In this document: positions 1 to 64,000 of the stretch, piece by piece | How the letters are laid out: each line of letters starts with the position of its first letter | Numbering within the stretch: the first letter of the stretch is position 1 | Source of the DNA: Escherichia coli O157:H7 | GTDB taxonomy: Bacteria; Pseudomonadota; Gammaproteobacteria; Enterobacterales; Enterobacteriaceae | Reading direction: 5' to 3' (one strand) | NCBI RefSeq assembly: GCF_013167455.1 | Contig: NZ_CP038328.1 | DNA length: 64,000 nucleotides | The notes under the pieces: model-generated | What the model saw: only the letters and a program-made list of their open reading frames with translations | Told to the model about the DNA's origin: nothing | The model's database searches: none | Made by a program: the position numbers and the translations under genes

Positions 1-11459: not shown

Positions 11460-11722
11460 ATATTGCCGGATAAATTAAACGCCTCTGTCAGTAATGATGG
11501 GGGCGTTTTTATTTTGCGAGCAGCATTCCTGATTTTAAACGTGAACGCCGCTGGAAGAATTATCAGGTATAGAATGGCGTCGGGTGCTTGAGGCTGTCTG
11601 GCGTTAAGCATTCGCGAGGTTCCAGATGGACAAAAGCCCCAGGCGATATTTCTATCAACCTGAGGCTCGCGTTCGAACGTAGCAATTCGGATGTTAGTCT
11701 CTTCTTTGCAGGGAGGCAAGAC

Positions 11723-11875
11723 ATGCTAACAAAATATGCCCTTGTGGCAATCATAGTACTGTGTTGTACAGTACTGGGATTCACGCTCATGGTAGGCGAC
11801 TCGTTATGTGAGTTGAGTATCAGAGAGCGTGGTATGGAGTTTAAGGCAGTTCTCGCTTACGAATCGAAGAAGTAG
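11723..11875 (+). CDS. Hok/Gef-family type I toxin (small membrane peptide), hokX-like position
   Basis: 50-aa [53 protein letters not shown]; Hok-like TM segment plus SLCE...AYE motif; GC stem-loop follows. Confidence 0.7.
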
Positions 11876-11880
11876 CCACC

Positions 11881-11902
11881 ACGCGGGGGTAAAACCCCGC
11901 GT
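11881..11902 (+). terminator. stem-loop at 3' end of hok-like transcript
   Basis: acgcgggggtaaaaccccgcgt inverted repeat. Confidence 0.4.
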
Positions 11903-12066
11903 ATTGAATTGTGATGGTTTGGTCTCCTGTACCCTTTTTTAAATTTATATTTTTTATGTGAATATATAGTCTCTATTTATCATTATGAATTTCAAATGAA
12001 AATCATTAATTTATTCATAATATAAATGTTTATTGGCTGATATATATCACAGATAATTTTTAAAAT

Positions 12067-14766
12067 ATGCGTAAATATCCTTTAAGTTTACTGAAGGATA
12101 AAAATATTGTGACTTTCTTTGATTTCTGGGGAAAAACCCGACGTGGCGAGAAAGAGGGTGGCGACGGCTATCACCTTCTTTGCTGGCATTCGCTGGATGT
12201 GGCCGCAATGGGCTATTTAATGGTTAAAAGAAATTGCTTCGGGCTGGCTGATTACTTTCGTCAATTAGGGATTTCTGACAAGGAACAGGCGGCTCAATTT
12301 TTCGCTTGGTTGCTGTGCTGGCACGATATTGGAAAATTTGCCCGCTCTTTTCAGCAACTTTACCTGGCCCCTGAACTCAAGATTCCGGAAGGTTCCAGAA
12401 AGAATTACGAAAAGATCTCTCATTCAACGCTGGGTTACTGGCTGTGGAATTATTATTTAAGTGAATGTGAGGAGTTGCTTCCTTCATCTTCACTCTCTTC
12501 TCGTAAACTTACACGTGTAATAGAGATGTGGATGTCCATAACTACCGGGCATCATGGTCGACCACCTGACCGTATTGATGAGCTGGATAATTTTCTGCCT
12601 GAAGACAAAGCTGCCGCGCGAGATTTTCTCCTTGAAATCAAGGCACTGTTTCCGCTCATAGAGATTCCCACATTCTGGGATGATGACGAGGGCGTTGAAC
12701 TTTTAAAACAACTTTCCTGGTATATCTCTGCAACAGTCGTACTCGCAGACTGGACGGGTTCGTCAACGCGATTTTTTCCACGCGTCGCACACCCAATGGA
12801 TATTAAAGATTACTGGCAGAAAACTTTAGTTCAGGCTCAAAACGCCTTAACCGTCTTTCCTCCAAAAGCAGAAACCGCACCTTTCACCGGAATTAATACG
12901 CTGTTTCCTTTTATTGAGCACCCGACACCATTACAGCAAAAGGTACTGGATCTGGATATCAGCCAGCCAGGGCCACAGTTATTTATTCTGGAAGACGTGA
13001 CTGGCGCAGGTAAAACAGAAGCGGCGCTTATCCTGGCGCACAGGTTGATGGCTGCGAGGAAAGCACAGGGTTTGTTTTTTGGCCTGCCAACAATGGCAAC
13101 GGCCAATGCCATGTACGATCGGCTGGTCAAAACCTGGCTTGCTTTCTATTCGCCAGAGTCCCGCCCCAGCTTGGTGCTGGCACACAGTGCCCGCACATTA
13201 ATGGACCGCTTCAATGAATCACTCTGGTCCGGTGATTTAGTCGGGTCAGAAGAACCGGATGAACAAACATTCAGTCAGGGATGTGCGGCCTGGTTTGCCA
13301 ACAGTAACAAGAAGGCGCTACTGGCTGAAATTGGCGTCGGCACGCTGGATCAGGCGATGATGGCAGTGATGCCGTTTAAACATAATAATCTGCGGCTTCT
13401 GGGGTTGAGTAACAAAATCCTGCTGGCTGATGAGATCCATGCCTGTGATGCTTACATGTCGTGCATTCTTGAAGGGCTGATCGAGCGGCAGGCGCGTGGC
13501 GGAAACAGCGTCATTTTGCTTTCTGCTACGTTATCCCAACAGCAGCGCGACAAACTCGTCGCCGCCTTTGCGCGTGGCACAGAGGGCCAGCAAGAAGCTC
13601 CGTTCCTTGAAAAGGATGATTACCCCTGGCTGACGCATGTCACGAAATCCGATGTGAACTCACACCGGGTAGCGACGCGCAAAGACGTTGAGCGTAGCGT
13701 CAGCGTGGGTTGGCTTCATAGTGAACAAGAGAGTATTGCGCGTATCGAATCGGCGGTAAGTCAGGGAAAATGCATCGCCTGGATCCGGAATTCTGTCGAT
13801 GACGCTATTAAGGTTCATCGTCAGCTGCTTGCCCGCGGCGTCATTCCCGCTTCCAGCCTTTCACTCTTTCATAGCCGCTTTGCTTTTAGCGATCGCCAGC
13901 GAATTGAAATGGAGACGCTGGCACGCTTTGGTAAAGAAGACGGTTCACAGCGTGCCGGAAAAGTCCTCATTTGTACTCAGGTCTTAGAGCAGAGCGTTGA
14001 TTGTGACCTGGACGAAATGATCTCCGACCTGGCCCCTGTTGATTTGCTGATTCAGCGAGCGGGGCGATTACAGCGGCATATCCGCGATATTAATGGTCAG
14101 TTAAAGCGTGACGGAAAAGACGAGCGTTCCCCTCCTGAATTGCTGATTCTGGCCCCCGTCTGGGACGACGCTCCTGGTGACGAATGGTTCGGCAGTGCCA
14201 TGCGTAACAGTGCATATGTCTATCCCGATCATGGACGAATCTGGCTGACGCAGCGTGTACTGCGTGAGCAAGGCGCTATTCAAATGCCACACGCAGCCCG
14301 CCTTCTTATTGAATCAGTCTACGGTGAGGACGTGGTAATGCCGGAAGGATTTGCCCGCAGCGAGCAGGAGCAAGTGGGCAAATATTACTGCGATCGCGCA
14401 ATGGCTAAAAAGTTTGTCCTGAACTTCAAGCCTGGCTATGCCGCCAATATCAACGATTACCTTCCGGAAAAGCTGTCGACACGTCTGGCTGAGGAATCTG
14501 TTTCCCTGTGGCTGGCTACCTGTATTGCCGGTGTGGTGAAGCCTTATGCCACCGGTGCTCACGCATGGGAAATGAGCGTTGTCAGAGTGCGTCGAAGCTG
14601 GTGGAAAAAACATCGGGATGAGTTTTCTTTACTGGAAGGGGAAGCGTTCAGGCAGTGGTGCATTGAACAGCGGCAAGATCCGGAAATGGCAAACGTGATT
14701 TTAGTCACTGATGACGAAAGTTGCGGGTATTCGGCCAGGGAGGGATTGATTGGCAAGGTTGATTGA
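12067..14766 (+). CDS. cas3: Cas3 HD nuclease/helicase (type I-E)
   Basis: 899-aa ORF; HD motif (LLCWHDIGKF), Walker A (GAGKTEAA), DEIH; alternative GTG start at 12109 possible. Confidence 0.9.
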   Translation: MRKYPLSLLKDKNIVTFFDFWGKTRRGEKEGGDGYHLLCWHSLDVAAMGYLMVKRNCFGLADYFRQLGISDKEQAAQFFAWLLCWHDIGKFARSFQQLYLAPELKIPEGSRKNYEKISHSTLGYWLWNYYLSECEELLPSSSLSSRKLTRVIEMWMSITTGHHGRPPDRIDELDNFLPEDKAAARDFLLEIKALFPLIEIPTFWDDDEGVELLKQLSWYISATVVLADWTGSSTRFFPRVAHPMDIKDYWQKTLVQAQNALTVFPPKAETAPFTGINTLFPFIEHPTPLQQKVLDLDISQPGPQLFILEDVTGAGKTEAALILAHRLMAARKAQGLFFGLPTMATANAMYDRLVKTWLAFYSPESRPSLVLAHSARTLMDRFNESLWSGDLVGSEEPDEQTFSQGCAAWFANSNKKALLAEIGVGTLDQAMMAVMPFKHNNLRLLGLSNKILLADEIHACDAYMSCILEGLIERQARGGNSVILLSATLSQQQRDKLVAAFARGTEGQQEAPFLEKDDYPWLTHVTKSDVNSHRVATRKDVERSVSVGWLHSEQESIARIESAVSQGKCIAWIRNSVDDAIKVHRQLLARGVIPASSLSLFHSRFAFSDRQRIEMETLARFGKEDGSQRAGKVLICTQVLEQSVDCDLDEMISDLAPVDLLIQRAGRLQRHIRDINGQLKRDGKDERSPPELLILAPVWDDAPGDEWFGSAMRNSAYVYPDHGRIWLTQRVLREQGAIQMPHAARLLIESVYGEDVVMPEGFARSEQEQVGKYYCDRAMAKKFVLNFKPGYAANINDYLPEKLSTRLAEESVSLWLATCIAGVVKPYATGAHAWEMSVVRVRRSWWKKHRDEFSLLEGEAFRQWCIEQRQDPEMANVILVTDDESCGYSAREGLIGKVD

Positions 14767-14863
14767 GATACCTGCGACAGGACTCTCTGAATAGTTGATA
14801 CACCGAAAAGGATGGAATGATGGACAACCGACCAGGGATGGTCTTTTTTACGAGAGGATACAT

Positions 14864-16426
14864 ATGAACTCGTTTTCACTTCTGACAACCCCGTGGTTGC
14901 CCGTTCGTTTTAAAGACGGAACAACAGGCAAGCTGGCGCCAGTCGATCTGGCGGATGAAAATGTTGTCGATATCGCTGCGCCGCGGGCAGATCTCCAGGG
15001 GGCGGCATGGCAGTTTTTGCTGGGGTTACTACAAAGCAGTTTCGCGCCAAAAGATTATCGTCGTTGGGATGATATCTGGGAAGACGGGCTGGAAGCTGAA
15101 AAGCTACGGGAAGCATTGCTGTCATTAGAACACCCTTTCCAGTTTGGCCCAGATTCACCTTCATTTATGCAGGATTTCGAGGTGCTCATGGGCGATAAAG
15201 TTCAGGTCGCTTCGCTACTGCCTGAGATTCCCGGCGCTCAAACAACGAAGTTTAATAAAGACCACTTTATTAAGCGTGGCGTGACTGAACACGTATGCTC
15301 TCATTGTTCTGCGTTAGCTCTGTTCTCCCTACAGTTAAATGCGCCGTCAGGTGGCAAAGGCTATCGCACCGGTTTACGCGGCGGTGGGCCGATGACGACT
15401 CTGATTGAATTGCAGGAGTATCAGGGTAATCAACAAGCCCCCTTGTGGCGCAAACTGTGGCTCAACGTGATGCCGCAGGATGAAGCCGACTTACCGCTAC
15501 CCAAAAAATTTGACGATCTGGTTTTCCCCTGGCTTGGCCCGACGCGTACCAGCGAACTGGCCGGTGCGGTGGTAACCGATGATCAGGTCAATAAACTCCA
15601 GGCGTACTGGGGAATGCCGCGGCGTATTCGTATTGATTTTAATACCACGACAGTCGGCAACTGCGATATTTGCGGTGAGCAGAGTGACGCGCTTCTGAGT
15701 TTGATGACTACCAAAAATTACGGTGCGAATTATGCCATGTGGCAGCATCCCTTAACGCCTTACCGTGTACCACTTAAAGAGGGCGGTGAGTTTTACTCCG
15801 TTAAACCACAACCGGGCGGTTTAATCTGGCGCGACTGGTTAGGCCTTATCGAAACGGGTAAGTCAGAAAACAATACGGAACTTCCCGCGCTGGTGGTGAA
15901 ACTCTTTAATGCCAGCAGTCTGAAACAGGCAAAAGTGGGCCTGTGGGGATTTGGTTATGATTTCGACAACATGAAAGCGCGCTGTTGGTACGAACACCAT
16001 TTCCCGCTGCTGCTCAATAAAAAAGAAGGCCAGATACCGAAGCTGCGGCTGGCTGCGCAAACGGCTTCACGGATTCTGAGTCTGTTACGGAGTGCATTGA
16101 AAGAAGCATGGTTCTCCGATCCAAAAGGTGCAAGGGGTGATTTCAGTTTTGTGGATATCGACTTCTGGAACAAAACTCAGCATCGCTTCCTGAGGTTAGT
16201 GCGCCAAATTGAAGAAGGTCAGGATGCGGATGAATTACTCGGCAAATGGCAAAAGGAAATTTGGTTATTCGCACGTCAGGATTTTGACGAGCGTGTATTC
16301 ACCAATCCTTATGAGCCCGTTGATTTGGAACGCGTCATGACCGCGCGCAAGAAATATTTTACAACATCGGCGGAGAAGCAAAGTGCTAAAGCCGCCAGGG
16401 AGAAAAAGCAGGAGGCTGCTGAATGA
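14864..16426 (+). CDS. casA: Cascade large subunit Cse1/CasA
   Basis: ORF 14795..16426; ATG 14864 after GAGAGGA; first gene after cas3. Confidence 0.85.
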   Translation: MNSFSLLTTPWLPVRFKDGTTGKLAPVDLADENVVDIAAPRADLQGAAWQFLLGLLQSSFAPKDYRRWDDIWEDGLEAEKLREALLSLEHPFQFGPDSPSFMQDFEVLMGDKVQVASLLPEIPGAQTTKFNKDHFIKRGVTEHVCSHCSALALFSLQLNAPSGGKGYRTGLRGGGPMTTLIELQEYQGNQQAPLWRKLWLNVMPQDEADLPLPKKFDDLVFPWLGPTRTSELAGAVVTDDQVNKLQAYWGMPRRIRIDFNTTTVGNCDICGEQSDALLSLMTTKNYGANYAMWQHPLTPYRVPLKEGGEFYSVKPQPGGLIWRDWLGLIETGKSENNTELPALVVKLFNASSLKQAKVGLWGFGYDFDNMKARCWYEHHFPLLLNKKEGQIPKLRLAAQTASRILSLLRSALKEAWFSDPKGARGDFSFVDIDFWNKTQHRFLRLVRQIEEGQDADELLGKWQKEIWLFARQDFDERVFTNPYEPVDLERVMTARKKYFTTSAEKQSAKAAREKKQEAAE

Positions 16427-16959
16427 GTATTGTAAAAGAGGAGCACAAAGCCACGCTGCGCAAATGGCATGAGGAATTGCAGGAGAAACGCGGCGAACGT
16501 GCCAGTCTGCGGCGTAGTACGACGGTTAATGATGTTTGTCTGACGGATGGATTTCGCCTGTTTCTGAAGAACAGACAAATAAAGTGGCAGGATGAACCTG
16601 AATGGCGTATTACCGCACTGGCGCTGATAGCCGCACTTAGCGCTAATGTTAAAGCCATTGATGAACGGCTGCCTTTTGCTGCGCAGCTGGCGGCGGTAAT
16701 GTCAAAGGGGCGTTTTACTCGCCTGTCGGCAGTAAAAACACCGGATGAATTACTGCGCCAGTTACGCCGCGTAGTCAGATTATTAAACGGTTCCGTTAAT
16801 CTTGACTCTCTGGCAGAGGGTGTCTTCCGCTGGTGCCAGGAGAGCGACGATCTGCTCAATCATCACCGCCGTCATCAGCGGCCAACCGAATTTATCCGTA
16901 TCCGCTGGGCGCTGGAATATTACCAGGCTGGCGACGTCGATAACGAACAAAATCAATAA
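16423..16959 (+). CDS. casB: Cascade small subunit Cse2/CasB
   Basis: 178-aa ORF; ATGA overlap with casA. Confidence 0.8.
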   Translation: MSIVKEEHKATLRKWHEELQEKRGERASLRRSTTVNDVCLTDGFRLFLKNRQIKWQDEPEWRITALALIAALSANVKAIDERLPFAAQLAAVMSKGRFTRLSAVKTPDELLRQLRRVVRLLNGSVNLDSLAEGVFRWCQESDDLLNHHRRHQRPTEFIRIRWALEYYQAGDVDNEQNQ

Positions 16960-16970
16960 AGGACTATCTC

Positions 16971-18026
16971 ATGACGACATTTATTCAGCTTCATTTGTTA
17001 ACCGCTTACCCTGCAGCCAACCTTAACCGTGATGACACCGGAGCGCCGAAAACCGTGGTCCTGGGTGGAGCAACGCGACTGCGCGTTTCCTCGCAAAGTC
17101 TGAAACGTGCGTGGCGCACTTCTGCACTTTTTGAACAGGCACTGGCGGGCCATATTGGTATTCGCAGTGGGCGTATTGCGCGTGAGGCGGCAACTATCCT
17201 GATTGAGAAAGGCATCGAAGAGAAAAAAGCCATCGAATGGGCGGCAAAAATTGCGGATTATCTTGGGAAAGCTAAAAACGACAAAAAACCAAAAGATCCG
17301 CTCACTAACGCCGAAACTGAACAATTAGTCCATATCAGCCCGGCAGAATTTGACGCCGTAAAAGCGCTGGCCCATCAACTGGCCGAAGAAAAGCGCGCGC
17401 CAAAAGAGGAAGATCTCGCTTTGTTACGTAAAGATCGCATGGCAGTAGATATCGCTATGTTTGGTCGTATGCTGGCGAATAAACCCGAATTTAATGTTGA
17501 AGCCGCCTGCCAGGTCGCGCATGCATTTGGTGTCAGTGAAACGATTGTCGAAGATGATTTTTTCACCGCCGTTGATGATTTGCGCCAGGCTTCTGAAGAT
17601 GCCGGTGCCGGGCATCTTGGTGAAACCGGATTCGGTTCTGCGCTGTTCTACACCTATATCTGCATCGATAAAGATCTGCTGGTCGAAAACCTCGGCGGTG
17701 ACGAAGCGTTAGCTAATCAGACCTTGCGCGCCTTTACGGAAGCCGCACTTAAAGTCTCCCCAACCGGCAAACAGAACAGCTTTGCCAGCCGTGCCTACGC
17801 CTCCTGGGCGCTGGCAGAAAAAGGCACCGAACAACCACGTTCTCTGGCGGCGGCTTTCTATGAACCCATTAATGGCACCCGGCAGTTAGATGTGGCGGTG
17901 CAGCGTATTACAACGCTTCGCGAAAATATGAATACGGTCTATGAACAGAAGACCGAATGCGCAAGCTTTGACGTGATGAACAAACAGGGAAGCATGAAGG
18001 ACGTGCTGGACTTTATCTGCGCGTAA
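16971..18026 (+). CDS. casC: Cascade backbone Cas7/CasC
   Basis: 351-aa ORF; operon position. Confidence 0.85.
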   Translation: MTTFIQLHLLTAYPAANLNRDDTGAPKTVVLGGATRLRVSSQSLKRAWRTSALFEQALAGHIGIRSGRIAREAATILIEKGIEEKKAIEWAAKIADYLGKAKNDKKPKDPLTNAETEQLVHISPAEFDAVKALAHQLAEEKRAPKEEDLALLRKDRMAVDIAMFGRMLANKPEFNVEAACQVAHAFGVSETIVEDDFFTAVDDLRQASEDAGAGHLGETGFGSALFYTYICIDKDLLVENLGGDEALANQTLRAFTEAALKVSPTGKQNSFASRAYASWALAEKGTEQPRSLAAAFYEPINGTRQLDVAVQRITTLRENMNTVYEQKTECASFDVMNKQGSMKDVLDFICA

Positions 18027-18036
18027 GGGGCGGCTA

Positions 18037-18783
18037 ATGAGCCAATATTTGATTTTTCAGCTTCATGGGCCAATGGCATCCTGGGGCGTCGATGCCCCCG
18101 GCGAAGTGCGTCATACCCATGAACTGCCTTCGCGCTCAGCATTGCTGGGGCTGCTGGCTGCCGGGGTAGGGATTCGGCGTGATGATACCGAACGATTAAA
18201 CGCGTTTAACCGCCACTATTCACTGGTGGTTTGCGCCAGCCGTAACCCGCGCTGGGCACGGGATTATCACACGGTCCAGATGCCAAAAGAGGTGCGTAAA
18301 GCGCGTTATTTCAGCCGTCGCGAAGAGTTGAGCGCCCCTGATCTTCTGAGCGCGATTATCTCCCGGCGCGACTACTACACCGATGCCTGGTGGATGGTGG
18401 CGGTGGCAACAACCCCCGATGCGCCTTACAGCCTTGAACAGTTGCAGGACGGTTTACGTCATCCGGTTTTTCCGCTTTATCTGGGGCGAAAAAGTCATCC
18501 GCTGGCGTTACCACTTGCGCCGTTACTGCTCGAAGGCAACGCGTCTGATGTCTTACGTAACGCATACCAACAGTATCAGGATAGTTTCCGCGAACTGAAA
18601 GTCTCACTCCCGAAACTTCAGGATGAATGCTGGTGGGAAGGGGAACACGACGGCCTGGTCGCGAGCAAAATATTACGTCGCCGGGATGTTCCTTTAAATC
18701 GTCAGCAGTGGCTGTTTGGGGAACGCACCATCAATCAGGGGCCGTGGCTCAGCAAGGAGGAACCATGTACCTCTCAAGAATAA
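18037..18783 (+). CDS. casD: Cas5/CasD
   Basis: 248-aa ORF; operon position. Confidence 0.8.
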   Translation: MSQYLIFQLHGPMASWGVDAPGEVRHTHELPSRSALLGLLAAGVGIRRDDTERLNAFNRHYSLVVCASRNPRWARDYHTVQMPKEVRKARYFSRREELSAPDLLSAIISRRDYYTDAWWMVAVATTPDAPYSLEQLQDGLRHPVFPLYLGRKSHPLALPLAPLLLEGNASDVLRNAYQQYQDSFRELKVSLPKLQDECWWEGEHDGLVASKILRRRDVPLNRQQWLFGERTINQGPWLSKEEPCTSQE

Positions 18784-19411
18784 CCTTACATACCGGCCAG
18801 CTTTCGCCTGCGCAGTTGCTGCATTTGGTGGATCGCGGGGAATATGTGATGCATCAGTGGCTGTGGGATCTCTTCCCTGGCGGCAAAGAAAGGCAATTTC
18901 TTTATCGTCGGGAAGAACTCCAGGGCGCGTTTCGCTTTTTTGTACTGTCGCAGGAACGCCCGGCGGAAAGTGAAACGTTCACCATCGAATGCCGGTCATT
19001 TGTGCCCGAGCTGCGTACCGGACAACAACTTTGTTTCAACCTGCGGGCGAATCCAACAATCTGTAAAGCGGGCAAGCGCCACGATCTGCTGATGGAGGCG
19101 AAACGGCAGGTGAGGGGGCAGGCGGAAGGAAGTGATGTCTGGTTGCATCAACAACAGGCGGCGCTGGACTGGCTGGCAGCGCAGGGGGAGAGAAGCGGTT
19201 TTACACTGCTGGATACCTCGGTTGATGCCTACCGACAACAGCAACTGCGGCGGGAAAACTCCCGGCAACTGATCCAGTTCAGTAGCGTGGATTATACGGG
19301 GATGCTTACGGTCACCGATCCCGGGTTATTTCTGCAACGTCTCAGTCAGGGGTATGGCAAAAGCCGCGCGTTCGGCTGTGGTCTGATGCTGATCAAACCC
19401 GGAGCAGAGGT

Positions 19412-19415
<4 letters not shown>
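18765..19415 (+). CDS. casE: Cas6e/CasE crRNA endoribonuclease
   Basis: ORF 18627..19415; ATG 18765 after AAGGAGG; 216 aa. Confidence 0.85.
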
Positions 19416-20625
<1,210 letters not shown>

Positions 20626-20720
20626 GTTATGTGTTCTTTAAAAATAAGGAAATGTTTGAATTTAGTTGGTAGATTGTTGATGTGGAATAAATTTGTTTAA
20701 AAACAGATATGTATGCTTAG
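20626..20720 (+). promoter_or_regulatory. CRISPR leader (AT-rich)
   Basis: 95-bp AT-rich stretch between cas2 stop and first repeat. Confidence 0.7.
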
Positions 20721-20993
20721 TGTGTTCCCCGCGCCAGCGGGGATAAACCGTCACCAAAACAGTGACAAAAACTGTCACCAAAGTGTTCCCCGCGCCAGCG
20801 GGGATAAACCGCTCATATTCGGATTGATCGTGTGTTTCGGTTTGTGTTCCCCGCGCCAGCGGGGATAAACCGGCCCAGGGATTTGTTCAATCCAGCGTGC
20901 CGCTGTGTTCCCCGCATCAGCGGGGATAAACCGGGCGCACTGGATGCGATGATGGATATCACTTAGAATTCCCCGCCCCTGCGGTAGAACACC
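20721..20993 (+). CRISPR. Type I-E CRISPR array: 4 full 29-bp repeats, four 32-bp spacers, degenerate terminal repeat
   Basis: Repeat GTGTTCCCCGCGCCAGCGGGGATAAACCG at 20721, 20782, 20843; variant at 20904 (GCATCA loop); degenerate copy 20965..20993. Confidence 0.95.
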
Positions 20994-21014
20994 CAGCTCC
21001 CATTTTCCAACCCA

Positions 21015-22052
21015 TCAAGACGCCTTCGCCAACTCCTTCACCAGCGGTAGCATTATCCGCATAACGTCACGGCAGCGACGTTCTATTCTTCCAGGAAGTG
21101 CTTTATCAATATGTTGCTGATTATCCAGTCTTACGTCATGCCAGCTATTTCCCGCAGGGAATGCGGCTGTTTTTGCGCGTTGCTGATAACCATCTTTATT
21201 CCCAAGATTCCAGTTTGTCGCTTCCACCGAAAGTACAGCAATGCCCGCTTTGTCGAATATTTCTGCGTCATTACAACATCCAGTGCCTTTCGGATAATTT
21301 TTATTCAAACCCGGATTGGTCGTTGCGGCAATTCCATGACTACGCGCAATTGCCAGCGCCCTGTCGCGCGTTAATTTCCTTACTGCTTCAGGGGTTTTTA
21401 CACCGCTGTTGAAATACAATTTATCGCCAACAATTAAGTTATCGAGATTAATCACCAGCAGCGTATTTTTCTTTTCGGTGTCACTCATCCGCTTGAGTAA
21501 ATTCTCAGCGCCTAATTTCCCTTCCTCTTCTCCACTGGTCGCCACAAATCGAATACCATACTCGGTAGGCGTATTTTTCAGGCGTTCTGCCAGTTCCAGC
21601 ATGACACCTAAACCTGCGGCGTTATCATCCATTCCTTGTAACGTCAGCCCGCCGAGATTGGCATCTGCATCTGCGTCGCTCTGCGGGGCATAGGTATCCA
21701 GATGCGCCATAATAATGATCTGCTGCGGCGCTTTGCCTTCATGAGCGGCAATCACCGTACTTCCCGTCACGTTGTGCCAGTTTTTGCGGTTATCGCGGGC
21801 GGTATAAATATATCGGCTATTAAACGTACGAATATCACTGCGGTAACCCATTTGCTGAAACTGTTGCCGAATATAATCGGCAGATAACATTTCTGCGGGT
21901 GTTCCGGTCATTCGTCCCGGAAAGAAAGTGGCAATATGTCGCGCCTGTGTATTGGCAAAATCGCCAGGTTTAGGTGACGAGGCGTGTACGGGGAGAATAA
22001 AGCATACGCCGAGCGCCAGGGCAGCGGTACGGTGGCGCAATGCGGAAAACAT
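21015..22052 (-). CDS. iap: alkaline phosphatase isozyme conversion aminopeptidase
   Basis: 345-aa ORF with signal peptide; position between CRISPR and cysD. Confidence 0.85.
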   Translation of the reverse strand: MFSALRHRTAALALGVCFILPVHASSPKPGDFANTQARHIATFFPGRMTGTPAEMLSADYIRQQFQQMGYRSDIRTFNSRYIYTARDNRKNWHNVTGSTVIAAHEGKAPQQIIIMAHLDTYAPQSDADADANLGGLTLQGMDDNAAGLGVMLELAERLKNTPTEYGIRFVATSGEEEGKLGAENLLKRMSDTEKKNTLLVINLDNLIVGDKLYFNSGVKTPEAVRKLTRDRALAIARSHGIAATTNPGLNKNYPKGTGCCNDAEIFDKAGIAVLSVEATNWNLGNKDGYQQRAKTAAFPAGNSWHDVRLDNQQHIDKALPGRIERRCRDVMRIMLPLVKELAKAS

Positions 22053-22303
22053 AGTGAGTCCTTAAATACCATGCAAATTTTTTTACCGCCATAGTATGAA
22101 ACTGCCGCTGCGCTAAAACAATTTCAAATCTTCCTAAACGCCCGAAATCCGGTGCCTTAAGCACTTTTTGATATTAGCTTTGCCAAATCGTTATTCCGTT
22201 AAGGAACTACTCATTCTAATTGGTAATTTCATTCGTTCTCTTACGCTCCCTATAGTCGAAACATCTGATGGCAAGAAAATAGCGGTATTGCAAAGGAACG
22301 GTT

Positions 22304-23212
22304 ATGGATCAAATACGACTTACTCACCTGCGGCAACTGGAGGCGGAAAGCATCCACATTATTCGCGAGGTGGCGGCAGAATTCTCAAATCCGGTGATGC
22401 TCTACTCTATCGGTAAAGATTCCAGCGTCATGCTGCATCTGGCGCGCAAGGCGTTTTATCCAGGTACGCTGCCTTTCCCGTTGCTGCATGTCGATACCGG
22501 CTGGAAATTCCGTGAGATGTATGAGTTCCGCGATCGTACGGCGAAAGCCTACGGCTGCGAGCTGCTGGTGCATCAAAACCCGGAAGGCGTGGCGATGGGG
22601 ATTAATCCATTCGTGCACGGCAGCGCGAAACATACCGATATTATGAAGACCGAAGGCCTGAAGCAGGCGCTGAATAAATACGGTTTTGATGCCGCCTTCG
22701 GTGGTGCGCGCCGCGACGAAGAGAAATCCCGTGCTAAAGAGCGTATCTACTCTTTCCGTGATCGCTTCCATCGCTGGGACCCGAAAAATCAGCGCCCGGA
22801 GCTGTGGCACAACTATAACGGGCAGATTAACAAAGGCGAAAGCATCCGCGTTTTCCCGCTCTCTAACTGGACCGAGCAGGATATCTGGCAATACATCTGG
22901 CTGGAAAATATCGACATTGTGCCGCTGTATCTCGCTGCGGAACGTCCGGTTCTGGAACGCGACGGTATGTTGATGATGATTGATGACAACCGTATCGACC
23001 TGCAACCGGGCGAAGTGATTAAAAAACGGATGGTGCGTTTCCGTACGCTGGGCTGCTGGCCGCTGACCGGTGCGGTGGAGTCAAATGCACAAACGCTGCC
23101 GGAGATCATCGAAGAGATGCTGGTTTCCACCACCAGTGAACGTCAGGGGCGCGTGATTGACCGCGACCAAGCTGGTTCTATGGAGCTGAAAAAACGTCAG
23201 GGGTATTTTTAA
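22304..23212 (+). CDS. cysD: sulfate adenylyltransferase subunit 2
   Basis: 302-aa ORF. Confidence 0.95.
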
Positions 23213-23213
23213 G

Positions 23214-24641
23214 ATGAACACCGCACTTGCACAACAAATCGCCAATGAAGGCGGCGTCGAAGCCTGGATGATTGCGCAACAACATAAAAGCCTGCTGCGT
23301 TTTCTGACCTGTGGTAGCGTCGATGACGGCAAAAGTACCCTGATTGGTCGTCTGTTGCACGATACCCGCCAAATCTATGAAGATCAGCTCTCATCGCTGC
23401 ATAATGACAGTAAGCGTCACGGCACCCAGGGCGAAAAGCTGGATCTGGCTCTGCTGGTGGACGGCCTGCAAGCTGAGCGTGAACAGGGCATCACCATTGA
23501 CGTGGCCTACCGCTATTTCTCTACCGAGAAGCGTAAATTTATTATCGCCGACACTCCAGGGCACGAGCAGTACACCCGCAATATGGCGACTGGCGCATCG
23601 ACATGTGAACTGGCGATCTTACTGATCGATGCCCGTAAAGGCGTGCTCGATCAAACCCGTCGTCACAGTTTTATCTCCACACTGTTGGGGATCAAACATC
23701 TGGTCGTGGCGATCAACAAAATGGATCTGGTGGATTACAGTGAAGAGACGTTCACCCGTATTCGTGAAGATTATCTGACCTTTGCCGGGCAGCTGCCGGG
23801 TAATCTGGATATCCGCTTTGTGCCGCTCTCCGCACTGGAAGGTGACAACGTGGCTTCGCAAAGTGAAAGTATGCCGTGGTACAGCGGTCCGACACTGCTC
23901 GAAGTGCTGGAAACCGTGGAGATTCAGCGAGTGGTGGATGCCCAGCCAATGCGCTTCCCGGTGCAGTACGTTAACCGCCCAAATCTCGATTTTCGTGGCT
24001 ACGCCGGAACGCTGGCATCCGGTCGCGTGGAAGTCGGGCAACGTGTAAAAGTGCTGCCCTCTGGTGTGGAATCAAACGTCGCGCGGATCGTGACTTTTGA
24101 TGGTGATCGCGAAGAAGCCTTTGCCGGAGAAGCTATCACCCTGGTGCTGACGGATGAGATCGACATCAGCCGTGGCGATCTGCTGCTGGCGGCAGACGAA
24201 GCGTTACCAGCTGTGCAGAGCGCGTCGGTGGATGTGGTATGGATGGCGGAACAGCCGCTTTCCCCGGGCCAGAGTTACGACATCAAAATTGCCGGTAAGA
24301 AGACGCGTTCTCGTGTTGATGGCATTCGTTATCAGGTTGATATTAATAACCTTACCCAACGCGAAGTTGAAAACCTGCCGCTGAACGGCATCGGCCTGGT
24401 GGATCTCACTTTTGACGAGCCACTGGTGTTAGATCGTTATCAGCAAAACCCGGTTACCGGTGGGCTGATTTTTATCGATCGCCTGAGCAATGTGACCGTA
24501 GGTGCCGGTATGGTGCATGAGCCAGTTAGCCAGGCAACTGCTGCGCCATCTGAATTTAGTGCATTCGAACTGGAATTGAATGCCCTGGTTCGCCGCCACT
24601 TTCCACACTGGGGCGCGCGCGATTTGCTGGGGGAGAAATAA
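23214..24641 (+). CDS. cysN: sulfate adenylyltransferase subunit 1 (GTPase)
   Basis: 475-aa ORF; GTP-binding motifs ([18 protein letters not shown]). Confidence 0.95.
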
Positions 24642-25246
24642 TGGCGCTGCATGACGAAAACGTCGTCTGGCATAGCCATCCGGTCACTGTGCAACAACGC
24701 GAGCTACACCACGGTCATCGTGGTGTAGTGCTGTGGTTTACCGGCCTCTCCGGGTCCGGTAAATCAACGGTCGCCGGGGCGCTGGAGGAGGCGTTACATA
24801 AACTCGGCGTCAGTACGTATCTGCTGGATGGCGACAATGTTCGCCACGGATTATGCAGCGATCTCGGTTTTAGCGATGCCGATCGTAAAGAGAATATCCG
24901 TCGCGTCGGTGAAGTGGCGAATTTGATGGTTGAAGCCGGACTGGTGGTGCTGACCGCATTTATCTCGCCACACCGCGCCGAACGCCAGATGGTTCGCGAA
25001 CGCGTAGGAGAAGGGCGCTTTATCGAAGTGTTTGTCGATACGCCGCTGGCGATTTGCGAAGCCCGCGATCCAAAAGGCTTATATAAGAAAGCGCGTGCCG
25101 GTGAACTGCGCAACTTTACGGGAATAGATTCCGTTTACGAAGCGCCTGAATCGGCAGAAATTCATCTCAATGGTGAACAATTAGTAACAAATTTGGTACA
25201 GCAATTATTAGATCTGTTGAGACAGAACGATATTATCAGATCCTGA
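24641..25246 (+). CDS. cysC: adenylylsulfate kinase
   Basis: 201-aa ORF; P-loop GLSGSGKST. Confidence 0.95.
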
Positions 25247-25295
25247 GACACCACCGGGTTTCCATGCCCGGTTCGTCAAAGTAACAGGATCAAAT

Positions 25296-25619
25296 ATGCG
25301 TAATAGCCATAACATTACACTAACAAATAACGACAGCCTTACTGAGGATGAAGAAACCACATGGTCACTGCCTGGTGCCGTGGTCGGTTTTATCTCCTGG
25401 TTATTTGCGCTGGCGATGCCGATGTTGATTTATGGCTCTAACACGCTGTTCTTCTTTATCTACACCTGGCCTTTCTTTCTGGCGCTGATGCCCGTTGCGG
25501 TAGTGGTGGGGATTGCGCTGCATTCATTGATGGACGGAAAGCTACGCTACAGTATTGTTTTCACCCTGATGACAGTAGGCATTATGTTTGGCGCACTGTT
25601 TATGTGGCTACTGGGCTAA
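25296..25619 (+). CDS. ygbE: small inner-membrane protein
   Basis: 107-aa hydrophobic ORF; synteny. Confidence 0.7.
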   Translation: MRNSHNITLTNNDSLTEDEETTWSLPGAVVGFISWLFALAMPMLIYGSNTLFFFIYTWPFFLALMPVAVVVGIALHSLMDGKLRYSIVFTLMTVGIMFGALFMWLLG

Positions 25620-25812
25620 TTTGTACTTTCTTGTCTCCTCTGTTCATAATTCAAACCGTAACTAATAATGAGATTATGTTCTGCACGCCCTGGGTATACG
25701 TAACAATGGACAAATGTGGTACATTTGCCCGCGTTGTCGCGGTATCCCCAACAGAGGATGTAGAGTCGTCTTCGGATGCATGGGATGATGATGCCGTTTT
25801 TCAGGGGGCAGG

Positions 25813-26124
25813 ATGGGTAAACTAACGCTGCTGTTGCTGGCTATTCTGGTCTGGCTACAGTATTCGCTGTGGTTCGGTAAGAACGGTATACATGACTATA
25901 CCCGCGTCAATGATGATGTGGCGGCACAGCAAGCTACAAACGCGAAACTTAAAGCGCGAAACGATCAACTTTTTGCCGAAATTGACGATCTCAATGGCGG
26001 CCAGGAGGCGCTCGAAGAGCGTGCGCGTAATGAACTCAGCATGACCAGGCCGGGCGAAACTTTTTATCGTCTGGTGCCTGACGCGTCGAAGCGCGCACAG
26101 TCTGCGGGGCAAAACAATCGATAA
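25813..26124 (+). CDS. ftsB: cell division protein FtsB
   Basis: 103-aa ORF, N-terminal TM then coiled coil. Confidence 0.9.
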
Positions 26125-26142
26125 ATCAGCCCGGGAATTAAC

Positions 26143-26853
26143 ATGGCAACCACTCATTTGGATGTTTGCGCCGTGGTTCCGGCGGCCGGATTTGGCCGTC
26201 GAATGCAAACGGAATGTCCTAAGCAATATCTCTCAATCGGTAATCAAACCATTCTTGAACACTCGGTGTATGCGCTGCTGGCGCATCCCCGGGTGAAACG
26301 TGTCGTCATTGCCATAAGTCCTGGCGATAGCCGTTTTGCACAACTTCCTCTGGCGAATCATCCGCAAATCACCGTTGTAGATGGCGGTGATGAGCGTGCC
26401 GATTCCGTGCTGGCAGGTTTGAAAGCCGCTGGCGACGCGCAGTGGGTATTGGTGCATGACGCCGCTCGTCCTTGTCTGCATCAGGATGACCTCGCGCGAT
26501 TGTTGGCGTTGAGCGAAACCAGCCGCACGGGAGGGATCCTAGCCGCACCAGTGCGCGATACTATGAAACGTGCCGAACCGGGCAAAAATGCCATTGCTCA
26601 TACCGTTGATCGCAACGGCTTATGGCACGCGCTGACGCCGCAATTTTTCCCTCGTGAGCTGTTACATGACTGTCTGACGCGCGCTCTAAATGAAGGCGCG
26701 GCTATTACCGACGAAGCCTCGGCGCTGGAATATTGCGGATTCCATCCTCAGTTGGTCGAAGGCCGTGCGGATAACATTAAAGTCACGCGCCCGGAGGATT
26801 TGGCACTGGCCGAGTTTTACCTCACCCGAACCATCCATCAGGAGAATACATAA
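26143..26853 (+). CDS. ispD: 2-C-methyl-D-erythritol 4-phosphate cytidylyltransferase
   Basis: 236-aa ORF. Confidence 0.9.
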
Positions 26854-27332
26854 TGCGAATTGGACACGGTTTTGACGTACACGCCTTTGGCGGTGAAGGC
26901 CCAATTATCATTGGTGGCGTACGCATTCCTTACGAAAAAGGATTGCTGGCGCATTCTGATGGCGACGTGGCGCTCCATGCGTTGACCGATGCATTGCTTG
27001 GCGCGGCGGCGCTGGGGGATATCGGCAAACTGTTCCCGGATACCGATCCGGCATTTAAAGGTGCCGATAGCCGCGAGCTGCTACGCGAAGCCTGGCGTCG
27101 TATTCAGGCGAAGGGTTATACCCTTGGCAACGTCGATGTCACTATCATCGCTCAGGCACCGAAGATGTTGCCGCACATTCCACAAATGCGCGTGTTTATT
27201 GCCGAAGATCTCGGCTGCCATATGGATGATGTTAACGTGAAAGCCACTACTACGGAAAAACTTGGATTTACCGGACGTGGGGAAGGGATTGCCTGTGAAG
27301 CGGTGGCGCTACTCATTAAGGCAACAAAATGA
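26853..27332 (+). CDS. ispF: 2-C-methyl-D-erythritol 2,4-cyclodiphosphate synthase
   Basis: 159-aa ORF overlapping ispD stop. Confidence 0.95.
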
Positions 27333-28358
27333 TTGAGTTTGATAATCTCACTTACCTCCACGGTAAACCGCAAGGCACCGGGCTGCTGAAAGCCAATCCG
27401 GAAGACTTTGTGGTGGTGGAAGATTTGGGCTTTGAGCCTGATGGTGAAGGTGAGCATATTCTGGTTAGAATCCTCAAAAACGGCTGCAATACCCGTTTTG
27501 TGGCGGATGCACTGGCGAAATTCCTGAAAATTCATGCCCGTGAAGTCAGCTTTGCTGGGCAAAAAGACAAACATGCTGTTACAGAACAGTGGTTATGCGC
27601 TCGCGTGCCGGGCAAGGAAATGCCCGATCTGAGCGCCTTTCAATTGGAAGGCTGCCAGGTGCTGGAGTATGCGCGGCACAAGCGCAAGCTGCGTTTAGGG
27701 GCGCTGAAAGGTAACGCCTTTACCCTGGTTCTGCGCGAAGTGAGCAATCGCGATGACGTTGAACAACGTCTGATCGATATTTGCGTAAAAGGTGTACCGA
27801 ACTACTTCGGTGCCCAACGTTTTGGGATTGGCGGTAGCAACTTGCAGGGCGCGCTGCGCTGGGCGCAAACCAATACTCCGGTGCGCGATCGCAATAAACG
27901 GAGTTTTTGGTTGTCGGCAGCCCGCAGTGCGTTGTTTAATCAGATTGTTGCTGAGCGCCTCAAAAAAGCAGACGTTAATCAAGTTGTTGACGGCGATGCG
28001 CTACAATTAGCCGGACGTGGTAGCTGGTTTGTTGCAACCACCGAAGAACTGGTGGAATTACAGCGTCGCGTCAACGATAAAGAGCTGATGATAACCGCCG
28101 CATTGCCGGGCAGTGGTGAATGGGGAACTCAGCGTGAAGCGCTGGCATTCGAACAGGCAGCTGTCGCCGCAGAAACTGAATTACAAGCTTTACTGGTGCG
28201 CGAAAAAGTTGAAGCCGCGCGCAGAGCGATGCTGCTGTATCCGCAACAATTAAGCTGGAATTGGTGGGATGACGTCACCGTAGAAATCCGTTTCTGGCTT
28301 CCGGCGGGTAGTTTTGCAACCAGCGTTGTCAGGGAACTTATCAACACAACAGGTGATT

Positions 28359-28378
<20 letters not shown>
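27329..28378 (+). CDS. truD: tRNA pseudouridine13 synthase
   Basis: 349-aa ORF. Confidence 0.9.
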
Positions 28379-29740
<1,362 letters not shown>

Positions 29741-29879
29741 AACGTGAGGAAATACCTGGATTTTTCCTGGTTATTTTGCCGCAGGTCAGCGTATCGTGAA
29801 CATCTTTTCCAGTGTTCAGTATGGTGCCTTGCACGGTAATTATGTCACTGGTTATTAACCAATTTTTCCTGGGGGATAA

Positions 29880-31019
29880 ATGAGCGCGGGAAGCCCAAAA
29901 TTCACCGTTCGCCGCATTGCGGCTTTGTCACTGGTTTCGCTATGGCTGGCAGGCTGTTCTGACACTTCAAATCCACCGGCACCGGTCAGCTCCGTTAATG
30001 GCAATGCGCCTGCACATACCAATTCTGGTATGTTGATTACGCCGCCGCCGAAAATGGGGACGACGTCTACAGCGCAGCAACCGCAAATTCAGCCGGTGCA
30101 GCAGCCACAAATTCAGGCTACTCAACAACCGCAAATCCAGCCAGTGCAGCCAGTAGCTCAGCAGCCGGTACAGATGGAAAACGGACGCATCGTCTATAAC
30201 CGTCAGTATGGGAACATTCCGAAAGGCAGTTATAGCGGCAGTACCTATACCGTGAAAAAAGGCGACACGCTTTTCTATATCGCCTGGATTACTGGCAACG
30301 ATTTCCGTGACCTTGCTCAGCGCAACAATATTCAGGCACCATACGCGCTGAACGTCGGTCAGACCTTACAGGTGGGTAATGCTTCCGGTACGCCAATCAC
30401 TGGCGGAAATGCCATTACCCAGGCCGACGCAGCAGAGCAAGGAGTTGTGATCAAGCCTGCACAAAATTCCACCGTTGCTGTTGCGTCGCAACCGACAATT
30501 ACGTATTCTGAGTCTTCGGGTGAACAGAGTGCTAACAAAATGTTGCCGAACAACAAGCCAACTGCGACCACGGTCACAGCGCCTGTAACGGTACCAACAG
30601 CAAGCACAACCGAGCCGACTGTCAGCAGTACATCAACCAGTACGCCTATCTCCACCTGGCGCTGGCCGACTGAGGGCAAAGTGATCGAAACCTTTGGCGC
30701 TTCTGAGGGGGGCAACAAGGGGATTGATATCGCAGGCAGCAAAGGACAGGCAATTATCGCGACCGCAGATGGCCGTGTTGTTTATGCCGGTAACGCGCTG
30801 CGCGGCTACGGTAATCTGATTATCATCAAACATAATGATGATTACCTGAGTGCCTACGCCCATAACGACACAATGCTGGTCCGGGAACAACAAGAAGTGA
30901 AGGCGGGGCAAAAAATAGCAACCATGGGTAGCACCGGAACCAGTTCAACACGCTTGCATTTTGAAATTCGTTACAAGGGGAAATCCGTAAACCCGCTGCG
31001 TTATTTGCCGCAGCGATAA
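29880..31019 (+). CDS. nlpD: lipoprotein NlpD (LysM, degenerate M23 peptidase)
   Basis: 379-aa ORF; lipobox LAGCS; PQIQ repeat tract. Confidence 0.9.
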
Positions 31020-31081
31020 ATCGGCGGAACCAGGCTTTTGCTTGAATGTTCCGTCAAGGGATCACGGGTAGGAGCCACCTT

Positions 31082-32074
31082 ATGAGTCAGAATACGCTGA
31101 AAGTTCATGATTTAAATGAAGATGCGGAATTTGATGAGAACGGAGTTGAGGTTTTTGACGAAAAGGCCTTAGTAGAAGAGGAACCCAGTGATAACGATTT
31201 GGCCGAAGAGGAACTGTTATCGCAGGGAGCCACACAGCGTGTGTTGGACGCGACTCAGCTTTACCTTGGTGAGATTGGTTATTCACCACTGTTAACGGCC
31301 GAAGAAGAAGTTTATTTTGCGCGTCGCGCACTGCGTGGAGATGTCGCCTCTCGCCGCCGGATGATCGAGAGTAACTTGCGTCTGGTGGTAAAAATTGCCC
31401 GCCGTTATGGCAATCGTGGTCTGGCGTTGCTGGACCTTATCGAAGAGGGCAACCTGGGGCTGATCCGTGCGGTAGAGAAGTTTGACCCGGAACGTGGTTT
31501 CCGCTTCTCAACATACGCAACCTGGTGGATTCGCCAGACGATTGAACGGGCGATTATGAACCAAACCCGTACTATTCGTTTGCCGATTCACATCGTAAAG
31601 GAGCTGAACGTTTACCTGCGAACAGCACGTGAGTTGTCCCATAAGCTGGACCATGAACCAAGTGCGGAAGAGATCGCAGAGCAACTGGATAAGCCAGTTG
31701 ATGACGTCAGCCGTATGCTTCGTCTTAACGAGCGCATTACCTCGGTAGACACCCCGCTGGGTGGTGATTCCGAAAAAGCGTTGCTGGACATCCTGGCCGA
31801 TGAAAAAGAGAACGGTCCGGAAGATACCACGCAAGATGACGATATGAAGCAGAGCATCGTCAAATGGCTGTTCGAGCTGAACGCCAAACAGCGTGAAGTA
31901 CTGGCACGTCGATTCGGTTTGCTGGGGTACGAAGCGGCAACACTGGAAGATGTAGGTCGTGAAATTGGCCTCACCCGTGAACGTGTTCGCCAGATTCAGG
32001 TTGAAGGCCTGCGCCGTTTGCGCGAAATCCTGCAAACGCAGGGGCTGAATATCGAAGCGCTGTTCCGCGAGTAA
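31082..32074 (+). CDS. rpoS: RNA polymerase sigma factor RpoS (sigma38)
   Basis: ORF 31046..32074; ATG 31082 ([14 protein letters not shown]) giving 330 aa; codon 33 GAG. Confidence 0.95.
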
Positions 32075-32090
32075 GTAAGCATCTGTCAGA

Positions 32091-32126
32091 AAGGCCAGTC
32101 TCAAGCGAGGCTGGCCTTTTTCTTTT
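32091..32126 (+). terminator. rho-independent terminator of rpoS
   Basis: aaaggccagtctcaagcgaggctggcc stem then TTTTTCTTTT. Confidence 0.85.
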
Positions 32127-32193
32127 GTTTGGGAAGCTTGTGTTTTTGTCGCCTGGATAAGACACGTCAGCGTCCTACCCGGCAATTTGCATC

Positions 32194-32634
32194 CTATGTG
32201 TTCATCATCTTGCGCACCAGCTGCACAAACAGCTCCTGCTCTTCTGCACTCAAACGCCCCAAAAATTCCTCATCCACGCTGTCACCAATCGGTATCGCCG
32301 CAGCAAGTATCTTTTCTCCTTCGGCAGTCAGCCAGACAAAGCGACGCCGCTTGTCAGCGGCATCATGTTCACGTCTGACTAAGCCACGATTCTCCATTCT
32401 TGCCAACATTTCTGCCAACGTTGCTTTGGTGCTGACTGCTGCTTCTATCAGTGCCACCTGTTCGATACCAGGCTTATCAGCAATGGCGCGCATCACCGCA
32501 TACTGTGGTTTGGTCAGGTCAGGTAACTCGTGCTGCCAGCGAGCCGTGTGCTGCTGAAAAAGCTGTCGTAACTGATGGAACGCTTTATTTCGTAACGTCA
32601 TGTAAACTCCGGGCAAACTATCTGCCGCTATCAT
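32194..32634 (-). CDS. MarR/SlyA-family transcriptional regulator
   Basis: 146-aa ORF (alternative start at 32601); winged-helix-type sequence; divergent from decarboxylase genes. Confidence 0.75.
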   Translation of the reverse strand: MIAADSLPGVYMTLRNKAFHQLRQLFQQHTARWQHELPDLTKPQYAVMRAIADKPGIEQVALIEAAVSTKATLAEMLARMENRGLVRREHDAADKRRRFVWLTAEGEKILAAAIPIGDSVDEEFLGRLSAEEQELFVQLVRKMMNT

Positions 32635-32717
32635 AGCGGTTTTTCAGTGACGAAGGGGATGTTGTTACTTTTCAGTGCTTGCCGCAATGAGAACAGAGGC
32701 GTATTTTAATAATAATG

Positions 32718-32731
32718 TTCGTATACGAACA
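32718..32731. promoter_or_regulatory. perfect 14-bp palindrome GTTCGTATACGAAC, candidate operator of the MarR-like regulator
   Basis: Self-complementary 14-mer 17 bp upstream of ATG 32748, in the divergent promoter region. Confidence 0.5.
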
Positions 32732-32747
32732 ATTAAGAGAGTAAGCA

Positions 32748-33341
32748 ATGAAACTGATCGTCGGGATGACAGGGGCTACCGGTGCGCCTCTTGGTGTGGC
32801 ATTACTGCAAGCGCTGCGGGAGATGCCGAATGTCGAGACTCATCTGGTGATGTCGAAGTGGGCGAAAACCACCATTGAACTGGAAACGCCTTACAGCGCC
32901 CGCGATGTTGCTGCCCTCGCTGACTTCAGCCATAACCCGGCGGATCAGGCGGCGACCATCTCCTCAGGTTCCTTTCGTACAGACGGCATGATCGTTATTC
33001 CGTGCAGTATGAAAACGCTCGCCGGTATCCGCGCTGGTTACGCTGATGGCCTGGTAGGGCGCGCGGCGGACGTCGTGCTTAAAGAAGGCCGCAAACTGGT
33101 GCTGGTGCCGCGTGAAATGCCGCTTAGCACCATCCATCTCGAAAATATGCTCGCACTTTCACGCATGGGCGTGGCGATGGTGCCGCCGATGCCTGCCTTT
33201 TATAACCATCCCGAAACGGTAGATGACATTGTCCACCACGTGGTAGCCCGCGTGCTGGATCAATTTGGCCTTGAACATCCCTACGCCAGGCGCTGGCAAG
33301 GATTGCCGCAGGCCCGGAATTTTTCTCAGGAGAATGAATAA
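32748..33341 (+). CDS. UbiX-type flavin prenyltransferase (Pad1-like)
   Basis: 197-aa ORF; MKLIVGMTGATGA N-terminus. Confidence 0.85.
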   Translation: MKLIVGMTGATGAPLGVALLQALREMPNVETHLVMSKWAKTTIELETPYSARDVAALADFSHNPADQAATISSGSFRTDGMIVIPCSMKTLAGIRAGYADGLVGRAADVVLKEGRKLVLVPREMPLSTIHLENMLALSRMGVAMVPPMPAFYNHPETVDDIVHHVVARVLDQFGLEHPYARRWQGLPQARNFSQENE

Positions 33342-34768
33342 TGGCATTTGATGATTTACGCAGCTTTTTACAGGCGCTTGATGACCACGGCCAGTTACTG
33401 AAAATCAGCGAAGAGGTGAACGCGGAACCGGATCTGGCTGCCGCTGCCAACGCCACCGGGCGTATCGGCGATGGTGCACCGGCGCTGTGGTTTGATAATA
33501 TTCGCGGTTTTACCGATGCCCGCGTGGCGATGAATACCATCGGTTCCTGGCAGAACCACGCGATTTCCTTGGGCCTGCCGCCAAACACCCCGGTTAAAAA
33601 ACAGATTGATGAGTTTATCCGCCGCTGGGATAACTTCCCGATCGCCCCGGAGCGCCGCGCCAATCCAGCCTGGGCGCAGAACACCGTCGATGGTGACGAG
33701 ATTAATCTGTTCGATATCCTGCCGCTGTTTCGTTTAAACGACGGTGATGGCGGTTTCTATCTCGACAAAGCGTGCGTGGTTTCCCGCGATCCGCTCGACC
33801 CGGATAACTTCGGCAAGCAGAACGTCGGTATCTACCGCATGGAAGTGAAGGGCAAGCGTAAGCTCGGCCTGCAACCGGTGCCGATGCACGATATCGCCCT
33901 GCATCTGCATAAAGCGGAAGAGCGCGGTGAAGATCTGCCGATTGCCATCACCCTGGGTAACGATCCGATCATCACCCTTATGGGCGCCACGCCGCTGAAA
34001 TACGATCAGTCTGAGTATGAAATGGCAGGCGCGCTGCGCGAAAGCCCGTACCCGATCGCCACCGCGCCATTGACTGGTTTTGATGTGCCGTGGGGTTCAG
34101 AAGTGATCCTCGAAGGGGTTATCGAAAGCCGCAAACGCGAAATCGAAGGGCCGTTCGGTGAGTTTACCGGGCACTACTCCGGCGGGCGTAACATGACCGT
34201 GGTGCGTATCGATAAAGTCTCTTACCGCACCAGGCCGATTTTCGAATCGCTGTACCTCGGCATGCCGTGGACCGAAATCGACTACCTGATGGGGCCAGCC
34301 ACCTGTGTGCCGCTGTATCAACAACTGAAAGCCGAGTTCCCGGAAGTGCAGGCGGTAAACGCCATGTACACCCACGGCCTGCTGGCGATTATCTCCACCA
34401 AAAAACGCTACGGCGGCTTTGCCCGCGCGGTGGGCCTGCGTGCGATGACCACGCCGCACGGTCTGGGCTACGTAAAGATGGTGATTATGGTCGATGAAGA
34501 CGTTGACCCGTTCAACCTGCCGCAGGTGATGTGGGCGCTCTCCTCGAAAGTAAATCCGGCAGGGGATTTGGTGCAGTTGCCGAATATGTCCGTGCTGGAA
34601 CTCGACCCTGGCTCAAGCCCGGCGGGGATCACCGACAAGCTGATTATCGACGCCACCACGCCTGTCGCCCCGGACAACCGTGGTCACTACAGCCAGCCGG
34701 TGGTGGATTTGCCGGAAACCAAAGCCTGGGCTGAAAAACTGACCGCTATGCTGGCCGCACGTAAATAA
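33341..34768 (+). CDS. UbiD-family (prFMN-dependent) decarboxylase, phenolic acid decarboxylase C-subunit-like
   Basis: 475-aa ORF overlapping UbiX-like stop. Confidence 0.85.
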   Translation: MAFDDLRSFLQALDDHGQLLKISEEVNAEPDLAAAANATGRIGDGAPALWFDNIRGFTDARVAMNTIGSWQNHAISLGLPPNTPVKKQIDEFIRRWDNFPIAPERRANPAWAQNTVDGDEINLFDILPLFRLNDGDGGFYLDKACVVSRDPLDPDNFGKQNVGIYRMEVKGKRKLGLQPVPMHDIALHLHKAEERGEDLPIAITLGNDPIITLMGATPLKYDQSEYEMAGALRESPYPIATAPLTGFDVPWGSEVILEGVIESRKREIEGPFGEFTGHYSGGRNMTVVRIDKVSYRTRPIFESLYLGMPWTEIDYLMGPATCVPLYQQLKAEFPEVQAVNAMYTHGLLAIISTKKRYGGFARAVGLRAMTTPHGLGYVKMVIMVDEDVDPFNLPQVMWALSSKVNPAGDLVQLPNMSVLELDPGSSPAGITDKLIIDATTPVAPDNRGHYSQPVVDLPETKAWAEKLTAMLAARK

Positions 34769-34778
34769 GGAGAACAAG

Positions 34779-35015
34779 ATGATTTGTCCACGTTGTGCCG
34801 ATGAACAGATTGAAGTGATGGCGAAATCGCCGGTGAAAGATGTCTGGACGGTATATCAGTGCCAGCATTGCCTTTATACCTGGCGCGATACCGAACCGCT
34901 GCGCCGTACCAGCCGCGAACATTATCCCGAAGCGTTCCGCATGACGCAGAAAGATATTGATGACGCGCCAATGGTGCCGAGCATCCCGCCGCTGCTGGCG
35001 GAAGGTAAGCGCTAA
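34779..35015 (+). CDS. small zinc-ribbon subunit of phenolic acid decarboxylase (D-subunit-like)
   Basis: 78-aa ORF with CPRC...CQHC pairs directly after the UbiD-like gene. Confidence 0.7.
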   Translation: MICPRCADEQIEVMAKSPVKDVWTVYQCQHCLYTWRDTEPLRRTSREHYPEAFRMTQKDIDDAPMVPSIPPLLAEGKR

Positions 35016-35023
35016 TAAAAAGT

Positions 35024-35051
35024 GCCGGGTAGTGGCTTTGCTTTACCCGGC
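35024..35051. terminator. hairpin between convergent decarboxylase operon and pphB
   Basis: gccgggta...tacccggc stem with A/T-rich flanks. Confidence 0.5.
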
Positions 35052-35055
35052 CTCA

Positions 35056-35712
35056 TTACTTTATTTTATAAAATGACAGCCGCCCGCTTTTCGGCGATCC
35101 GGTATCAATATAAATCTGGTTAGCGAACGTCTGAATGTTATCAAACATCATATGTCCAAATATAAAATAATCAGCGCCGTTTATTTGTTGTAACTCGCCA
35201 TTAAGCGATTTCTGCACACGATCAACAGGCCAGAGTAATTCGCTCTCCGCTATTTCTTTACCAAAGAGATATTCACTCCCCGGATAATCTGCATGTGCGA
35301 TGACATATTTTATGTTGTCGTTAGTGATTTCAATAATATGTGGAAGGTGATGGAATTTCAGCAACAGATCTGTAGCTTCTTTTTGCTCTGAATCATTTAA
35401 ATCGAAAAACCAGTCACCACCGCTGGCAAGCCACATATTGCCATCGCCGGTCGCGAACGCATCCAGCGCCATTGCTTCGTGGTTGCCTTTAACGGAGATA
35501 AACCAGGGCTGGTTTAGCAGGCGCAGGACGTTAAGACTCTCCGGCCCACGATCAATATTATCGCCGACAGAAATAAGTAAGTCGGTTTCGGGGAAAAAAG
35601 AGAGTTGATGTAAGCGGGATTGTAATAACTGATATTCACCATGAATATCACCAACGACCCATATATGGCGATAGTGATGGGTATTGATTTTTTGATAGCG
35701 TGTAGATGGCAT
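35056..35712 (-). CDS. pphB: serine/threonine protein phosphatase 2
   Basis: 218-aa ORF; metallophosphatase motifs (GDIHG, GDNIDRG, GNHE). Confidence 0.85.
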   Translation of the reverse strand: MPSTRYQKINTHHYRHIWVVGDIHGEYQLLQSRLHQLSFFPETDLLISVGDNIDRGPESLNVLRLLNQPWFISVKGNHEAMALDAFATGDGNMWLASGGDWFFDLNDSEQKEATDLLLKFHHLPHIIEITNDNIKYVIAHADYPGSEYLFGKEIAESELLWPVDRVQKSLNGELQQINGADYFIFGHMMFDNIQTFANQIYIDTGSPKSGRLSFYKIK

Positions 35713-35817
35713 GGTTTTACCCTGTAAAATAAGCTTTCCTATTATACAGGGTATTTTTATTTGATTCGTCAGTTATCGTTAATATTCCCGATAGCAAAAG
35801 ACTATCGGGAATTATTA

Positions 35818-38379
35818 TTACACCAGACTCTTCAGGCGATAAATCCATTCCAGCGCCTGACGCGGGGTGAGTGAATCCGGATCGAGGTTTTCCAGTGCCT
35901 CGACTGCAGGCGAGGTTTCTTCCGGTACGGACAGCAAAGACATTTGCGTACCATCCACTTGCGTAGCGGCGGCGTTCGGCGAAATGCTTTCCAGCTCACG
36001 CAGTTTTTGCCGTGCGCGCTTAATAACCTCTTTTGGCACGCCGGCCAGAGCTGCAACCGCCAGGCCGTAGCTTTTGCTCGCCGCGCCATCCTGCACGCTA
36101 TGCATAAAGGCAATGGTGTCGCCGTGCTCCAGTGCATCGAGATGCACGTTGGCGACGCCTTCCATTTTCTCCGGTAACTGGGTCAGCTCGAAATAGTGGG
36201 TGGCAAACAGCGTCAACGCCTTAATCTTATTCGCCAGATTTTCCGCGCACGCCCACGCCAGCGACAGACCATCGTAAGTGGACGTTCCGCGCCCAATCTC
36301 ATCCATCAGCACCAGACTGTACTCGGTGGCGTTATGCAGAATATTAGCGGTTTCGGTCATCTCCACCATAAAGGTTGAACGCCCGGAAGCCAGATCATCC
36401 GCTGCCCCTACGCGGGTAAAGATACGGTCAATCGGGCCAATCTCGACTTTTTGCGCCGGTACGTAGCTGCCGATATAGGCCATCAGCGCAATCAGTGCGG
36501 TCTGGCGCATATAGGTACTTTTACCGCCCATGTTCGGACCGGTAATAATCAACATCCGGCGCTGCGGTGACAGATTCAGCGGGTTGGCGATAAATGGCTC
36601 GTTCAGCACCTGTTCAACCACCGGATGGCGGCCTTCGGTAATGCGAATGCCCGGTTTATCAATGAAGGTCGGGCAGGTGTAGTTCAGGGTATAGGCCCGT
36701 TCCGCCAGGTTCACCAGCACGTCGAGTTCCGCCAGCGCGCTCGCGCTCTGTTGCAACGCTTCCAGATGCGGCAACAGCAGGTCGAACAGCTCTTCATAAA
36801 GCTGTTTTTCCAGAGCCAGTGCTTTGCCTTTTGAAGTGAGGACTTTATCTTCGTACTCTTTTAGCTCTGGAATGATGTAGCGCTCGGCGTTTTTCAGCGT
36901 CTGGCGACGCATATAGTTGATAGGTGCCAGATGGCTTTGCCCACGGCTGATTTGAATGTAGTAGCCGTGCACCGCATTAAAGCCAACTTTTAGCGTGTCC
37001 AGGCCGGTACGTTCACGCTCGCGGACTTCCAGACGCTCCAGATAATCGGTCGCGCCGTCAGCCAGCGCGCGCCACTCATCCAGCTCTTCGTTATAGCCTG
37101 ATGCGATAACACCACCGTCGCGTACCAGCACCGGCGGTGTGTCGATGATTGCTCGCTCCAGCAGATCGCGCAGCTCGGCAAACTCGCCCATCTTCTCACG
37201 TAGCGCCTGTACTGGTGCACTATCAACAGTTTCTAACTGCGCACGCAGCTCCGGCAGTTGCTGGAAAGCGTGACGCATACGGGCCAGATCGCGTGGGCGA
37301 GCGGTACGCAACGCCAGACGCGCCAGAATACGTTCCAGGTCGCCGACCTGACGTAGTACCGGCTGCAACTCGGCGGTGAAATCCTGCAATGCGCCAATAG
37401 TTTGCTGGCGCTCAAGCAACACGCGGGTATCGCGCACTGGCATATGCAGCCAGCGTTTCAGCATACGGCTGCCCATCGGCGTGACGGTGCAGTCGAGCAC
37501 AGAAGCCAGCGTATTTTCCGCACCACCCGCCAGGTTCTGGGTGATTTCCAGATTACGACGCGTCGCGGCATCCATAATGATGCTGTCCTGCTCACGTTCC
37601 ATGGTGATGGAACGAATATGCGGCAGAGTCGTACGTTGGGTATCTTTCGCATACTGCAACAGACAACCGGCAGCACAAAGTCCGCGCGGCGCGTTCTCGA
37701 CGCCAAAACCGACCAGATCGCGGGTCCCAAATTGCAGATTCAACTGCTGGCGCGCGGTGTCGATTTCAAACTCCCACAGCGGGCGACGGCGCAGGCCGCG
37801 ACGGCCTTCAATTAACGACATTTCAGCAAAATCTTCTGCATACAGCAGTTCCGCAGGATTAGTGCGTTGCAGTTCTGCCGCCATCGTTTCCCGGTCAGCC
37901 GGTTCGCTCAGGCGAAAACGACCGGAACTGATATCCAGCGTCGCGTAGCCGAAACCTTTGCTGTCCTGCCAGATAGCCGCCAGCAGGTTGTCCTGACGCT
38001 CCTGCAACAGGGCTTCATCGCTGATGGTGCCTGGCGTAACGATACGCACAACTTTGCGCTCAACCGGACCTTTGCTGGTCGCCGGATCGCCAATTTGTTC
38101 GCAGATGGCAACGGACTCGCCCTGATTCACCAGTTTGGCGAGGTAGTTTTCCACCGCATGGTAGGGAATCCCCGCCATCGGGATCGGCTCTCCCGCCGAA
38201 GCACCGCGTTTGGTCAGTGAAATATCCAGCAGTTGCGACGCGCGTTTTGCGTCGTCATAAAACAGTTCATAAAAATCACCCATCCGGTAAAACAGCAGGA
38301 TCTCGGGATGCTGGGCTTTCAGCTTGAGATACTGCTGCATCATGGGCGTATGGGCGTCGAAATTTTCTATTGCACTCAT
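35818..38379 (-). CDS. mutS: DNA mismatch repair protein MutS
   Basis: 853-aa ORF; Walker [10 protein letters not shown]. Confidence 0.97.
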
Positions 38380-38619
38380 GGGGTTATGTCCGGTTCCCTG
38401 ATATTAAATGGGGTGTGATGGTTTTTATTTTCGTTGTAATCACATAAGGCGCACATGATACCGGAGTTAATCATTTCAGGGGAAGAAGCGAACGGCGAGT
38501 TCTTGATGCTGGTTCCGGGAAAGATGCTGTTTTGCAGCTTTTGCGTGATGCTTATGAAGCAAGTACGCAAAATTGTATCGGTTGGCTAACCCTTCTTCTT
38601 TAGAGTCATAGTGCCCTTT

Positions 38620-38648
38620 AAGATTAAGTTGTAATATAAATGCATCTT
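38620..38648. promoter_or_regulatory. candidate NsrR operator upstream of ygbA
   Basis: aagattaagttgtaatataaatgcatctt; right half AAATGCATCTT fits the NsrR half-site as recalled. Confidence 0.45.
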
Positions 38649-38665
38649 AATGAGGTGGAGGCAGT

Positions 38666-39019
38666 ATGTCCGGCAAGCGTATCTCTCGTGAAAAACTGAC
38701 GATTAAAAAAATGATCGATCTTTATCAAGCGAAATGCCCGCAGGCGTCAGCGGAGCCGGAGCATTACGAGGCGTTGTTTGTTTACGCGCAAAAGCGGCTG
38801 GATAAATGTGTGTTCGGCGAAGAGAAACCAGCCTGTAAGCAGTGTCCGGTGCACTGTTACCAGCCTGCAAAGCGTGAAGAGATGAAACAGATTATGCGTT
38901 GGGCCGGGCCGAGAATGCTGTGGCGTCATCCGATCTTAACCGTGCGTCATCTCATCGATGACAAGTGTCCGGTGCCAGAACTGCCGGAAAAATATCGTCC
39001 GAAAAAACCTCGTGAATAG
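38666..39019 (+). CDS. ygbA: YgbA (nitrosative-stress-associated small protein)
   Basis: 117-aa ORF with GAGGTGGAGG upstream; synteny. Confidence 0.8.
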   Translation: MSGKRISREKLTIKKMIDLYQAKCPQASAEPEHYEALFVYAQKRLDKCVFGEEKPACKQCPVHCYQPAKREEMKQIMRWAGPRMLWRHPILTVRHLIDDKCPVPELPEKYRPKKPRE

Positions 39020-39055
39020 TATGCCGGACAGGCAGATCTGTCCGGCAATTTGCAG

Positions 39056-41134
39056 TTAAATCAATGCCGATTTATCAATTCCCAGTCGCTTCATCCGTGA
39101 CAGCAGGGTCGTGCGTTTCAGCCCCAGACGTTGCGCAGCGCCTTTAGGCCCGGCAACCACGCCGTTAGTTTCTTTCAGCACGCGAACAATCAACTGATAT
39201 TCATCTTCGCCCTCCTGAGCGACAACCGTTGCGGCAGGCGGCGTTTCAGGCTCCGGTAAAGCAATATCTGGCAATGACAGCTGCAGCACGTTGCCGCGTG
39301 TTAGCAATACCGCGCGCTCAATGACGTTTTCCAGTTCGCGTACGTTACCCGGCCACTCCATATTGCTCAAGGTGCGCAACGTCTCGGCAGGAATGCTGTC
39401 GATATTGCGCCCCAGACGACGGGCAATTTTGAAGGTAAAGGCTTTCGCCAGCAGCGGAATATCTTCCGGACGCTCGCGTAGTGGCGGCAGGTGAATCGGG
39501 AATACGTTCAGGCGGTAATAGAGATCGCTACGGAACTCACGGTCGGCGACCATTTTTTTCAGATCGCGGTTAGTCGCGGCGATTAGACGCACGTCCGTCT
39601 GAATGATTTTGTTGCTGCCGAGGCGTTCAAACTCCTGTTCCTGCAATACACGCAGCAACTTCGGCTGTAACTCCAGTGGCATATCGCCCACTTCGTCGAG
39701 GAACAGGGAGCTTTTATCCGCCAGTTCAAAACGACCGATACGCTGGGCGCTGGCACCGGTAAAAGCCCCACGCTCATGACCAAACAGATCGCTCTCCAGC
39801 AATCCGGCAGGCATCGCCGCGCAGTTCATTTTGACCATGCGGCGATTATTACGCCCACTGAGATTATGGATAGCACGGGCAATCAGCTCTTTACCCGTGC
39901 CAGTTTCACCGAGGATCAGCACGGTACTGTCACTTTGCGCCACCATTTCAACTTGTTTAAGCACGCTGTACATGGCTTCGCTGCGGCCAATAATCTCGCC
40001 AAATTCACTATCAACATTGTTGAGCTGCTCGGTCAGGGCGAGGTTTTCATCAACCAGCCGTTCTTTCAGACGATGGATTTCCTGATAGGCGAGGGCGTTA
40101 TCGACAGCGATTGCCACACGTTCGGCAATCTGGCGCAGTAAATTCAGATTGGTAGTGGTAAACACTTTCTCTTCACATTGCGCCAGTTTCAGCACGCCCA
40201 GCATGGTGTCGCCAGACATCAGCGGTAACAGGCACAAGGTTTGAATCTGGTTGCCCCAGGTATCGAACAACATGCGTTCATAGGGGGCTAAATCATCCCG
40301 CTCGTGGAGATTAATCAGCAGCATCTCTTTACTTTTGAACACGCGTTCGGTGAGGGTTCCGGCTTCATCGACTTCGCTCTGTTCGTGGGCGGGATGCTGT
40401 TTATCAAGATAGTGAGTGGAGTAGATGTTGAGTTTGTTTTTACGGTGGCTGCGTAAGACGATACTGATATCGTCAATATCGAAATAGTAATGGATTTCTT
40501 TGGCGACTTCGCTGACCAGTTCGTCCATATCCAGGCGGGAAAGCACCGCGTTGGTGATGGCGACCAGGATGCGGAAGTTATCGCGTTCCCGGCATAACAA
40601 CTCATAGTCGACATTGTTAACGACGCGACTCTGGATTTGTTCGGTGACGACAGAAACGATCTGCGTAAATGTTTGCAGACGATTGAACTCTTTTTCGCTC
40701 CAGGGGCGATCGTCATAACGAATAAATTCACAGCCACCAAAAATATGCCCTTCCGCCGCCAGTGGCATCAGGCAATAGTGACCAAATTTTGGGTATAGCC
40801 CACCTGCGGCCAGCTGCGGCCAGGTTTCACAAAATTCTTCGTAACTGCAATGCAACGTATCAGGGCGCGACAAAATGCTGCGTACCGGACCGTGTGCCAG
40901 AACAGTTTCGTCTTCATATTTAATGGGGGTGTCTTTTTCACGCGATGCGTAATAAGACGCACGTTGAGTCTGCGCTTGCCACAACACAATAGCCGCGTTG
41001 TCGGCGAGCGCAGAACGCTTTACCAGTTGCGAAAGAGCCTCACACAGCGAGGCCAGATCGGGCTGCTGCAATAGTGTCCGAGTGATGTCGAACAACCCTT
41101 GCTGTCCGAGATCACTCATCGGTGTATATGACAT
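39056..41134 (-). CDS. fhlA: formate hydrogenlyase transcriptional activator (sigma54 EBP)
   Basis: ORF 39056..41170; start at MSYTPMSD giving 692 aa; GAF and AAA+ (GETGTGKE) domains. Confidence 0.9.
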   Translation of the reverse strand: MSYTPMSDLGQQGLFDITRTLLQQPDLASLCEALSQLVKRSALADNAAIVLWQAQTQRASYYASREKDTPIKYEDETVLAHGPVRSILSRPDTLHCSYEEFCETWPQLAAGGLYPKFGHYCLMPLAAEGHIFGGCEFIRYDDRPWSEKEFNRLQTFTQIVSVVTEQIQSRVVNNVDYELLCRERDNFRILVAITNAVLSRLDMDELVSEVAKEIHYYFDIDDISIVLRSHRKNKLNIYSTHYLDKQHPAHEQSEVDEAGTLTERVFKSKEMLLINLHERDDLAPYERMLFDTWGNQIQTLCLLPLMSGDTMLGVLKLAQCEEKVFTTTNLNLLRQIAERVAIAVDNALAYQEIHRLKERLVDENLALTEQLNNVDSEFGEIIGRSEAMYSVLKQVEMVAQSDSTVLILGETGTGKELIARAIHNLSGRNNRRMVKMNCAAMPAGLLESDLFGHERGAFTGASAQRIGRFELADKSSLFLDEVGDMPLELQPKLLRVLQEQEFERLGSNKIIQTDVRLIAATNRDLKKMVADREFRSDLYYRLNVFPIHLPPLRERPEDIPLLAKAFTFKIARRLGRNIDSIPAETLRTLSNMEWPGNVRELENVIERAVLLTRGNVLQLSLPDIALPEPETPPAATVVAQEGEDEYQLIVRVLKETNGVVAGPKGAAQRLGLKRTTLLSRMKRLGIDKSALI

Positions 41135-41207
41135 TTTGTTCTTCCAGGAAAGCACCGCAAAGCGGTGCAAAAGGTCATTGACTAACTATAGGAGATTTAG
41201 AATTTTA

Positions 41208-42218
41208 TTAGCATATACGCGGAAGCGGTTCGGCGTGTGGTAAATCGAGGGTTCGTTTCACGCCATACAGACCGGCAAGACGAACACCTTTACGTTCCAC
41301 CACTTCACCAATCAGCGCCGCGTCTTTCCCCAGTGGATGGGAATGTAACGCTGCCAGCACTTGCTCTGCCGCGTTGCGTTCAACGGCGATCACCAGTTTG
41401 CCTTCGTTGGCAAAGTTCAGGGCGTCCAGTCCCAGCAATTCGCAAACGCCGCGCACGGCAGGTTTAACCGGCAGCGCTGATTCAGAAATTTCAATACCGC
41501 AACCGCAGGCTGCCGCGAACTCATGAACCACCGCGTTTACACCACCACGGGTGGCATCACGCAGCGCTTTCACGCCGGGAATGTCACGCAGCGTCTGAAT
41601 AAGCGGCGTCAGCACCGCGCAGTCGCTGACCAGTTCGCCATCCAGCCCCAGCTGCTCACGCAGGTTAAGGATAGTCGCCCCGTGGTCGCCGAGTGTACCG
41701 CTAACCAGCAATATATCGCCTGCGGTTAGCGTCTGTGCGCCCCAGTGAATATTCGTCGGAATTGCGCCCATGCCCGCGGTGTTGATAAACAGTTTATCTG
41801 CCGCGCCGCGCTGCACCACTTTAGTATCGCCAGTAACGATGGCAATGCCTGCCGTGCGGGCGGTTTCTGCCATGCTGGTCACTACGGCTTTCAGTGTCTC
41901 CATCGGCAATCCTTCTTCGAGGATAAAGCCACAGGAGAGATAGCGCGGAATAGCGCCACTGACCGCAACGTCATTCGCGGTGCCGCAAATCGCCAGCTTG
42001 CCGATATTACCGCCAGGGAAGAACAGCGGGTCAATAACGTAACTGTCGGTGGAGAACGCCAGACGGTCGCCTTCCGCTACCAGCTGCGCCAGATCAAGAC
42101 GTGCCTGATCTTCCTGCTCTGCCAGCCACGGGTTGGCAAAGGCTTCCATAAACAGGCTGTTGATTAATTGCTGCATCGCCTGGCCGCCGCTACCGTGGGC
42201 GAGTTGGATATTATTCAC
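41208..42218 (-). CDS. hypE: hydrogenase maturation protein HypE
   Basis: 336-aa ORF. Confidence 0.9.
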   Translation of the reverse strand: MNNIQLAHGSGGQAMQQLINSLFMEAFANPWLAEQEDQARLDLAQLVAEGDRLAFSTDSYVIDPLFFPGGNIGKLAICGTANDVAVSGAIPRYLSCGFILEEGLPMETLKAVVTSMAETARTAGIAIVTGDTKVVQRGAADKLFINTAGMGAIPTNIHWGAQTLTAGDILLVSGTLGDHGATILNLREQLGLDGELVSDCAVLTPLIQTLRDIPGVKALRDATRGGVNAVVHEFAAACGCGIEISESALPVKPAVRGVCELLGLDALNFANEGKLVIAVERNAAEQVLAALHSHPLGKDAALIGEVVERKGVRLAGLYGVKRTLDLPHAEPLPRIC

Positions 42219-43336
42219 GCTTCACTCTCCTGCTGACGATACTGATACCACGCGGCGCACGCTCCTTCGGAGGAAACCATCAGCGCACCAAACGCGGTTT
42301 GAGGATTACAGGTGTTACCAAACAGCGGGCATTGATGCGGCTTACATTTGCCCGTCAAGACTTCGCCACAACGCGCGCGCGGGTCATCGCAGACCTGCTG
42401 CGGTGCCGGGCGGAAATGTGCTTCGGCATCGAATCGTTGATAATCCGGCGTCAGGTGCACGCCAGAAGATTCAATCACGCCTAAGCCGCGCCATTCGCTG
42501 TCGCCGTTGACACAGAACACATCGGCAATCGCCTGTTGCGCCAGCAGGTTACCGGCATCCGGTACCACCCGACGATACTGATTCTCTACCTTGCTGTGGG
42601 CCGCTATTTTCTGCTCCACCAGCATGACCACGCCTTGCAGTAGATCAAGGGGTTCGAAACCAGCCACCACCAGCGGACGCTGAAAATCGCTGGCGATAAA
42701 ATTATAGGCATCAGTGCCGATAACCATACTAACGTGGCCCGGCGCGAGGAACGCGTCGATACCGTTATCCGGCTGTTCCAGCAAACTGCGCAGCGTCGGG
42801 ATAAGCGTAATATGCTGGCAGAAGAAGTAAAAATTCTGCACATCACGCGCTTTCGCCTGTTGCAGAGTGATGGCGGTGGTCGGCATGGTGGTTTCAAAAC
42901 CTAAGCCGAAGAACACCACTTTGCGGGTTGGATTCTCCTGCGCCAGTTTCAACGCATCCATCGGCGAATAGACGATGCGCACATCGGCACCGCGTGCTTT
43001 TGCCTGCAACAGCGATCCCTGTTTCCCCGGCACGCGCATGGCGTCGCCAAAGGTACAGAAGATGACTGCCGGATGGCTGGCAATCTCCACGCAGGTGTCG
43101 ATTCTGCCCATCGGCAGTACGCACACCGGGCAACCCGGACCGTGGATAAACTCAACGTTTTCAGGCAGTAACTGGTCGAGGCCGAATTTAAAAATGGCGT
43201 GGGTATGACCACCGCACACTTCCATAATCCGCAGAGGGCGTTCGGCGGTGTAAGAGAGATGTGAAGCACGTTCGCGCAGATGCTCAATTAACTGCATCAC
43301 CTGTTCCGGCGCGCGATATTCATCAACAAAACGCAT
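42215..43336 (-). CDS. hypD: hydrogenase maturation protein HypD
   Basis: 373-aa ORF. Confidence 0.9.
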   Translation of the reverse strand: MRFVDEYRAPEQVMQLIEHLRERASHLSYTAERPLRIMEVCGGHTHAIFKFGLDQLLPENVEFIHGPGCPVCVLPMGRIDTCVEIASHPAVIFCTFGDAMRVPGKQGSLLQAKARGADVRIVYSPMDALKLAQENPTRKVVFFGLGFETTMPTTAITLQQAKARDVQNFYFFCQHITLIPTLRSLLEQPDNGIDAFLAPGHVSMVIGTDAYNFIASDFQRPLVVAGFEPLDLLQGVVMLVEQKIAAHSKVENQYRRVVPDAGNLLAQQAIADVFCVNGDSEWRGLGVIESSGVHLTPDYQRFDAEAHFRPAPQQVCDDPRARCGEVLTGKCKPHQCPLFGNTCNPQTAFGALMVSSEGACAAWYQYRQQESEA

Positions 43337-43608
43337 TATTTTTCCTCGCCATACAACAGCGCGCCGACATCCGGCTCAACGTCAAACATGTTTTGCAAGG
43401 CGTCGAGAGTGTCGCGTGCTTCGGCTTCATTAATTACGCTCATGGCAAAGCCAACGTGTACCAGTACCCACTGGCCCACGCGCGGCTGACCGTTTTCATC
43501 GCAGCTGCCGACTAACGTTAAATCGACATCGCGCTGAATGCCGCAGACGTCGACTTTCGCCTGGTTACCGTCAATGGTGCGGATCTGGCCGGGAACGCCT
43601 ATGCACAT
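43336..43608 (-). CDS. hypC: hydrogenase maturation chaperone HypC
   Basis: ORF 43336..43635; start at MCIGVPGQI giving 90 aa. Confidence 0.85.
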
Positions 43609-44471
43609 CGCTGTGTCTCCAGCCAGTTCAGCCACTGGTCCATCCCTTCGCCGCTGGTGGCGGAAATAAGGATGATTTCAATTTCTGGATTGACTTCGCG
43701 GGCGCAGGCGATGCACTTCTCAACGTCAAAGTTGAGATACGGCAACAGGTCAACTTTGTTGAGCAGCATCAGCGAGGCGGCGGCAAACATATGCGGATAT
43801 TTCAGCGGTTTGTCTTCACCTTCGGTAACGGAAAGCACCGCCACTTTGTGTTTTTCACCGAGATCGAAGCTGGCCGGGCATACGAGGTTGCCAACGTTTT
43901 CGATAAACAGAATACCGTTATCGTCCAGTGGCAGACGCGGTGCGGCGTCGGCAATCATCTGTGCGTCAAGATGGCAGCCTTTACCGGTGTTCACCTGAAT
44001 CGCTGGTGTGCCGGTAGCGCGAATGCGTGCGGCATCGTTCACGGTTTGCTGGTCACCTTCAATAACCGCGCACGGAACGCTGTCTTTCAGGCGCATTAAG
44101 GTTTCCGTCAGCAGGGTGGTTTTACCGGAACCTGGGCTGGAAACCAGGTTGAGCACCAGTTGCTTGCAGGCAGCAAAGCGCGCGCGGTTGCGTTCAGCCA
44201 GACGGTTATTTTTGTCCAGCACGTCAATTTCGACTTCCAGCATCCGACGCTGGCTCATGCCCGGTGCGTGAGTGCCCGCTTCGCCATGACCGTAATGCAG
44301 GTCGCCTTCTTCAGTCTGGCTGGGGGTAAATTCAGGCGCTTTAATGCCGGTGATTTTCATCTTCGGGCGTGCCGCCGGGGCAAATGGCGCGCTACGAAAC
44401 GCGGAATGAGGGTTATGTTCATCACCCTCGATATACAGGTTGCCTTCACCGCAACCGCATGTTGTACACAT
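43599..44471 (-). CDS. hypB: hydrogenase nickel incorporation GTPase HypB
   Basis: 290-aa ORF; N-terminal Cys/His metal-binding region; GTPase motifs. Confidence 0.9.
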
Positions 44472-44474
44472 CGC

Positions 44475-44825
44475 TCACTCCTGGTCTATTTCTATCCGCC
44501 GAATCTGTAAACCGTCGTCTGCCACAATCTGTAGCATGTCACCATGACACTGTGGACAGCGGCGGACGCGCTGGGTCAGTAGCGTCACATACTGTTGGCA
44601 TGTTTCACACCAGCATTCGGCCTCTTGTTCTTCGAGGTGCAGTTTACAACCTTCCGCCACGCTGCCGCGGCAAACCAGATCAAAACAAAAGGCAAGAGAG
44701 CTGGTTTCGACACAAGAAAATGCGCCAATTTTGAGCCAGACCCCAGTTACGCGTTTTGCGCCGTGTTTTGCGGCCTGCTGTTCGATCAATTCCAGTGCCC
44801 GTTGGCAGAGGGTTATTTCGTGCAT
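44475..44825 (-). CDS. hypA: hydrogenase nickel incorporation protein HypA
   Basis: ORF 44475..44837; start at MHEITLCQ giving 116 aa; CxxC...CxxC. Confidence 0.85.
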   Translation of the reverse strand: MHEITLCQRALELIEQQAAKHGAKRVTGVWLKIGAFSCVETSSLAFCFDLVCRGSVAEGCKLHLEEQEAECWCETCQQYVTLLTQRVRRCPQCHGDMLQIVADDGLQIRRIEIDQE

Positions 44826-44855
44826 ATCGCCTCCCATTAACTATTGCCAGCTACA

Positions 44856-44871
44856 AGCAATAATTGTGCCA
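44856..44871 (-). promoter_or_regulatory. sigma54 -24/-12 promoter for hyp operon
   Basis: minus strand TGGCACaattatTGCT (GG and GC correctly spaced), about 30 bp upstream of hypA ATG. Confidence 0.6.
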
Positions 44872-44984
44872 GTGTTGATTATCCCTGCAGTGAATAATGT
44901 CGATGATGTCGAAATGACACGTCGACACGGCGACGAAATTCACCAAAATCTTAAAAATCGCTTTAATAATAATAAATTAAAAGT

Positions 44985-45000
44985 TGGCACAAAAAATGCT
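44985..45000 (+). promoter_or_regulatory. sigma54 -24/-12 promoter for hyc operon
   Basis: TGGCACaaaaaaTGCT upstream of hycA ATG 45037. Confidence 0.65.
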
Positions 45001-45036
45001 TAAAGCTGGCATCTCTGTTAAACGGGTAACCTGACA

Positions 45037-45498
45037 ATGACTATTTGGGAAATAAGCGAGAAAGCCGATTACATCGCACAGCGGCATCGTCGCCTACAGG
45101 ACCAGTGGCACATCTACTGCAATTCGCTGGTTCAGGGGATCACGTTATCGAAAGCGCGCCTGCATCACGCCATGAGCTGCGCGCCGGACAAAGAACTCTG
45201 TTTCGTCCTTTTTGAACATTTTCGTATTTACGTCACCCTGGCGGATGGCTTTAACAGCCACACCATCGAGTATTACGTCGAAACAAAAGATGGCGAAGAC
45301 AAACAGCGGATTGCGCAGGCGCAACTGAGCATTGACGGCATGATTGATGGCAAGGTCAACATCCGCGATCGCGAACAGGTTCTGGAACACTATCTCGAAA
45401 AAATCGCTGGCGTTTACGACAGCTTATACACCGCTATTGAAAACAATGTGCCGGTGAATTTAAGCCAACTGGTAAAGGGACAAAGCCCGGCAGCATGA
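45037..45498 (+). CDS. hycA: formate hydrogenlyase regulatory protein HycA
   Basis: 153-aa ORF. Confidence 0.85.
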   Translation: MTIWEISEKADYIAQRHRRLQDQWHIYCNSLVQGITLSKARLHHAMSCAPDKELCFVLFEHFRIYVTLADGFNSHTIEYYVETKDGEDKQRIAQAQLSIDGMIDGKVNIRDREQVLEHYLEKIAGVYDSLYTAIENNVPVNLSQLVKGQSPAA

Positions 45499-45622
45499 GC
45501 TGAGGCTTTGCCCGTTTTGCAGGCGTTACGCCTGTTTGGGGATGGGCGTGTCGATGAGTGTCGAAAATGACATTTCATCGGCATGTTTTCGTCAAAAATG
45601 ACAATCACCTGAGGAATGCCTG

Positions 45623-46234
45623 GTGAATCGTTTTGTAATTGCTGACTCCACGCTCTGTATCGGTTGCCACACTTGTGAGGCCGCCTGTTCAGAGACGCAT
45701 CGCCAGCACGGCCTGCAATCAATGCCGCGCCTGAGAGTGATGCTAAATGAAAAAGAATCTGCGCCGCAGCTCTGTCACCACTGTGAAGATGCACCCTGCG
45801 CGGTGGTCTGCCCGGTTAACGCCATCACCCGCGTTGATGGGGCCGTGCAGTTGAATGAAAGCCTGTGCGTAAGCTGCAAGCTGTGCGGCATCGCCTGCCC
45901 GTTTGGCGCAATTGAATTTTCCGGCAGCCGTCCGCTGGATATTCCTGCAAATGCCAATACCCCGAAAGCGCCACCGGCACCGCCTGCTCCGGCGCGTATC
46001 AGTACGCTGCTTGACTGGGTGCCGGGTATTCGCGCGATCGCCGTCAAATGTGACCTTTGTAGCTTTGATGAACAAGGTCCGGCCTGCGTGCGGATGTGCC
46101 CGACTAAAGCCCTGCATCTGGTGGATAACACCGATATCGCCCGCGTCAGCAAACGTAAGCGTGAGCTGACCTTTAACACGGACTTTGGCGATCTCACCTT
46201 GTTTCAGCAGGCTCAAAGTGGAGAGGCTAAATGA
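45623..46234 (+). CDS. hycB: formate hydrogenlyase Fe-S subunit HycB
   Basis: 203-aa ORF; 4Fe-4S cysteine clusters. Confidence 0.9.
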   Translation: MNRFVIADSTLCIGCHTCEAACSETHRQHGLQSMPRLRVMLNEKESAPQLCHHCEDAPCAVVCPVNAITRVDGAVQLNESLCVSCKLCGIACPFGAIEFSGSRPLDIPANANTPKAPPAPPAPARISTLLDWVPGIRAIAVKCDLCSFDEQGPACVRMCPTKALHLVDNTDIARVSKRKRELTFNTDFGDLTLFQQAQSGEAK

Positions 46235-48057
46235 GCGCAATTTCCCTGATCAATAGCGGCGTGGCGTGGTTTGTCGCCGCCGCTGTTCTGGCATTTCTCT
46301 TTTCTTTTCAAAAGGCGCTAAGCGGCTGGATAGCCGGAATTGGCGGCGCGGTTGGTAGTCTGTATACGGCAGCCGCGGGCTTCACTGTACTGACTGGCGC
46401 GGTTGGCGTGAGCGGTGCGCTGTCGCTGGTAAGCTACGATGTGCAAATCTCTCCGCTTAACGCGATTTGGCTGATTACGCTCGGTCTGTGCGGTCTGTTT
46501 GTCAGCCTCTACAACATTGACTGGCATCGCCACGCGCAGGTGAAGTGCAACGGCTTGCAGATCAATATGTTGATGGCTGCCGCCGTCTGCGCCGTCATTG
46601 CCAGCAACCTCGGCATGTTCGTGGTAATGGCCGAAGTCATGGCCTTGTGTGCGGTGTTCCTCACCAGCAACAGCAAAGAGGGCAAACTGTGGTTTGCGCT
46701 GGGGCGTCTTGGCACTCTGCTGCTGGCGATTGCTTGCTGGCTGCTGTGGCAGCGTTACGGCACGCTGGATCTGCGCCTGCTGGATATGCGTATGCAACAG
46801 CTGCCGCTCGGTTCCGATATCTGGCTGCTCAGTGTGATTGGCTTTGGCCTGCTGGCCGGGATTATTCCGCTGCACGGCTGGGTGCCGCAGGCACATGCGA
46901 ACGCCTCTGCGCCAGCTGCCGCGTTGTTTTCTACGGTAGTCATGAAAATTGGCCTGCTGGGCATTTTAACCCTGTCACTGCTGGGCGGTAATGCACCGCT
47001 GTGGTGGGGGATCGCGCTGCTGGTGCTCGGTATGATCACCGCGTTTGTCGGCGGTCTGTATGCGTTGATGGAACATAATATCCAGCGTCTACTGGCTTAC
47101 CACACCCTGGAAAATATCGGCATTATCCTGCTGGGGCTGGGCGCTGGCGTAACGGGTATCGCGCTCGAACAACCGGCGCTGATTGCTCTTGGCCTGGTCG
47201 GTGGTCTGTACCATCTGCTTAACCATAGCCTGTTCAAAAGCGTACTGTTCCTCGGGGCGGGGAGCGTCTGGTTCCGTACCGGTCATCGCGATATCGAAAA
47301 ACTCGGTGGTATTGGCAAGAAAATGCCGGTTATCTCCATCGCTATGTTAGTCGGGCTGATGGCAATGGCTGCACTGCCGCCGCTGAACGGTTTTGCCGGG
47401 GAATGGGTTATCTATCAATCCTTCTTCAAACTGAGCAATAGTGGCGCGTTTGTTGCCCGTCTGCTGGGGCCGCTGCTCGCTGTGGGTCTGGCAATTACCG
47501 GTGCGCTGGCGGTGATGTGTATGGCGAAAGTCTATGGCGTCACGTTCCTCGGCGCGCCGCGTACCAAAGAAGCCGAAAACGCCACCTGTGCACCGCTCCT
47601 GATGAGCGTAAGCGTAGTGGCACTGGCGATTTGCTGCGTAATTGGCGGTGTTGCTGCGCCGTGGCTGCTGCCGATGCTCTCTGCTGCTGTACCTCTGCCG
47701 CTGGAACCTGCTAACACCACCGTTTCTCAACCGATGATCACGTTGCTGCTGATTGCCTGCCCGCTGCTGCCATTCATCATTATGGCGATTTGCAAAGGCG
47801 ATCGTTTGCCATCGCGTTCCCGCGGCGCGGCCTGGGTGTGCGGCTACGACCATGAAAAATCAATGGTAATTACCGCCCACGGTTTTGCCATGCCGGTGAA
47901 ACAGGCGTTTGCGCCGGTGCTGAAACTGCGCAAATGGCTGAATCCGGTGTCGCTGGTGCCGGGCTGGCAGTGCGAAGGCAGTGCGTTGCTGTTCCGCCGG
48001 ATGGCGCTGGTTGAACTGGCGGTGCTGGTGGTGATTATTGTTTCACGAGGAGCCTGA
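46231..48057 (+). CDS. hycC: formate hydrogenlyase membrane subunit HycC
   Basis: 608-aa hydrophobic ORF. Confidence 0.9.
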   Translation: MSAISLINSGVAWFVAAAVLAFLFSFQKALSGWIAGIGGAVGSLYTAAAGFTVLTGAVGVSGALSLVSYDVQISPLNAIWLITLGLCGLFVSLYNIDWHRHAQVKCNGLQINMLMAAAVCAVIASNLGMFVVMAEVMALCAVFLTSNSKEGKLWFALGRLGTLLLAIACWLLWQRYGTLDLRLLDMRMQQLPLGSDIWLLSVIGFGLLAGIIPLHGWVPQAHANASAPAAALFSTVVMKIGLLGILTLSLLGGNAPLWWGIALLVLGMITAFVGGLYALMEHNIQRLLAYHTLENIGIILLGLGAGVTGIALEQPALIALGLVGGLYHLLNHSLFKSVLFLGAGSVWFRTGHRDIEKLGGIGKKMPVISIAMLVGLMAMAALPPLNGFAGEWVIYQSFFKLSNSGAFVARLLGPLLAVGLAITGALAVMCMAKVYGVTFLGAPRTKEAENATCAPLLMSVSVVALAICCVIGGVAAPWLLPMLSAAVPLPLEPANTTVSQPMITLLLIACPLLPFIIMAICKGDRLPSRSRGAAWVCGYDHEKSMVITAHGFAMPVKQAFAPVLKLRKWLNPVSLVPGWQCEGSALLFRRMALVELAVLVVIIVSRGA

Positions 48058-48059
48058 GA

Positions 48060-48983
48060 ATGAGTGTTTTATATCCGTTAATTCAGGCGCTGGTGCTATT
48101 TGCCGTTGCGCCGCTGCTCTCCGGTATTACCCGCGTGGCGCGCGCCCGCTTGCATAACCGTCGCGGGCCGGGCGTGTTGCAGGAGTATCGCGACATTATC
48201 AAACTGCTGGGTCGCCAGAGCGTTGGCCCGGATGCCTCCGGCTGGGTGTTCCGCCTGACGCCGTATGTGATGGTGGGCGTCATGCTGACTATCGCTACTG
48301 CGCTGCCGGTGGTGACCGTCGGTTCTCCGCTGCCGCAACTGGGTGATTTGATCACCTTACTGTATCTCTTTGCCATCGCGCGTTTCTTCTTTGCCATTTC
48401 TGGTCTGGATACCGGTAGTCCGTTTACCGCTATCGGCGCGAGCCGTGAAGCGATGCTTGGCGTGCTGGTCGAACCGATGCTGCTGCTTGGTCTGTGGGTT
48501 GCCGCACAGGTTGCCAGTTCCACCAACATCAGCAACATCACCGACACCGTTTATCACTGGCCGCTGAGCCAGAGCATCCCGCTGGTGCTGGCGCTTTGTG
48601 CCTGTGCGTTCGCCACTTTTATCGAAATGGGCAAACTGCCGTTCGACCTGGCGGAAGCCGAGCAGGAGTTGCAGGAAGGTCCGCTCTCTGAGTACAGCGG
48701 CAGCGGCTTTGGCGTCATGAAATGGGGTATCAGCCTGAAACAGTTGGTGGTGCTGCAGATGTTCGTCGGGGTGTTTATTCCGTGGGGACAAATGGAAACC
48801 TTCACCGTCGGTGGGCTGCTGCTGGCGTTGGTGATTGCCATCGTCAAACTGGTGGTCGGCGTCCTGGTTATCGCGCTGTTCGAAAACAGCATGGCCCGTC
48901 TGCGTCTTGATATTACTCCGCGCATTACCTGGGCTGGGTTTGGCTTTGCATTTTTAGCGTTCGTCTCCTTGCTGGCGGCGTGA
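48060..48983 (+). CDS. hycD: formate hydrogenlyase membrane subunit HycD
   Basis: 307-aa hydrophobic ORF. Confidence 0.9.
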   Translation: MSVLYPLIQALVLFAVAPLLSGITRVARARLHNRRGPGVLQEYRDIIKLLGRQSVGPDASGWVFRLTPYVMVGVMLTIATALPVVTVGSPLPQLGDLITLLYLFAIARFFFAISGLDTGSPFTAIGASREAMLGVLVEPMLLLGLWVAAQVASSTNISNITDTVYHWPLSQSIPLVLALCACAFATFIEMGKLPFDLAEAEQELQEGPLSEYSGSGFGVMKWGISLKQLVVLQMFVGVFIPWGQMETFTVGGLLLALVIAIVKLVVGVLVIALFENSMARLRLDITPRITWAGFGFAFLAFVSLLAA

Positions 48984-49000
48984 TTAAAGAGAGTTTGAGC

Positions 49001-50710
49001 ATGTCTGAAGAAAAATTAGGTCAACATTATCTCGCCGCGCTGAATGAGGCATTTCCGGGCGTCGTGCTGGACCACGCCTGGCAGACCAAAGATCAGCTGA
49101 CTGTCACCGTAAAGGTGAACTATCTGCCGGAAGTGGTGGAGTTTCTCTACTACAAGCAGGGGGGCTGGCTGTCGGTGCTTTTTGGTAACGACGAACGCAA
49201 ACTGAATGGTCATTACGCCGTTTACTACGTGCTGTCGATGGAGAAGGGGACTAAGTGCTGGGTAACGGTTCGCGTCGAAGTTGATGCCAACAAACCGGAG
49301 TATCCTTCCGTGACGCCGCGCGTTCCGGCTGCGGTGTGGGGCGAGCGTGAAGTACGTGATATGTACGGTTTGATTCCGGTTGGTTTGCCGGATGAACGTC
49401 GTCTGGTGCTGCCGGATGACTGGCCGGATGAACTTTATCCGCTGCGTAAAGACAGCATGGATTATCGTCAGCGTCCGGCACCGACCACCGATGCTGAAAC
49501 CTACGAGTTCATCAACGAACTGGGCGACAAGAAAAACAACGTCGTGCCGATTGGTCCGCTGCACGTCACTTCTGACGAACCGGGCCACTTCCGTCTGTTC
49601 GTCGATGGCGAAAACATTATCGACGCCGACTACCGCCTGTTCTATGTCCATCGCGGCATGGAAAAACTGGCAGAAACCCGCATGGGTTATAACGAAGTGA
49701 CCTTCCTCTCTGACCGTGTGTGCGGGATCTGCGGTTTTGCTCACAGCACCGCCTACACCACGTCGGTGGAAAACGCGATGGGTATTCAGGTGCCAGAACG
49801 TGCGCAGATGATCCGCGCCATTCTGCTGGAGGTAGAACGTCTGCACTCGCATCTGCTCAACCTCGGCCTCGCCTGTCACTTTACCGGCTTTGACTCCGGC
49901 TTTATGCAGTTCTTCCGCGTGCGTGAAACCTCCATGAAAATGGCAGAGATCCTTACCGGTGCGCGTAAAACCTACGGCCTGAACCTGATCGGCGGGATTC
50001 GTCGCGATCTGCTGAAAGATGACATGATCCAGACCCGTCAACTGGCGCAACAGATGCGTCGTGAAGTGCAGGAGCTGGTGGATGTGCTGCTGAGTACGCC
50101 GAACATGGAACAGCGCACTGTCGGCATTGGTCGTCTGGACCCGGAAATCGCTCGCGACTTCAGTAACGTCGGCCCGATGGTCCGTGCCAGCGGTCACGCC
50201 CGCGATACCCGCGCCGATCACCCGTTTGTTGGTTATGGCCTGCTGCCAATGGAAGTCCACAGCGAGCAGGGCTGCGACGTTATTTCGCGTCTGAAAGTGC
50301 GTATTAACGAAGTCTATACCGCGCTGAACATGATCGACTACGGTCTGGATAACCTGCCGGGCGGCCCGCTGATGGTGGAAGGCTTTACCTACATTCCGCA
50401 CCGTTTTGCGCTGGGCTTTGCCGAAGCGCCGCGCGGCGATGATATCCACTGGAGCATGACCGGCGACAACCAGAAGCTGTACCGCTGGCGCTGCCGTGCC
50501 GCGACCTACGCGAACTGGCCGACCCTGCGCTACATGCTGCGCGGCAACACCGTTTCTGATGCGCCGCTGATTATCGGTAGTCTGGACCCTTGCTACTCCT
50601 GTACCGACCGCATGACCGTGGTCGATGTGCGTAAGAAAAAGAGCAAAGTGGTGCCGTACAAAGAACTCGAGCGTTACAGCATTGAGCGTAAAAACTCGCC
50701 GCTGAAATAA
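49001..50710 (+). CDS. hycE: hydrogenase 3 [NiFe] large subunit HycE
   Basis: ORF 48980..50710; ATG 49001 giving 569 aa. Confidence 0.9.
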   Translation: MSEEKLGQHYLAALNEAFPGVVLDHAWQTKDQLTVTVKVNYLPEVVEFLYYKQGGWLSVLFGNDERKLNGHYAVYYVLSMEKGTKCWVTVRVEVDANKPEYPSVTPRVPAAVWGEREVRDMYGLIPVGLPDERRLVLPDDWPDELYPLRKDSMDYRQRPAPTTDAETYEFINELGDKKNNVVPIGPLHVTSDEPGHFRLFVDGENIIDADYRLFYVHRGMEKLAETRMGYNEVTFLSDRVCGICGFAHSTAYTTSVENAMGIQVPERAQMIRAILLEVERLHSHLLNLGLACHFTGFDSGFMQFFRVRETSMKMAEILTGARKTYGLNLIGGIRRDLLKDDMIQTRQLAQQMRREVQELVDVLLSTPNMEQRTVGIGRLDPEIARDFSNVGPMVRASGHARDTRADHPFVGYGLLPMEVHSEQGCDVISRLKVRINEVYTALNMIDYGLDNLPGGPLMVEGFTYIPHRFALGFAEAPRGDDIHWSMTGDNQKLYRWRCRAATYANWPTLRYMLRGNTVSDAPLIIGSLDPCYSCTDRMTVVDVRKKKSKVVPYKELERYSIERKNSPLK

Positions 50711-50719
50711 GGAATCGCC

Positions 50720-51262
50720 ATGTTTACCTTTATCAAAAAAGTCATCAAAACCGGCACGGCGACCTCGTCTTATCCGCTGGAACCGATTGCGGTTGATAAA
50801 AACTTCCGTGGTAAGCCAGAGCAGAACCCGCAGCAGTGCATCGGCTGCGCGGCCTGCGTCAATGCCTGCCCGTCAAACGCCTTAACGGTTGAAACTGACC
50901 TCGCCACCGGTGAGCTGGCGTGGGAGTTCAATCTCGGGCGCTGCATCTTCTGCGGACGCTGCGAAGAAGTCTGCCCGACGGCGGCAATCAAACTGTCGCA
51001 AGAGTACGAACTGGCGGTGTGGAAGAAAGAAGACTTCCTGCAACAGTCCCGCTTCGCGCTGTGCAACTGCCGCGTCTGCAATCGTCCTTTCGCCGTCCAG
51101 AAAGAGATCGACTACGCCATTGCGCTGCTTAAGCACAATGGCGACAGCCGCGCGGAAAACCACCGCGAAAGCTTTGAGACTTGCCCGGAATGTAAGCGCC
51201 AGAAATGCCTGGTGCCGTCCGACCGTATTGAACTGACTCGCCATATGAAAGAGGCCATCTGA
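50720..51262 (+). CDS. hycF: formate hydrogenlyase Fe-S subunit HycF
   Basis: 180-aa ORF; two CxxCxxCxxxCP motifs. Confidence 0.9.
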
Positions 51263-52029
51263 TGAGCAATTTATTAGGCCCCCGTGACGCCAACGGCATT
51301 CCGGTCCCGATGACGGTGGATGAATCCATCGCCAGCATGAAGGCGTCGTTACTGAAAAAAATCAAACGTTCTGCCTACGTTTACCGCGTGGACTGCGGCG
51401 GCTGCAACGGCTGCGAAATCGAAATTTTCGCCACTTTGTCGCCGCTGTTCGATGCAGAACGCTTCGGCATTAAAGTCGTTCCTTCACCGCGTCATGCGGA
51501 TATTTTACTGTTTACCGGCGCGGTCACCCGTGCAATGCGATCCCCTGCGCTGCGTGCGTGGCAGTCCGCGCCGGACCCGAAAATTTGTATCTCCTACGGT
51601 GCCTGCGGTAACAGCGGCGGGATCTTCCACGATCTCTACTGCGTGTGGGGCGGTACGGATAAAATCGTCCCGGTGGATGTTTATATCCCTGGCTGCCCGC
51701 CAACGCCAGCCGCCACGCTGTACGGCTTTGCAATGGCGCTCGGCCTGCTGGAGCAGAAAATTCACGCCCGTGGGCCGGGTGAGCAGGATGAACAACCGGC
51801 GGAGATCCTGCATGGCGATATGGTGCAGCCGCTGCGTGTGAAAGTGGATCGCGAAGCACGTCGACTGGCGGGTTATCGTTACGGTCGTCAGATTGCCGAT
51901 GATTACCTTACACAGTTAGGGCAGGGCGAAGAACAGGTTGCACGCTGGCTGGAAGCGGAAAACGATCCGCGTCTGAACGAGATTGTCAGCCATCTGAATC
52001 ATGTTGTTGAAGAGGCGCGTATCCGATGA
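51262..52029 (+). CDS. hycG: hydrogenase 3 small subunit HycG
   Basis: 255-aa ORF. Confidence 0.9.
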
Positions 52030-52436
52030 GTGAAAAGGTGGTGTTCAGTCAACTGAGCCGTAAATTTATTGATGAGAACGATGCCACGCCCGCCGAGGCG
52101 CAGCAGGTGGTCTATTACAGCCTGGCGATTGGTCACCACCTTGGGGTTATCGATTGCCTGGAAGCGGCGCTCACCTGCCCGTGGGATGAATATCTGGCAT
52201 GGATTGCCACTCTGGAGGCGGGCAGCGAAGCCCGCCGCAAAATGGAAGGTGTGCCGAAATATGGTGAGATCGTCATCGACATTAACCATGTGCCGATGCT
52301 GGCCAATGCATTCGATAAAGCCCGGGCAGCGCAAACTTCGCAGCAGCAGGAATGGAGTACAATGCTGTTAAGTATGCTGCATGATATTCATCAGGAAAAC
52401 GCCATCTATTTGATGGTGAGGAGACTGCGTGACTGA
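52026..52436 (+). CDS. hycH: formate hydrogenlyase maturation protein HycH
   Basis: 136-aa ORF. Confidence 0.85.
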
Positions 52437-52899
52437 CGTTTTACTCTGTGTTGGCAATAGCATGATGGGTGATGATGGCGCAGGTCCGCTGCTGGCGGAA
52501 AAGTGCGCCGCCGCGCCGAAAGGTAACTGGGTGGTGATTGACGGCGGTAGCGCACCGGAAAACGACATTGTCGCTATCCGCGAACTGCGCCCGACACGGC
52601 TGCTGATTGTCGACGCCACGGATATGGGGCTAAACCCCGGCGAAATCCGCATCATCGACCCGGATGATATCGCCGAGATGTTTATGATGACTACCCATAA
52701 CATGCCGTTGAACTACCTTATCGATCAGTTGAAAGAAGATATTGGCGAAGTGATTTTCCTCGGCATCCAGCCGGATATCGTCGGCTTTTACTACCCGATG
52801 ACCCAGCCGATTAAAGATGCGGTAGAAACCGTTTATCAACGACTGGAAGGCTGGGAAGGGAACGGCGGCTTCGCGCAGTTAGCGGTGGAAGAAGAGTAG
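52429..52899 (+). CDS. hycI: hydrogenase 3 maturation endopeptidase HycI
   Basis: 156-aa ORF. Confidence 0.85.
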   Translation: MTDVLLCVGNSMMGDDGAGPLLAEKCAAAPKGNWVVIDGGSAPENDIVAIRELRPTRLLIVDATDMGLNPGEIRIIDPDDIAEMFMMTTHNMPLNYLIDQLKEDIGEVIFLGIQPDIVGFYYPMTQPIKDAVETVYQRLEGWEGNGGFAQLAVEEE

Positions 52900-53022
52900 T
52901 TTTTCAATAAGTAATCAGGACAGGGATGTTCTTGATGAGGGAATCAGAACTGATAGCAAACCCCAGATTGCCCGATGCGCAACGCTTATCGGGCCTTCCT
53001 GGTTAGTGCGACAGTAGGTTAC

Positions 53023-55913
<2,891 letters not shown>

Positions 55914-55998
55914 CGGATTTTATCCTGTTATCAGTAGGGAAGATGTAGTTGTTATCAGTCGACGTGACGGAAAAATGCCGATGCTGAAACGGAATTAA

Positions 55999-56010
55999 GA
56001 AACCGGTTTC
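55999..56010. promoter_or_regulatory. palindrome GAAACCGGTTTC, candidate AscG operator (second imperfect copy at 56073..56086)
   Basis: 12-bp perfect palindrome with central CCGG in ascF-ascG divergent region; related tgtgaaaccggtcacc 70 bp away. Confidence 0.5.
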
Positions 56011-56169
56011 ACAAAATCATGAATAGTTGTAACCAAATGAGCAAGAGAGTTAATTGTTCATTTTTTATATTTGTGAAACCGGTCACCTGAATATTTTTCC
56101 CGCCGATTGCGCAAGGACAATCGGTAAACGGTGCAGTACACTGCGTTGATTGCGTGTAAAGGGATGAAA

Positions 56170-57183
56170 ATGATGACGACGATGCTGGAAGTGGCGAAGC
56201 GCGCCGGGGTTTCAAAAGCGACCGTTTCCCGCGTGCTTTCAGGTAATGGCTACGTCAGCCAGGAGACTAAAGATCGCGTGTTTCAGGCGGTAGAAGAGAG
56301 CGGTTACCGTCCAAACTTGCTGGCGCGCAATCTGTCGGCGAAAAGTACCCAGACGCTGGGGCTGGTAGTGACTAACACGCTTTACCACGGCATTTATTTT
56401 AGTGAATTACTGTTTCATGCCGCGCGAATGGCGGAAGAGAAAGGGCGGCAGTTGCTATTGGCAGATGGTAAACACAGCGCCGAAGAAGAGCGCCAGGCGA
56501 TTCAGTATCTGCTGGATTTGCGCTGCGACGCCATTATGATTTACCCGCGTTTTTTAAGTGTGGATGAGATCGATGACATCATTGACGCGCACAGTCAGCC
56601 GATAATGGTGCTTAATCGCCGCCTGCGCAAAAATAGCAGCCATAGCGTCTGGTGCGATCATAAACAGACCAGCTTTAACGCCGTGGCAGAGTTGATAAAC
56701 GCCGGGCATCAGGAGATTGCTTTTCTTACCGGCTCGATGGATTCCCCCACCAGCGTTGAACGTCTTGCCGGATATAAAGACGCGCTGGCGCAGCATGGTA
56801 TTGCGCTCAATGAAAAACTTATCGCTAACGGTAAATGGACGCCCGCCAGCGGGGCCGAAGGGGTAGAAACGTTGCTCGAACGTGGGGCTAAATTTAGCGC
56901 GTTAGTTGCCAGTAACGACGATATGGCGATAGGTGCGATGAAAGCGTTACACAAGCGCGGCGTAGCGGTGCCAGAGCAGGTGTCAGTTATCGGATTCGAT
57001 GATATCGCAATTGCCCCCTATATCGTTCCGGCGCTCTCCAGCGTAAAAATTCCGGTGACTGAGATGATTCAGGAAATTATTGGACGGCTGATTTTTATGC
57101 TCGATGGCGGGGATTTCTCACCGCCGAAAACCTTCAGCGGAAAACTGATCCGCCGCGACTCACTCATTGCTCTTTCGCGATAA
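56170..57183 (+). CDS. ascG: LacI-family repressor AscG
   Basis: ORF 56131..57183; start near MMTTMLEVAKRAGVSKATVSRVL giving about 337 aa; intact. Confidence 0.85.
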   Translation: MMTTMLEVAKRAGVSKATVSRVLSGNGYVSQETKDRVFQAVEESGYRPNLLARNLSAKSTQTLGLVVTNTLYHGIYFSELLFHAARMAEEKGRQLLLADGKHSAEEERQAIQYLLDLRCDAIMIYPRFLSVDEIDDIIDAHSQPIMVLNRRLRKNSSHSVWCDHKQTSFNAVAELINAGHQEIAFLTGSMDSPTSVERLAGYKDALAQHGIALNEKLIANGKWTPASGAEGVETLLERGAKFSALVASNDDMAIGAMKALHKRGVAVPEQVSVIGFDDIAIAPYIVPALSSVKIPVTEMIQEIIGRLIFMLDGGDFSPPKTFSGKLIRRDSLIALSR

Positions 57184-57196
57184 ACATTGTCATCAC

Positions 57197-57231
57197 ATGT
57201 CATCGTCACTAGTGTCGATGACATCTTTTTT
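57197..57231 (+). terminator. rho-independent terminator after ascG
   Basis: atgtcatcg/cgatgacat stem followed by CTTTTTT. Confidence 0.75.
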
Positions 57232-57331
57232 CCTGCATTACAGAAATTAATTTCCTTAAATAACAGCAAATTAAAAACTGGCATGATTTGTGAATGTATC
57301 GGCGCATTAACTGTCATTGCTGGAGAATTTG

Positions 57332-57859
57332 ATGAACCGTTTCATCATTGCTGACGCGAGTAAATGTATTGGTTGCCGTACCTGTGAAGTGGCGTGCGTG
57401 GTTTCTCATCAGGAAAATCAGGACTGTGCATCGCTGACCCCGGAAACATTTTTACCGCGTATCCATGTCATTAAAGGTGTGAACATTTCCACGGCGACAG
57501 TTTGCCGTCAGTGTGAAGATGCACCGTGCGCTAACGTCTGCCCGAATGGTGCTATCAGCCGTGATAAAGGGTTTGTTCATGTGATGCAGGAACGTTGCAT
57601 TGGTTGCAAAACCTGCGTTGTGGCTTGCCCGTATGGCGCGATGGAAGTGGTGGTACGTCCGGTGATTCGCAACAGCGGCGCAGGGCTGAATGTACGGGCT
57701 GACAAAGCCGAAGCCAATAAATGCGACCTGTGCAACCATCGTGAAGACGGCCCGGCGTGTATGGCGGCTTGCCCGACCCATGCGCTAATTTGTGTCGATC
57801 GCAATAAACTTGAACAACTGAGCGCAGAAAAACGCCGCCGTACGGCGCTGATGTTCTAA
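57332..57859 (+). CDS. hydN: Fe-S electron transport protein HydN
   Basis: ORF 57317..57859; ATG 57332 giving 175 aa; multiple 4Fe-4S motifs. Confidence 0.85.
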
Positions 57860-58011
57860 AAATCTTACAGAACTGTTCTGGCATCAAAGGAATTCCCGGA
57901 AATATTCGTAGAATACGGAGCGGGCGGTATCGCCGACCTGTGACTGCCGGATGCGACGCTGTCGTGTCCGGCTGGACGGGTTACGCAATTCATGATGGCG
58001 GGAATAACTCA

Positions 58012-60264
58012 ATGGCAAAAAACACATCTTGCGGTGTCCAACTGCGTATTCGAGGCAAAGTGCAGGGCGTCGGTTTTCGTCCGTTTGTCTGGCAGCTGGC
58101 ACAGCAATTAAATCTTCACGGCGATGTCTGTAATGACGGCGATGGCGTAGAAGTCCGGCTGCTGGAAGACCCGGAAACGTTTCTTGTTCAATTGCATCAG
58201 CACTGCCCGCCGCTGGCGCGTATTGATAGCGTTGAGCGTGAACCGTTTATCTGGTCACAACTGCCCACTGAGTTCACCATCCGCCAGAGCGCGGGCGGCG
58301 CCATGAATACGCAAATTGTTCCCGATGCCGCCACTTGCCCTGCTTGCCTTGCCGAAATGAATACCCCAGGCGAACGGCGTTATCGTTATCCATTTATCAA
58401 CTGTACCCACTGCGGCCCGCGCTTCACCATTATTCGCGCCATGCCTTACGATCGCCCGTTTACCGTGATGGCGGCGTTTCCGCTGTGTCCAGCCTGTGAT
58501 AAAGAGTACCGCGACCCGCTCGATCGTCGCTTCCACGCCCAGCCGGTGGCCTGCCCGGAGTGTGGCCCGTATCTTGAATGGGTAAGTCATGGTGAACATG
58601 CAGAACAAGAGGCGGCATTACAGGCGGCTATCGCACAGTTAAAAATGGGCAACATTGTCGCCATCAAAGGGATTGGCGGATTTCATCTTGCCTGCGATGC
58701 ACGTAACAGTAACGCGGTGGCGACACTTCGGGCGCGCAAACATCGCCCGGCGAAACCGCTGGCAGTCATGTTGCCAGTGGCTGACGGTTTACCAGACGCT
58801 GCGCGCCAGTTGCTTACCACGCCCGCCGCGCCGATTGTGCTGGTGGATAAAAAATACGTTCCTGAGCTTTGTGATGATATCGCCCCTGGCCTTAACGAAG
58901 TCGGGGTAATGTTGCCTGCGAATCCGCTTCAGCATTTGCTGTTACAGGAACTACAATGCCCGCTGGTGATGACCTCTGGCAACCTGAGCGGTAAACCACC
59001 GGCTATCAGCAACGAACAGGCGCTGGAGGATTTGCAGGGCATTGCCGACGGATTCTTAATACACAACCGCGACATTGTGCAGCGGATGGATGATTCGGTG
59101 GTGCGCGAAAGCGGCGAAATGCTGCGCCGTTCGCGGGGGTATGTGCCGGATGCGCTGGCTTTGCCTCCGGGCTTTAAAAATGTTCCGCCTGTACTGTGTC
59201 TCGGCGCGGATCTGAAAAATACCTTCTGCCTGGTGCGCGGTGAACAAGTGGTGTTGAGCCAGCATCTGGGCGATTTAAGTGACGATGGCATCCAGACGCA
59301 GTGGCGCGAAGCGTTACGCCTGATGCAAAACATCTACAATTTCACTCCGCAATACGTTGTGCATGACGCACATCCGGGCTATGTCTCCTGCCAGTGGGCG
59401 AGCGAAATGAATCTGCCGACGCAAACGGTGCTGCATCATCATGCCCACGCAGCGGCGTGTCTGGCAGAGCATCAGTGGCCGCTGGATGGCGGTGATGTCA
59501 TTGCTTTGACGCTCGACGGTATCGGTATGGGGGAGAATGGCGCTTTGTGGGGCGGCGAGTGCCTGCGGGTGAACTATCGCGAATGTGAGCACCTGGGCGG
59601 CTTGCCTGCAGTGGCGCTTCCGGGTGGCGATTTGGCGGCGAAGCAGCCGTGGCGTAACCTGCTGGCGCAGTGCCTGCGCTTTGTGCCGGAGTGGCAGAAT
59701 TACCCTGAAACGGCAAGTGTGCAACAGCAAAACTGGAGCGTACTGGCGCGGGCCATTGAGCGTGGAATTAACGCGCCGCTGGCGTCATCGTGTGGGCGTT
59801 TGTTCGATGCTGTGGCGGCGGCACTGGGCTGTGCGCCAGCCACGTTAAGTTATGAAGGTGAAGCGGCTTGTGCTCTGGAGGCGCTAGCAGCCTCATGCGA
59901 CGGAGTGACGCATCCGGTGACGATGCCGCGGGTGGACAATCAACTGGATCTCGCCACTTTCTGGCAGCAGTGGCTGAACTGGCAGGCACCGGTTAATCAA
60001 CGCGCGTGGGCGTTTCATGATGCGCTGGCGCAGGGTTTTGCCGCGTTGATGCGTGAGCAGGCCACGATGCGTGGTATCACTACGCTGGTATTTAGCGGCG
60101 GGGTTATTCATAACCGTTTGCTGCGTGCACGTCTGGCGCATTATCTCGCTGATTTCACATTGCTGTTTCCACAGAGTTTACCGGCGGGTGATGGCGGTTT
60201 GTCTCTGGGGCAGGGGGTTATTGCTGCGGCGCGTTGGTTAGCGGGTGAAGTCCAGAACGGATAA
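58012..60264 (+). CDS. hypF: carbamoyltransferase HypF
   Basis: ORF 57940..60264; ATG 58012 giving 750 aa; acylphosphatase, two zinc fingers, YrdC and Kae1 regions. Confidence 0.9.
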
Positions 60265-60288
60265 AACGTGTTGCATTTGGACACCATT

Positions 60289-60373
<85 letters not shown>

Positions 60374-60391
60374 TTAGGCACAGTAGCCCAC

Positions 60392-61525
60392 CTACACCGG
60401 CAACGTTTTCAACAATCCAAATGCCTCTTTCATCCGATCCTCACTGACCACAAAGGCGCGAAGTTGGTCTGCATCGTCAACACCGCGCGCCACCATTCCC
60501 TGGCGTTCGGTATTAATCTGCCAGCGTAAATCCTGACGCTGGGTTTCGCCTGCCAGATGCAGCGGTAATTCCGGCGTTTTGATTTTCACCAGCATCGCCG
60601 GTAGTTTCAGCGGCGTGTTATTGCCGAGAAGATTTTTTGCCAGCACCATCGCGCTAAGTTGAATCGGCTGCAGGAACGGCAATACCTGACCGTTAATTTC
60701 CGCGCAATCGCCCAGCGCGTAAATATCGGCATTACTGGTTTGCAGATAACTATCGACGCAAACGCCGCGATTAATCGTCAGCCCGGCGCGTCGTGCCAGG
60801 GCGGTTTCCGGGCGCAGTCCGGTGGCGGCAATTACCGCATCCACTTCGATGCTGCGCTGGTGGTCCAGCGTTGCCAGAATGCCAGAATCCGTTTTTTCCA
60901 GCCCCTGCAACTGAGATTTCAACAGCAGATGAACGCCCATCTCCGTCAACCGATGCTGCAAGCGACTGCTTACTTCCGGTGGCATTAACGACGCCAGAAT
61001 ACTGGCAGCGTTGTCGATTAGCGTAACCATTTTGCCTGCACGACAAAAATCCATCGCCAGTTCGCTACCAATCAAACCACCGCCAACAATCAACACGCGT
61101 CGGGCATCCCGCAGTTGCGTTTCACAGGCGCGATACTCTTGCTGACTATTTAACGTCAGCATTAACTCACGCCCAGGCACTGGCGGGACAAAGGCGCTGG
61201 CACCGGTTGCCAGCACCAGCTTGTCGTATTGCCACTGATTATTCTGGCTTTTCACCACACGGGCTTCGGCATCGATATCCGTCACCCAGGTTTGCGGAAA
61301 CAGGAGCAGATTAAACTGCTCGGCAAATTCACCCGCCGTCTGGCGGGTAAGGTCGTCGGCACGTTGCCCCTGACTGATAACATGGCTGAGGTCAGGTTTG
61401 TTGTACTCATCCATACTGTCGGCGGCAATCAGGGTTAATGGAATACTGGCGTCCTGTTTGCGAATATTTTTCACCAGTTGGCGGGCGGCGAAGCCCGAAC
61501 CAATGATCACAATGCCGTTGCTCAT
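60392..61525 (-). CDS. norW: NADH:flavorubredoxin reductase
   Basis: 377-aa ORF; FAD/NAD Rossmann motifs. Confidence 0.9.
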
Positions 61526-62961
61526 TTTGCCTCCGATGCCAGTTCGTCAAAGACGTCTTTGCCGAGGGAGCATTCCGGGCACAGGAAGTTATCCGGGACT
61601 TCACTCCACGGCGTTCCTGGCGCAACGTCCTGCATTGGCTCGCCTTTTGCCGGATCGTAAATCCACTGGCAGACGCTGCACTGCATCCGTGGGCCGAGGT
61701 CAGCCGTCGTGGTGGCAGAGGTTTCTTCTTTAACTACCGTATTCACCGTGCTCTGCGGCAGCGGCGCGAGCGCCCACTGACGGGCGATTTCGCGACCGTG
61801 TTCACGGCATAACTCCAGAGCGTCCTGGTCTGGTCGCCATTTCGCTTTCAGGCTAAGCGACATTTCGAAACCCGCATCCTGCAGGCGCGTGGAAAGACGA
61901 TCCACCGCACCGCCGCTCCAGCCGTGAGAGCCGAAAGCACTGGCGCGTTTGTTACGGAAGCGTAATCCGGTCATCTCCTCCACCAGCCCGGCGATTTTCG
62001 GCATCATCACGTTATTCATCGTCGAAGTGCCGACCAGCACGCCTTTTGAGCGGAAGACATTGGTCAGGATTTCGTTTTTATCGCTTCGGGCGACGTTGAA
62101 AATTTTCACCGCCACGCGTGGGTCGGTTTCCGCAATCCCCTGGGCGATAGCGTCAGCCATCATGCGGGTGTTATTCGACATGGTGTCGTAGAAAATGGTG
62201 ATTCTGTCTTCCTGATAATCAGCCGCCCATTTCAGGTACAGCTCGACAATTTGCGTCGGGTTATCGCGCCATACCACGCCGTGAGAGGTCGCTATCATAT
62301 CGACTGGTAAGTTAAAGCCCAGGATCTCGGTAATTTTCGGCGTTACCAGACGGCTGAACGGCGTAAGGATATTGGCGTAGTAACGCTGGCACTGCTCAAA
62401 AAGCTCCGTCTGATCCACTTCATCGTTGAACAGATGCTCGTCGCAGTAGTGCTGACCGAAAGCATCGTTACTGAACAGCACCGCGTCGCCTGTCAGGTAA
62501 GTCATCATGCTGTCCGGCCAGTGCAGCATTGGTGTTTCGACAAAAATGAGCTGTTTGCCGTTGCCGATATCCAGCGTGTCGCCAGTTTTCACCACATTAA
62601 AATTCCACTCCGGATGATGGTGATGACCATTTATCGAGTCGATAGCGTTGGCTGTACAGTAGATCGGCGTATCGGGAATTTGTGCCATCAGTTCGGTCAG
62701 CGCCCCGGCGTGGTCCTCTTCTGCATGGTTAATCACGATGTAATCGATATCCGCCAGATCGATTTCATTACGCAGGTTCTGCACAAATTCGCGGCTGAAT
62801 TTATGGTCGACGGTGTCGATCAGCACGTTTTTTTCTTCGCGGATGAGGTAGCTGTTGTAGCTGCTGCCGCGCAGCGTTTTATATTCCGTGCCGTGAAAAT
62901 CTCGTACTTCCCAGTCACGTTGACCAACCCAATGAATGTTATTTTTCACCACAATAGACAT
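61522..62961 (-). CDS. norV: anaerobic nitric oxide reductase flavorubredoxin
   Basis: 479-aa ORF; C-terminal rubredoxin CxxC pairs. Confidence 0.95.
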
Positions 62962-63008
62962 AGCAACCTCAATTTATTCAGCGTGTTCTAAAAAGATGTC
63001 TTGCTAAT

Positions 63009-63024
63009 TGCAGATTGCGTGCCA
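63009..63024 (-). promoter_or_regulatory. sigma54 -24/-12 promoter of norVW
   Basis: minus strand TGGCACgcaatcTGCA about 50 bp upstream of norV start. Confidence 0.7.
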
Positions 63025-63079
63025 GTTTTTTATCTGATTGTTTTTACTCTATAAATAAAATTATGCTCATTAATGAGTA

Positions 63080-63135
63080 GTCAAAATGACTATCAATCCA
63101 ATGGTCGATATGACAATATCTATAGTCAAATTGAC
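63080..63135. promoter_or_regulatory. three NorR enhancer sites (GTCA-N3-TGAC type)
   Basis: gtcaaaatgac (63080..63090), gtcgatatgac (63104..63114), gtcaaattgac (63125..63135). Confidence 0.7.
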
Positions 63136-63147
63136 AGTGAGGCAAAG

Positions 63148-64000
63148 ATGAGTTTTTCCGTTGATGTGCTGGCGAATATCGCCATCGAATTGCAGCGTGG
63201 GATTGGTCATCAGGATCGTTTTCAGCGCCTGATCACCACGCTGCGTCAGGTGCTGGAGTGCGATGCGTCTGCGTTGCTACGTTACGACTCGCGGCAGTTT
63301 ATTCCGCTTGCCATCGACGGGCTGGCGAAGGATGTACTCGGTAGACGCTTTGCGCTGGAAGGTCATCCACGGCTGGAAGCGATTGCCCGCGCGGGTGATG
63401 TGGTGCGCTTTCCCGCAGACAGCGAATTGCCCGATCCCTATGACGGTTTGATTCCAGGGCAGGAGAGTCTGAAGGTTCACGCCTGCGTTGGTCTGCCGCT
63501 GTTTGCCGGGCAAAACCTGATCGGCGCATTGACGCTCGACGGGATGCAGCCCGATCAGTTCGATGTTTTCAGCGACGAAGAGTTACGCCTGATTGCCGCG
63601 CTGGCGGCGGGAGCGTTAAGCAATGCGTTGCTGATTGAACAACTGGAAAGCCAGAATATGCTGCCGGGCGATGCCGCTCCATTTGAAGCGGTGAAACAGA
63701 CGCAGATGATCGGTCTGTCGCCAGGCATGACGCAACTGAAAAAAGAGATTGAGATTGTGGCGGCGTCCGATCTCAACGTCCTGATCAGCGGTGAGACGGG
63801 AACCGGTAAGGAGCTGGTGGCGAAAGCGATTCATGAGGCCTCGCCACGGGCGGTGAATCCGCTGGTCTATCTCAACTGTGCCGCACTGCCGGAAAGTGTG
63901 GCGGAAAGTGAGTTGTTCGGGCATGTGAAAGGAGCGTTTACTGGCGCTATCAGTAACCGCAGTGGGAAGTTTGAAATGGCGGATAACGGCACGCTGTTTC
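63148..64000 (+). CDS. norR: NO-responsive sigma54 activator NorR; 3' end cut by window edge
   Basis: Frame open from ATG 63148 to window end; GAF region then AAA+ start (GETGTGKE). Confidence 0.9.

Follow-up and report, generated by a model that had tools for sequence, protein, structure and literature searches.

The hokX/sokX type I toxin-antitoxin locus between cysH and cas3 of Escherichia coli O157:H7, very probably a chromosomal module independent of the cas genes

The hok mRNA of plasmid R1 pairs its two ends, is trimmed from the 3' side as far as a hairpin that halts trimming, and then refolds. In Haloarcula, the toxin-antitoxin RNA pair CreTA lies beside the cas genes and guards CRISPR-Cas: its CreA antitoxin is crRNA-like and needs Cascade to repress the toxin, so that loss of cas releases the toxin. 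On the E. coli chromosome, the locus adjacent to cysH has been published as hok/sokX or hokX (PMC12736100), and the name hokX was given to the copy between cysH and iap, which in E. coli B is broken by an insertion element (PMC7232551). The antisense gene sokX (b4701; 59 nt) is annotated between cysH and cas3 in K-12 MG1655; its RNA was seen in K-12 under all conditions tested (bioRxiv 10.1101/2024.06.20.599902), and in the O157 strain EDL933 a thin RNA-seq signal of 93 and 35 reads was recorded over the Rfam "sok_15/sokX" interval (PMC5331693). The module is already known, being a named and catalogued type I toxin-antitoxin system whose toxin has been tested before.

Here we analyze a 64,000-nt stretch of E. 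coli O157:H7 DNA (contig NZ_CP038328.1; hereafter the window), in which the first-pass annotation had called a hok/sok-like module between cysH and cas3. We conclude that the locus is very probably the known chromosomal hokX/sokX type I module and that it is independent of the cas genes. Its surroundings, in the order cysI, cysH, hok unit, cas3, casA to cas2, CRISPR array, iap, are as follows.

8939-10651: cysI
10725-11459: cysH, with its own intrinsic terminator at 11477-11508
12067-14766: cas3, a type I-E variant only ~29% identical to K-12 Cas3
downstream of cas3, last position 20625: casA through cas2
20722-20933: CRISPR array with four repeats
21015-22052, minus strand: iap

The cysH-cas3 intergenic region (11460-12066) is 100% identical in E. 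coli strain 2017C-4109, and the 360-nt hokX unit is likewise 100% identical in O157:H7 strain Z1830. At least part of the region is found in 5,425 of 5,426 complete E. coli genomes; the hokX unit is covered to at least 80% in 4,146 of them and partially in 5,415. Two Rfam matches at 11417-11517, one to ctRNA_p42d with 26 of the 50 bits required and one to Spot_42 with 21 of 80, were discarded as lying far below threshold; they coincide with the cysH terminator. Tandem Repeats Finder run on 19000-25000 returned nothing, and the short CRISPR array was found by a separate repeat search.

Four kinds of direct observation underlie our identification: the ORF and its leader belong to known families, the antisense gene could be placed, RNA helices are conserved, and the peptide is under purifying selection. 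The toxin and antisense features are listed here.

11723-11875, plus strand: hokX, a Hok/Gef membrane toxin of 50 aa (ATG 11723, TAG 11873-11875)
11711-11716, plus strand: hok Shine-Dalgarno sequence GGGAGG, 6 nt before the ATG, overlapping the sok -35 box on the opposite strand
11858-11861, plus strand: TACG at codon 46 (Tyr), phase 0, kept in 36 of 38 loci
11683-11626, minus strand: SokX antisense RNA, ~58 nt, with a single-stranded 5' tail, a long hairpin at ~11668-11634, and a U-rich 3' end
11691-11719, minus strand: sokX promoter (-35 TTGCCT at 11719-11714, 17-nt spacer, -10 TAACAT at 11696-11691)

The 50-aa ORF had been proposed as Hok/Gef from its sequence, and both Pfam and RefSeq agree: residues 5 to 46 of the peptide cover model positions 1 to 42 of 42 in HOK_GEF (PF01848; E = 6.3e-10), and RefSeq labels the ORF in a 100% identical genome "Hok/Gef family protein" (WP_000956458.1). 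Two NCBIfam Hok models hit the peptide below their curated cutoffs (NF007290, the HokA equivalog, 53 versus 89 bits; NF007279, the Hok subfamily, 39.5 versus 73), from which it follows that the peptide is not HokA and that neither model covers it. Comparison with Kluyvera and Lelliottia orthologues, at a synonymous divergence of 0.4 to 0.6, gave pN/pS values of 0.09 to 0.16; a ratio near 0.1 across genera indicates that the peptide itself is under purifying selection. The columns of GGGAGG are invariant across 38 loci. A 95-aa in-frame ORF starting from TTG 11588 was rejected, as its frame is broken in alleles with a 1-nt leader indel. That the peptide is toxic rests on the literature: in a 2026 preprint (10.1101/2025.08.07.668861), 42 of 45 overexpressed Hok peptides were toxic, the exceptions being 19_179, 60_1482, and 69_1540, and the window's peptide is identical to construct LRP171 / 46_982 of that screen, which is none of these three. 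TACG is also the sequence context in which TadA is reported to edit A to I in hokE, changing Tyr to Cys (bioRxiv 10.1101/2025.08.07.668861).

The leader (11582-11738) matches the Rfam family "sok" (RF01794) over its full length (1 to 157 of 157) on the hok-sense strand, with 105.3 bits against a gathering threshold of 59 (E = 1.8e-24). K-12 sokX aligns to the minus strand with 51 of 53 bases identical, placing the 5' end at ~11683 and the 3' end at 11626, and the RNA has a predicted folding energy of -23.7 kcal/mol. Together, the Pfam and Rfam matches and the alignment of K-12 sokX onto the leader bear out the call of a hok/sok-like module. The antisense promoter put forward earlier also holds: its hexamers are as described, and the -10 TAACAT sits 7 nt upstream of the aligned 5' end of the annotated K-12 sokX. 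Both hexamers are conserved in 14 cysH-linked loci. A consensus promoter scan with a threshold of 9 of 12 matches does not list this promoter because it has only 8. The scan did return a second promoter-like site on the minus strand (TTGCCA-16-TAGCAT, 11750-11723), which we rejected; K-12 expresses SokX without this DNA, and most relatives have CAGCAT in place of the proposed -10 TAGCAT. Thus, by alignment to K-12 sokX and by predicted fold, the locus has what characterizes a Sok-type RNA, namely, a cis-antisense transcript of ~60 nt with its own promoter and a terminator hairpin. Alleles read by eye have no consistent U-turn (YUNR) motif in the Sok-target loop.

The unit extends beyond the interval of 11590-11910 reported at first, running from TAGAAT at 11570-11575 to the T-run at 11935-11940. 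Its elements are as follows.

11570-11575, plus strand: TAGAAT, putative -10 box for transcription of hokX, 6 nt ahead of the conserved GGGTGC at the 5' end
11582-11940, plus strand: hokX mRNA unit in full, from the leader through the hok ORF to the 3' tail
11582-11595, plus strand: 5' element (tac-like), predicted to pair with the 3' end or, once trimming has occurred, inside the 5' hairpin
11881-11902, plus strand: GC-rich 3' hairpin, predicted in both folds
11921-11940, plus strand: end of the unit, formed by an fbi-like 3' fold-back element (11921-11934) and T6 (11935-11940)

These bounds come from an alignment of 14 cysH-linked copies from Escherichia, Pseudocitrobacter, Kluyvera, Lelliottia, and one further enterobacterium. 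Conservation begins at TAGAAT, 6 nt before an invariant GGGTGCTTGAGGC, and stops just after GCACCC and the T-run (~11940-11941) when compared with cas-less E. coli and other genera; 11582 is also where the RF01794 match starts. TAGAAT is kept in cysH-linked orthologues of several genera and the sequence upstream of it is not; we found no convincing -35 box for the hok promoter, and TAGAAT is absent from the output of the consensus scan. The unit has no local intrinsic terminator, its sole terminator-like feature being the long-range end-pairing helix with T6.

In the minimum-free-energy fold of 11582-11941, 11582-11595 pairs with 11921-11934, and GGGAGG is paired with 11698-11704. The end-pairing duplex, which in the O157 allele contains two G-U wobbles, has an energy of -19.8 kcal/mol, and none of 1,000 shuffled 3' tails did as well; in other cysH-linked Escherichia and Pseudocitrobacter alleles (L007-L013, L017) the pairing reaches -21.8 to -25.6 kcal/mol. 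In 48 loci of the hokX/hokE type, spread over many Enterobacteriaceae, a matching 3' element occurs 56 to 70 nt past the stop codon. We built an RNAalifold consensus on 38 such loci, in which the end pairing (pairs 1-6/373-378) is kept in 37. Because the changes in this helix are one-sided only, its support is conservation and energy, and we rejected compensatory covariation for it. Compensatory double changes do occur in the 5' hairpin, in the Sok-target hairpin, and in the 3' GC hairpin, where pair 318-337 has 11. The GC stem-loop that had been noticed after the ORF is located at 11881-11902 and retained with compensatory changes across the 38 loci; by analogy with R1, it would be the point at which 3' trimming stops. 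Pairing of a 5' tac with a 3' fbi element together with a stable hairpin, the closure typical of R1, is thus found in silico. No IS element interrupts the unit in the window, and from its sequence hokX/sokX here looks complete and uninterrupted.

All of the sequence features named in the first-pass annotation are present where it had placed them; one of them calls for another interpretation. The frames concerned are as follows.

11626-11682, plus strand: 18-codon mini-ORF (ATG 11626, TAG 11680-11682), with GAGG 6 nt upstream
11673-11729, plus strand: degenerate mok frame, with TCG for ATG, closed only by TAA 11727-11729 in overlap with the hok ATG

The mini-ORF had been assigned a mok-like position. 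The ORF and its Shine-Dalgarno sequence exist, but a mok-like role does not stand: the ATG is found in only 8 of 38 loci and lies in a covarying stem (alignment columns 48 to 50; pair 15-49 shows 16 double changes over the 38 loci), at the far (3') end of the Sok complement and inside the 5' hairpin stem. It is probably a by-product of the stem sequence and not mok. In K-12 mokB and mokC (the hokB and hokC loci), the ATG lies 9 to 11 nt inside the Sok 5' end and ~10 nt after GAGG. Here, GAGG is present at 11663-11666 and the mok-equivalent codon (11673-11675) is TCG; hokE has CTC at the canonical start position. The window retains an open mok frame yet not its start codon, and no frame in the hokX unit combines its own Shine-Dalgarno sequence and a start codon under the Sok 5' end with coupling to hok. 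An internal ATG at 11691 in the degenerate frame opens a 12-codon ORF (11691-11729), which we rejected as a coupling ORF: this ATG arises as the opposite strand of the sok -10 box; hokE-type loci have it in frame with hok, and three loci have ATA instead. Some Kluyvera and Klebsiella relatives do have an ATG at -50/-51 after GAGG. In an Enterobacter sp. locus (L019) and a Kluyvera locus (L020), the mok ATG opens an 18-codon frame ending in ATGCTGA across the hok start, and in a second Kluyvera locus (L023) and four Klebsiella loci the ATG is in frame with hok. Most hokE/hokX-type loci lack the canonical mok ATG and nevertheless keep the ORF, which suggests that Hok is translated in another way in this subfamily and that the loci are not decaying. 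The analysis thereby clarifies that the hokE/hokX subfamily is generally without a canonical mok start.

We consider an R1-like mechanism for hokX/sokX rather likely, reasoning from analogy. A weak promoter (-10 at 11570-11575) would give an mRNA of ~360 nt, from 11582 to ~11940, that would be inert in translation, with its 5' end paired to 11921-11934 and the hok ribosome-binding site buried. Slow 3' trimming to the GC hairpin at 11881-11902 would then free the 5' end for refolding, and an abundant, short-lived SokX (minus strand, 11683-11626) would pair with the leader and block expression or trigger decay. Should SokX drop, the 50-aa Hok peptide would enter the inner membrane and depolarize the cell. 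Within this scheme, the promoter, the trimming of the 3' end, and the way translation is controlled are inferred. The last of these is the weakest link: without the canonical mok start codon, translation of Hok must be direct or very inefficient.

What the cell gains from such a module is a separate question of physiology, and a chromosomal role unrelated to CRISPR, namely, abortive infection against phage, persister formation, or anti-addiction against plasmid hok/sok, would be compatible with the R1-like mechanism. We regard such a role as a tentative possibility, short of probable. Phage defense by R1 hok/sok and anti-addiction are both discussed for Hok systems (10.1101/2025.08.07.668861), and long-term retention with purifying selection implies some benefit; no feature of the window bears on phage, persister, or anti-addiction roles, however, and hok genes are not enriched near defense genes, with 12% lying within 20 kb of defense systems against 9.4% expected (10.1101/2025.08.07.668861).

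We think it unlikely that the locus is an inert relic, complete in appearance, whose Hok is never made because the mok start is lost and whose conservation reflects RNA selection or linkage to cysH. The canonical mok ATG is indeed gone here and kept in some Kluyvera and Klebsiella relatives, and E. coli tolerates both IS insertion (~15% of genomes) and deletion of the hok ORF (22%). Chromosomal hokA, hokB, and hokC, the loci tested so far according to work cited in the preprint, are reported as inactive for post-segregational killing (10.1101/2025.08.07.668861). Yet pN/pS near 0.1 across genera is a mark of purifying selection on the peptide, a strong ribosome-binding site, GGGAGG, precedes the hok ATG by 6 nt, and expression of the identical peptide is toxic (10.1101/2025.08.07.668861). 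Loss of the canonical mok ATG is, moreover, shared by most hokE/hokX-type loci that retain the ORF.

To place the preferred reading, that of a chromosomal module independent of cas, in its genomic context, the junctions in 5,426 complete E. coli genomes were classified and counted via BLAST coverage.

2,239 genomes: hokX followed by this cas3 variant, contiguous
1,130 genomes: hokX followed directly by iap, with no cas genes and no array
~780-840 genomes: hokX interrupted in the GC hairpin by an element of the IS186/IS421 family, followed by cas3
1,173 genomes: K-12-type junction, in which everything after the hok ATG is replaced by the DNA upstream of K-12-type cas3 and sokX is kept

An example of the interrupted class is an IS421 inserted in the GC hairpin of one locus (L005). 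The arrangement cysH-hokX-iap without cas also occurs in E. whittamii, Pseudocitrobacter, Kluyvera, and Lelliottia; hence, judging from these sequences, hokX is part of the conserved chromosome backbone into which the island is set. In the cas-less E. coli genomes, the break coincides precisely with the point where the hok unit ends on its 3' side. The near-isogenic strain NCCP 13918 lacks exactly 11545-14690 (3,146 bp), between flanks that share 8 bp of microhomology and are otherwise 100% identical; the deletion takes out all of hok/sok and nearly all of cas3, and since the strain is viable, loss of the module is survivable in this background.

Two readings would nonetheless tie the locus to CRISPR-Cas. 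With no local intrinsic terminator to close the hokX unit, transcripts started at the hokX promoter could run on and add to cas3 expression, subject to SokX pairing and to the folding state of the mRNA. The argument gains strength in the 1,173 K-12-type genomes: the hok promoter, leader, and Sok target are joined there to cas3 at a distance of 92 nt upstream, so that SokX could act as an antisense regulator of the cas3 5' untranslated region. We hold this to be very improbable; if true, a toxin-antitoxin remnant would be a co-opted regulator of CRISPR interference and not a stabilizer of the island.

The other reading, raised with the first-pass annotation, is that hokX/sokX is an addiction module stabilizing the adjacent type I-E island in a manner comparable to CreTA. 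The unit does end 126 nt ahead of the cas3 ATG, and all sampled genomes with this cas3 variant carry hokX (the 2,239 contiguous genomes and the IS-interrupted class); a deletion that halts at the hok 3' end, also taken in its favor, is explained equally well by an island boundary at that point. Against it, among the 5,426 genomes and the other genera the module is not co-inherited with the cas genes: hokX occurs without the island in 1,130 genomes, the K-12-type island occurs without the hok ORF in 1,173, and the other genera with cysH-hokX-iap have no cas. Loss of the island alone spares both hok and sok, so that no killing is expected, and NCCP 13918 survived the loss of hok/sok together with cas3. 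The CRISPR repeat is confined to the array at 20722-20933, even with 3 mismatches allowed, and since the hokX unit contains no such sequence, it cannot be a Cascade-dependent antitoxin. With hok genes also not enriched near defense systems in general (10.1101/2025.08.07.668861), the idea of a toxin-antitoxin pair guarding the E. coli CRISPR-Cas island is contradicted by its distribution and extremely unlikely; proximity to cas3 is neighborhood and not function.

Compared with CreTA, then, the antitoxin of hokX is an ordinary cis-antisense RNA without a CRISPR repeat, and the module is widespread without cas. The likeness to R1 hok/sok (parB) is closer: both have a membrane toxin of ~50 aa and a cis-antisense RNA of ~60 nt directed against the leader, and in both the full-length mRNA closes by pairing of its two ends and has a GC hairpin ahead of its 3' tail, features that for hokX are predicted. 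hokX differs from R1 in being chromosomal and vertically inherited and in lacking a mok ORF that has a start codon of its own controlled by Sok. The closest named paralogue is K-12 hokE/sokE, whose peptide is identical to that of hokX at 39 of 50 positions. Both leaders begin with GGGTGC, both loci are without a canonical mok ATG and have TACG as part of codon 46, and Sok is similarly placed relative to hok, its 5' end lying 44 nt before the ATG in hokE and 40 nt before it here. They differ in the upstream ATG, which is in frame with hok in hokE and out of frame in hokX; hokE, moreover, lies at a different locus, adjoining ybdK, and in K-12 is severed from its 3' element by IS186 in the GC hairpin.

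The value of the analysis lies mainly in correct annotation, with the mok-like mini-ORF read as an accident of a structured stem. The first-pass annotation had also placed a hokX/sokX locus at this position in K-12, which is half right: sokX (b4701) is indeed there with a remnant hokX, at the same site between cysH and cas3, but the K-12 hok ORF is deleted from just after its ATG. K-12 and the window are ~95-96% identical over the promoter region, the leader, and Sok, as far as the hok ATG. Just past the ATG the homology ends, the hok ORF and 3' tail are lost in K-12, and K-12-type cas3 follows 92 nt on, whereas the window, unlike K-12, has the full hok ORF, the hairpin, and the fold-back element.

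K-12-type genomes, which make up 1,173 of the 5,426 complete E. coli genomes searched, retain the promoter of hokX together with its leader, the Sok target (the leader stretch complementary to the antisense RNA SokX), and the hok ATG (K-12 loci L002/L003 compared with window 11460-11725). This 5' portion lies 92 nt from the K-12-type cas3 ATG, and no obvious terminator is present in that 92-nt interval between the hokX remnant and cas3. Since the promoter, leader, and Sok target are thus fused upstream of cas3, transcripts from the hokX promoter could, on the basis of this arrangement, reach into cas3 and come under the influence of SokX.

The window itself carries a different type I-E variant, whose cas3 is preceded by the following interval:

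11942-12066: spacer of 125 nt, very AT-rich, from the end of the hok unit to the cas3 ATG

Promoter-like matches within this spacer are all weak, and one of them ends at 12066, flush against the cas3 ATG. A cas3 promoter for this variant is not evident from sequence. At the other end of the island is a further element:

20722-20984: CRISPR array, very short, directly before iap

Three of its repeats, each 29 nt, are exact, the fourth departs from them at 2 positions, and the fifth is degenerate; the spacing is 61 nt. Strain NCCP 13918 (L006), with an otherwise identical O157-like background, has a clean 3,146-bp deletion bounded by 8-bp microhomologies (equivalent to window 11545-14690), by which hokX/sokX and nearly all of cas3 are lost, with casA and the genes downstream intact.

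In ~780 to 840 E. coli genomes, an IS186/IS421-family element is inserted in the GC hairpin 3' of hokX (window 11888-11898; positions 4430-4640 of the IS421-bearing locus L005), with a common insertion point, …CCC^ATAAGCGCTAACTTAAGGGTTG. K-12 hokC and hokE (L063 and L065) have elements of this family inserted downstream at the equivalent hairpin point; thus, the hok 3' hairpin looks like a recurrent IS186 target. Every such insertion cuts the hok mRNA off from its own 3' fold-back element. At two positions of the fold-back element, 11923 and 11930, the O157-type allele has T versus C in most alleles, so that the end-pairing helix contains two G-U wobbles in place of G-C pairs. The computed helix energy is -19.8 kcal/mol, versus -21.8 to -25.6 kcal/mol for the remaining cysH-linked alleles of Escherichia and Pseudocitrobacter (L007-L013 and L017).

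The cysH and hokX genes of three Pseudocitrobacter records (L010, L011, and L012) are 97 to 99% identical to their E. coli counterparts, far above the expectation for separate genera; iap is only ~81% identical in L010 and L012. This suggests either recent transfer of the cysH-hokX segment or contamination or mis-binning.

Within the hokX ORF lies the following codon:

11858-11861, + strand: hokX codon 46 (Tyr), TAC followed by G, within the conserved CTTACGAA

Two relatives (L040 and L058) encode Cys (TGC) outright at this codon. At hokE, TadA A-to-I editing in a TACG context, changing Tyr to Cys, has been reported (bioRxiv 10.1101/2025.08.07.668861), and hokX codon 46 has this context.

Follow-up and report, generated by a model that had tools for sequence, protein, structure and literature searches.

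[quoted passage not shown] The locus of E. coli O157:H7 raises the question of how the more prevalent E1 variant is controlled, for which an extremely AT-rich block of DNA upstream of cas3 is the obvious candidate region. We analyzed this block within a 64,000-nucleotide stretch of O157:H7 DNA, referred to throughout as the window.

The DNA around the block matches E. coli O157:H7 genomes, EDL933 included, at 100% identity, and the RefSeq gene order reads cysJ, cysI, cysH, a Hok/Gef toxin gene, cas3, casA, casB, cas7e, cas5e, cas6e, cas1e and cas2e, with iap on the opposite strand. The hok gene (50-aa Hok ORF) lies at 11723-11875, cas3 is annotated on the plus strand at 12067-14766 (899 aa), and casA starts at 14864. 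This Cas set is the "cas-E1" (or "cas-EO") variant and not the "cas-E2" of K-12 (Diez-Villasenor 2013; Almendros 2014, PMC3903273). The E1 leader 40-mer occurs in 2623 + 133 of 5426 complete E. coli genomes (in its TTT and TTTT forms, respectively), and the AT-rich block is found together with an E1 cas3 in 2230 genomes; cas-E1 is a common variant, carried by roughly half of sequenced E. coli with complete genomes, O157:H7 among them. The E1 cas genes have a host-like composition (48.4% A+T; cas3 itself 49%), and the only AT islands of the module are the cas3-upstream block and the CRISPR leader (20581-20730, plus strand, 78% A+T) at the opposite end of the cas locus. The block is not itself a CRISPR leader by the features examined, as it has no adjoining repeats and no similarity to the leader at 20626-20725. 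In EDL933, upstream of the cys genes (L001 1770-4720), ygcS is annotated as frameshifted and ygcQ contains an internal stop, a feature unrelated to the block.

A+T content, scanned in windows of 100, 132 and 162 bp, peaks for the entire 64 kb at 11934-11936, reaching 88%, 85.6% and 82.7%, respectively, against a window mean of 46.7% (sd 5.6-6.4) and runner-up peaks of 71-77%. The occurrence of 113 A/T among 132 positions at p=0.467 has a binomial tail of 1e-20, or 8e-16 after multiplication by 64,000 positions, and elsewhere in the window intergenic peaks that bear promoters, the CRISPR leader among them, attain only 70-78% A+T in 80-bp windows. The original prediction of a strongly AT-rich block upstream of cas3 is borne out in this respect, although its figure of roughly 85% holds for the 132-bp core at 11935-12066 (85.6%), whose first base is also that of the sequence it quoted, and not for the 11905-12066 interval to which it was applied (79.6%), where the first 30 positions (11905-11934) are 53% A+T. 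Dinucleotide and hexamer content are skewed as well: within the block, TpA steps number 16.2 per 100 bp versus 3.9 in the window (about 4-fold), and -10-like hexamers 12.0 versus 1.7 (about 7-fold).

The upstream limit of the block was defined by comparison with the 5426 complete genomes. Cas-less E. coli match the window to 11941, after which homology ends (...gcaccctttttta|tactctg... in cas-less genomes versus ...gtaccctttttta|aatttat... in O157), and because it stops exactly there, 11942 is on this evidence the 5' edge, and the first sequence, of the cas-E1 module. The preceding 37 positions, 11905-11941 (plus strand, about 50% A+T), comprise an fbi-like segment (11921-11934) and a T6 run (11935-11940), have 82% invariant columns among 12 E1-type sequences, and are assigned to the hok flank because they are conserved in cas-less strains; judged by this homology they are the hok 3' tail, to which the AT block proper, from 11942 onward, does not belong. 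The start of the originally predicted interval at 11905 was thus misplaced, taking in hok flank with no link to cas. The fbi-like segment is complementary to the 5' region of hok mRNA (11582-11595); tac/fbi pairing was not relied on to identify 11905-11941 as the 3' end of hok, since the duplex is energetically no better than shuffled controls. No non-coding DNA other than the block separates hok from cas3, and the block travels with the cas-E1 module, being present in E1 genomes and absent from cas-less and K-12-type genomes. K-12 (E2) diverges from the hok ATG onward into unrelated sequence, with a 133-bp region of 63% A+T before cas3; there, the E2 module took the place of everything after the hok ATG, leaving sokX.

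The hok side of this boundary has features of its own. The hok/sok system appears intact in O157 (window 11582-11875), with sok at 11582-11738 (Rfam RF01794, 105 bits) and the 50-aa Hok ORF, and since hok is transcribed toward cas3, its transcripts might conceivably continue into the AT block. Inverted-repeat and RNA-fold analyses identify, directly behind the hok stop codon and outside the AT block, a G+C-rich hairpin at 11877-11903 (plus strand; arms 11881-11888 and 11895-11902), which contains an insertion hot spot for IS421/IS186-type (IS4-family) elements, as seen in genomes with split matches at 11886-11897 and in an IS421 transposase annotated at the hok-adjacent hairpin of one locus (L027). 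In many genomes, and in E. albertii, an IS sits exactly at the hairpin and parts hok from the AT block. A 357-bp fragment equivalent to window 11886-12242, spanning the AT block and the 5' end of cas3, is also found on a 245-kb conjugative IncHI2 plasmid (NZ_MN732922.1, positions 3001-3359 of L031), near an IS421 copy and hok genes, and looks like an IS-mediated capture from the chromosome. Plasmid copies were rejected as evidence of module mobility, as three of the four are mislabelled chromosomes (4.8-4.9 Mb) and the fourth is this IS421-associated fragment. Outside E. coli, a 7-kb "Collinsella sp." MAG contig encodes a Cas3 96% identical to that of O157 and is probably E. coli contamination of the bin, and a contig assigned to Pseudocitrobacter vendiensis has this hok flank together with the AT block and cas3 (about 91% identity), suggesting transfer or misassignment (L012 and L015).

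The downstream limit depends on where cas3 begins. The block does lie directly before the cas3 start, as originally described, if the RefSeq ATG at 12067 is used; the conserved start, however, is probably the GTG at 12109, and the annotated first 14 codons (12067-12108, plus strand; MRKYPLSLLKDKNI) are most likely a 5' untranslated leader, as judged from several features of the sequence. In alignments with Cas3 homologues of Salmonella, Citrobacter, Klebsiella, Phytobacter, Intestinirhabdus and E. albertii, the alignable part starts at residue 15, and most homologues from those genera have a GTG at the equivalent start position; likewise, position 4 of NCBIfam NF007248 corresponds to residue 14 and residue 10 of K-12 Cas3 to residue 20. 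A Shine-Dalgarno-like AAGGA (12094-12098) lies 10 nt upstream of the GTG, with none such before the ATG. E. albertii has no ATG here, and a 1-nt indel in a T run places the ATG out of frame in four of the 12 sampled E1-type sequences. Read from the GTG (12109-14766, plus strand), the gene encodes 885 aa of the cas-E1 type I-E variant, an assignment drawn from RefSeq, NCBIfam Cas3 families and ORF analysis.

The T-run indel has consequences for annotation. Among complete genomes, 133 carry the TTTT form and 2623 the TTT form, and reading from the GTG gives an intact ORF of 885 aa in all four TTTT loci that were translated (three of the 133 genomes and Escherichia sp. L003). In the three genomes, from chicken, human and pig, cas3 is labelled "frameshifted" by PGAP (TTTT or frameshift-label loci L025, L028, L029 and L030), and the TTTT-genome Cas3 is 94% identical to that of O157, with 92 synonymous versus about 51 non-synonymous changes. 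The annotated start, apparently 14 codons too early, thereby leads to a "frameshifted" label in roughly 130 complete genomes, a probable mis-annotation that affects surveys of strains with complete CRISPR-Cas systems.

With cas3 most likely starting at GTG 12109, the AT-rich non-coding block extends over 11942-12108 (167 bp, 82.6% A+T). In the 12 E1-type sequences, the ATG-to-GTG segment is its most conserved part, with 79% invariant columns compared to 76% for the first 450 nt of cas3 (57% at third codon positions). Conservation at the level of coding sequence despite a frame-breaking indel suggests that 12067-12108 is under constraint as nucleotide sequence. This putative leader can fold into a 9-bp hairpin (12076-12084/12092-12100) in which AAGGA pairs with UCCUU (dG -8.2 kcal/mol), and one variant replaces a U-G pair by C-G; as an element sequestering AAGGA it was set aside, given a z of -1.4 and minimal covariation. 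No RNA gene was found in the block with Rfam at a permissive E-value, the only hit being sok at 11582-11738, and its small ORFs are limited to trivial ones overlapping the flanks.

Immediately upstream of the putative leader, the proximal block (12018-12066, plus strand; 66% invariant columns) contains two overlapping candidate sigma-70 core promoters, called from a consensus scan and a position weight matrix (PWM) scan. Candidate (a) combines a -35 TTTATT (12029-12034) and a -10 GATAAT (12052-12057) across a 17-bp spacer (PWM 8.43), and ranks among the three best plus-strand sites in seven of the 12 E1-type sequences; candidate (b), with a -35 CTGATA (12037-12042), an 18-bp spacer and a -10 TAAAAT (12061-12066), scores higher (PWM 9.73), is the sixth best of its kind on the plus strand of the 64 kb, and occurs in the O157 sub-lineage. 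The best plus-strand sigma-70-like sites of the cas 5' region are located inside the block, although individual calls deserve little weight because the block is saturated with -10-like hexamers and TpA steps. Transcription start sites predicted from (a) and (b) fall at about 12064-12073, at or past the annotated ATG, in agreement with the GTG start and a leader of 36-45 nt. A palindrome, TGATATATATCA, occupies 12038-12049. Because CRP activates cas3 in K-12, a CRP-like site (GCTGA-N6-TCACA, 12036-12051) was considered and rejected: 20 matches occur in the window at two mismatches versus 23.6 expected, and it would lie across the core promoter. A literature search for cas3 transcription start data from O157 or other E1 strains returned nothing usable.

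Taken together, these observations make it very probable that the block is the promoter and leader region of cas3. The fuller reading that we favor, and regard as probable, is that 11942-12108 holds the promoter and the leader of cas3 in the type I-E module cas-E1 and comes under H-NS control. According to this model, sigma-70 RNA polymerase would start near 12064-12073 through the -10 elements at 12052-12057 and/or 12061-12066, both served by poor -35 elements, to give a 36-45-nt leader with an AAGGA ribosome-binding site that a small hairpin could enclose. H-NS (and StpA) would nucleate on the TpA-rich tract (83% A+T) that covers the core promoter and the DNA upstream of it, and would occlude or trap the polymerase, keeping cas3 low until a LeuO-type antagonist or changed conditions intervene.

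How far transcripts from the block would extend is a separate matter. The block was originally proposed as the promoter region of the cas operon; position and comparison support a promoter region for cas3, whereas its extension to the whole operon is uncertain. Transcripts may run on into casA-cas2, the least certain step of the model, because casA is preceded by no separate AT island or good promoter match: the 97-bp cas3-casA gap (14767-14863, plus strand, 55% A+T) and the last 860 bp of cas3 contain no AT island, and the best promoter score there is about 7.1 in the PWM scan, versus 9.7 in the block. These same data weigh against an alternative whose chances come only just short of even, namely that the block serves cas3 alone and that Cascade, cas1 and cas2 are transcribed from a promoter in the 3' end of cas3 or in the gap. 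That alternative draws on a terminator-like hairpin followed by T6 (GACCAGGGATGGTC, 14830-14849, plus strand) and on the separate promoters of cas3 and cse1 in K-12 (PMC7019758). It is further favored by S. Typhi, where the cas3 unit is reported to be separate from a cse1-cas2-CRISPR operon with its own LeuO/H-NS/Lrp-controlled promoter (PMC8039139), even with a cas3-cse1 gap of only 0-11 bp in close relatives of that system. The same short gap in five related genera, including Salmonella, Citrobacter, Klebsiella and Phytobacter, counts for a transcript shared by cas3 and casA. The hairpin before casA and the separate Cascade promoters of K-12 and S. Typhi argue against a single operon; the hairpin, however, has a stem of only 5 bp, ends 14 nt before the casA ATG, and would also have to be read through from an upstream casA promoter. 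The gap is an Escherichia-specific insertion (97 bp here, 83 bp in E. albertii).

On balance we consider it unlikely that the block is the main promoter of the entire cas3-cas2 cluster. Less likely again is the broader proposal that in cas-E1 and its Salmonella, Citrobacter and Klebsiella relatives the AT island is a master nucleoid-protein switch for one eight-gene transcript from cas3 to cas2. If true, the nuclease and Cascade would be co-regulated, in an architecture unlike the K-12 paradigm, where the H-NS/LeuO island separates cas3 from casA and Cas3 is limiting in its own right.

H-NS prefers AT-rich, TpA-rich DNA, and the block may plausibly be a short H-NS target, in line with the original prediction of H-NS-type silencing. 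The case is built from composition and analogy, and we put binding and repression by H-NS at this site at somewhat better than an even chance. The K-12 cas and CRISPR promoters are H-NS-repressed (PMC8616872), and the cas3 of S. Typhi, compositionally similar upstream, is described in PMC8039139 (citing Medina-Aparicio 2017) as an independent, H-NS-silenced unit. A long silencing filament is argued against by the shortness of the island (about 170-245 bp) and by flanks that are not AT-rich (about 50% G+C; cas3 is 49% A+T). In K-12 ChIP-seq data, H-NS regions shorter than 1 kb behave as gentler, transcription-factor-like modulators, with 40% of targets changing in an hns mutant (PMC3064808). 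A search of the literature for H-NS ChIP, EMSA or hns-mutant data on O157 or the E1 variant found none, and the EHEC hns transcriptome supplements searched do not list cas genes under the names used.

The shortness of the island, bordered by DNA of about 50% G+C, equally fits a second alternative, that the promoter operates without H-NS silencing, its AT-rich DNA being UP-element-like or simply tolerated, and that cas3 is low and constitutive or regulated otherwise, for example by CRP or pH. The K-12 precedent points the same way, as its cas3 promoter is active and CRP-dependent, and rises only slightly in an hns mutant compared to 20-fold for cse1 (PMC7019758). The high-affinity H-NS 10-mer (TCGATAAATT, up to two mismatches) is not enriched in the block, where it matches once; the motif is over-represented across the window and was rejected as uninformative. 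Nevertheless, the block, with its dense TpA steps and 83% A+T, resembles an H-NS target far more than does the DNA before K-12 cas3 (63% A+T), the S. Typhi unit is reported to be silenced, and the CRP-like site is no better than chance. A promoter free of H-NS silencing is on these grounds doubtful, if worth keeping in view.

The distal block (11942-12017), in the favored model a putative H-NS patch or UP-like region, evolves quite differently from the DNA that follows it. Invariant columns make up only 25% of it, and pairwise mismatch amounts to 16.6% and gaps to 11%, values that make it more variable than cas3 third codon positions, and Escherichia sp. MOD1-EC7003 tolerates a 41-bp deletion within it. 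It contains the inverted repeats ATTATGAAT/ATTCATAAT and ATTTATATT/AATATAAAT. In the alignment of the 12 sequences, the distal half keeps nothing except its A+T composition, whereas the proximal 90 bp keep their sequence. This hypervariability, the lack of similarity to anything else examined, and the adjoining IS hot spot and module boundary would suit a third alternative, in which 11942-12017 is a functionless relic of cas-E1 acquisition or of a rearrangement junction and only the last 60-90 bp matter. However, high A+T has been kept in all E1 sub-variants despite the fast turnover of sequence, and at least five other genera, with unrelated sequences, are likewise AT-rich before cas3, which suggests selection on composition, as an H-NS-type or UP-type function predicts; a mere relic accordingly seems improbable to us.

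The block also contains a minus-strand promoter-like site (11961-11989; -35 TTCATA, 17-bp spacer, -10 TATATT at 11966-11961) that faces the hok 3' end; it may be a spurious promoter such as H-NS suppresses, or may yield RNA antisense to hok. A divergent transcript antisense to the 3' end of hok mRNA in the O157 sub-lineage, resembling that from the anti-Pcas promoter of K-12, is in our view quite unlikely, for although no site on either strand of the 64 kb outscores this one in the PWM scan (11.64) and the consensus scan also reports it, it is confined to the O157/D5/504838 sub-lineage (three of 12 block variants), lies in DNA where -10-like hexamers are 7-fold enriched and spurious matches many, and is associated with no evident terminator or conserved product.

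The AT-rich block upstream of cas3 is therefore a genuine and statistically extreme feature of an ordinary nature, very probably the promoter and leader region with which a cas module subject to horizontal exchange begins. Its closest counterpart in the literature is probably IG4, an element that lies, like the block, between hok/sok-IG3 and the E1 cas3, and is reported from every E1 strain and from none besides (Almendros 2014, mBio, PMC3903273). The homology breakpoints found here reproduce this distribution, with E1 and with neither cas-less nor E2 genomes. The probable identity of the block with IG4 is drawn from the text of that paper, where IG4 figures as a structural marker of module exchange without an assigned function.

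Among regions of K-12, the IGLB is likewise an AT-rich island of a type I-E locus (414 bp, 71% A+T, peak 80%) and carries promoters, including a divergent one; its Pcas and anti-Pcas are silenced by H-NS and relieved by LeuO, as summarized in a later paper (Pul 2010, Westra 2010, via PMC8616872). In contrast to the O157 block, however, the IGLB sits between cas3 and casA, has no sequence similarity to the block, and is a demonstrated H-NS binding region, where the block is a putative one. The K-12 region that resembles the block in position is IG5, the cas3 promoter region, which is short, lies directly upstream of cas3 and downstream of a sok/hok remnant, and is activated by CRP (Yang et al. 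2020, PMC7019758), but is only 63% A+T over 133 bp, is unrelated in sequence and responds only slightly to hns. The control island of the E1 variant would thus depart from that of K-12 in its position, upstream of cas3, and in the lack of an AT island before casA.

The arrangement in O157 is shared more closely with other genera. Type I-E loci of Salmonella, Citrobacter, Klebsiella and Phytobacter have an A+T peak of 70-82% upstream of cas3 and none before cse1, whereas in K-12 the A+T content is 65-68% where cas3 starts and peaks, at 80%, in the 414 bp that separate cas3 from casA. Salmonella, whose Cas3 belongs to the same clade as that of O157 (about 70% identity), peaks at 74-76% upstream of cas3 and, as in O157, not before cse1; its upstream region nonetheless cannot be aligned with that of O157, has no hok flank, and is accompanied by a cas3-cse1 gap of about 0-11 bp versus 97 bp. 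Compared by blastn-short with K-12 IG5 and IGLB, with the DNA preceding cas3 in ten other genera, with the CRISPR leader and with the remainder of the window, the block showed no homology, all matches being chance 11-12-mers. Because these upstream regions share no sequence, it is composition and position that are conserved across the E1 and Salmonella-like clade, and these place the AT-rich DNA of O157 with that of Salmonella and its relatives, upstream of cas3.

Follow-up and report, generated by a model that had tools for sequence, protein, structure and literature searches.

Which CRISPR-Cas system does Escherichia coli O157:H7 carry, and how much of what has been learned from K-12 applies to it? 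In the window, that is, the whole 64,000-nt stretch of O157:H7 chromosome analysed here, positions 12067-20994 hold eight intact cas genes, a 96-bp leader and an array with five repeats and four spacers. This locus is almost certainly a CRISPR-Cas system of type I-E, belonging to the variant named cas-EO in E. coli O157:H7, seated at the conserved site between cysH and iap. Literature of 2010-2013 already covers the locus, how far it diverges from K-12 and what the variant is called, and nothing about them is new.

Gene content and integrity of the locus

The genes follow one another as cas3, casA/cse1, casB/cse2, cas7e, cas5e, cas6e, cas1e and cas2e, all on the plus strand and uninterrupted, with the order cse1-cse2-cas7-cas5-cas6e and then cas1e-cas2e that characterizes type I-E. 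Each protein passes the curated NCBIfam I-E cut-offs over nearly the full profile, Cas3 doing so with models of its core and of its HD domain. All 8927 bases at positions 12067-20993 agree with E. coli O157:H7 chromosomes (100% identity), and the RefSeq annotation of these chromosomes lists the same eight genes, intact, with identical starts and without a pseudogene flag. Profiles, full-length open reading frames and RefSeq thus agree with a preliminary description of this DNA, which had proposed a complete type I-E locus with eight intact genes.

The first gene, cas3 (12067-14766), encodes a protein of 899 aa with an HD nuclease and an SF2 helicase (TIGR01587, 217 bits; TIGR01596, 92 bits; both above cut-off). 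Its HD, Walker A, DEIH and SAT motifs retain their conserved residues (H86, D87, K90, K316, D455-E-I-H458, S486 and T488), and its nearest solved structures are those of type I-E Cas3 (4Q2C, 4QQW). The large Cascade subunit is encoded by casA/cse1 (cas8e; 14864-16426; 520 aa), which reaches 620 bits with TIGR02547 (cut-off 70) and covers profile positions 1-504 of 504, and the small subunit by casB/cse2 (cas11e; 16423-16959; 178 aa; TIGR02548, 98.6 bits, cut-off 28.5). There follow cas7e/casC for the Cascade backbone subunit (16971-18026; 351 aa; TIGR01869, 448 bits), cas5e/casD (18037-18783; 248 aa; TIGR01868, 160 bits) and cas6e/casE for the pre-crRNA endoribonuclease (18765-19415 with the start taken from RefSeq; 216 aa; TIGR01907, 292 bits), in which the catalytic histidine, H20 in K-12, is present as H30. 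The adaptation genes complete the set: the integrase gene cas1e (19412-20335; 307 aa; TIGR03638, 380 bits) begins with GTG and its product retains E141, H208, D218 and D221, while cas2e (20332-20625; 97 aa; TIGR01873, 134 bits) encodes a protein with a conserved E9. Catalytic residues are thereby kept in Cas3, Cas1, Cas2 and Cas6e alike.

How tightly are these genes packed? Overlapping junctions had been described throughout from casA onward, which holds for four of the six (casA/casB, cas6e/cas1 and cas1/cas2, 4 bp each; cas5/cas6e, 19 bp) and fails for casB-cas7 and cas7-cas5, where gaps of 11 bp and 10 bp separate the genes. The end of the locus, earlier placed at 20993, shifts by one base, as the degenerate terminal repeat in fact ends at 20994.

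Divergence from K-12 and place among known variants

In subtype, gene order, catalytic residues and position between cysH and iap, the locus is like the type I-E system of K-12 (cas-EK; Cascade structures 4QYZ, 4TVX and 5H9F), the O157:H7 genes lying between cysH-hok/sok and iap. The proteins themselves fall into two classes. Identity to K-12 MG1655 is low for the effectors, namely 31.5% for Cas3, 23.4% for CasA, 24% for CasB (alignable over 54 residues only), 32.6% for Cas7, 35.0% for Cas5 and 31.2% for Cas6e, and reaches 84.3% for Cas1 and 86.2% for Cas2. This bears out the earlier claim that Cas3 and Cascade are far from K-12 and Cas1 much closer (23-35% versus 84-86% by protein alignment). 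In blastn, positions 11726-19423 gave no similarity to K-12, the divergence beginning at a left boundary at 11725.

An operon that is K-12-like, or one that has decayed through overlooked frameshifts, would be the obvious alternative, and we give it virtually no probability. Nothing counts in its favour: even Cas1 and Cas2 remain far below the 99% seen for the flanking genes (CysH 99.2% and Iap 98.8% identical). Near-identity to K-12, named in the preliminary description as evidence that would tell against it, is absent from the effectors, and the two K-12-specific models score well under their cut-offs (NF007248, 427 bits versus 569; NF007247, 103.5 versus 576). Neither mark of cas-EK, near-identical cas3-casABCDE and K-12-model scores above cut-off, is found. 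Frameshifts, the other feature named there, are likewise absent, each open reading frame being full length and matching an unflagged RefSeq protein. Protein identities, K-12 model scores, blastn and the full-length RefSeq frames together exclude such an operon. The converse idea, that K-12 is itself an outlier on generic I-E models, is unsupported, for the K-12 proteins score alike on the generic TIGRFAM models.

By comparison, the following features of cas-EO are present: highly divergent Cas3 and Cascade, Cas1 and Cas2 at about 85% to K-12, a repeat with GTG and a leader unlike that of K-12. This variant, along with its leader-A and CRISPR-A repeats, was defined on O157:H7, its type strain (Díez-Villaseñor 2013, PMC3737337); in 2025 it was described afresh under the name 'var. 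B-8552' (PMC12736100). Gene order, gene lengths, K-12 identities and repeat type are all the same as those of the O157:H7 locus, without any difference; Table 1 of the latter paper gives the same K-12 identities and the same lengths of 2700/1563/537/1056/747/651/924/294 bp. The earlier suggestion of a second I-E variant in E. coli is thus borne out.

Could the variant have come from Salmonella? Salmonella enterica cas-STY (serovar Senftenberg and subsp. houtenae; L006 and L005) is also of type I-E and occupies the same site by iap-cysDNC, and its Cas1 and Cas2 are 84-88% identical to those of the O157:H7 locus. Its effectors, however, are only 30-56% identical to those of O157:H7, its Cas1 is nearer to K-12 (93%), its cas3 runs divergently, next to an inserted sopD. 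The Salmonella loci examined were therefore rejected as a source of cas-EO, as they represent this third lineage. The other Salmonella type, cas-STM, has contiguous genes and is said to match many Escherichia systems (PMC7712790). Replacement among multiple cas lineages at one site has been described (PMC2886076).

Of 5426 complete E. coli genomes, 2428 (~45%) have the cas-EO Cascade genes, about twice as many as carry the K-12 variant (1121, ~21%). The finding is thus correct but ordinary, because it concerns an already described variant that outnumbers its K-12 counterpart in E. coli. The K-12 variant, on the other hand, is the source of nearly everything known about mechanism and regulation in E. 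coli type I-E. In a search of solved structures that covered CasA and Cas3, no close sequence relative of these two subunits was found; the best match of CasA was K-12 CasA, at an E-value of only 2e-15. Given that knowledge is dominated by K-12, and that no closely related structure was found for CasA and Cas3 of the commoner cas-EO, K-12 results on promoters, PAMs and anti-CRISPRs are not automatically safe to carry over to pathogenic E. coli.

The upstream region and transcription of the cas genes

Just outside the system, at 11582-11875 on the plus strand, lies a hok/sok type I toxin-antitoxin module with a Hok coding sequence at 11723-11875 (50 aa), recognized by the Rfam sok family (RF01794, 105 bits), NCBIfam Hok-family matches and the RefSeq name 'Hok/Gef family protein'. 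The hok coding sequence is present in O157:H7 and absent from K-12, and the left divergence boundary coincides with its start codon. Genomes without hok number 1205 and those with cas-EK 1183, two similar counts; if the two sets largely coincide, cas-EK may be the incoming replacement, with its breakpoints at hok and within the array. Might this module, or a hidden CreTA-like element, guard the locus against loss, as in Citrobacter rodentium and Haloarcula? The intact hok/sok stands 191 bp upstream of cas3, with the K-12 divergence boundary exactly at hok, and in C. rodentium a Cascade-repressed toxin sits in a 495-bp cas3-casA gap (PMC12055562). We nonetheless regard a guard as very improbable. 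The same hok occurs in ~4221 genomes, the cas-less strains UTI89 and BL21 included, and hence has no fixed association with the cas genes; it was rejected as a cas-linked guard. The CreTA-like form fares no better: a scan of 11400-20721 for CreA-like degenerate repeats gave 4 weak matches, no more than shuffled sequence can yield (mean 1.9, maximum 6), and the 97 bp between cas3 and casA leave too little room for a module of this kind.

Between hok/sok and cas3, positions 11930-12066 (plus strand) form an AT-rich tract of 137 bp with 16% GC, directly upstream of cas3, that holds the lowest-GC 100-bp windows of the locus and is kept in four other cas-EO strains. This composition and placement make the tract a candidate promoter and H-NS-type silencing region. 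In K-12, the AT-rich tract is found elsewhere, within the cas3-casA gap, which measures 414 bp there. In O157:H7 this spacer (14767-14863, plus strand) has exactly 97 bp, as the preliminary description had estimated, with 45% GC and a casA ribosome-binding site, GAGAGGA; in four other cas-EO strains it is of equal length and 97% conserved.

Does this layout mean that all eight genes form a single operon read from upstream of cas3, as the preliminary description suggested? If so, cas-EO may differ from K-12 in that a single transcription unit would cover all the genes, with silencing and activation both exerted at the 16%-GC tract, and Cas3 would be made together with Cascade and co-regulated with it, unlike in K-12 and Salmonella Typhi. 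We consider this a real possibility, though one with somewhat less than an even chance. The short gap of constant length speaks for it, as does its composition: the K-12 gap has 29.5% GC and carries Pcas, the promoter of the casA operon, whereas in O157:H7 very AT-rich tracts are limited to the 137 bp upstream of cas3 and the leader. Moreover, no sigma-70-like match was found on the plus strand from 13390 to casA. Such scans, however, let weak activator-dependent promoters escape, and the 97% conservation of the gap would equally fit an internal promoter or operator. A weak 5-bp hairpin followed by T6 lies at 14830-14849; the T6 is invariant and, 15 bp before the casA start, could attenuate read-through. 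A strong terminator or structured RNA is not supported for this gap: its fold is not unusually stable (z = -0.7), which counts in favour of a single operon, and the stem is not maintained by compensatory changes in the other strains. Against a single operon there is also the precedent of K-12 and S. Typhi, where cas3 is transcribed on its own (PMC3737337; PMC8039139). Searchable literature yielded no transcription or interference data for the O157/EHEC locus and no promoter map of cas-EO; in the EHEC phage paper, the cas genes used were those of K-12.

Array, spacers and activity

In type I-E systems, transcription of the array starts from an AT-rich leader, and the repeat hairpins are cut by Cas6e to give 61-nt crRNAs. 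A crRNA assembles with Cse1, Cse2, Cas7, Cas5 and Cas6e into Cascade, which finds PAM-flanked protospacers and recruits the nuclease-helicase Cas3 to degrade the DNA; new spacers are inserted at the leader-proximal repeat by Cas1-Cas2. Judged from its sequence, the O157:H7 locus would be competent for interference. Under laboratory conditions, it may be silenced by H-NS-type repression acting on the 16%-GC stretch that precedes cas3, and cas3 is possibly co-transcribed with the Cascade genes.

The leader of this locus ('leader-A'; 20626-20721, plus strand) comprises 96 bp with 25% GC and can be aligned to the 105-bp leader of K-12, with many substitutions. It is followed by the array (20722-20994, plus strand), whose repeats at 20722, 20783 and 20844 are perfect, whereas the one at 20905 has 2 mismatches (the CATCAG variant) and the terminal one at 20966 is degenerate. 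The repeat, GTGTTCCCCGCGCCAGCGGGGATAAACCG, is of the CRISPR-A type, 29 nt long with a 61-nt period. The K-12 repeat has the same length and period and differs at position 2 only (GAG in K-12, GTG here). The O157:H7 repeat folds into the canonical hairpin, its stem 7 bp and its loop 4 nt long (-15.2 kcal/mol, z = -3.2), and shuffled windows yielded no repeat matches at all. Five repeats at this period confirm the earlier count of four spacers, each of 32 nt (20751-20782, 20812-20843, 20873-20904 and 20934-20965). A search of the window for a second array or stray repeats returned just the four near-perfect repeats, which places the CRISPR II locus outside it.

Is the system still in use? The full set of four spacers recurs in 291 genomes. 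The oldest is common to ~4600, K-12 derivatives included, and the oldest repeat-spacer unit of the K-12 array is identical to that of O157:H7, the last one in the array. Such a short, clade-fixed array fits a system that seldom, if ever, adds spacers in the O157:H7 lineage. One could go further and regard the locus as a relic, intact in sequence yet inactive in O157:H7, silenced, non-acquiring and slowly losing spacers. The small and shared spacer set points this way, as does one O157:H7 genome in which the array spans 154 bp rather than 215, which fits spacer loss, and the tract preceding cas3 shares its AT-richness with H-NS targets. Arguing for function are the eight intact genes with their conserved catalytic residues, and the fact that ~45% of genomes have kept the genes intact speaks for selection. 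In addition, Cas1-Cas2 of O157:H7 supplied from a plasmid integrate spacers and prefer the motif CWT (PMC3737337), the published acquisition motif of cas-EO, that of K-12 being CTT. On balance, we put an inactive relic just short of an even chance.

As to what the array may have been directed against, the four listed genomes with all four spacers showed no self-targeting, the sole match being the array itself (E ≤ 0.1). Phage or plasmid targets were searched for spacers 3 and 4, and none was found. The sample for the protospacer motif CWT (AWG on the spacer strand) consists of two imperfect matches, too few to judge it by, of which spacer 2 alone has a usable flank. Spacer 1 matches a Proteus phage at 30 of 32 positions, preceded by TTG. 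For spacer 2 the match, likewise at 30 of 32 positions, lies in a major capsid gene of lambdoid type, and the protospacer is preceded by ATG (= CAT), as would be expected for cas-EO.

Gene content and identity of the variant

The CRISPR-Cas locus of type I-E at 12067-20994 is a well-described, common variant that is already known. Eight uninterrupted, co-oriented ORFs occupy 12067-20625 on the + strand: cas3 (12067-14766, 899 aa), casA/cse1 (14864-16426, 520 aa), casB/cse2 (16423-16959, 178 aa), cas7e (16971-18026, 351 aa), cas5e (18037-18783, 248 aa), cas6e (18765-19415, 216 aa), cas1e (19412-20335, 307 aa, GTG start) and cas2e (20332-20625, 97 aa). Each product scores above its curated NCBIfam type I-E family cut-off over approximately the full profile length—for Cas3, the models passed are those of the cas3 core and the HD domain—and RefSeq annotates the same eight genes, with the same starts, as intact on O157:H7 chromosomes. 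This bears out the eight intact genes of the preliminary description and rules out frameshifts missed by hand. Its coordinates, 12067-20993, were at most a single base off, the terminal repeat ending at 20994, but only four of the six junctions from casA onward overlap, not all, casB-cas7 and cas7-cas5 being separated by 11 and 10 bp. Catalytic residues are kept in Cas3 (HD domain H86, D87 and K90; Walker A K316; D455-E-I-H458; S486 and T488), Cas1 (E141, H208, D218, D221), Cas2 (E9) and Cas6e (H30).

When each protein was aligned to its MG1655 counterpart, identity was low for Cas3 (31.5%), CasA (23.4%), CasB (24%, with just 54 residues alignable), Cas7 (32.6%), Cas5 (35.0%) and Cas6e (31.2%), but much higher for Cas1 (84.3%) and Cas2 (86.2%); the flanking CysH and Iap reach 99.2% and 98.8%. 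K-12-specific models for Cas3 and CasA scored 427 and 103.5, below their cut-offs of 569 and 576. Near-identity to the K-12 operon is thus ruled out, and the earlier impression that Cas3 and Cascade lie far from K-12, with Cas1 much closer, proved right. Among solved structures, neither CasA nor Cas3 has a close relative: CasA matches K-12 CasA at E=2e-15 only, and the best match of Cas3 is Thermobaculum Cas3.

Touchon and Rocha (2010) divided the 'Ecoli' subtype of Escherichia and Salmonella into four groups by Cas1; trees of the other Cas proteins were largely alike, and they interpreted this as complete cas sets being transferred together (PMC2886076). Díez-Villaseñor et al. (2013) assigned cas-EK, with CRISPR-T repeat and leader-T, to K-12, and cas-EO, with CRISPR-A repeat and leader-A, to O157:H7, whose Cas1-Cas2 take up spacers from protospacers flanked by CTT and by CAT (PMC3737337). 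A 2025 survey re-described cas-EO as 'var. B-8552', with gene lengths and K-12 identities equal to those measured here (PMC12736100), so that the proposed second E. coli I-E variant is this published one. No report of expression or interference by the native O157:H7 locus was found in the searchable literature.

E. coli O157:H7 chromosomes match the stretch at 100% identity over 8927 bp. Counting genomes in which Cascade genes reach 80% or more query coverage, cas-EO is present in 2428 and the K-12 variant in 1121 out of 5426 complete E. coli genomes; the 'non-K-12-like' set is therefore the majority form. One true plasmid was found with a cas-EO casA, a truncated copy: pIOMTU792 (NZ_LC542972.1, 293 kb, E. 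coli) encodes residues 78-501 only, 96% identical, at 240729-242000. Since it also bears a CRISPR array, plasmids do harbour components of the system.

Two Salmonella loci, from S. enterica subsp. houtenae (L005) and serovar Senftenberg (L006), belong to a third lineage. Their cas3 is divergently oriented, unlike here, and their effector proteins share 30-56% identity with those of the window and 25-40% with those of K-12; CasB has no match to K-12, whereas Cas1 is 93% identical to it. The houtenae locus carries a RelE/Xre toxin-antitoxin pair between the divergent cas3 and cse1 (L005 4265-4704), which the Senftenberg locus is without.

The cas3-casA gap

The gap between cas3 and casA measures 97 bp, as previously described. 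Transcription of all eight cas genes as a single operon is plausible, yet we consider it short of probable. The gap has equal length and 97% conservation in four other cas-EO strains, although such conservation would also be compatible with an internal promoter. Its GC content is 45%, versus 29.5% in K-12, where the gap spans 414 bp and contains Pcas, the promoter of the casA operon. The gap shows no unusual structure (z = -0.7). Ahead of the casA start by 15 bp, however, there is a weak 5-bp hairpin with an invariant T6, which could attenuate read-through. No sigma-70-like site was seen on the + strand from 13390 as far as casA, and the locus has only two very AT-rich tracts, one of 137 bp upstream of cas3 (16% GC), the other the leader. 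K-12 and S. Typhi, however, transcribe cas3 separately (PMC3737337; PMC8039139).

In Citrobacter rodentium, a CreTA-like guard resides in a 495-bp cas3-casA gap (PMC12055562). Here such a guard is not supported: the 97-bp gap is too short for it, and a search of 11400-20721 for degenerate, CreA-like repeats returned none above chance. In two other E. coli strains with cas-EO genes, IS421 lies ~350 bp upstream of cas3 and replaces hok, leaving the AT-rich tract intact (L008 1-547; L009 1-546); one of the two strains has a cas3 with an internal stop, annotated as a pseudogene (L008 901-3600), the other cas genes being intact.

Boundaries of the divergent block

The locus shares its chromosomal site with that of K-12, in the order cysJIH, hok/sok, cas3 to cas2, array, iap (opposite strand) and cysDNC. 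By blastn, identity to K-12 is ~98% from cysI to 11725, where similarity ends after two bases of hok's start codon; none is found from there to cas1. It is ~71% across cas1, cas2 and leader, and high identity returns within the array. The fourth repeat (an unusual CATCAG variant with a GTG start; the other K-12 repeats begin GAG), spacer 4 and the degenerate terminal repeat (20905-20994) are common to both, so that on the right the swap of cas variants has its boundary inside the array. Spacer 4 occurs in ~4600 of 5426 complete genomes.

Between cysH and cas3 lies an intact hok/sok type I toxin-antitoxin (11582-11875; Rfam sok, 105 bits; Hok CDS 11723-11875, 50 aa), whereas K-12 keeps sokX and is missing the hok coding sequence. 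This hok is shared by ~4221 of 5426 genomes; 1205 are without it, a number near that of genomes with the K-12 cas variant (1183). From these observations we infer that hok with the cas-EO set may be the older arrangement, and that the K-12 set would be a replacement with breakpoints at hok and within the array. Such a replacement is in keeping with the exchange of entire cas sets that Touchon and Rocha proposed to occur through recombination in conserved flanking sequences such as the CRISPR (PMC2886076). A link of hok/sok to the cas genes is ruled out, as cas-less UTI89 and BL21 carry the same hok. Immediately 3' of cysH, a hairpin with a 14-bp stem followed by a T run (11477-11517) is probably the cysJIH terminator, and probably caused the weak Rfam match there (ctRNA_p42d, 26 bits, under threshold).

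Array and spacers

Directly after cas2 comes the leader (96 bp, 25% GC), then five 29-nt repeats with a 61-nt period—the first three are perfect, the fourth has two mismatches and the terminal one is degenerate—confirming an array of only four spacers, each 32 nt. Shuffles of the window gave zero repeat matches. The repeat, GTGTTCC..., i.e. ...GGGGAACAC, is of the CRISPR-A type, whereas that of K-12 has GAG; it folds into a 7-bp stem with a 4-nt loop, as expected for a Cas6e substrate.

The spacers' matches fit an anti-phage origin. Spacer 1 (20751-20782), internally palindromic, matches at 30/32 positions the replication protein O gene of the lambdoid-type Proteus phage vB_BPM-V3 (L003 581-660), with the flanking motif TTG. 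As this match sits in a run of four similar iteron-like repeats (TCACCAAAnCnGTGnCA), spacer 1 looks derived from a lambdoid replication origin. Spacer 2 (20812-20843) matches, also at 30/32 positions, the major capsid protein gene of lambdoid E. coli phages (L004 601-644), and that of several E. coli prophages; the match is preceded by ATG, which equals the CAT motif reported for cas-EO. For spacers 3 and 4, no phage or plasmid target was found. There was no sign of self-targeting, each of four listed genomes with all four spacers having a single matching place. The complete set of four spacers is found in 291 genomes, and a single O157:H7 genome has apparently lost a spacer. This is in line with published work, which sees deletion, not acquisition, as the way in which O157:H7 arrays change.

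Follow-up and report, generated by a model that had tools for sequence, protein, structure and literature searches.

CRISPR arrays decay at their trailer ends, where a degenerate terminal repeat and conserved ancestral spacers are found, and the iap-proximal repeats of Escherichia coli K-12 are said to have been first reported by Ishino et al. in 1987. The 3' handle of the E. coli crRNA consists of a seven-base-pair stem and a four-nucleotide loop, and the K-12 CRISPR system is repressed by H-NS (PMC5965381). Cas6e wraps the major groove of this stem with its beta6-beta7 hairpin, and the scissile phosphate is set at the stem base (PMC5965380, PMC3902920). CRISPR1 also serves in the CRISPR typing of STEC (PMC8924505), and the CRISPR1 arrays of other published O157:H7 genomes are indistinguishable from the one that we describe here, which lies in a window of 64,000 nucleotides (the whole stretch of DNA analysed) from E. 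coli O157:H7.

Among described systems CRISPR-I of K-12 MG1655 occupies the same locus, in the order cas2e, leader, array and iap. Its penultimate repeat, GTGTTCCCCGCATCAGCGGGGATAAACCG, is identical to the fourth repeat of the O157:H7 array, its last spacer is the same but for the final base, and its degenerate terminal repeat is homologous, with 1 nt inserted and three further differences. The two arrays differ in length, with 13 spacers in K-12 and four in the window, and in their bulk repeats, which start with GAGTT in K-12 and with GTGTT here, and in K-12 the cas operon belongs to the other sequence variant of the E. coli I-E system. The exact sequence of the shared penultimate repeat has been quoted as the repeat of the K-12 array (PMC9782134). 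The CRISPR1 array of O55:H7 has spacers 2–4 in common with that of O157:H7.

Results

The locus and the anatomy of the array

We identify the array as the type I-E CRISPR1 (also CRISPR2.1, iap-adjacent) of E. coli O157:H7, situated between cas2e and iap. All eight I-E cas genes lie upstream on the plus strand and score above NCBIfam cut-offs, so that the operon is complete, in agreement with what RefSeq annotates at the identical locus in EDL933. The product of cas3 (12067..14766, 899 aa) passes the cas3_core and cas3_HD models, and cse1, cse2, cas7, cas5 and cas6e (14795..19415) pass TIGR02547, TIGR02548, TIGR01869, TIGR01868 and TIGR01907 respectively; the open reading frame starts that we list are mechanical, and the cas6e match begins at residue 47 of the frame at 18627-19415. 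They are followed by cas1e (19412..20335; TIGR03638, E = 4e-114) and cas2e (20332..20625; TIGR01873, E = 2e-39), both named as such in the EDL933 annotation. An AT-rich leader of 96 nt on the same strand (20626..20721) has 25% GC, compared with 53% for the whole window, and a simple-consensus scan of it found no promoter-like site. The trailer flank is formed by iap (21015..22052), an aminopeptidase gene on the minus strand that is convergent with the array and matches NF007568 over its full length (E = 5e-213), and cysD is the next gene beyond it. Every genome that we compared has iap annotated at this place.

We note that the cas operon is a non-K-12 sequence variant of the E. coli I-E system, for which the general I-E models pass and the K-12-trained NCBIfam equivalogs fall far below their cut-offs (427 vs 569 bits for Cas3, with model NF007248, and 103 vs 576 bits for Cse1; the two genes span 12067-16426). 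The segment from 20300 to 21400 is 100% identical to many O157:H7 genomes, including EDL933, TW14359, EC4115, Xuzhou21 and SS17. Automated annotation misses this short array: the RefSeq/PGAP record of EDL933 (L001, NZ_CP008957.1, 1923-2195) has cas6e, cas1e, cas2e, iap and cysD annotated and carries no CRISPR feature; where other strains have a longer array at this locus, it does receive an annotation.

A repeat finder, a pattern search and a scripted parse together define five 29-nt repeats at a 61-nt period, all read on the plus strand and separated by four spacers of 32 nt each. Repeats 1, 2 and 3 (20722-20750, 20783-20811 and 20844-20872) are canonical and identical, each reading GTGTTCCCCGCGCCAGCGGGGATAAACCG, with repeat 1 proximal to the leader, and this sequence is the conserved E. 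coli repeat given in PMC10910852. Repeat 4 (20905-20933) is the variant and differs from the first three only by the adjacent transitions G12A and C13T at 20916-20917. The terminal repeat (20966-20994), GAATTCCCCGCCCCTGCGGTAGAACACCC, is degenerate and matches at exactly 19 of 29 positions. The spacers lie at 20751-20782, 20812-20843, 20873-20904 and 20934-20965. The earlier note had recognised the same elements, with three identical repeats, a fourth with two adjacent changes and a last repeat matching at about 19 of 29 positions, and all of this stands; its coordinates do not, as each was 1 nt too low, and its intervals read TGTGTT...ACC, taking in the last spacer base and dropping the final G. 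It had also placed the degenerate repeat at the leader-distal end, which follows from the location of this repeat at the end opposite cas2 and the leader.

The array is not a product of chance. Dinucleotide shuffles of the window contained no match to the repeat at three or fewer mismatches, repeats 1–4 and the terminal repeat are the only ones among 127,944 29-mers on both strands with at least 19 matches to it, and the terminal repeat sits exactly in the 61-nt register. A two-base difference within a repeat can nonetheless raise the suspicion of a sequencing or assembly error in the window, and nothing beyond the difference itself points that way. Some 290 independent O157:H7 assemblies carry an array that is 100% identical to this one, and the variant sequence recurs in about 1,200 E. 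coli genomes overall, which refutes an error, and we give this reading practically no weight.

Two general searches did not recover the array. Tandem Repeats Finder missed it because the spacers are unique, and reported only a 12-nt periodicity within spacer 1. Rfam, searched with the region 20000-21600 and a permissive E-value, returned sub-threshold chance matches only (Chlorobi-1, snoRNAs and a miRNA) and no CRISPR repeat family, and Rfam is thus uninformative for this region.

Spacers and their targets

Spacer 1, the newest, has an iteron-like repeat inside it and matches at 30 of 32 positions within the replication protein O gene of the Proteus lambdoid-type phage vB_BPM-V3 (L015, 121-215). 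The match falls within a run of four TGTCACCAAAAC-type iterons, with TTG at the PAM position, and the target therefore looks like a lambdoid-type replication origin. We also note that spacer 1 carries TCACCAAA at both ends and a GTGACA/TGTCAC hairpin inside, and that its minus strand scores as terminator-like. For spacer 2 there are matches at 30-31 of 32 positions to major capsid genes of phages and prophages, among them those of four E. coli phages (L014, 41-72), with ATG, a permissive I-E PAM, at the PAM position. About 450 other E. coli genomes, those of ST131 among the examples, contain prophages with this target; O157:H7 has no second copy, and spacer 2 is thus not self-targeting. Our searches detected no target for spacers 3 and 4. 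Spacers 1–3 are confined to O157:H7, except that spacers 2 and 3 are also found in O55:H7, and spacer 4 is an ancestral anchor spacer common across E. coli.

Repeat hairpins

Each repeat was folded singly with ViennaRNA. Repeats 1–3 form a 7-bp stem, composed of U5-A22 and CCCCGC/GCGGGG, that is closed by a GCCA tetraloop, with a predicted energy of -15.2 kcal/mol, and repeat 4 forms the same 7-bp stem with an AUCA tetraloop at -14.4 kcal/mol. The lowest pair probability in the stem is 0.89 for every loop that we folded (GCCA, GUCA, AUCA and GUUA). The earlier note had assigned both changes in repeat 4 to the loop, with the stem retained, and had proposed folding as the check; when this is done the changes fall at tetraloop positions 1 and 2 (GCCA to AUCA), and CCCCGC/GCGGGG is unchanged and of nearly equal stability. 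The predicted structures of repeats 1–4 all have the form expected of a I-E repeat, with a 7-bp stem, a 4-nt loop and an 8-nt tail past the cleavage site.

The terminal repeat lacks the 7-bp hairpin. Only the top four stem pairs survive, and the predicted energy is -5.3 kcal/mol. For C6-G21 and C7-G20, both of them canonical pairs, the probability is 0, and in place of U5-A22 there is a U-G pair with a probability of 0.055. The base of the stem is mutated and the G21/A22 cleavage context altered, with 10 of the 29 positions changed in all. If processing is impaired at any repeat of this array, it is most likely at the terminal repeat and not at repeat 4.

Folding the whole pre-crRNA (20700-21014) gave a structure in which repeat 1 pairs with the terminal repeat across about 240 nt; we regard this as probably an in-silico effect because the other hairpins, that of repeat 4 included, form locally in the same fold. 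The 5' arm of the terminal repeat, UCCCCGC, is intact and can pair with the 3' arm of any repeat.

Conservation of the trailer end

The trailer end is not peculiar to O157:H7. A 156-nt query composed of repeat 4, spacer 4, the terminal repeat and the 3' end of iap, with matches counted at 80% coverage or more, identifies this block, with an identity of 93-100%, in 4,098 of 5,426 complete E. coli genomes. We fetched eleven matches spread down the ranking, parsed them together with the EDL933 locus to give twelve loci, and aligned the trailer ends. Ten of the eleven fetched loci share the synteny of the window, and the remaining one (L012, a derivative of E2348/69) has iap and cysD with the array absent; phylogroup B2-type strains such as E2348/69 have no trailer block and keep iap. 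In all 11 sampled loci with an array the last spacer is present with 0-3 differences and the degenerate terminal repeat is homologous.

In most lineages the polymorphism of the anchor repeat is confined to the loop, where the two variable positions read GC, GT or AT. The AT allele (AUCA) is present in O157:H7, in AML001, a derivative of K-12 MG1655 (L002), and in strain GF3-3 (L004). The GT allele (GUCA) is present in L003, L007, L008 and L009, and in L010 and L011 together with an added stem-breaking change, G19A. O121 (L005) and O145 (L006) have the GC allele, which is the canonical GCCA. The AT allele stands behind both I-E cas variants, with K-12-type cas1 and cas2 in L002 and an O157-type Cas2 (WP_000063176.1) in L004. 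A 60-nt query of the AT repeat and spacer 4 places approximately 1,200 genomes in the band of at least 99% identity. This count is the only clean one of the three, as those for GT and GC are upper bounds, inflated because BLAST merged the spacer-4 segment with a canonical repeat that lies at another place in the array, and we do not use them as frequencies. An exact scan for the AUCA repeat in one genome per species returned a single locus, in Citrobacter sedlakii, so beyond E. coli the AUCA repeat is rare, and the genome that represented E. coli in that scan is evidently without it.

Several of the sampled loci have features of their own. The cas genes have been lost to IS421 in L007 (68-1179) and L008 (250-1362) and the trailer block is kept, and in these two loci and in L012 (139-1387) IS421 and/or a hok/gef module stands in place of the cas genes beside iap. 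Loci without cas genes carry remnant arrays of two to five full repeats and the degenerate terminal repeat, or, in the E2348/69 derivative, no array. In strain 98210 (L009, 952-1346) seven consecutive leader-proximal repeats carry C27T, which would give the crRNA 5' handle AUAAAUCG, and this change has evidently been propagated through duplication of the repeat at spacer acquisition.

Variation in the loop and recognition by Cas6e

In the C. sedlakii array GUCA is the consensus loop, in about 25 repeats, and AUCA is present in one internal copy, and in E. coli MLI023K1 the GUCA repeats are leader-proximal and so the most recently duplicated. Changes in the loop are thus compatible with a working, growing array. 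Among 117 repeats of these loci, a small sample, there are three distinct substitutions in the four loop positions and three in the 14 stem positions, and the stem variants lie toward the trailer, each array having a given one in a single copy. These counts point the same way as the structural literature on Cas6e, and the loop looks free to vary as judged from these alignments. Processing by Cas6e at repeat 4 is probably retained, as the earlier note had proposed, and the comparative data strengthen this expectation, the AUCA repeat being maintained in about 1,200 complete E. coli genomes with a K-12 derivative among them.

An opposing reading is that AUCA weakens or abolishes Cas6e action at repeat 4, and that the array functionally ends after repeat 3, with the spacer 3 transcript lacking a 3' hairpin and spacers 3 and 4 reduced to dead memory. 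Selection on repeats at the trailer end is relaxed, and the terminal repeat next to repeat 4 is clearly decayed; the same anchor repeat carries the stem-breaking G19A in L010 and L011, which indicates that damaging changes are tolerated at this position, and the predicted hairpin of repeat 4 is weaker by 0.8 kcal/mol. In the literature we found no report of crRNAs flanking the AUCA repeat for either O157:H7 or K-12, and for K-12 this too is in keeping with impairment. In K-12, spacers 1-4 and 8 dominate the loading of Cascade, and the AUCA repeat there is flanked by spacers 12 and 13 (PMC5904413). However, the stem geometry and cleavage context of repeat 4 are those of the canonical repeat, recognition by Cas6e is described as involving the major groove of the stem together with its base, and GUCA, a one-step intermediate, serves as the repeat of whole arrays, leader-proximal copies included. 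A search of the literature found no test of loop mutants of the E. coli repeat and no explicit statement that Cas6e makes no loop contacts. On balance we consider impairment at repeat 4 unlikely.

Discussion

We have described here the trailer end of the O157:H7 CRISPR1 array, and the explanation that we favor, with a probability of roughly 0.85, is that of a type I-E array in which repeat 4 is a neutral loop variant that is still processed, the terminal repeat has decayed, and the two are part of an inherited anchor. Transcription of the array would run on the plus strand from the AT-rich leader that follows cas2e, with Cas6e binding the hairpin of each repeat, a 7-bp stem with a tetraloop, and cutting at its 3' base. 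Each crRNA is then expected to comprise an 8-nt 5' handle, the 32-nt spacer and a 21-nt 3' hairpin, following the architecture given in PMC5965381. With the stem and the cleavage site untouched by its two loop transitions, repeat 4 should still be bound and cut. The spacer 3 crRNA is predicted to carry the AUCA hairpin as its 3' handle, ending ...CCCCGCAUCAGCGGGG, and spacer 4 would gain the 5' handle AUAAACCG through cleavage at repeat 4. The terminal repeat is probably not a normal substrate for Cas6e, so that spacer 4 would give at best a non-canonical crRNA. There is precedent for such a product, as a crRNA with a single repeat and a terminator hairpin as its boundaries has been observed in vivo in E. 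coli (PMC5904413), and Cascade loading in vitro can do without most of the 3' handle (PMC4288178).

The history of the variant is plausibly one of neutral drift, from GCCA through GUCA to AUCA, in a repeat that never templates new ones. It is the leader-proximal repeat that serves as template for each new copy, a part that the trailer never plays, and the trailer anchor would accumulate mutations for this reason. Repeat 4, spacer 4 and the terminal repeat would together be an old trailer-end anchor, inherited across most of the species. The analysis establishes the anatomy of the array, its predicted folds, its gene context and the conservation of the trailer block, and both the processing of repeat 4 and the neutrality of its two changes are what we infer.

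A different view of the same conservation is that the trailer block is selected for a non-immune function, either in ending or buffering the convergent transcription of iap and the CRISPR array or as the source of a specialised non-canonical RNA, and that the loop allele is meaningful. The block is kept in about 4,100 genomes, including the loci L007 and L008 that have no cas genes, iap ends just 20 nt past the terminal repeat on the opposite strand, and non-canonical E. coli crRNAs with a single repeat and another hairpin have been reported (PMC5904413). However, a terminator scan found no terminator-like site at repeat 4 or at the terminal repeat on either strand, which leaves a terminator role of the block without support. 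Moreover, the loop is polymorphic (GC, GT and AT) and drift is seen in spacer 4 and in the terminal repeat as well, as is expected under neutral inheritance, and B2-type strains such as E2348/69 do without the block and retain iap. Retention may simply reflect that there is no identical repeat downstream with which to recombine. We regard selection for such a function as very improbable. We give similarly little credence to the idea that the loop alleles GCCA, GUCA and AUCA tune the affinity or turnover of Cas6e; were this so, the consequence would be altered Cascade loading of the crRNA from the penultimate spacer, or an altered non-canonical RNA from the last spacer.

The significance of these observations beyond annotation is slight. 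The locus is that of the published O157:H7 CRISPR1 array. The exact AUCA allele is present in about a fifth, and the trailer block in about three-quarters, of complete E. coli genomes, and both are in the K-12 reference. One practical point, beside the missing annotation of so known a locus in EDL933, is that pipelines for repeat finding and spacer typing should allow for loop variants and for a degenerate last repeat, since otherwise spacer 4, and possibly spacer 3, will be lost.

The nearest parallel that we found outside E. coli is the I-E array of C. sedlakii NBRC 105722 (L013), whose 29-nt repeat is the same except in the loop and whose terminal repeat is likewise degenerate. It differs in that its consensus loop is GUCA and not GCCA, its AUCA copy is in the middle of the array and not penultimate, and its spacers are unrelated. 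We also note that one 32-nt spacer, CCTCTTGAAAACGCAACATACATCACCGAGTT, is present there twice in tandem (5303-5395 of the reverse complement). Within E. coli, the variant repeat 4 and the decayed terminal repeat are a known, conserved feature of the CRISPR1 trailer that is not specific to this window, and nothing in them is novel. Set against trailer-end decay in general, the locus is a textbook instance, with the oldest spacer shared across the species, point variants near the trailer and a last repeat that is degenerate.

Follow-up and report, generated by a model that had tools for sequence, protein, structure and literature searches.

The nlpD-internal rpoS promoter and its 567-nt leader in a chromosome segment of Escherichia coli O157:H7 type

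The stretch of DNA analysed here, 64,000 nucleotides in length and referred to throughout as the window, carries nlpD and rpoS, the latter coding for the stress sigma factor, one behind the other on the + strand. The nlpD coding sequence spans 29880-31019 and encodes a murein hydrolase activator of 379 aa, annotated as nlpD in both K-12 and O157. Records differ in the start they assign to it: the K-12 record uses the ATG equivalent to 29880 (379 aa), and the O157 record, annotated by PGAP, begins 45 nt later at 29925 (364 aa). Based on the list of open reading frames and on the sequence, rpoS was assigned to 31082-32074 (+ strand), starting with an ATG at 31082 from which the protein begins MSQNTLKV. 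The gene is intact, encodes 330 aa without a premature stop, and is followed by an intrinsic terminator, which a sequence scan revealed as a strong hairpin with a T-run at 32088-32121 (+ strand). The mechanical reading frame is longer (342 aa) since it opens at an in-frame ATG at 31046, 36 nt upstream of 31082. We rejected this codon as the rpoS start because it lies inside a variable hairpin, has no Shine-Dalgarno sequence and is not kept in other species; unlike it, ATG 31082 is preceded by AGGAG at a distance of 7 nt. At rpoS codon 33 (31178) the window has GAG (Glu), as against CAG (Gln) in MG1655. The 3' 539 nt of nlpD have a second role, since they contain the rpoS promoter together with the greater part of its leader.

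On megablast searching, the region 30300-31200 was present in 5,420 of 5,426 complete E. coli genomes, in 5,241 of these 5,420 records at an identity of at least 99%. Among the matches listed, those at 100% were O157/O157:H7 strains with annotated nlpD and rpoS, and the window is, judging from its sequence, a chromosome segment of E. coli O157:H7 type. The gene order in one such genome is cysH, hok, type I-E cas, iap, cysDNC, ftsB, ispDF, truD, surE, pcm, nlpD, rpoS, a MarR-family gene, hydroxyarylic acid decarboxylase BCD, pphB and mutS. Collinearity of the window with K-12 stops at 32121, just past the rpoS terminator. At this point K-12 has ygbN, whereas the window has a MarR-family regulator (32194-32634, - strand), with hydroxyarylic acid decarboxylase subunits B, C and D at 32748-35015 and then pphB and mutS; the segment 32121-35100 is the known variable rpoS-mutS region in its O157 form. 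Elsewhere in the window, a complete type I-E CRISPR-Cas operon (cas3, casA-E, cas1e, cas2e) occupies about 12100-20700 according to the annotation of a genome identical to it over 30300-31200, and at 11582-11738 there is a sok antitoxin RNA (Rfam RF01794, 105 bits), adjoining a Hok/Gef family gene between cysH and cas3. This was the sole match at the Rfam gathering level across the whole window.

Two published sources put the main rpoS start site inside nlpD, at a distance of 567 nt from the start codon on its upstream side (PMC8545128; PMC10948607). The K-12 promoter rpoSp and its 567-nt 5' UTR were mapped by Lange, Fischer and Hengge-Aronis in 1995, as cited in PMC10948607, and our statements on the start site and on motifs draw on such secondary open-access sources. 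We aligned the window with K-12 MG1655 (rpoS ATG at 2867551) and observed no gaps from 30133 to 32120 and 11 substitutions in all. Since the alignment is ungapped, the published distance of 567 nt puts the expected +1 at 30515 on the + strand, a placement by homology. The rpoS 5' leader accordingly covers 30515-31081 (+ strand), which is exactly 567 nt: 505 nt at the end of nlpD plus 62 nt of intergenic sequence. A preliminary description of the locus had proposed a leader of roughly 560 nt and had given 30515-31081 as the interval holding both promoter and leader, relying for these coordinates on the conserved gene order and not on any motif. The length agrees with the K-12 alignment and the literature value, and the interval proved exact for the leader, but the promoter hexamers lie just upstream and outside it.

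Only four substitutions distinguish the leader from that of K-12, located at 30776, 30788, 30899 and 30920 (-306, -294, -183 and -162 from the rpoS start codon). All four are synonymous changes at third codon positions of nlpD; promoter, Hfq motifs, small-RNA pairing site and ribosome site are left untouched, and the sequences of window and K-12 coincide throughout from -161 to +96. A regulatory change specific to O157 at -183 or -162 was considered and rejected, because the bases of the window at both positions are those found in about 80% of 5,417 E. coli genomes, and it is K-12 that has the rarer form.

The published lengths are not uniform, since a '576-bp 5' UTR of rpoS' has been cloned in an O157:H7 Sakai background (PMC7547250), as against the 567 nt of the leader in the window. 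Taken literally, this would move the +1 about 9 nt further upstream. Such a start, at 30506, would however sit within the conserved TATTCT at 30504-30509, two other sources give 567 nt (PMC8545128, PMC10948607), and the figure of 576 may reflect a cloning boundary or transposed digits. We consider the longer leader extremely improbable and retain the start at 30515. The sequence offered no evidence for a start site elsewhere, 30515 being itself assigned by homology.

For comparison across species, rpoS loci were gathered using a degenerate DNA pattern for the RpoS N-terminus, with one genome per species. We kept 89 Enterobacterales species in which the 3' end of nlpD could be used, giving 90 sequences together with the window; the NlpD proteins were aligned and the codons threaded back. 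Two hits (L072 and L090) on contigs labelled Pelosinus and Patescibacteria, without an nlpD-like ORF upstream, were left out and are probably chance matches or contaminated bins. Also left out were L089 (Kluyvera) and L092 (Citrobacter amalonaticus), where the nlpD 3' end is seemingly frameshifted or truncated. The synonymous measure takes only codons whose amino acid is already conserved.

The promoter consists of a -35 hexamer TTGCGT (30481-30486) and a -10 hexamer TATTCT (30504-30509) on the + strand, with a spacer of 17 bp between them and 5 bases separating TATTCT from 30515. Both hexamers are identical to those of K-12 and lie inside the coding sequence 29880-31019, in agreement with the earlier claim that the main rpoS promoter is within nlpD. 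With a 7/12 match to the sigma-70 consensus the promoter is weak, and it is because of this weakness that a strict consensus scan of 29700-32200 found no promoter. In a lenient scan nine other nlpD sites scored the same, so that the motif alone, being one of ten with this score, does not single out the promoter. That the site is more than a chance match follows from its identity to the mapped K-12 sequence and from the freezing of its synonymous sites across 90 species. Across these Enterobacterales the -10 was TATTCT in 82 and TATCCT in 8, and the TTG of the -35 was invariant in 90/90. The codons ATT ACG TAT TCT (30498-30509) displayed zero synonymous variation, though the NlpD linker amino acids there vary, and the same absence of synonymous variation was observed for the valine codon GTT at 30480.

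These data also bear on the view that in this strain most rpoS mRNA does not come from the nlpD-internal promoter but from promoters upstream of nlpD, as a bicistronic nlpD-rpoS message, or from starts near the rpoS ATG. Its weakness by consensus, as one of ten equal matches in nlpD, would fit this view, as would the low-level bicistronic transcript and the four further start sites near the start codon that have been noted, the conditions of use of which are not known (PMC10948607). On the other hand, the promoter is identical to that of K-12, where it has been described as the most important one under stress (PMC10948607), and a -10 and a -35 TTG frozen at synonymous sites in 90 species are not expected of an unused site. 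It is thus very unlikely that the main source of rpoS lies elsewhere than in the nlpD-internal promoter. Upstream of this promoter, we read from the sequence a weak candidate CRP site at 30443-30464 (+ strand), which has a TGTGA half-site at 30446-30450 and would be centred at about -61.5 from the +1. The half-site is identical to K-12 and is kept in only 10 of the 90 species. A CRP site in PrpoS has been reported, its position not being given (PMC10948607).

A second stretch of nlpD showed the same kind of constraint. Normalised synonymous entropy was 0.16 over the 13 codons of 30957-30995, compared with 0.64 over 74 M23-domain codons (30657-30950), a drop that was significant in a Mann-Whitney test (p = 2e-6) and in which sliding values came down to 0.03-0.14. 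The amino acids encoded here vary freely in their codons elsewhere in the M23 domain, where the entropy was 0.48-0.99 for Lys, 0.48-0.98 for Tyr and 0.44-0.87 for Arg, as against 0 in this stretch. Selection beyond that on the protein thus acts on two short stretches of nlpD, namely the -10/-35 elements and the region where the small RNAs are known to pair. The case illustrates neatly how coding and regulatory constraints can overlap, and adds no new biology.

The small-RNA pairing hub, which is at the same time the 5' arm of the inhibitory stem, was located at 30955-30989 (about -128 to -93, + strand), where it also codes for NlpD residues. Its sequence is that of K-12 and hardly varies among 72 Enterobacterales species, so the pairing region has not been lost from the window. 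We scanned the single-stranded seed of each K-12 small RNA along the leader in tiles and compared the result with 60 shuffles. For DsrA the best leader site was 30962-30986 (-120 to -96), with an energy of -26.4 kcal/mol that none of the 60 shuffles equalled; the second-best site reached only -14.9 kcal/mol. The expected pairing of DsrA with the leader is therefore well placed, since the best site of its seed is the hub. RprA likewise had its best site at 30955-30989 (-24.1 kcal/mol), although the margin was slight, 2 of 60 shuffles being as good. The free scan for ArcZ gave a best site outside the hub, at 30660-30681 (-422 to -401; -22.4 kcal/mol; 21 of 60 shuffles as good), and restricting it to the hub yielded 30954-30986 at -20.7 kcal/mol. 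Of the further proposal that RprA and ArcZ pair here, the part that stands is that both can pair at the hub, but the energy scan does not single the hub out for ArcZ. Duplexes of full-length small RNAs with the full-length leader (RNAduplex) were huge and loop-ridden and no better than shuffles.

The hub being identical to K-12, any pairing that operates in K-12 is available in the window; RprA and ArcZ pairing is established in K-12, whose target sequence is that of the window. The small-RNA genes themselves lie outside the window and were found in 98.4-99.9% of 5426 complete E. coli genomes (dsrA in 5338, rprA in 5423, arcZ in 5416), and dsrA and rprA are 100% identical in O157:H7 PV15-279. 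The phage-derived StxS uses the same rpoS seed region in EHEC Sakai, and published compensatory-mutation experiments aim at the hub region (PMC7547250).

The motifs named for Hfq in this leader are '(AAN)4 and A6' (PMC3753642). Both are present on the + strand of the window: the (AAN)4 distal-face motif, AACAACAAGAAG, at 30886-30897 (-196 to -185) and the A6 motif at 30910-30915 (-172 to -167). Among the 90 species, 82 retain an (ARN)4 motif and only 32 an A-run of at least 5. The presence of the two motifs is consistent with the leader being a target of Hfq, as had been suggested, the binding itself being taken from the literature.

We folded the segment from -150 to +30 (30932-31111). Its minimum-energy structure was -54.3 kcal/mol (z = -2.2) and paired 30958-30988 (-124 to -94) with 31064-31093 (-18 to +12). 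The AUG was almost completely buried in this predicted fold (unpaired probability 0.02), and the AGGAG at 31070-31074 was placed in an internal loop between helices. We take the predicted stem to be the published inhibitory stem, whose 3' arm would extend over 31058-31093 (+ strand) and include the Shine-Dalgarno AGGAG (31070-31074) and the AUG (31082-31084). The signal was confined to the 3' 180 nt, as the whole leader (597 nt folded) was not unusually stable (z = -1.06). When the DsrA site was blocked in a constrained fold, the AUG was not freed but formed new pairs with codons downstream, and its probability of being unpaired was no higher; the model is too crude to show activation, and we count this outcome on neither side. 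A search of 30300-31300 with Rfam covariance models gave no match at an E-value of up to 1; no Rfam family covers the leader, and the negative result therefore carries no weight against it.

Alignment of 72 species revealed 93-99.8% of cells paired in the stem helices, with both arms invariant and no compensatory change. Because the stem is kept by invariance, such data cannot separate a structural constraint from those of small-RNA pairing, coding or ribosome binding. Two local hairpins behaved differently. A small conserved hairpin, CGCUGC...GCAGCG, which the consensus fold places at the end of nlpD (30994-31015, + strand), had 97% of cells paired and changes on both sides in 2 pairs, and a variable hairpin in the intergenic region, enclosed by the two arms of the inhibitory stem (31023-31055, + strand, also from the consensus fold), had both-sided compensatory changes in 7 of its 8 pairs across the 72 species. 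The comparative data thus support the local hairpins as structures, and they are compatible with the long stem but do not prove it.

It could be argued that 30957-30995 is so highly conserved for the sake of the NlpD C-terminus alone, through constraint on protein coding or codon usage, and has no RNA function. The stretch does code for an invariant NlpD peptide, and neither arm of the inhibitory stem shows covariation, both of which would be expected on that reading. However, synonymous choices are frozen here while the same amino acids vary in their codons elsewhere in the domain, the frozen stretch coincides with the best site of the DsrA seed, and it is at this region that the compensatory-mutation experiments were aimed (PMC7547250). 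We give a purely coding explanation next to no probability, and regard the stretch as one that serves the RNA as well as the protein.

Taken as a whole, the feature is, we are highly confident, the well-characterised E. coli rpoSp with its 567-nt leader, the steps of the mechanism included. What the present analysis shows is the sequence features and their identity to K-12, the purifying selection on synonymous positions, the stem as predicted and the complementarity to DsrA; for the start site, the roles of Hfq and Rho and the activation in vivo we rely on the literature. RNA polymerase would start at the weak sigma-70-type promoter inside nlpD, at 30515 or within 1-2 bases of it, and transcription would proceed across the 505 nt that remain of nlpD and 62 nt of intergenic sequence to the rpoS AUG at 31082. 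The 3' 150 nt of the leader would fold over this codon: pairing of -124 to -94 with -18 to +12 is expected to lock the AUG and the Shine-Dalgarno flanks in a long imperfect stem, as a result of which basal translation would be low. Hfq would bind (AAN)4 and A6, about 70-110 nt upstream, and aid the pairing of DsrA, RprA or processed ArcZ with the 5' arm at 30955-30989; in Shiga-toxin phage lysogens StxS would pair with this arm likewise. Such pairing would free the ribosome site, stabilise the mRNA and counter premature termination by Rho. The rpoS leader is a classic case of translational activation by small RNAs, and both the observation and the interpretation offered in the preliminary description are confirmed as correct: this is a textbook arrangement, already known, from which the window does not depart.

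When compared with K-12 rpoSp, the promoter of the window has the same position, the same hexamers and the same 567-nt length, the hub, Hfq motifs, ribosome site and stem are identical, and there are no indels; the differences are those at -306, -294, -183 and -162 and at rpoS codon 33. The leader of EHEC O157:H7 Sakai (PMC7547250) is of the same lineage type, the window being 100% identical to O157 genomes over 30300-31200. In Sakai, one activating seed region is described for DsrA, RprA, ArcZ and StxS, the last of these encoded on Shiga-toxin prophages that are outside the window. With a full-length rpoS and an undamaged control region of the type usual in E. coli, regulation of RpoS in the source strain is expected to follow the K-12 and Sakai model. 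In Pseudomonas and Vibrio the arrangement is also nested, with a promoter inside nlpD and a long 5' UTR (PMC8545128, PMC11838912), but the leaders are only 55-62% identical and the E. coli small RNAs have no homologues there (PMC8545128). Those leaders are analogous to that of E. coli in layout, and the pairing hub is not common to them.

Premature Rho-dependent termination has been described in the rpoS leader (PMC6537650, PMC11331407). By composition, the part of the leader from 30535 to 30675 (+ strand) is C-rich and G-poor, with a C/G ratio of up to 1.9, and it is possible that this stretch acts as a Rho loading region.

The spacer between nlpD and rpoS was observed to vary in length among the species compared. 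It measures 103-217 nt in 14 of the 90 species (loci L078, L094, L107, L007, L062, L055, L068, L018, L111, L115, L116, L043, L049 and L064), as against 48-63 nt in the others. The genera with the long spacer are Raoultella, Klebsiella, Kosakonia, Phytobacter, Siccibacter, Pseudocitrobacter, Atlantibacter, Kluyvera, Pseudescherichia and some Enterobacter. The extra sequence lies inside the variable hairpin, the base of which (GGCAAAG...CTTTGCC) is kept together with the downstream AGGGATCACGGGTAGGAGCC. One might suppose that the hairpin at 31023-31055 is a lineage-specific regulatory module, either a docking site for a protein or a small RNA or a tuner of stem stability, and not a passive connector; we consider this doubtful. 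The expansion amounts to 40-155 nt in Klebsiella, Raoultella, Kosakonia, Siccibacter and other genera.

Follow-up and report, generated by a model that had tools for sequence, protein, structure and literature searches.

The window analysed here, a stretch of 64,000 nucleotides from Escherichia coli O157:H7, carries nlpD on its plus strand at 29880-31019, as located from the list of open reading frames, the Pfam domains of the product and the annotation of matching genomes. A 391-bp query spanning 29930-30320 matches, at 100% identity, O157:H7 genomes whose annotation names the gene nlpD, and the open reading frames of the window, together with the annotation of the 100%-identical genomes, place it between pcm and rpoS in the gene order surE-pcm-nlpD-rpoS. 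Read from the classical ATG, the frame encodes 379 amino acids; the RefSeq start is now a TTG at 29925. The protein opens with a lipoprotein signal peptide (29880-29957, plus strand, like all features described below), recognised in the translation and ending in the lipobox LAGC with Cys26; residues A24, G25 and C26 are invariant among 49 homologues, giving the lipobox cysteine expected of NlpD. A LysM domain follows at aa 123-165 (30246-30374; Pfam PF01476, E 2.8e-12) and then a Peptidase_M23 (LytM-type) domain at aa 279-372 (30714-30995; Pfam PF01551, E 4.6e-33), whose relatives in the PDB are the LytM domains of DipM and EnvC. This order of LysM and LytM domains is the architecture of NlpD, the LytM active site of which is described in the literature as degenerate (non-catalytic) and which activates AmiC (PMC5533458). 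Judged by its sequence, the window gene is NlpD, an outer-membrane amidase activator of the LysM plus LytM type.

Between Cys26 and the start of LysM at aa 123, that is, after the lipidated cysteine and before the first folded domain, lies a variable tract at aa 66-97, which consists of 47% Gln and 22% Pro and contains no charged or aromatic residues. To its left stands a conserved block at aa 50-60 (30027-30059; conserved in 120 homologue clusters), which includes a PPP motif at Pro55-57 that has been the subject of a separate study (PMC4176338), and to its right a second block at aa 98-121 (30171-30242) that is nearly invariant among 49 homologues. Both bordering blocks are conserved across the Enterobacteriaceae. 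In a comparison with the PDB, no solved structure covered the tract, and an AlphaFold2 model built from 49 close homologues was too poor to judge disorder, with a mean pLDDT of 35 and values below 50 even in the M23 domain itself. The composition of the tract and the want of a solved structure are both compatible with disorder. The N-terminal linker to which the tract belongs is one of two linkers in NlpD and is predicted to be disordered by DISOPRED; LysM is the determinant of septal localisation, and the N-terminal linker alone gives weak enrichment at midcell (Tsang et al. 2017, PMC5533458). When aa 29-64 are deleted, approximately 60% of NlpD is retained in the inner membrane and complementation is poor (El Rayes et al. 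2021, bioRxiv 10.1101/2021.01.05.425367). A role of the linker in Lol-dependent targeting to the outer membrane is known for aa 29-64, a part that lies before the tract.

A first-pass annotation of the window had described three tandem 24-bp units within nlpD, and these are found exactly at 30078-30101, 30102-30125 and 30126-30149. Read in frame, they become u1 (CAGCAACCGCAAATTCAGCCGGTG, encoding QQPQIQPV; 30075-30098), u2 (CAGCAGCCACAAATTCAGGCTACT, QQPQIQAT; 30099-30122) and u3 (CAACAACCGCAAATCCAGCCAGTG, QQPQIQPV; 30123-30146), and a degenerate fourth unit, u4 (CAGCCAGTAGCTCAGCAGCCGGTA, QPVAQQPV; 30147-30170), adjoins them; u4 is kept in the 48-bp deletions described below, lost in the 72-bp deletion and duplicated in the draft assembly L021. 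The original description ran the repeat to 30170, of which the three units are real and the remainder is u4, and it gave the peptide unit as the nine residues QQPQIQPVQ, which the in-frame reading corrects to eight. Tandem Repeats Finder reports the array at 30073-30142 with a period of 24, 2.9 copies and 71% matches, and a repeat search returned three 28-nt copies spaced 24 nt apart, the later two with 71% and 89% identity to the first. Identity between the units is highest for the non-adjacent pair u1/u3 (21/24), followed by u1/u2 (17/24) and u2/u3 (15/24). All three differences between u1 and u3 are synonymous, which suggests constraint on the sequence of the peptide as such.

The periodicity exceeds chance and is not a by-product of a composition rich in Gln and Pro. 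The best self-match of 48 nt in nlpD is 34/48 at period 24, a value reached by none of 300 codon-shuffled versions of nlpD (maximum 30) and by one of 1000 shuffles restricted to the codons of the Gln/Pro-rich linker, so that at least two head-to-tail copies stand beyond chance, as in loci with a variable number of tandem repeats (VNTRs). Exact matches between neighbouring units are short, the longest shared runs being at most 9 bp for u1/u2 and 5 bp for u2/u3. Longer runs join units further apart: an 11-bp run, CAACCGCAAAT, in u1 (30078-30088) has an exact partner copy 48 bp downstream in u3 (30126-30136), and the tail of u1 (CAGCCGGTGCAG, 30090-30101) forms direct repeats with the tail of u3 (CAGCCAGTGCAG, 30138-30149) at a distance of 48 bp and with the tail of u4 (CAGCCGGTACAG, 30162-30173), to which it is identical at 11 of 12 positions, at 72 bp. 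Nested within the array is a 9-bp tandem repeat, CAGCCAGTG CAGCCAGTA, encoding QPV QPV (30138-30155) and present in one, two or three copies among strains. This shorter repeat straddles the border between u3 and u4.

The surroundings of the tract were also searched for other kinds of signal. No Rfam match at E <= 1 was obtained within 29500-31500, no sigma-70-like site was seen in 29700-31100, where terminator-like hairpins occurred at chance level, and the tract contained no inverted repeats and was overlapped by no opposite-strand open reading frame of at least 60 aa. A regulatory or RNA role of the tract was rejected on these grounds, namely the want of an Rfam match, promoter-like site, inverted repeat or opposite-strand frame.

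Length alleles were counted in 5420 complete E. coli genomes, a clonally biased set. Most of the counts are BLAST identity bands, in which indels shorter than 9 bp are invisible, and the full sequence was inspected for 19 loci of complete genomes, comprising 17 variant alleles together with MG1655 and the divergent RM9387. The choice of search mode proved decisive, since megablast split or hid the indels and, with one record below 95% identity, made the copy number appear falsely invariant; in blastn mode, 63 of the 5420 genomes fell at 80-90% identity, 62 records beyond the single one of megablast. The band of 90-95% identity, into which a change of a single unit would fall, held no record in the blastn search of the same 5420 genomes. 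Deletions of 48 bp were counted with a synthetic query lacking two units, at 95% identity or more over a span of 343 bp, which gave 61 genomes, and the count was cross-checked by the 61 records that fell in the 90-95% band with a full-length synthetic query for the 72-bp deletion. A synthetic two-unit duplication query retrieved one genome, and the 9-bp alleles were found with short synthetic queries. The full-length query for the 72-bp deletion missed both genomes that carry it, with canonical genomes matching as two joined pieces at higher identity. Two otherwise unexplained genomes were recognised by their search behaviour, which pointed to a 72-bp deletion. A junction between the tail of u1 (CAGCCGGTGCAG) and that of u4 (CAGCCGGTACAG) was the most plausible for this deletion because 11 of their 12 bases match at a distance of 72 bp, and exactly two genomes match a 60-nt query of the predicted junction with one short flank. 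They come from two unrelated isolates, one from US cattle and one from a Chinese hospital.

The canonical length is found in 5345 of the 5420 genomes (98.6%), including the divergent RM9387. A loss of 48 bp, that is, of two units, leaving one unit and u4, occurs in 61 genomes; a loss of 72 bp, leaving one unit without u4, in two; and a 48-bp duplication, giving five units, in one (PapRG-04-4). One QPV sub-repeat is missing (-9 bp) in seven genomes and an extra one is present (+9 bp) in four, while changes of 24 bp in either direction were seen in 0 of the 5420. Copy number therefore differs between strains in the manner of a VNTR, with one, three or five QQPQIQxx units among complete genomes, and the steps are of 48, 72 and 9 bp rather than the single-unit changes at elevated rate that such a locus would display. 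Protein lengths of 355, 363, 376, 379, 382 and 395 aa were read directly from the alleles; all observed changes are in frame, and NlpD ranges from 355 to 395 aa in complete genomes, against 379 in the canonical form. Two further alleles come from draft assemblies. One E. coli draft, L021 (GCA_044690665.1), has a 72-bp duplication that is a perfect copy of u2-u3-u4 and predicts 403 aa from the classical ATG, and the draft L020 (GCA_026283405.1), from another Escherichia lineage approximately 91% identical to the window, has a seven-unit allele in which units 1-3 are repeated exactly as units 4-6. An independent protein collection holds a 363-aa cluster with 191 member sequences.

These data bear on the earlier suggestion that the copy number of the repeat may change and thereby alter the NlpD linker, for which a comparison of strains had been proposed as the check and invariance named as the outcome that would speak against it. 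Copy number is not invariant across E. coli genomes, and the suggestion holds, with 75 of 5420 genomes (1.4%) differing in length and every change preserving the frame. The suggestion is qualified in two respects: no single 24-bp step is seen, and the variation is rare. Slippage, which had been offered as the cause, is a probable mechanism judging from the structure of the junctions.

Every junction falls in the longest shared runs of non-adjacent repeats, either u1/u3 or the tails of u1 and u4. The deletions of the TW14359 and ECCWS199 types leave a hybrid unit with a u1-like start (CAG) and a u3-like end (ATC...CCAGTG), which places the crossover inside the 11-bp run CAACCGCAAAT that u1 and u3 share. 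The 48-bp deletion of the PEC145 type pairs the u1 tail (30090-30101) with the u3 tail (30138-30149) and leaves u1 intact, from which it follows that the exchange took place within the 7-bp run GTGCAGC. In PapRG-04-4, the duplication carries the reciprocal hybrid of the TW14359 deletion, with a u3-like start and a u1-like end; likewise, the 72-bp deletion uses the repeat shared by the u1 and u4 tails, and the 72-bp duplication of L021 is its reciprocal. One-unit steps are missing because adjacent units share short runs only (at most 9 bp for u1/u2 and 5 bp for u2/u3).

The events that change length recur. The 48-bp deletion is found on at least five nlpD SNP haplotypes and with at least two crossover points, each deletion carrying the local SNPs of its own background, and the +9 allele is found on two haplotypes; both observations establish recurrence. 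At the same time, individual alleles can be inherited stably, as follows from a single 48-bp deletion allele common to 28 O157:H7-type genomes (TW14359, EC4115, SS17, SS52 and JEONG-1266 included) that were sequenced by many laboratories. These 28 are part of the 307 complete genomes with the nlpD haplotype of the O157/O55:H7 type.

We account for these observations as follows. In the N-terminal tether of NlpD, a lipoprotein of the outer membrane, which links the lipidated Cys26 to the LysM domain, aa 66-97 form an octapeptide repeat of low complexity that is rich in Gln and Pro. The underlying DNA is an imperfect 24-bp array of old origin, the units of which have diverged mostly at synonymous sites. 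The poor match of adjacent units may then favour misalignment of the best-matching non-adjacent copies, in the pairs u1/u3 at 48 bp, the tails of u1 and u4 at 72 bp and the QPV copies at 9 bp, and the expected products would be reciprocal in-frame deletions and duplications. The structure of the junctions suggests replication slippage or unequal sister-strand exchange on homologies of 7-12 bp as the likely route. The linkers that result range from 24 aa shorter to 16 aa longer than the canonical one in complete E. coli genomes, and to 24 aa longer in one draft. Variant alleles persist in natural lineages, and exact repeat number is therefore probably not critical for function. The differences in tract length apparently represent ordinary, tolerated polymorphism, and we regard it as very probable that the explanation as a whole, a tolerated Gln/Pro linker repeat whose length changes through misalignment of non-adjacent copies, is correct. 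Within it, we infer both the slippage mechanism, from junction structure alone, and near-neutrality.

Three observations run counter to near-neutrality. The canonical length of 98.6% of genomes, combined with the narrow range of linker lengths among homologues, could reflect stabilising selection on length rather than a low mutation rate. The wholly synonymous differences between u1 and u3 point to constraint on the peptide. The harm done by the deletion of aa 29-64 indicates, in addition, that changes to the linker are sometimes damaging.

Several other readings were weighed against this explanation. It is very improbable that the length variants are artefacts of assembly or sequencing and that the true copy number is invariant: even if the 48-bp duplication is known from one complete genome alone, the 72-bp duplication and the seven-unit allele each come from a single draft assembly, and long-read assemblies can mishandle repeats, the array measures 96 bp, less than the length of every type of read employed, and its units can be told apart. 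The same 48-bp deletion, moreover, was recovered in 28 O157:H7-type genomes from independent projects and the 72-bp deletion in two unrelated isolates, every variant preserves the frame and has its junction where homology is best, and the 363-aa protein forms an independent cluster of 191 sequences. A contingency (phase-variable) locus, in which a hypermutable repeat would switch NlpD or the downstream rpoS, or diversify rapidly, is exceedingly unlikely. The units are imperfect (15-21/24 identity), all changes are multiples of 3 so that the frame is never lost, and 1.4% of genomes differ, with one deletion allele stable in 28 related genomes; these features outweigh the presence of a tandem repeat with recurrent variants in the gene of a surface-associated protein, upstream of rpoS and in the same operon. 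Neither promoter-like sites nor Rfam matches were seen in the tract or its vicinity, and a deletion in Salmonella nlpD was placed outside the rpoS promoter region (PMC3391293). The tract was also rejected as a phase-variable simple-sequence repeat of the usual kind, given its imperfect units, in-frame alleles and lack of a promoter-like site.

Selection on length calls for closer consideration. According to this reading, the length of the linker is a tuned functional parameter, setting the reach of the LysM and dLytM domains from the outer membrane or serving Lol extraction, and the variants are adaptive, one example being the protein, shorter by 16 aa, that has become fixed in a sub-lineage of O157:H7. 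A narrow span between Cys and LysM across genera (median 92 aa; 88-99 aa in 108 of 114 homologue clusters), a peptide repeat conserved despite synonymous drift and the mis-sorting of NlpD upon deletion of aa 29-64 agree with it, and the distance from the peptidoglycan layer has been discussed as a possible control of NlpD (Tsang et al., PMC5533458); as the same authors note, however, two long unstructured linkers make a simple limitation of reach unlikely, and Yersinia NlpD works without the repeat region (PMC2736372). The recurrence of the 48-bp deletion on at least five haplotypes fits tuning, but a mutational hotspot predicts it equally well. Shorter and longer alleles both occur, and the variants are rare and come from various hosts and sources without any recognisable ecological trend. 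Adaptive tuning is, on balance, unlikely. We consider it quite unlikely, too, that the recurrent 16-aa shortening is non-neutral and alters the sorting of NlpD to the outer membrane, or when or how strongly AmiC is activated, and hence envelope or cell-separation phenotypes. The shorter allele is fixed in the O157:H7 sub-lineage with TW14359, EC4115, SS17 and SS52 and occurs on at least four other haplotype backgrounds; if the proposal were true, the tract would give evolution a small means of tuning an activator of cell-division hydrolases.

The finding is a minor one and its significance is low, in-frame length variation in low-complexity linkers being commonplace. The repeat has been known since 1994, and a coding repeat of such low complexity would be expected to vary in length as this one does in E. 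coli. The locus nevertheless illustrates neatly, in natural strains, how the imperfection of repeats confines slippage to those non-adjacent copies that match best, and both reciprocal products have been recovered. The natural alleles of 355, 363, 376, 382 and 395 aa, together with the 403-aa draft allele, form a ready-made series of NlpD tether lengths, usable in studies of Lol sorting or amidase activation, for which earlier work had the artificial deletion of aa 29-64 only. In addition, the 48-bp deletion is a simple marker that can be sized by PCR (28 of 307 genomes with the O157/O55:H7-type haplotype).

The same segment in other genera is a degenerate stretch rich in Q, P and V with small indels of its own, and the Cys-to-LysM linker as a whole has a median length of 92 aa, with 88-99 aa in 108 of 114 homologue clusters. 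Citrobacter lacks 13 aa between QIQPV repeats, QPV copy number varies in Kosakonia cowanii, and in Salmonella a duplicated TPQQ/APQQ motif separates the 377-aa from the 373-aa clusters. In Yersinia, NlpD has no Pro/Gln-rich repeat region (Tidhar et al. 2009, PMC2736372). An nlpD mutation described in a laboratory-evolved UPEC creates a stop codon at Q187 and has no connection with the tract. In the literature searched, we found no report of length polymorphism of E. coli nlpD between strains or of an analysis of its junctions.

Among known systems, the closest is the repeat region of NlpD itself. The title of Ichikawa et al. 1994 (J Bacteriol 176:1630), as cited in PMC2736372, refers to an 'unusual amino acid repeat' in NlpD, and as far as that title and the account of Tidhar et al. 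2009 go, the gene and the tract are the same as those described here. The tract likewise belongs to the N-terminal NlpD linker studied by El Rayes et al. and Tsang et al.; the deletion of aa 29-64 made by El Rayes et al. leaves a single residue between its end and the tract (aa 66-97), so that the repeats lie outside the deleted part, whereas in the natural alleles 3, 16 or 24 residues are lost from the tract or gained in it, with aa 29-64 unchanged. A comparable change is the 12-bp in-frame deletion in nlpD of Salmonella Typhimurium UK-1, which Luo et al. (2012, PMC3391293) considered to be outside the rpoS promoter. Their report gives no position for the deletion in the protein; by our own reading, the reverse complement of the printed sequence is CGCCGCAACAAG, which fits the Gln/Pro segment of Salmonella and the difference between 377 and 373 aa. 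The case differs from ours in its genus and its 12-bp unit and in concerning a single strain, with no population census.

The tract may also be set beside coding minisatellites or VNTRs, in which direct repeats give rise to in-frame indels through replication slippage on short homologies. Compared with the usual coding VNTR, the nlpD repeats are imperfect, which is why the usual one-unit steps are absent and steps of 48, 72 and 9 bp take their place, and allele diversity is low, with one length in 98.6% of genomes, making the locus a poor typing marker. What it has in common with such loci are head-to-tail units, alleles that differ in copy number, reciprocal products and junctions that lie in runs of 7-12 bp.

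A long form of the Gln/Pro-rich repeat array in the N-terminal linker of NlpD comes from another Escherichia lineage, approximately 91% identical to the window, whose nlpD locus (L020, 1501-2718; GCA_026283405.1) encodes a protein of 405 aa with seven QQPQIQxx units. This seven-unit array arose through a perfect 72-bp duplication, and the tract ends in QPVK rather than in [10 protein letters not shown].

The array is bordered by conserved sequence on both sides. Directly after it, at aa 98-121 (window 30171-30242), lies the block [24 protein letters not shown], which was almost invariant across the 49 Enterobacteriaceae homologues compared, despite its position in a linker described as disordered. 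Judging from this sequence conservation, the block may represent an unrecognised functional or structural element ahead of LysM. To the left of the tract is a second block, [11 protein letters not shown] (window 30027-30059), the TPPP motif of which (Pro55-57) is a weak EF-P-dependent stall site (Starosta et al. 2014, PMC4176338).

Two alternative starts are in use for nlpD. The classical ATG at window position 29880 gives a product of 379 aa, and it is from this start that experimental papers number NlpD residues; the RefSeq/PGAP annotation begins at a TTG equivalent to window position 29925, giving 364 aa. Signal peptides of lipoproteins are expected to carry a positively charged n-region. 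Because the TTG start removes the residues that make up this region (K7, R11, and R12), the re-annotation looks doubtful on sequence grounds.

On the rpoS side of the locus, an ORF for a MarR/SlyA-type regulator of 146 aa lies just downstream of rpoS on the minus strand (window 32194-32634), and a MarR-family gene occupies the same place in L020 and in an E. coli draft assembly (L021). The annotation of E. coli 13E0725 (L008, 2144-2382) lists rpoS as a pseudogene with a frameshift; this strain also carries the nlpD allele lacking one 9-bp QPV sub-repeat. In the collection of 5426 E. coli genomes, the 391-bp nlpD segment had no match in six and was present in two places in one. Identity in this segment was merely 82% in RM9387, whose nlpD allele matches clusters named E. 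fergusonii.

Among the NlpD homologue clusters, an E. coli-like protein of 340 aa (P0031) is without aa 202-240, and the second NlpD linker therefore varies in length too. Products of 550-560 aa that join NlpD sequence to UbiD-family domains (P0047 and P0084) are probably fusions or mis-calls. In-frame indels analogous to those of E. coli affect the same segment in other genera (P0050, P0070-P0078, and P0037/P0039): in Citrobacter, a cluster with 284 members is 13 aa shorter between a pair of QIQPV motifs, QPV copy number is variable in Kosakonia cowanii, and Salmonella NlpD exists in two forms, of 373 and 377 aa.

Follow-up and report, generated by a model that had tools for sequence, protein, structure and literature searches.

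We have examined rpoS and its surroundings in a stretch of 64,000 nucleotides from Escherichia coli O157:H7 (contig NZ_CP038328.1 of RefSeq assembly GCF_013167455.1), which as a whole we refer to as the window. Within the window rpoS lies directly after nlpD, its conserved position, and the gene order umpG (surE)-pcm-nlpD-rpoS is that of both MG1655 and Sakai. The features of the locus, from the promoter to the terminator, are as follows.

30481..30509, + strand: candidate main rpoS promoter inside nlpD (TTGCGT, 17 nt, TATTCT; hexamers read from the sequence, identical to K-12)
30515..31081, + strand: leader (5' UTR) of the rpoS mRNA, inside and just after nlpD
30966..30985, + strand: leader segment ATTCGTTACAAGGGGAAATC at -116, complementary to DsrA (match to the reverse complement of DsrA nt 10-29)
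31070..31074, + strand: Shine-Dalgarno sequence AGGAG, read in the sequence seven bases 5' of the rpoS ATG
31082..32074, + strand: rpoS coding sequence (330 codons and TAA, 993 nt; internal stop absent on translation)
31178..31180, + strand: rpoS codon 33, GAG (Glu), by direct reading
31241..31243, + strand: rpoS codon 54, GTG, a possible internal re-initiation point in K-12 amber-33 strains, with no role in the window allele
31247..31345, + strand: sigma-70 region 1.2, aa 56-88 (Pfam PF00140, E = 4.8e-12)
31361..31570, + strand: sigma-70 region 2, aa 94-163 (Pfam PF04542, E = 3.5e-23), which contains I128
31598..31600, + strand: K173, residue present, the codon directly before region 3
31601..31825, + strand: sigma-70 region 3, aa 174-248 (Pfam PF04539, E = 2.6e-22)
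31865..32026, + strand: sigma-70 region 4, aa 262-315 (Pfam PF04545, E = 5.7e-17)
32088..32131, + strand: intrinsic terminator of rpoS from a terminator scan (15-pair stem and T run)

A sequence-only reading of the window had described rpoS as a full-length gene of 330 amino acids with GAG at codon 33, and both statements are correct. The frame opens with the ATG at 31082 and closes with the TAA that ends at 32074, contains zero internal stops and occupies exactly the coordinates given for it, while codon 33 at 31178..31180 reads GAG (Glu) in the context GTA GAA GAG GAA CCC. RefSeq annotates the gene at 993 nt in both MG1655 and Sakai, in agreement with the start that yields 330 residues. We note that a further in-frame ATG at 31046, 36 nt 5' of the annotated start, extends the mechanical six-frame open reading frame to 342 residues. 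We rejected this longer frame because its ATG has no Shine-Dalgarno sequence and sits inside the leader, and because both reference annotations use the 330-residue start; ORF callers could mis-start rpoS here, given the ATG in 31046..31081.

The product is recognizable as RpoS by its family models. Regions 1.2, 2, 3 and 4 follow one another in order, each scoring over its Pfam gathering score, and the protein exceeds the cut-offs of both RpoS equivalogs (604.6 bits vs 394 for NCBIfam NF004207 and 480.7 bits vs 378.7 for TIGR02394), staying under the cut-off in every RpoD and RpoH model. The exact protein is found on at least 1,000 contigs, under the name 'MULTISPECIES: RNA polymerase sigma factor RpoS [Enterobacteriaceae]'. 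Individual residues of interest are in place: K173 is the residue that we take to be the RssB contact recognised for ClpXP degradation, and I128 is kept, the importance of residue 128 being the topic of an earlier study (PMC5405132). Nucleotide 721 of the gene is G in the window, and a TAA mutant at this nucleotide has been reported for the ATCC 700927 stock of EDL933 (PMC1852560). Codon 33 falls in an N-terminal segment that is markedly acidic (17 acidic vs 3 basic residues in aa 1-55). This segment precedes region 1.2, and residue 33 is outside every conserved sigma region and thus outside the protein's contact surfaces for core polymerase and promoter DNA. The σS chains of three solved RNA polymerase holoenzymes (5ipl, 6kj6 and 6omf) can be aligned with the window protein over the full 330 residues. 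Both 5ipl and 6omf carry E33, like the window protein, whereas 6kj6 carries Q33; the engineered changes S2G and R329L near the ends belong to 5ipl, and 6omf, which we take to be the Salmonella protein, differs from the window protein at residues 24 and 31.

Comparison with the K-12 alleles shows how little separates them from the gene in the window. The alignment with MG1655 rpoS is free of gaps and contains four base differences, at nt 97, 387, 543 and 819 (99.6% nucleotide identity). Only the first of these, G in the window and C in MG1655, alters the protein, so that codon 33 is GAG (Glu) in the window and CAG (Gln) in MG1655; the other three are synonymous, the window codons being CGT at 129 (nt 387), ACA at 181 (nt 543) and GTA at 273 (nt 819). 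The MG1655 gene (b2741, Q33) is thus of equal length, occupies the equal genomic position after nlpD and specifies a protein with 329 of its 330 residues identical. W3110, in contrast, has TAG at codon 33, and its gene is flagged in RefSeq as a pseudogene with an internal stop; its three synonymous differences from the window are those of MG1655. Alignment with these reference alleles, which had been put forward as one way to check the gene, brought to light no other inactivating change, MG1655 RpoS differing at residue 33 only. With CAG in MG1655 and TAG in W3110, and with the census described below, the statement that K-12 lineages carry one or the other of these codons is sound, and the GAG of the window is neither of the two codons that mark the K-12 type of allele. 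The match is no chance effect, since identity is 100% with rpoS of O157:H7 and 99.6% with rpoS of K-12.

The identity with O157:H7 extends over all 993 nt of the gene, and there are zero differences within it from either EDL933 or Sakai (ECs_3595). The combination of GAG33 with CGT129, ACA181 and GTA273 that characterizes the EDL933-type allele of O157:H7 is present in the window, and the same four-site pattern is given in the EDL933 row of Table 2 of Dong et al. 2009 (PMC2700278), a study in which every VTEC strain tested had GAG at codon 33, vs CAG in MG1655. The flanks agree: positions 20000..44000 of the window (24 kb) match many O157:H7 genomes at 100% identity, among them those of Sakai, 86-24 derivatives and ATCC 35150, and in Sakai, as in the window, nlpD is found upstream of rpoS and hosA-kpdBCD-pphB-mutS downstream. 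In MG1655 the rpoS terminator is followed instead by ygbN, whose sequence is unrelated to the hosA that follows it here. Some K-12 stocks are reported to carry GAG or TAT at codon 33 (PMC2700278), so codon 33 alone does not type a strain. It is the three O157-type synonymous changes together with the flanking island, and not codon 33, that settle the origin of the strain.

We also made several observations on the flanks themselves. Homology with K-12 ends at 32120, which is 46 nt past the rpoS stop and inside the terminator, and resumes at pphB. The intervening 2,935 bp (32121..35055) hold hosA, a MarR/SlyA-like gene on the - strand, and kpdB, kpdC and kpdD, for subunits of a hydroxyarylic acid decarboxylase, and they stand in place of about 6.1 kb (ygbI-ygbN) of K-12; we take this to be the known polymorphic rpoS-mutS region. 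Relative to Sakai, the first 7,183 bases of the window are 100% identical, and there are five single-base mismatches, at 15427, 48582, 56012 and 56039 and at one position between about 56783 and 61908, four of which lie within 7100..56900. These mismatches could help to place the strain within O157:H7. Sakai also differs from the window at norV, which is full length here (61522..62961, - strand; 479 aa, no internal stop, two residues off K-12); the Sakai gene is missing 204 bp, corresponding roughly to 61909..62112 of the window, and its annotated product has 411 aa. At norV, then, this O157:H7 strain does not resemble Sakai; the deletion is a known polymorphism linked to nitric oxide resistance.

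We next consider how codon 33 is distributed among E. coli. A 61-mer centred on the codon was searched in 5,426 complete E. coli genomes, 5,414 of which have the region, and genomes were counted at an identity of at least 99%, which at 61 nt means an exact match. The form with GAG was found in about 4,818 genomes out of these 5,414, that with CAG in about 173 of the 5,426 genomes and that with TAG in about 121 of the 5,426. All three counts are upper bounds, because the band at or above 99% may take in as many as four alignments for each query that are partial but 100% identical. Around 300 genomes have changes at other places in the 61-mer and so fall outside the three classes. The 60 CAG matches listed are K-12 stocks (MG1655, BW25113, MC4100, DH10B and others), their derivatives, or laboratory strains whose size and coordinates are K-12-like and thus consistent with that background. 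The 60 TAG matches listed are likewise K-12 stocks, derivatives or strains consistent with K-12, W3110, EMG2, WG1, J53, NCM3722, HMS174 and O16:H48 strains among them, with the addition of BLR(DE3) (NZ_CP020368.1), an expression strain of the B lineage. According to the BLR(DE3) genome paper, about 85 kb of K-12 DNA around recA was co-transferred with the recA deletion and brought in the amber-33 rpoS, and the census thus tracks K-12 DNA and not K-12 strains as such.

Beyond E. coli, RpoS has E33 in E. albertii and in Leclercia, which indicates that Glu33 (GAG) is the ancestral state, and there is an acidic residue in the equivalent stretch of Hafnia. The earlier description of GAG as the non-K-12 allele is thus supported by the roughly 4,818 of 5,414 genomes that have it, by its presence in these two relatives and by the agreement of PMC2700278. 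CAG (Gln) and TAG (amber) at codon 33 are peculiarities of the K-12 laboratory lineage. EMG2 and WG1, the earliest K-12 stocks, have TAG, in keeping with the published proposal of a laboratory origin of CAG by change of the amber codon.

The consequences of the two K-12 codons are expected to differ, the Glu/Gln exchange at residue 33 being mild and TAG truncating the normal product. MG1655 (Q33) is generally treated as rpoS+. For amber-33 strains, the BLR(DE3) genome paper reports lowered σS activity and, citing Subbarayan and Sarkar, a shorter RpoS translated from an internal secondary initiation region. It is possible that this internal initiation takes place at codon 54, since this codon is GTG and a start at residue 54 would yield 277 aa, the length of one 'partial' cluster member (an Enterobacter cloacae record) that begins there.

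The sequences that control rpoS also appear to be sound. We take the leader to be 567 nt long, and hence the start site to be at 30515. With this leader length, the hexamers TTGCGT and TATTCT and their identity to K-12 lead us to place the promoter inside nlpD; a generic sigma-70 promoter scan of 30400..32250 gave no site over threshold. In the 1,348 nt that precede the rpoS ATG, ten differences separate the window from K-12, and four of these lie in the leader, at 30776, 30788, 30899 and 30920 (-306, -294, -183 and -162). These four are synonymous changes in nlpD, whose product differs from that of K-12 by H46N only, and from -161 to -1 the leader matches K-12 exactly. This identical part includes ATTCGTTACAAGGGGAAATC, at which DsrA would pair and so open an inhibitory hairpin. 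At Rfam gathering thresholds, a scan of the entire window placed no family over the leader. Every sequence element of rpoS control within the window is present and either identical to K-12 or changed only synonymously in nlpD.

The explanation that best accounts for these observations is that the window carries the wild-type and probably functional rpoS of E. coli O157:H7, encoding the 330-residue sigma factor σS of stationary phase and the general stress response, with Glu33 as the ancestral residue common to most E. coli and related genera and CAG and TAG as K-12 laboratory peculiarities. We put the probability of this reading at about 95%; nothing in the window sequence argues against it. 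That the protein would be active we infer from its identity with an experimentally characterised allele. Drawing on established knowledge of the family, homology and the literature, we would expect σS to compete for core RNA polymerase, to bind it through regions 2-4 and to guide it to the promoters used under stress and in stationary phase. The amount of σS would be controlled at three points: by transcription from the promoter within nlpD; by translation, when Hfq-dependent small RNAs (DsrA, RprA and ArcZ) open the inhibitory hairpin of the long leader; and by degradation, with RssB delivering the protein to ClpXP through K173. None of this is a new finding: the allele, the way in which it differs from K-12 and how common it is among natural isolates have been in the literature since the early 2000s. 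The use of the observation is thus confined to annotation and strain typing, in that it marks the window as coming from a non-K-12 strain, specifically O157:H7. It also indicates an rpoS spared the loss-of-function mutations often acquired by laboratory stocks and some isolates, a point that bears on how a food-borne pathogen tolerates acid and oxidative stress.

It is conceivable, although we think it unlikely, that Glu33 and Gln33 are not equivalent, and that the negative charge which Glu33 adds to the acidic N-terminal tail alters the stability or turnover of σS, its handling by ClpXP or its activity. The first 55 residues are strongly acidic (17 acidic vs 3 basic), and a ClpX recognition element lies near the N-terminus of σS. 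Coldewey et al. (PMC1852560), citing Atlung et al., moreover describe strains with σS(33E) as having more variable rpoS phenotypes, and on this account the difference may not be fully neutral. Set against these points, residue 33 is outside every conserved sigma region, the stretch around it varies and is even gapped in more distant relatives (Sodalis and Hafnia), both variants have been used in RNA polymerase structures (E33 in 5ipl, Q33 in 6kj6), and MG1655 with its Q33 is generally counted as rpoS+. If the residue does matter, then MG1655, the standard 'wild type', would depart slightly from the natural E33 protein for which it serves as a reference and which about 89% of sequenced E. coli carry.

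A wild-type gene might also sit in a strain whose stress response is impaired, either through the changes in the leader or through lesions in regulators encoded elsewhere (rssB, hfq, dsrA, rprA, arcZ, crl or the ira genes). The sequence-only reading had taken the allele as support for an intact general stress response, and this stands, with one reservation: the gene is intact and the capacity for the response is supported, but an intact gene is necessary and not sufficient. None of the regulator genes of rpoS is found within the window, and as regulators such as rssB, hfq, the small RNAs and crl are encoded outside it, an intact rpoS speaks for the capacity for a general stress response and not for its presence. 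An impaired response could be argued from the four leader substitutions relative to K-12 (-306, -294, -183 and -162), and also from the variation in rpoS-related phenotypes known across EHEC isolates and even from one EDL933 stock to another (PMC1852560). The four substitutions, however, are synonymous in nlpD and lie upstream of the inhibitory hairpin as well as of the pairing site for small RNAs, and the surrounding 24 kb are 100% identical in many O157:H7 genomes, 86-24 derivatives and Sakai among them. Furthermore, EDL933, with an identical rpoS coding allele, shows RpoS-dependent catalase: HPII catalase is lost in its rpoS-null and Suc++ derivatives (PMC2700278). In the same study N99-4390 alone among the VTEC strains was low in catalase activity, which argues that EDL933, carrying the window allele, is not impaired. 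We therefore regard an impaired response as very improbable.

Finally, a derivation of the GAG codon by secondary reversion of an amber codon, in a window that came from a relative of K-12, could appeal to the Glu (GAG) codon reported in some K-12 strains (PMC2700278) and to GAG, CAG and TAT each being one base change from TAG, but is refuted by the flanking sequence and has next to no chance of being correct, as rpoS in the window has three O157-specific synonymous changes, its flanks are 100% identical to O157:H7 and, further downstream, the 2.9-kb hosA-kpdBCD segment stands where K-12 has ygbI-ygbN.

Other loci in the window also deserve mention. The sole Rfam match in the window is to the sok antitoxin RNA (RF01794, 105 bits, E = 7e-23). 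This RNA and a small open reading frame of the Hok/Gef family, the start of which it overlaps, lie at 11582..11738 and 11723..11875, both on the + strand. The frame is annotated in Sakai as ECs_3616 and sits between cysH and cas3; together they are a chromosomal toxin-antitoxin locus of the hok/sok type. A complete type I-E set of cas genes (cas3, casABCDE, cas1 and cas2) precedes a short CRISPR array located at 20722..21013, between cas2 and iap. This array has 29-nt repeats (GTGTTCCCCGCGCCAGCGGGGATAAACCG) that recur every 61 nt, those at its ends being degenerate, and of its four spacers the first (TCACCAAAACAGTGACAAAAACTGTCACCAAA) is internally repetitive. Near the start of the window, ygcS (an MFS sugar transporter) and ygcQ (a flavoprotein), at about 1097..2505 and 3259..4119 on the + strand, are pseudogenes in the Sakai record.

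Follow-up and report, generated by a model that had tools for sequence, protein, structure and literature searches.

The interval between rpoS and mutS in the window (the whole 64-kb stretch of Escherichia coli O157:H7 DNA that was analysed) contains hosA, a MarR-family regulator gene, and a divergent three-gene operon, ecdBCD, followed by pphB. The positions of these genes and of the associated signals are given in Table 1.

Table 1. Genes and signals of the hosA-ecdBCD locus and its flanks, in coordinates of the window
Feature	Position	Strand	Description and basis
rpoS	31082-32074	+	Left flank, convergent with hosA; 993-nt RefSeq CDS in identical O157:H7 genome
rpoS intrinsic terminator	32088-32121	+	15-bp stem, then T run
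hosA, MarR/SlyA-family repressor	32194-32601	-	ORF open to 32634; 408-nt RefSeq CDS
Candidate sigma-70-like promoter for ecdBCD	32687-32716	+	ATGAGA, 18-nt spacer, AATAAT; consensus scan, 9/12 matches; weak prediction
HosA operator, perfect 16-bp palindrome TGTTCGTATACGAACA	32716-32731	.	Inverted-repeat search; 17 bp upstream of ecdB ATG
ecdB (= pad1, kpdB, hadB), UbiX-family flavin prenyltransferase, prFMN maker	32748-33341	+	VdcB model, PDB 1SBZ
ecdC (= yclC, kpdC, hadC), prFMN-dependent UbiD-family decarboxylase, catalytic subunit	33341-34768	+	VdcC model, 7ae4
ecdD, 78-aa zinc-ribbon subunit, allosteric activator of EcdC	34779-35015	+	VdcD model; ShdD in 7ae4; role from literature
GC-rich hairpin, ecdD/pphB junction	35021-35053	.	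Fold energy -18.4 kcal/mol, z-score -2.5
pphB, serine/threonine phosphatase, right flank	35056-35712	-	NCBIfam PRK09968 472.6 bits, cutoff 332
mutS, right flank	35818-38379	-	853-aa ORF and RefSeq annotation

The initial annotation had described a MarR-family gene divergent from an operon of UbiX-like, UbiD-like and small-subunit genes, and all four ORFs are found where it located them. The operon reading is borne out by the tight spacing: ecdB, ecdC and ecdD are adjacent and co-oriented in the B-C-D order expected of BCD decarboxylases, the ecdB stop codon shares one base with the ecdC start codon (TAATG at 33339-33343), ecdD starts after a 10-nt gap from the ecdC stop, and the Shine-Dalgarno sequences AGGAGAA and GGAGAA precede ecdC and ecdD, respectively. 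The RefSeq annotation of the identical O157:H7 genome lists non-oxidative hydroxyarylic acid decarboxylase subunits B, C and D and a MarR regulator. The start of hosA is probably the ATG at 32601, which is Met12 of the ORF, and not 32634, because the RefSeq CDS has 408 nt (135 aa) and residue 1 of crystallised HosA aligns to Met12. The ORF-list entry for rpoS opens at an in-frame ATG at 31046, upstream of the RefSeq start. Homology to K-12 stops at position 32120 of the window, and the rpoS terminator is the last K-12-shared sequence before the interval types diverge. At the other end, the GC-rich hairpin is probably a terminator common to the convergent ecdD and pphB, and the 29-bp stretch 35028-35056 was found only in the O157:H7 interval type in the sequence comparison with E2348/69 and K-12. 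An Rfam scan of positions 29000-39000 detected no RNA families.

All three subunits exceed the curated cutoffs of their NCBIfam models, at scores far above chance level, with 311 bits for EcdB on VdcB (cutoff 290), 790.5 bits for EcdC on VdcC (cutoff 650), and 121 bits for EcdD on VdcD (cutoff 30), in agreement with the phenolic-acid decarboxylase BCD architecture proposed at the outset. The match between EcdB and PDB 1SBZ spans residues 1-197 of both (E 3e-130), which is consistent with the two being the same protein. The UbiD-like protein, EcdC, sits with the phenolic-acid decarboxylases (VdcC/BsdC/EcdC): on the UbiD equivalog it reaches 173.7 bits, below the cutoff of 788, and among solved structures it is closest to the VdcC chain 7ae4 of S. 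hydroxybenzoicus (E 2e-160, 54% identity), compared with 9e-47 for E. coli UbiD. Grouping with the ubiquinone-biosynthesis UbiD, the outcome that the initial annotation had named as contrary to its assignment, did not occur. In the alignment, E273, E278, H349, and Y381 of ShVdcC correspond to E269, E274, H345, and Y377 of EcdC, and the former pair are two Glu of the Glu-Arg-Glu triad. EcdD resembles ShdD in 7ae4 (E 3.4e-11, about 41% identity), and its C3, C6, C28, and C31, which form two CXXC zinc knuckles, align to the Zn ligands of ShVdcD; all four cysteines are kept. EcdD is thus a zinc-ribbon protein, as first suggested, and a homologue of VdcD.

HosA is identical in 132 of 135 residues to the crystallised HosA chain of PDB 8aga (E 1.3e-83), and matches 6 further PDB entries. 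According to a preprint, the crystallised HosA is the EPEC E2348/69 protein, and the O157:H7 and EPEC proteins differ in 3 residues. A hosA product that is SlyA proper was rejected, as it scores 29.9 bits on the SlyA equivalog against a cutoff of 120. The published 14-bp HosA core, GTTCGTATACGAAC, lies at 32717-32730 within the 16-bp palindrome, in the intergenic region between the divergent hosA and ecdB, and is identical to the site in the HosA d-PAGE template oligonucleotide T_H (PMC6261655, supplementary table S1). It is the sole operator match at up to 2 mismatches in the whole window, and the -10 hexamer of the candidate ecdBCD promoter adjoins it. In other species, GTTCG-N4-CGAAC with up to 2 mismatches is present upstream of the operon in 77 of the 80 loci, and in ecdB-less loci the operator travels with hosA and is placed before ecdC. 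According to Roy & Ranjan 2016, as cited in PMC13355054, HosA represses the operon and its own gene, and 4-HBA releases it from DNA. The Kd of HosA for 4-HBA is 4.7 uM by ITC, with release from DNA observed by EMSA (PMC6261655), and O157:H7 HosA shows a specific response to 4-HB in vivo of up to 38-fold (PMC13355054). In EPEC, HosA is also tied to motility (Ferrandiz 2005, as summarised in a citing paper), and therefore it may have targets outside the ecdBCD operon.

The initial annotation considered the substrate not evident, a view that no longer holds, as the literature names 4-hydroxybenzoate and vanillate for the O157:H7 enzyme and 4-hydroxybenzoate as the HosA effector. Table 2 of PMC6644310, citing Lupa 2005, lists decarboxylation of 4-hydroxybenzoate (best) and vanillate by recombinant O157:H7 EcdCD, and its footnote e marks reverse carboxylation as seen for the substrates of this enzyme; compounds are numbered in that table, and the row headings were used to read 49a as 4-hydroxybenzoate and 57a as vanillate. 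Phenol is made from 4-hydroxybenzoate in culture by Enterobacteriaceae with a homologous operon (PMC6424909). In PMC8379154, VdcD is described as a required allosteric activator, shown on the Sedimentibacter and Bacillus homologues. The data on substrates and regulation come partly from near-identical proteins of other strains (UMN026, E2348/69) and from more distant homologues, and the structure and D-subunit mechanism come from homologues at 54% identity.

The locus is very probably hosA-ecdBCD, a 4-hydroxybenzoate-inducible, non-oxidative and reversible hydroxyarylic acid decarboxylase system. The present analysis itself establishes what each part is, how the operon is organised, where the operator lies and how well the locus is conserved. 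In the proposed mechanism, a HosA dimer would occupy the palindrome GTTCGTATACGAAC, which would overlap the beginning of the ecdB transcription unit, and would repress both the operon and hosA. Going by the published ligand response, 4-hydroxybenzoate would bind HosA and cause it to leave the DNA. EcdB, an enzyme of the UbiX type, is expected to prenylate reduced FMN to prFMN, with which the UbiD-type EcdC would convert 4-hydroxybenzoate to phenol and vanillate to guaiacol, the substrates being those of the literature. The Zn-ribbon of EcdD would sit on EcdC and fix the catalytic Glu-Arg-Glu loops in position, as described for the Sedimentibacter and Bacillus homologues. The purpose of the system may be the detoxification or turnover of plant- and tyrosine-derived phenolic acids in the anaerobic gut.

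Within E. coli, the junctions of the interval were mapped by blastn against E2348/69 and K-12; the K-12 comparison record is an rpoS::kan knockout, of which the terminator-to-ygbN junction and the right side were used. K-12 has ygbI-ygbN in place of the cassette, EPEC E2348/69 has a 6077-bp ygbN-ygbI block at the ecdD/pphB junction point, and in O157:H7 the cassette adjoins pphB without the ygbI-ygbN block. The initial annotation's description of a polymorphic interval with different content in K-12 was thus correct, as ygbI-ygbN was found there. A '2.9-kb' rpoS-mutS polymorphism has reportedly been on record since 1999-2000, in work attributed to LeClerc (1999) and Herbelin (2000).

Beyond E. 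coli, the cassette has rpoS on one side and mutS on the other in 43 of the 80 loci of other species, nearly all of them Enterobacteriaceae, and the same site (nlpD-rpoS-hosA/ecdBCD-mutS) is seen in Citrobacter, Klebsiella, Enterobacter, Kluyvera, Kosakonia, and Franconibacter. The cassette usually adjoins mutS (median distance from ecdD to mutS, 124 bp), and the operon is without ecdB in 12 species. In comparisons with most other genera, ecdC has a dS of ~0.7-1.2, similar in magnitude to the values for mutS and rpoS, and a dN/dS of ~0.02-0.04. EcdC is under strong purifying selection, and at a dN/dS of ~0.02 the constraint is at least equal to that on MutS. Its position between rpoS and mutS in the genomes of 43 other species marks the cassette as the ancestral content of this interval, which K-12 and B2 lineages have lost, and not as an acquired island. 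The term 'accessory module' used in the initial annotation is therefore apt inside E. coli, where 2380 of 5426 complete genomes have the cassette, but not across the Enterobacteriaceae, where it is conserved ancestral content of the interval. Recent horizontal transfer as the cause of the high EcdC identity across genera was rejected for most genera because of the ecdC dS values. Pseudocitrobacter is an exception to this rejection.

It is highly improbable that the cassette is instead a recently acquired genomic island, transferred for example from Shigella dysenteriae to pathogenic E. coli, and a pathotype-specific accessory trait. Horizontal acquisition has been claimed in bioRxiv 10.1101/2024.04.24.590444, and the patchy presence in E. 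coli with absence from K-12 would suit it. Moreover, the interval is a known recombination mosaic, with dS between O157:H7 and E2348/69 of 0.17 for ecdC, 0.26 for mutS, and 0.03 for nlpD. The G+C content of the cassette (57-58%) also exceeds that of rpoS and nlpD (~52%), but mutS itself has 56.5%, so that such a composition is in keeping with the region. The same site across species and an ecdC dS comparable with that of mutS and rpoS are both against an island. In addition, no integrase, IS element or tRNA was found at the cassette borders in the ORF list or the RefSeq annotation, and the cassette is on a plasmid in none of the E. coli genomes. The 97.6% identity to S. dysenteriae is uninformative on transfer, because Shigella is phylogenetically E. 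coli.

Two other readings concern the function of the cassette. In one of them, which we consider very unlikely, the physiologically relevant direction is the reverse one: at high CO2 in the anaerobic gut, the enzyme would carboxylate phenol or guaiacol to give 4-hydroxybenzoate or vanillate, and could for instance feed the pools of ubiquinone or menaquinone precursors. The enzyme class is reversible, but the inducer is the acid 4-hydroxybenzoate and not phenol, as expected of a decarboxylase that serves catabolism or detoxification, and E. coli already obtains 4-hydroxybenzoate from chorismate by UbiC. The reverse reaction is marked for the substrates of the O157:H7 enzyme in the table cited above (PMC6644310 Table 2, footnote e); on the other hand, it is phenol that Enterobacteriaceae with a homologous operon release from 4-hydroxybenzoate (PMC6424909). 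In the other reading, to which we give a nearly negligible probability, EcdB and EcdC are a spare UbiX and UbiD, and the cassette is a redundant ubiquinone-biosynthesis module. EcdB and EcdC do belong to the same superfamilies as UbiX and UbiD. UbiX-type enzymes are said to be isofunctional prFMN synthases, in studies credited to Lin et al. and White et al. of 2015, and therefore a supply of prFMN from EcdB to UbiD is conceivable in principle. Against this stand the failure of EcdC on the UbiD equivalog beside its score on VdcC, its dependence on a D subunit that is absent from UbiD, the repression of the operon without free 4-hydroxybenzoate, and the operon without ecdB in 12 species, in which ecdB is therefore the dispensable part.

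The inducible decarboxylase system remains the preferred reading, and its parts are all already on record: the genes, the EcdB structure, the HosA structure, ligand and operator, the substrates and the interval polymorphism have been published, and the RefSeq gene names are correct. HosA is in use for the biosensing of 4-hydroxybenzoate, the operon gives gut Enterobacteriaceae one of their routes to phenol, from which the uraemic toxin phenyl sulfate is formed, and the rpoS-mutS interval serves in E. coli lineage typing. The modest addition made here is that the cassette is ancestral at this site family-wide and is under strong purifying selection, contrary to the horizontal transfer from Shigella claimed in the recent preprint. 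As the sole ancestral occupant of the interval, with a constrained EcdC and an almost invariant HosA operator, the cassette might be taken for a near-core function of the Enterobacteriaceae and not an optional detoxification module, although we think this rather unlikely. The undefined conserved role could be, for example, control of the pool of free 4-hydroxybenzoate, a ubiquinone precursor, or the production of phenol that would act on competitors or on the host in the anaerobic gut. If a near-core function were true, K-12-like and B2 E. coli would have lost the cassette repeatedly as an adaptive change, and this would need explanation.

Compared to known systems, the cassette is the same locus as EcdBCD (Pad1/YclC/EcdD) with HosA of O157:H7, EPEC E2348/69 and UMN026, and nothing of substance differs. 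It is reportedly also the '2.9-kb' mutS-rpoS segment described under the names of LeClerc (1999), Herbelin (2000), Lupa (2005) and Roy & Ranjan (2016). The window sequence is 100% identical to O157:H7 genomes, and the O157:H7 arrangement is 'pattern I' of PMC4209514, without o454/ygbN and with mutS near yclC. The orthologues of Klebsiella, Enterobacter and Salmonella have EcdC at 96-97% identity and share the gene order, the hosA partner and the operator, and orthologues of this type likewise prefer 4-hydroxybenzoate (PMC6644310 Table 2). Unlike in O157:H7, ecdD in these loci is usually directly beside mutS, without pphB. The cassette has the opposite orientation with respect to rpoS and mutS in Salmonella and Phytobacter, and Enterobacter, the Klebsiella oxytoca group and relatives carry a further 2.6 kb, including an MFS transporter gene, between rpoS and hosA.

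The more distant VdcCD/ShdCD of Sedimentibacter hydroxybenzoicus (PDB 7ae4, 7ae5, 7ae7) and BsdBCD/VdcBCD of Bacillus subtilis have the same family and subunits; the two catalytic Glu, H349 and Y381 of the C subunit and the four Zn-binding cysteines of D are conserved in EcdCD. According to PMC8379154, these enzymes too use 4-hydroxybenzoate and vanillate. The EcdCD pocket has V180 and L419 (C) and V66 (D), whereas Sedimentibacter has L182, M423, and I60; the former is the B. subtilis-type 'larger pocket' combination, which PMC8379154 ties to syringate turnover, and some turnover of syringate by EcdCD is accordingly predicted. Two of the three reported C-D salt bridge positions are changed, D173 being G in EcdC and R12 being E in EcdD. 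With UbiD and UbiX, EcdC and EcdB share the superfamilies and the prFMN chemistry, but EcdC, unlike UbiD, needs the D subunit, and its substrates are free hydroxybenzoates without a prenyl group.

The cassette in the rpoS-mutS interval, with rpoS on its left and pphB and mutS on its right, consists of the MarR-family gene hosA and three divergent genes. The ORF list agrees exactly with the initial annotation, which had described a MarR gene divergent from a three-gene operon beside rpoS. The one-base overlap of ecdB and ecdC (TAATG), the 10-nt spacing between ecdC and ecdD, and the Shine-Dalgarno sequences ahead of ecdC and ecdD make the three genes a single operon. The G+C content of the cassette is 57–58%, versus ~52% over rpoS. 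E. coli O157:H7 chromosomes match the interval at 100% identity, and in them RefSeq already labels the products 'non-oxidative hydroxyarylic acid decarboxylases subunit B/C/D' and 'MarR family winged helix-turn-helix transcriptional regulator'. The hosA ORF stays open for 11 codons (32602–32634) upstream of the annotated start. Since the RefSeq CDS in an identical genome has 135 aa, the true start is most likely the ATG at 32601, where the crystallised HosA chain also begins, and not 32634 as annotated initially from the longer ORF.

Features of the cassette and its surroundings (positions in the window)
Feature	Position	Strand	Description
Clean REP copies	10672–10704, 60339–60371		
Degenerate REP-like element	32151–32184		GCCTGGATAAGACACGTCAGCGTCCTACCCGGCA; between the rpoS terminator and the hosA stop
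hosA	32194–32634	-	MarR-family ORF, 146 aa (ORF list)
Second small palindrome	32625–32639		CCGCTAT-c-ATAGCGG, then TTTTT on the + strand; just upstream of the annotated hosA start
Candidate sigma-70-like promoter	ends 32716		ATGAGA, 18 nt, AATAAT; weak match, consensus only
Perfect 16-bp palindrome	32716–32731		TGTTCGTATACGAACA; ends 17 bp upstream of the ecdB ATG
ecdB	32748–33341	+	ORF, 197 aa (ORF list)
ecdC	33341–34768	+	ORF, 475 aa (ORF list)
ecdD	34779–35015	+	ORF, 78 aa (ORF list)
GC-rich hairpin	35021–35053		spans the ecdD-pphB junction; -18.4 kcal/mol, z-score -2.5
29-bp stretch	35028–35056		specific to the O157-type interval
pphB	35056–35712	-	right flank
mutS	35818–38379	-	right flank

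By their scores against curated NCBIfam models with curated cutoffs, the proteins are assigned to the non-oxidative hydroxyarylic acid decarboxylase B, C, and D families: VdcB for B (311 bits, cutoff 290), VdcC for C (790.5 bits, cutoff 650), and VdcD for D (121 bits, cutoff 30). The BCD decarboxylase architecture proposed initially is therefore borne out. Grouping of the C protein with the ubiquinone-biosynthesis UbiD, named at the time as the contrary outcome, is not seen, as the UbiD equivalog model gives 173.7 bits against a cutoff of 788. The top solved-structure match of the C protein is VdcC of Sedimentibacter hydroxybenzoicus (7ae4, E 2e-160), with E. coli UbiD at 9e-47, and the D protein matches ShdD in the same structure. 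The B protein aligns over residues 1–197 of both chains with PDB 1SBZ ('Probable aromatic acid decarboxylase', E 3e-130), which we take to be the Pad1 structure of E. coli O157:H7. Residues 12–146 of the MarR ORF are identical at 132 of 135 positions to crystallised HosA (PDB 8aga and six further entries), which identifies the regulator as HosA.

The divergent region from the hosA start to ecdB measures 146 bp. The 14-bp core of its perfect palindrome is identical to a sequence in the HosA template oligonucleotide T_H (PMC6261655, supplementary table S1) and, with two mismatches allowed, is the sole such site in the 64-kb window. The candidate promoter would place this operator at the transcription start or immediately behind it, in agreement with the HosA site described as lying downstream of the start and acting as a roadblock (bioRxiv 10.1101/2024.04.24.590444, summarising Roy & Ranjan 2016). 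HosA is described in the literature as repressing both the ecdBCD operon and itself, and as releasing DNA upon 4-hydroxybenzoate binding; its Kd by ITC is 4.7 µM (PMC6261655). In a reporter circuit, O157:H7 HosA responds specifically to 4-hydroxybenzoate, by up to 38-fold (PMC13355054). The second palindrome, flagged as terminator-like by a scan, may serve as another regulatory site or may insulate the divergent promoters.

Within the species, the cassette (coverage ≥80%) is present in 2380 of 5426 complete E. coli genomes. All copies are chromosomal and none among these genomes is plasmid-borne; in 801 genomes the cassette is contiguous with pphB as in the window. The window and EPEC E2348/69 are collinear (96.9% identity) between nlpD and 35027 and again from pphB onward; the 6077-bp ygbN-ygbI block of E2348/69 is absent from the window, where 29 bp stand between ecdD and pphB instead. 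In K-12, homology ends at the rpoS terminator (32120) and is followed directly by the ygbN terminator, in agreement with the initial description of the interval as polymorphic and different in K-12. PMC4209514 has already described these three arrangements as its patterns I (O157:H7/EHEC1), IV (EPEC), and II (K-12); it names the genes kpdB, kpdC, kpdD, and slyA (synonym kpdR in its Table 1) and also speaks of a '2.9-kb insert'; PMC5491219 uses hosA, pad1, and yclC. Between O157:H7 and E2348/69 (window 29880–38379), dS is 0.03 for nlpD, 0.07 for ecdB, 0.12 for hosA, 0.17 for ecdC, and 0.26 for mutS, an unevenness that fits the recombination mosaic reported for the mutS region. E2348/69 has a better REP copy at the position of the degenerate element, and rpoS is annotated as frameshifted in its 'variety 2' assembly (L001, 7888–8881).

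A scan with one genome per species found 353 EcdC relatives, of which the best 80 (protein identity 89–100%) were compared, with flanks mapped by tblastn of the window proteins. Among these 80, 43 species have the cassette flanked by both rpoS and mutS, and 56 have at least one of the two genes beside it; the genera include Citrobacter, Salmonella, Klebsiella, Enterobacter, Kluyvera, Leclercia, Lelliottia, Kosakonia, Atlantibacter, Franconibacter, Mangrovibacter, Pseudocitrobacter, Phytobacter, Cedecea, and Pluralibacter. Given this placement, the cassette is the ancestral content of the Enterobacteriaceae rpoS-mutS interval, and its absence from some E. coli lineages reflects loss. Pantoea, Erwinia, Rahnella, Rouxiella, Chimaeribacter, and Vibrio salinus carry the cassette at other genomic sites. 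The operator GTTCG-N4-CGAAC is found with at most two mismatches in 77 of the 80 loci and varies mostly at its four central positions, to some extent also at the first one or two. In the same set, the median distance between the ecdD and mutS stops is 124 bp and pphB occurs in only five loci. Escherichia sp. E1V33 and Pseudocitrobacter carry pphB between ecdD and mutS with ecdD-to-mutS gaps of 803–1688 bp, too short to hold the ygb block; the O157-type arrangement may thus be older and ygbI-N an insertion.

Twelve species have hosA adjoining ecdC and lack ecdB (L039, L051, L052, L061, L063, L066, L071, L072, L074, L077, L081, and L082), and in them the operator has shifted to 38–181 bp upstream of ecdC; these operons presumably obtain prFMN through the housekeeping UbiX. 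The cassette is inverted in Salmonella enterica subsp. arizonae and diarizonae and in Phytobacter (L016, L019, L021, L045, and L047), with ecdD facing the rpoS 3' end and hosA facing mutS. Enterobacter, the Klebsiella oxytoca group, Leclercia, and Lelliottia (L014, L017, L018, L027, L031, L033, L041, L043, and L059) have ~2.6 kb extra between rpoS and hosA (e.g., L017 6244–8332). This stretch, absent from E. coli, encodes on the hosA strand a 404-aa MFS efflux-type transporter and two small flanking ORFs without a family match; the transporter may carry phenolic acid or phenol and be co-regulated with hosA.

Identity to Klebsiella/Enterobacter is 96–97% for EcdC, 93% for MutS, ~75% for NlpD, and 72–80% for HosA. 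Recent transfer as the source of the high EcdC identity is rejected for most genera on Nei-Gojobori dS, which is ~0.7–1.2 for ecdC versus 1.0–1.7 for mutS, with dN/dS of ~0.02–0.04. Horizontal acquisition of hosA from Shigella dysenteriae has been claimed (bioRxiv 10.1101/2024.04.24.590444); the synteny, dS, and operator results argue against this origin. Pseudocitrobacter shows a mosaic signal. P. faecalis (L007) differs from E. coli by a dS of only 0.36 in ecdC and 0.21 in ecdD, versus 1.1 in ecdB, 0.81 in mutS, 0.71 in rpoS, and saturation in hosA. Two Pseudocitrobacter loci (L005 and L006) also carry pphB, 87–90% identical, and together these data suggest recombination of an ecdC-ecdD(-pphB) segment between Escherichia and Pseudocitrobacter. 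EcdC of 'Martelella alba' BGMRC 2031 (L069, labelled an alphaproteobacterium) and Vibrio salinus (L076, labelled a Vibrio) is 89–91% identical to the E. coli protein, which points to mislabelled or reclassified records or to inter-order transfer. A 5967-bp contig of a MAG labelled Citrobacter sp. HRGM_Genome_0066 (L003) has a 100% identical EcdC and an E. coli-type pphB-mutS flank; the MAG holds a second, Citrobacter-like copy (L008), and contamination of the bin by E. coli probably explains the short contig.

The initial observation is confirmed and its interpretation supported, and everything about the system that was flagged as open is already known; the comparison beyond E. coli is the sole analysis here that goes past look-up. 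A 4-hydroxybenzoate decarboxylase is under strong constraint beside rpoS across the whole family and is discarded by many E. coli lineages.

Within its limits the initial statement holds that sequence alone does not reveal the substrate, but both substrate and effector have already been determined experimentally. Table 2 of PMC6644310, citing Lupa et al. 2005, places recombinant O157:H7 EcdCD among the 4-hydroxybenzoate decarboxylases; its best substrate there is the compound heading every row of its class, and its second is the only substrate given for the Streptomyces vanillate decarboxylase. These two compounds are read as 4-hydroxybenzoate and vanillate. Gut Enterobacteriaceae with KpdBCD homologues convert 4-hydroxybenzoate to phenol (PMC6424909), and a phenyl sulfate microbiome study takes the O157:H7 protein as its reference 'Had' sequence (PMC13230720). 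VdcC is inactive without VdcD, a Zn-ribbon allosteric activator that binds beside the loops bearing the catalytic Glu-Arg-Glu triad, and receives prFMN from a UbiX-type enzyme (PMC8379154). In pairwise alignments, EcdC is 54% identical to ShVdcC and conserves its E273, E278, H349, and Y381 as E269, E274, H345, and Y377; all four Zn-binding cysteines of the D subunit (C3, C6, C28, and C31) are conserved in EcdD. In B. subtilis, a larger pocket (VdcC V179 and L419; VdcD V67) is tied to syringate turnover (PMC8379154). EcdCD has the same three pocket residues as B. subtilis VdcCD (V180, L419, and V66 of the D subunit), and some syringate activity may therefore reasonably be predicted.
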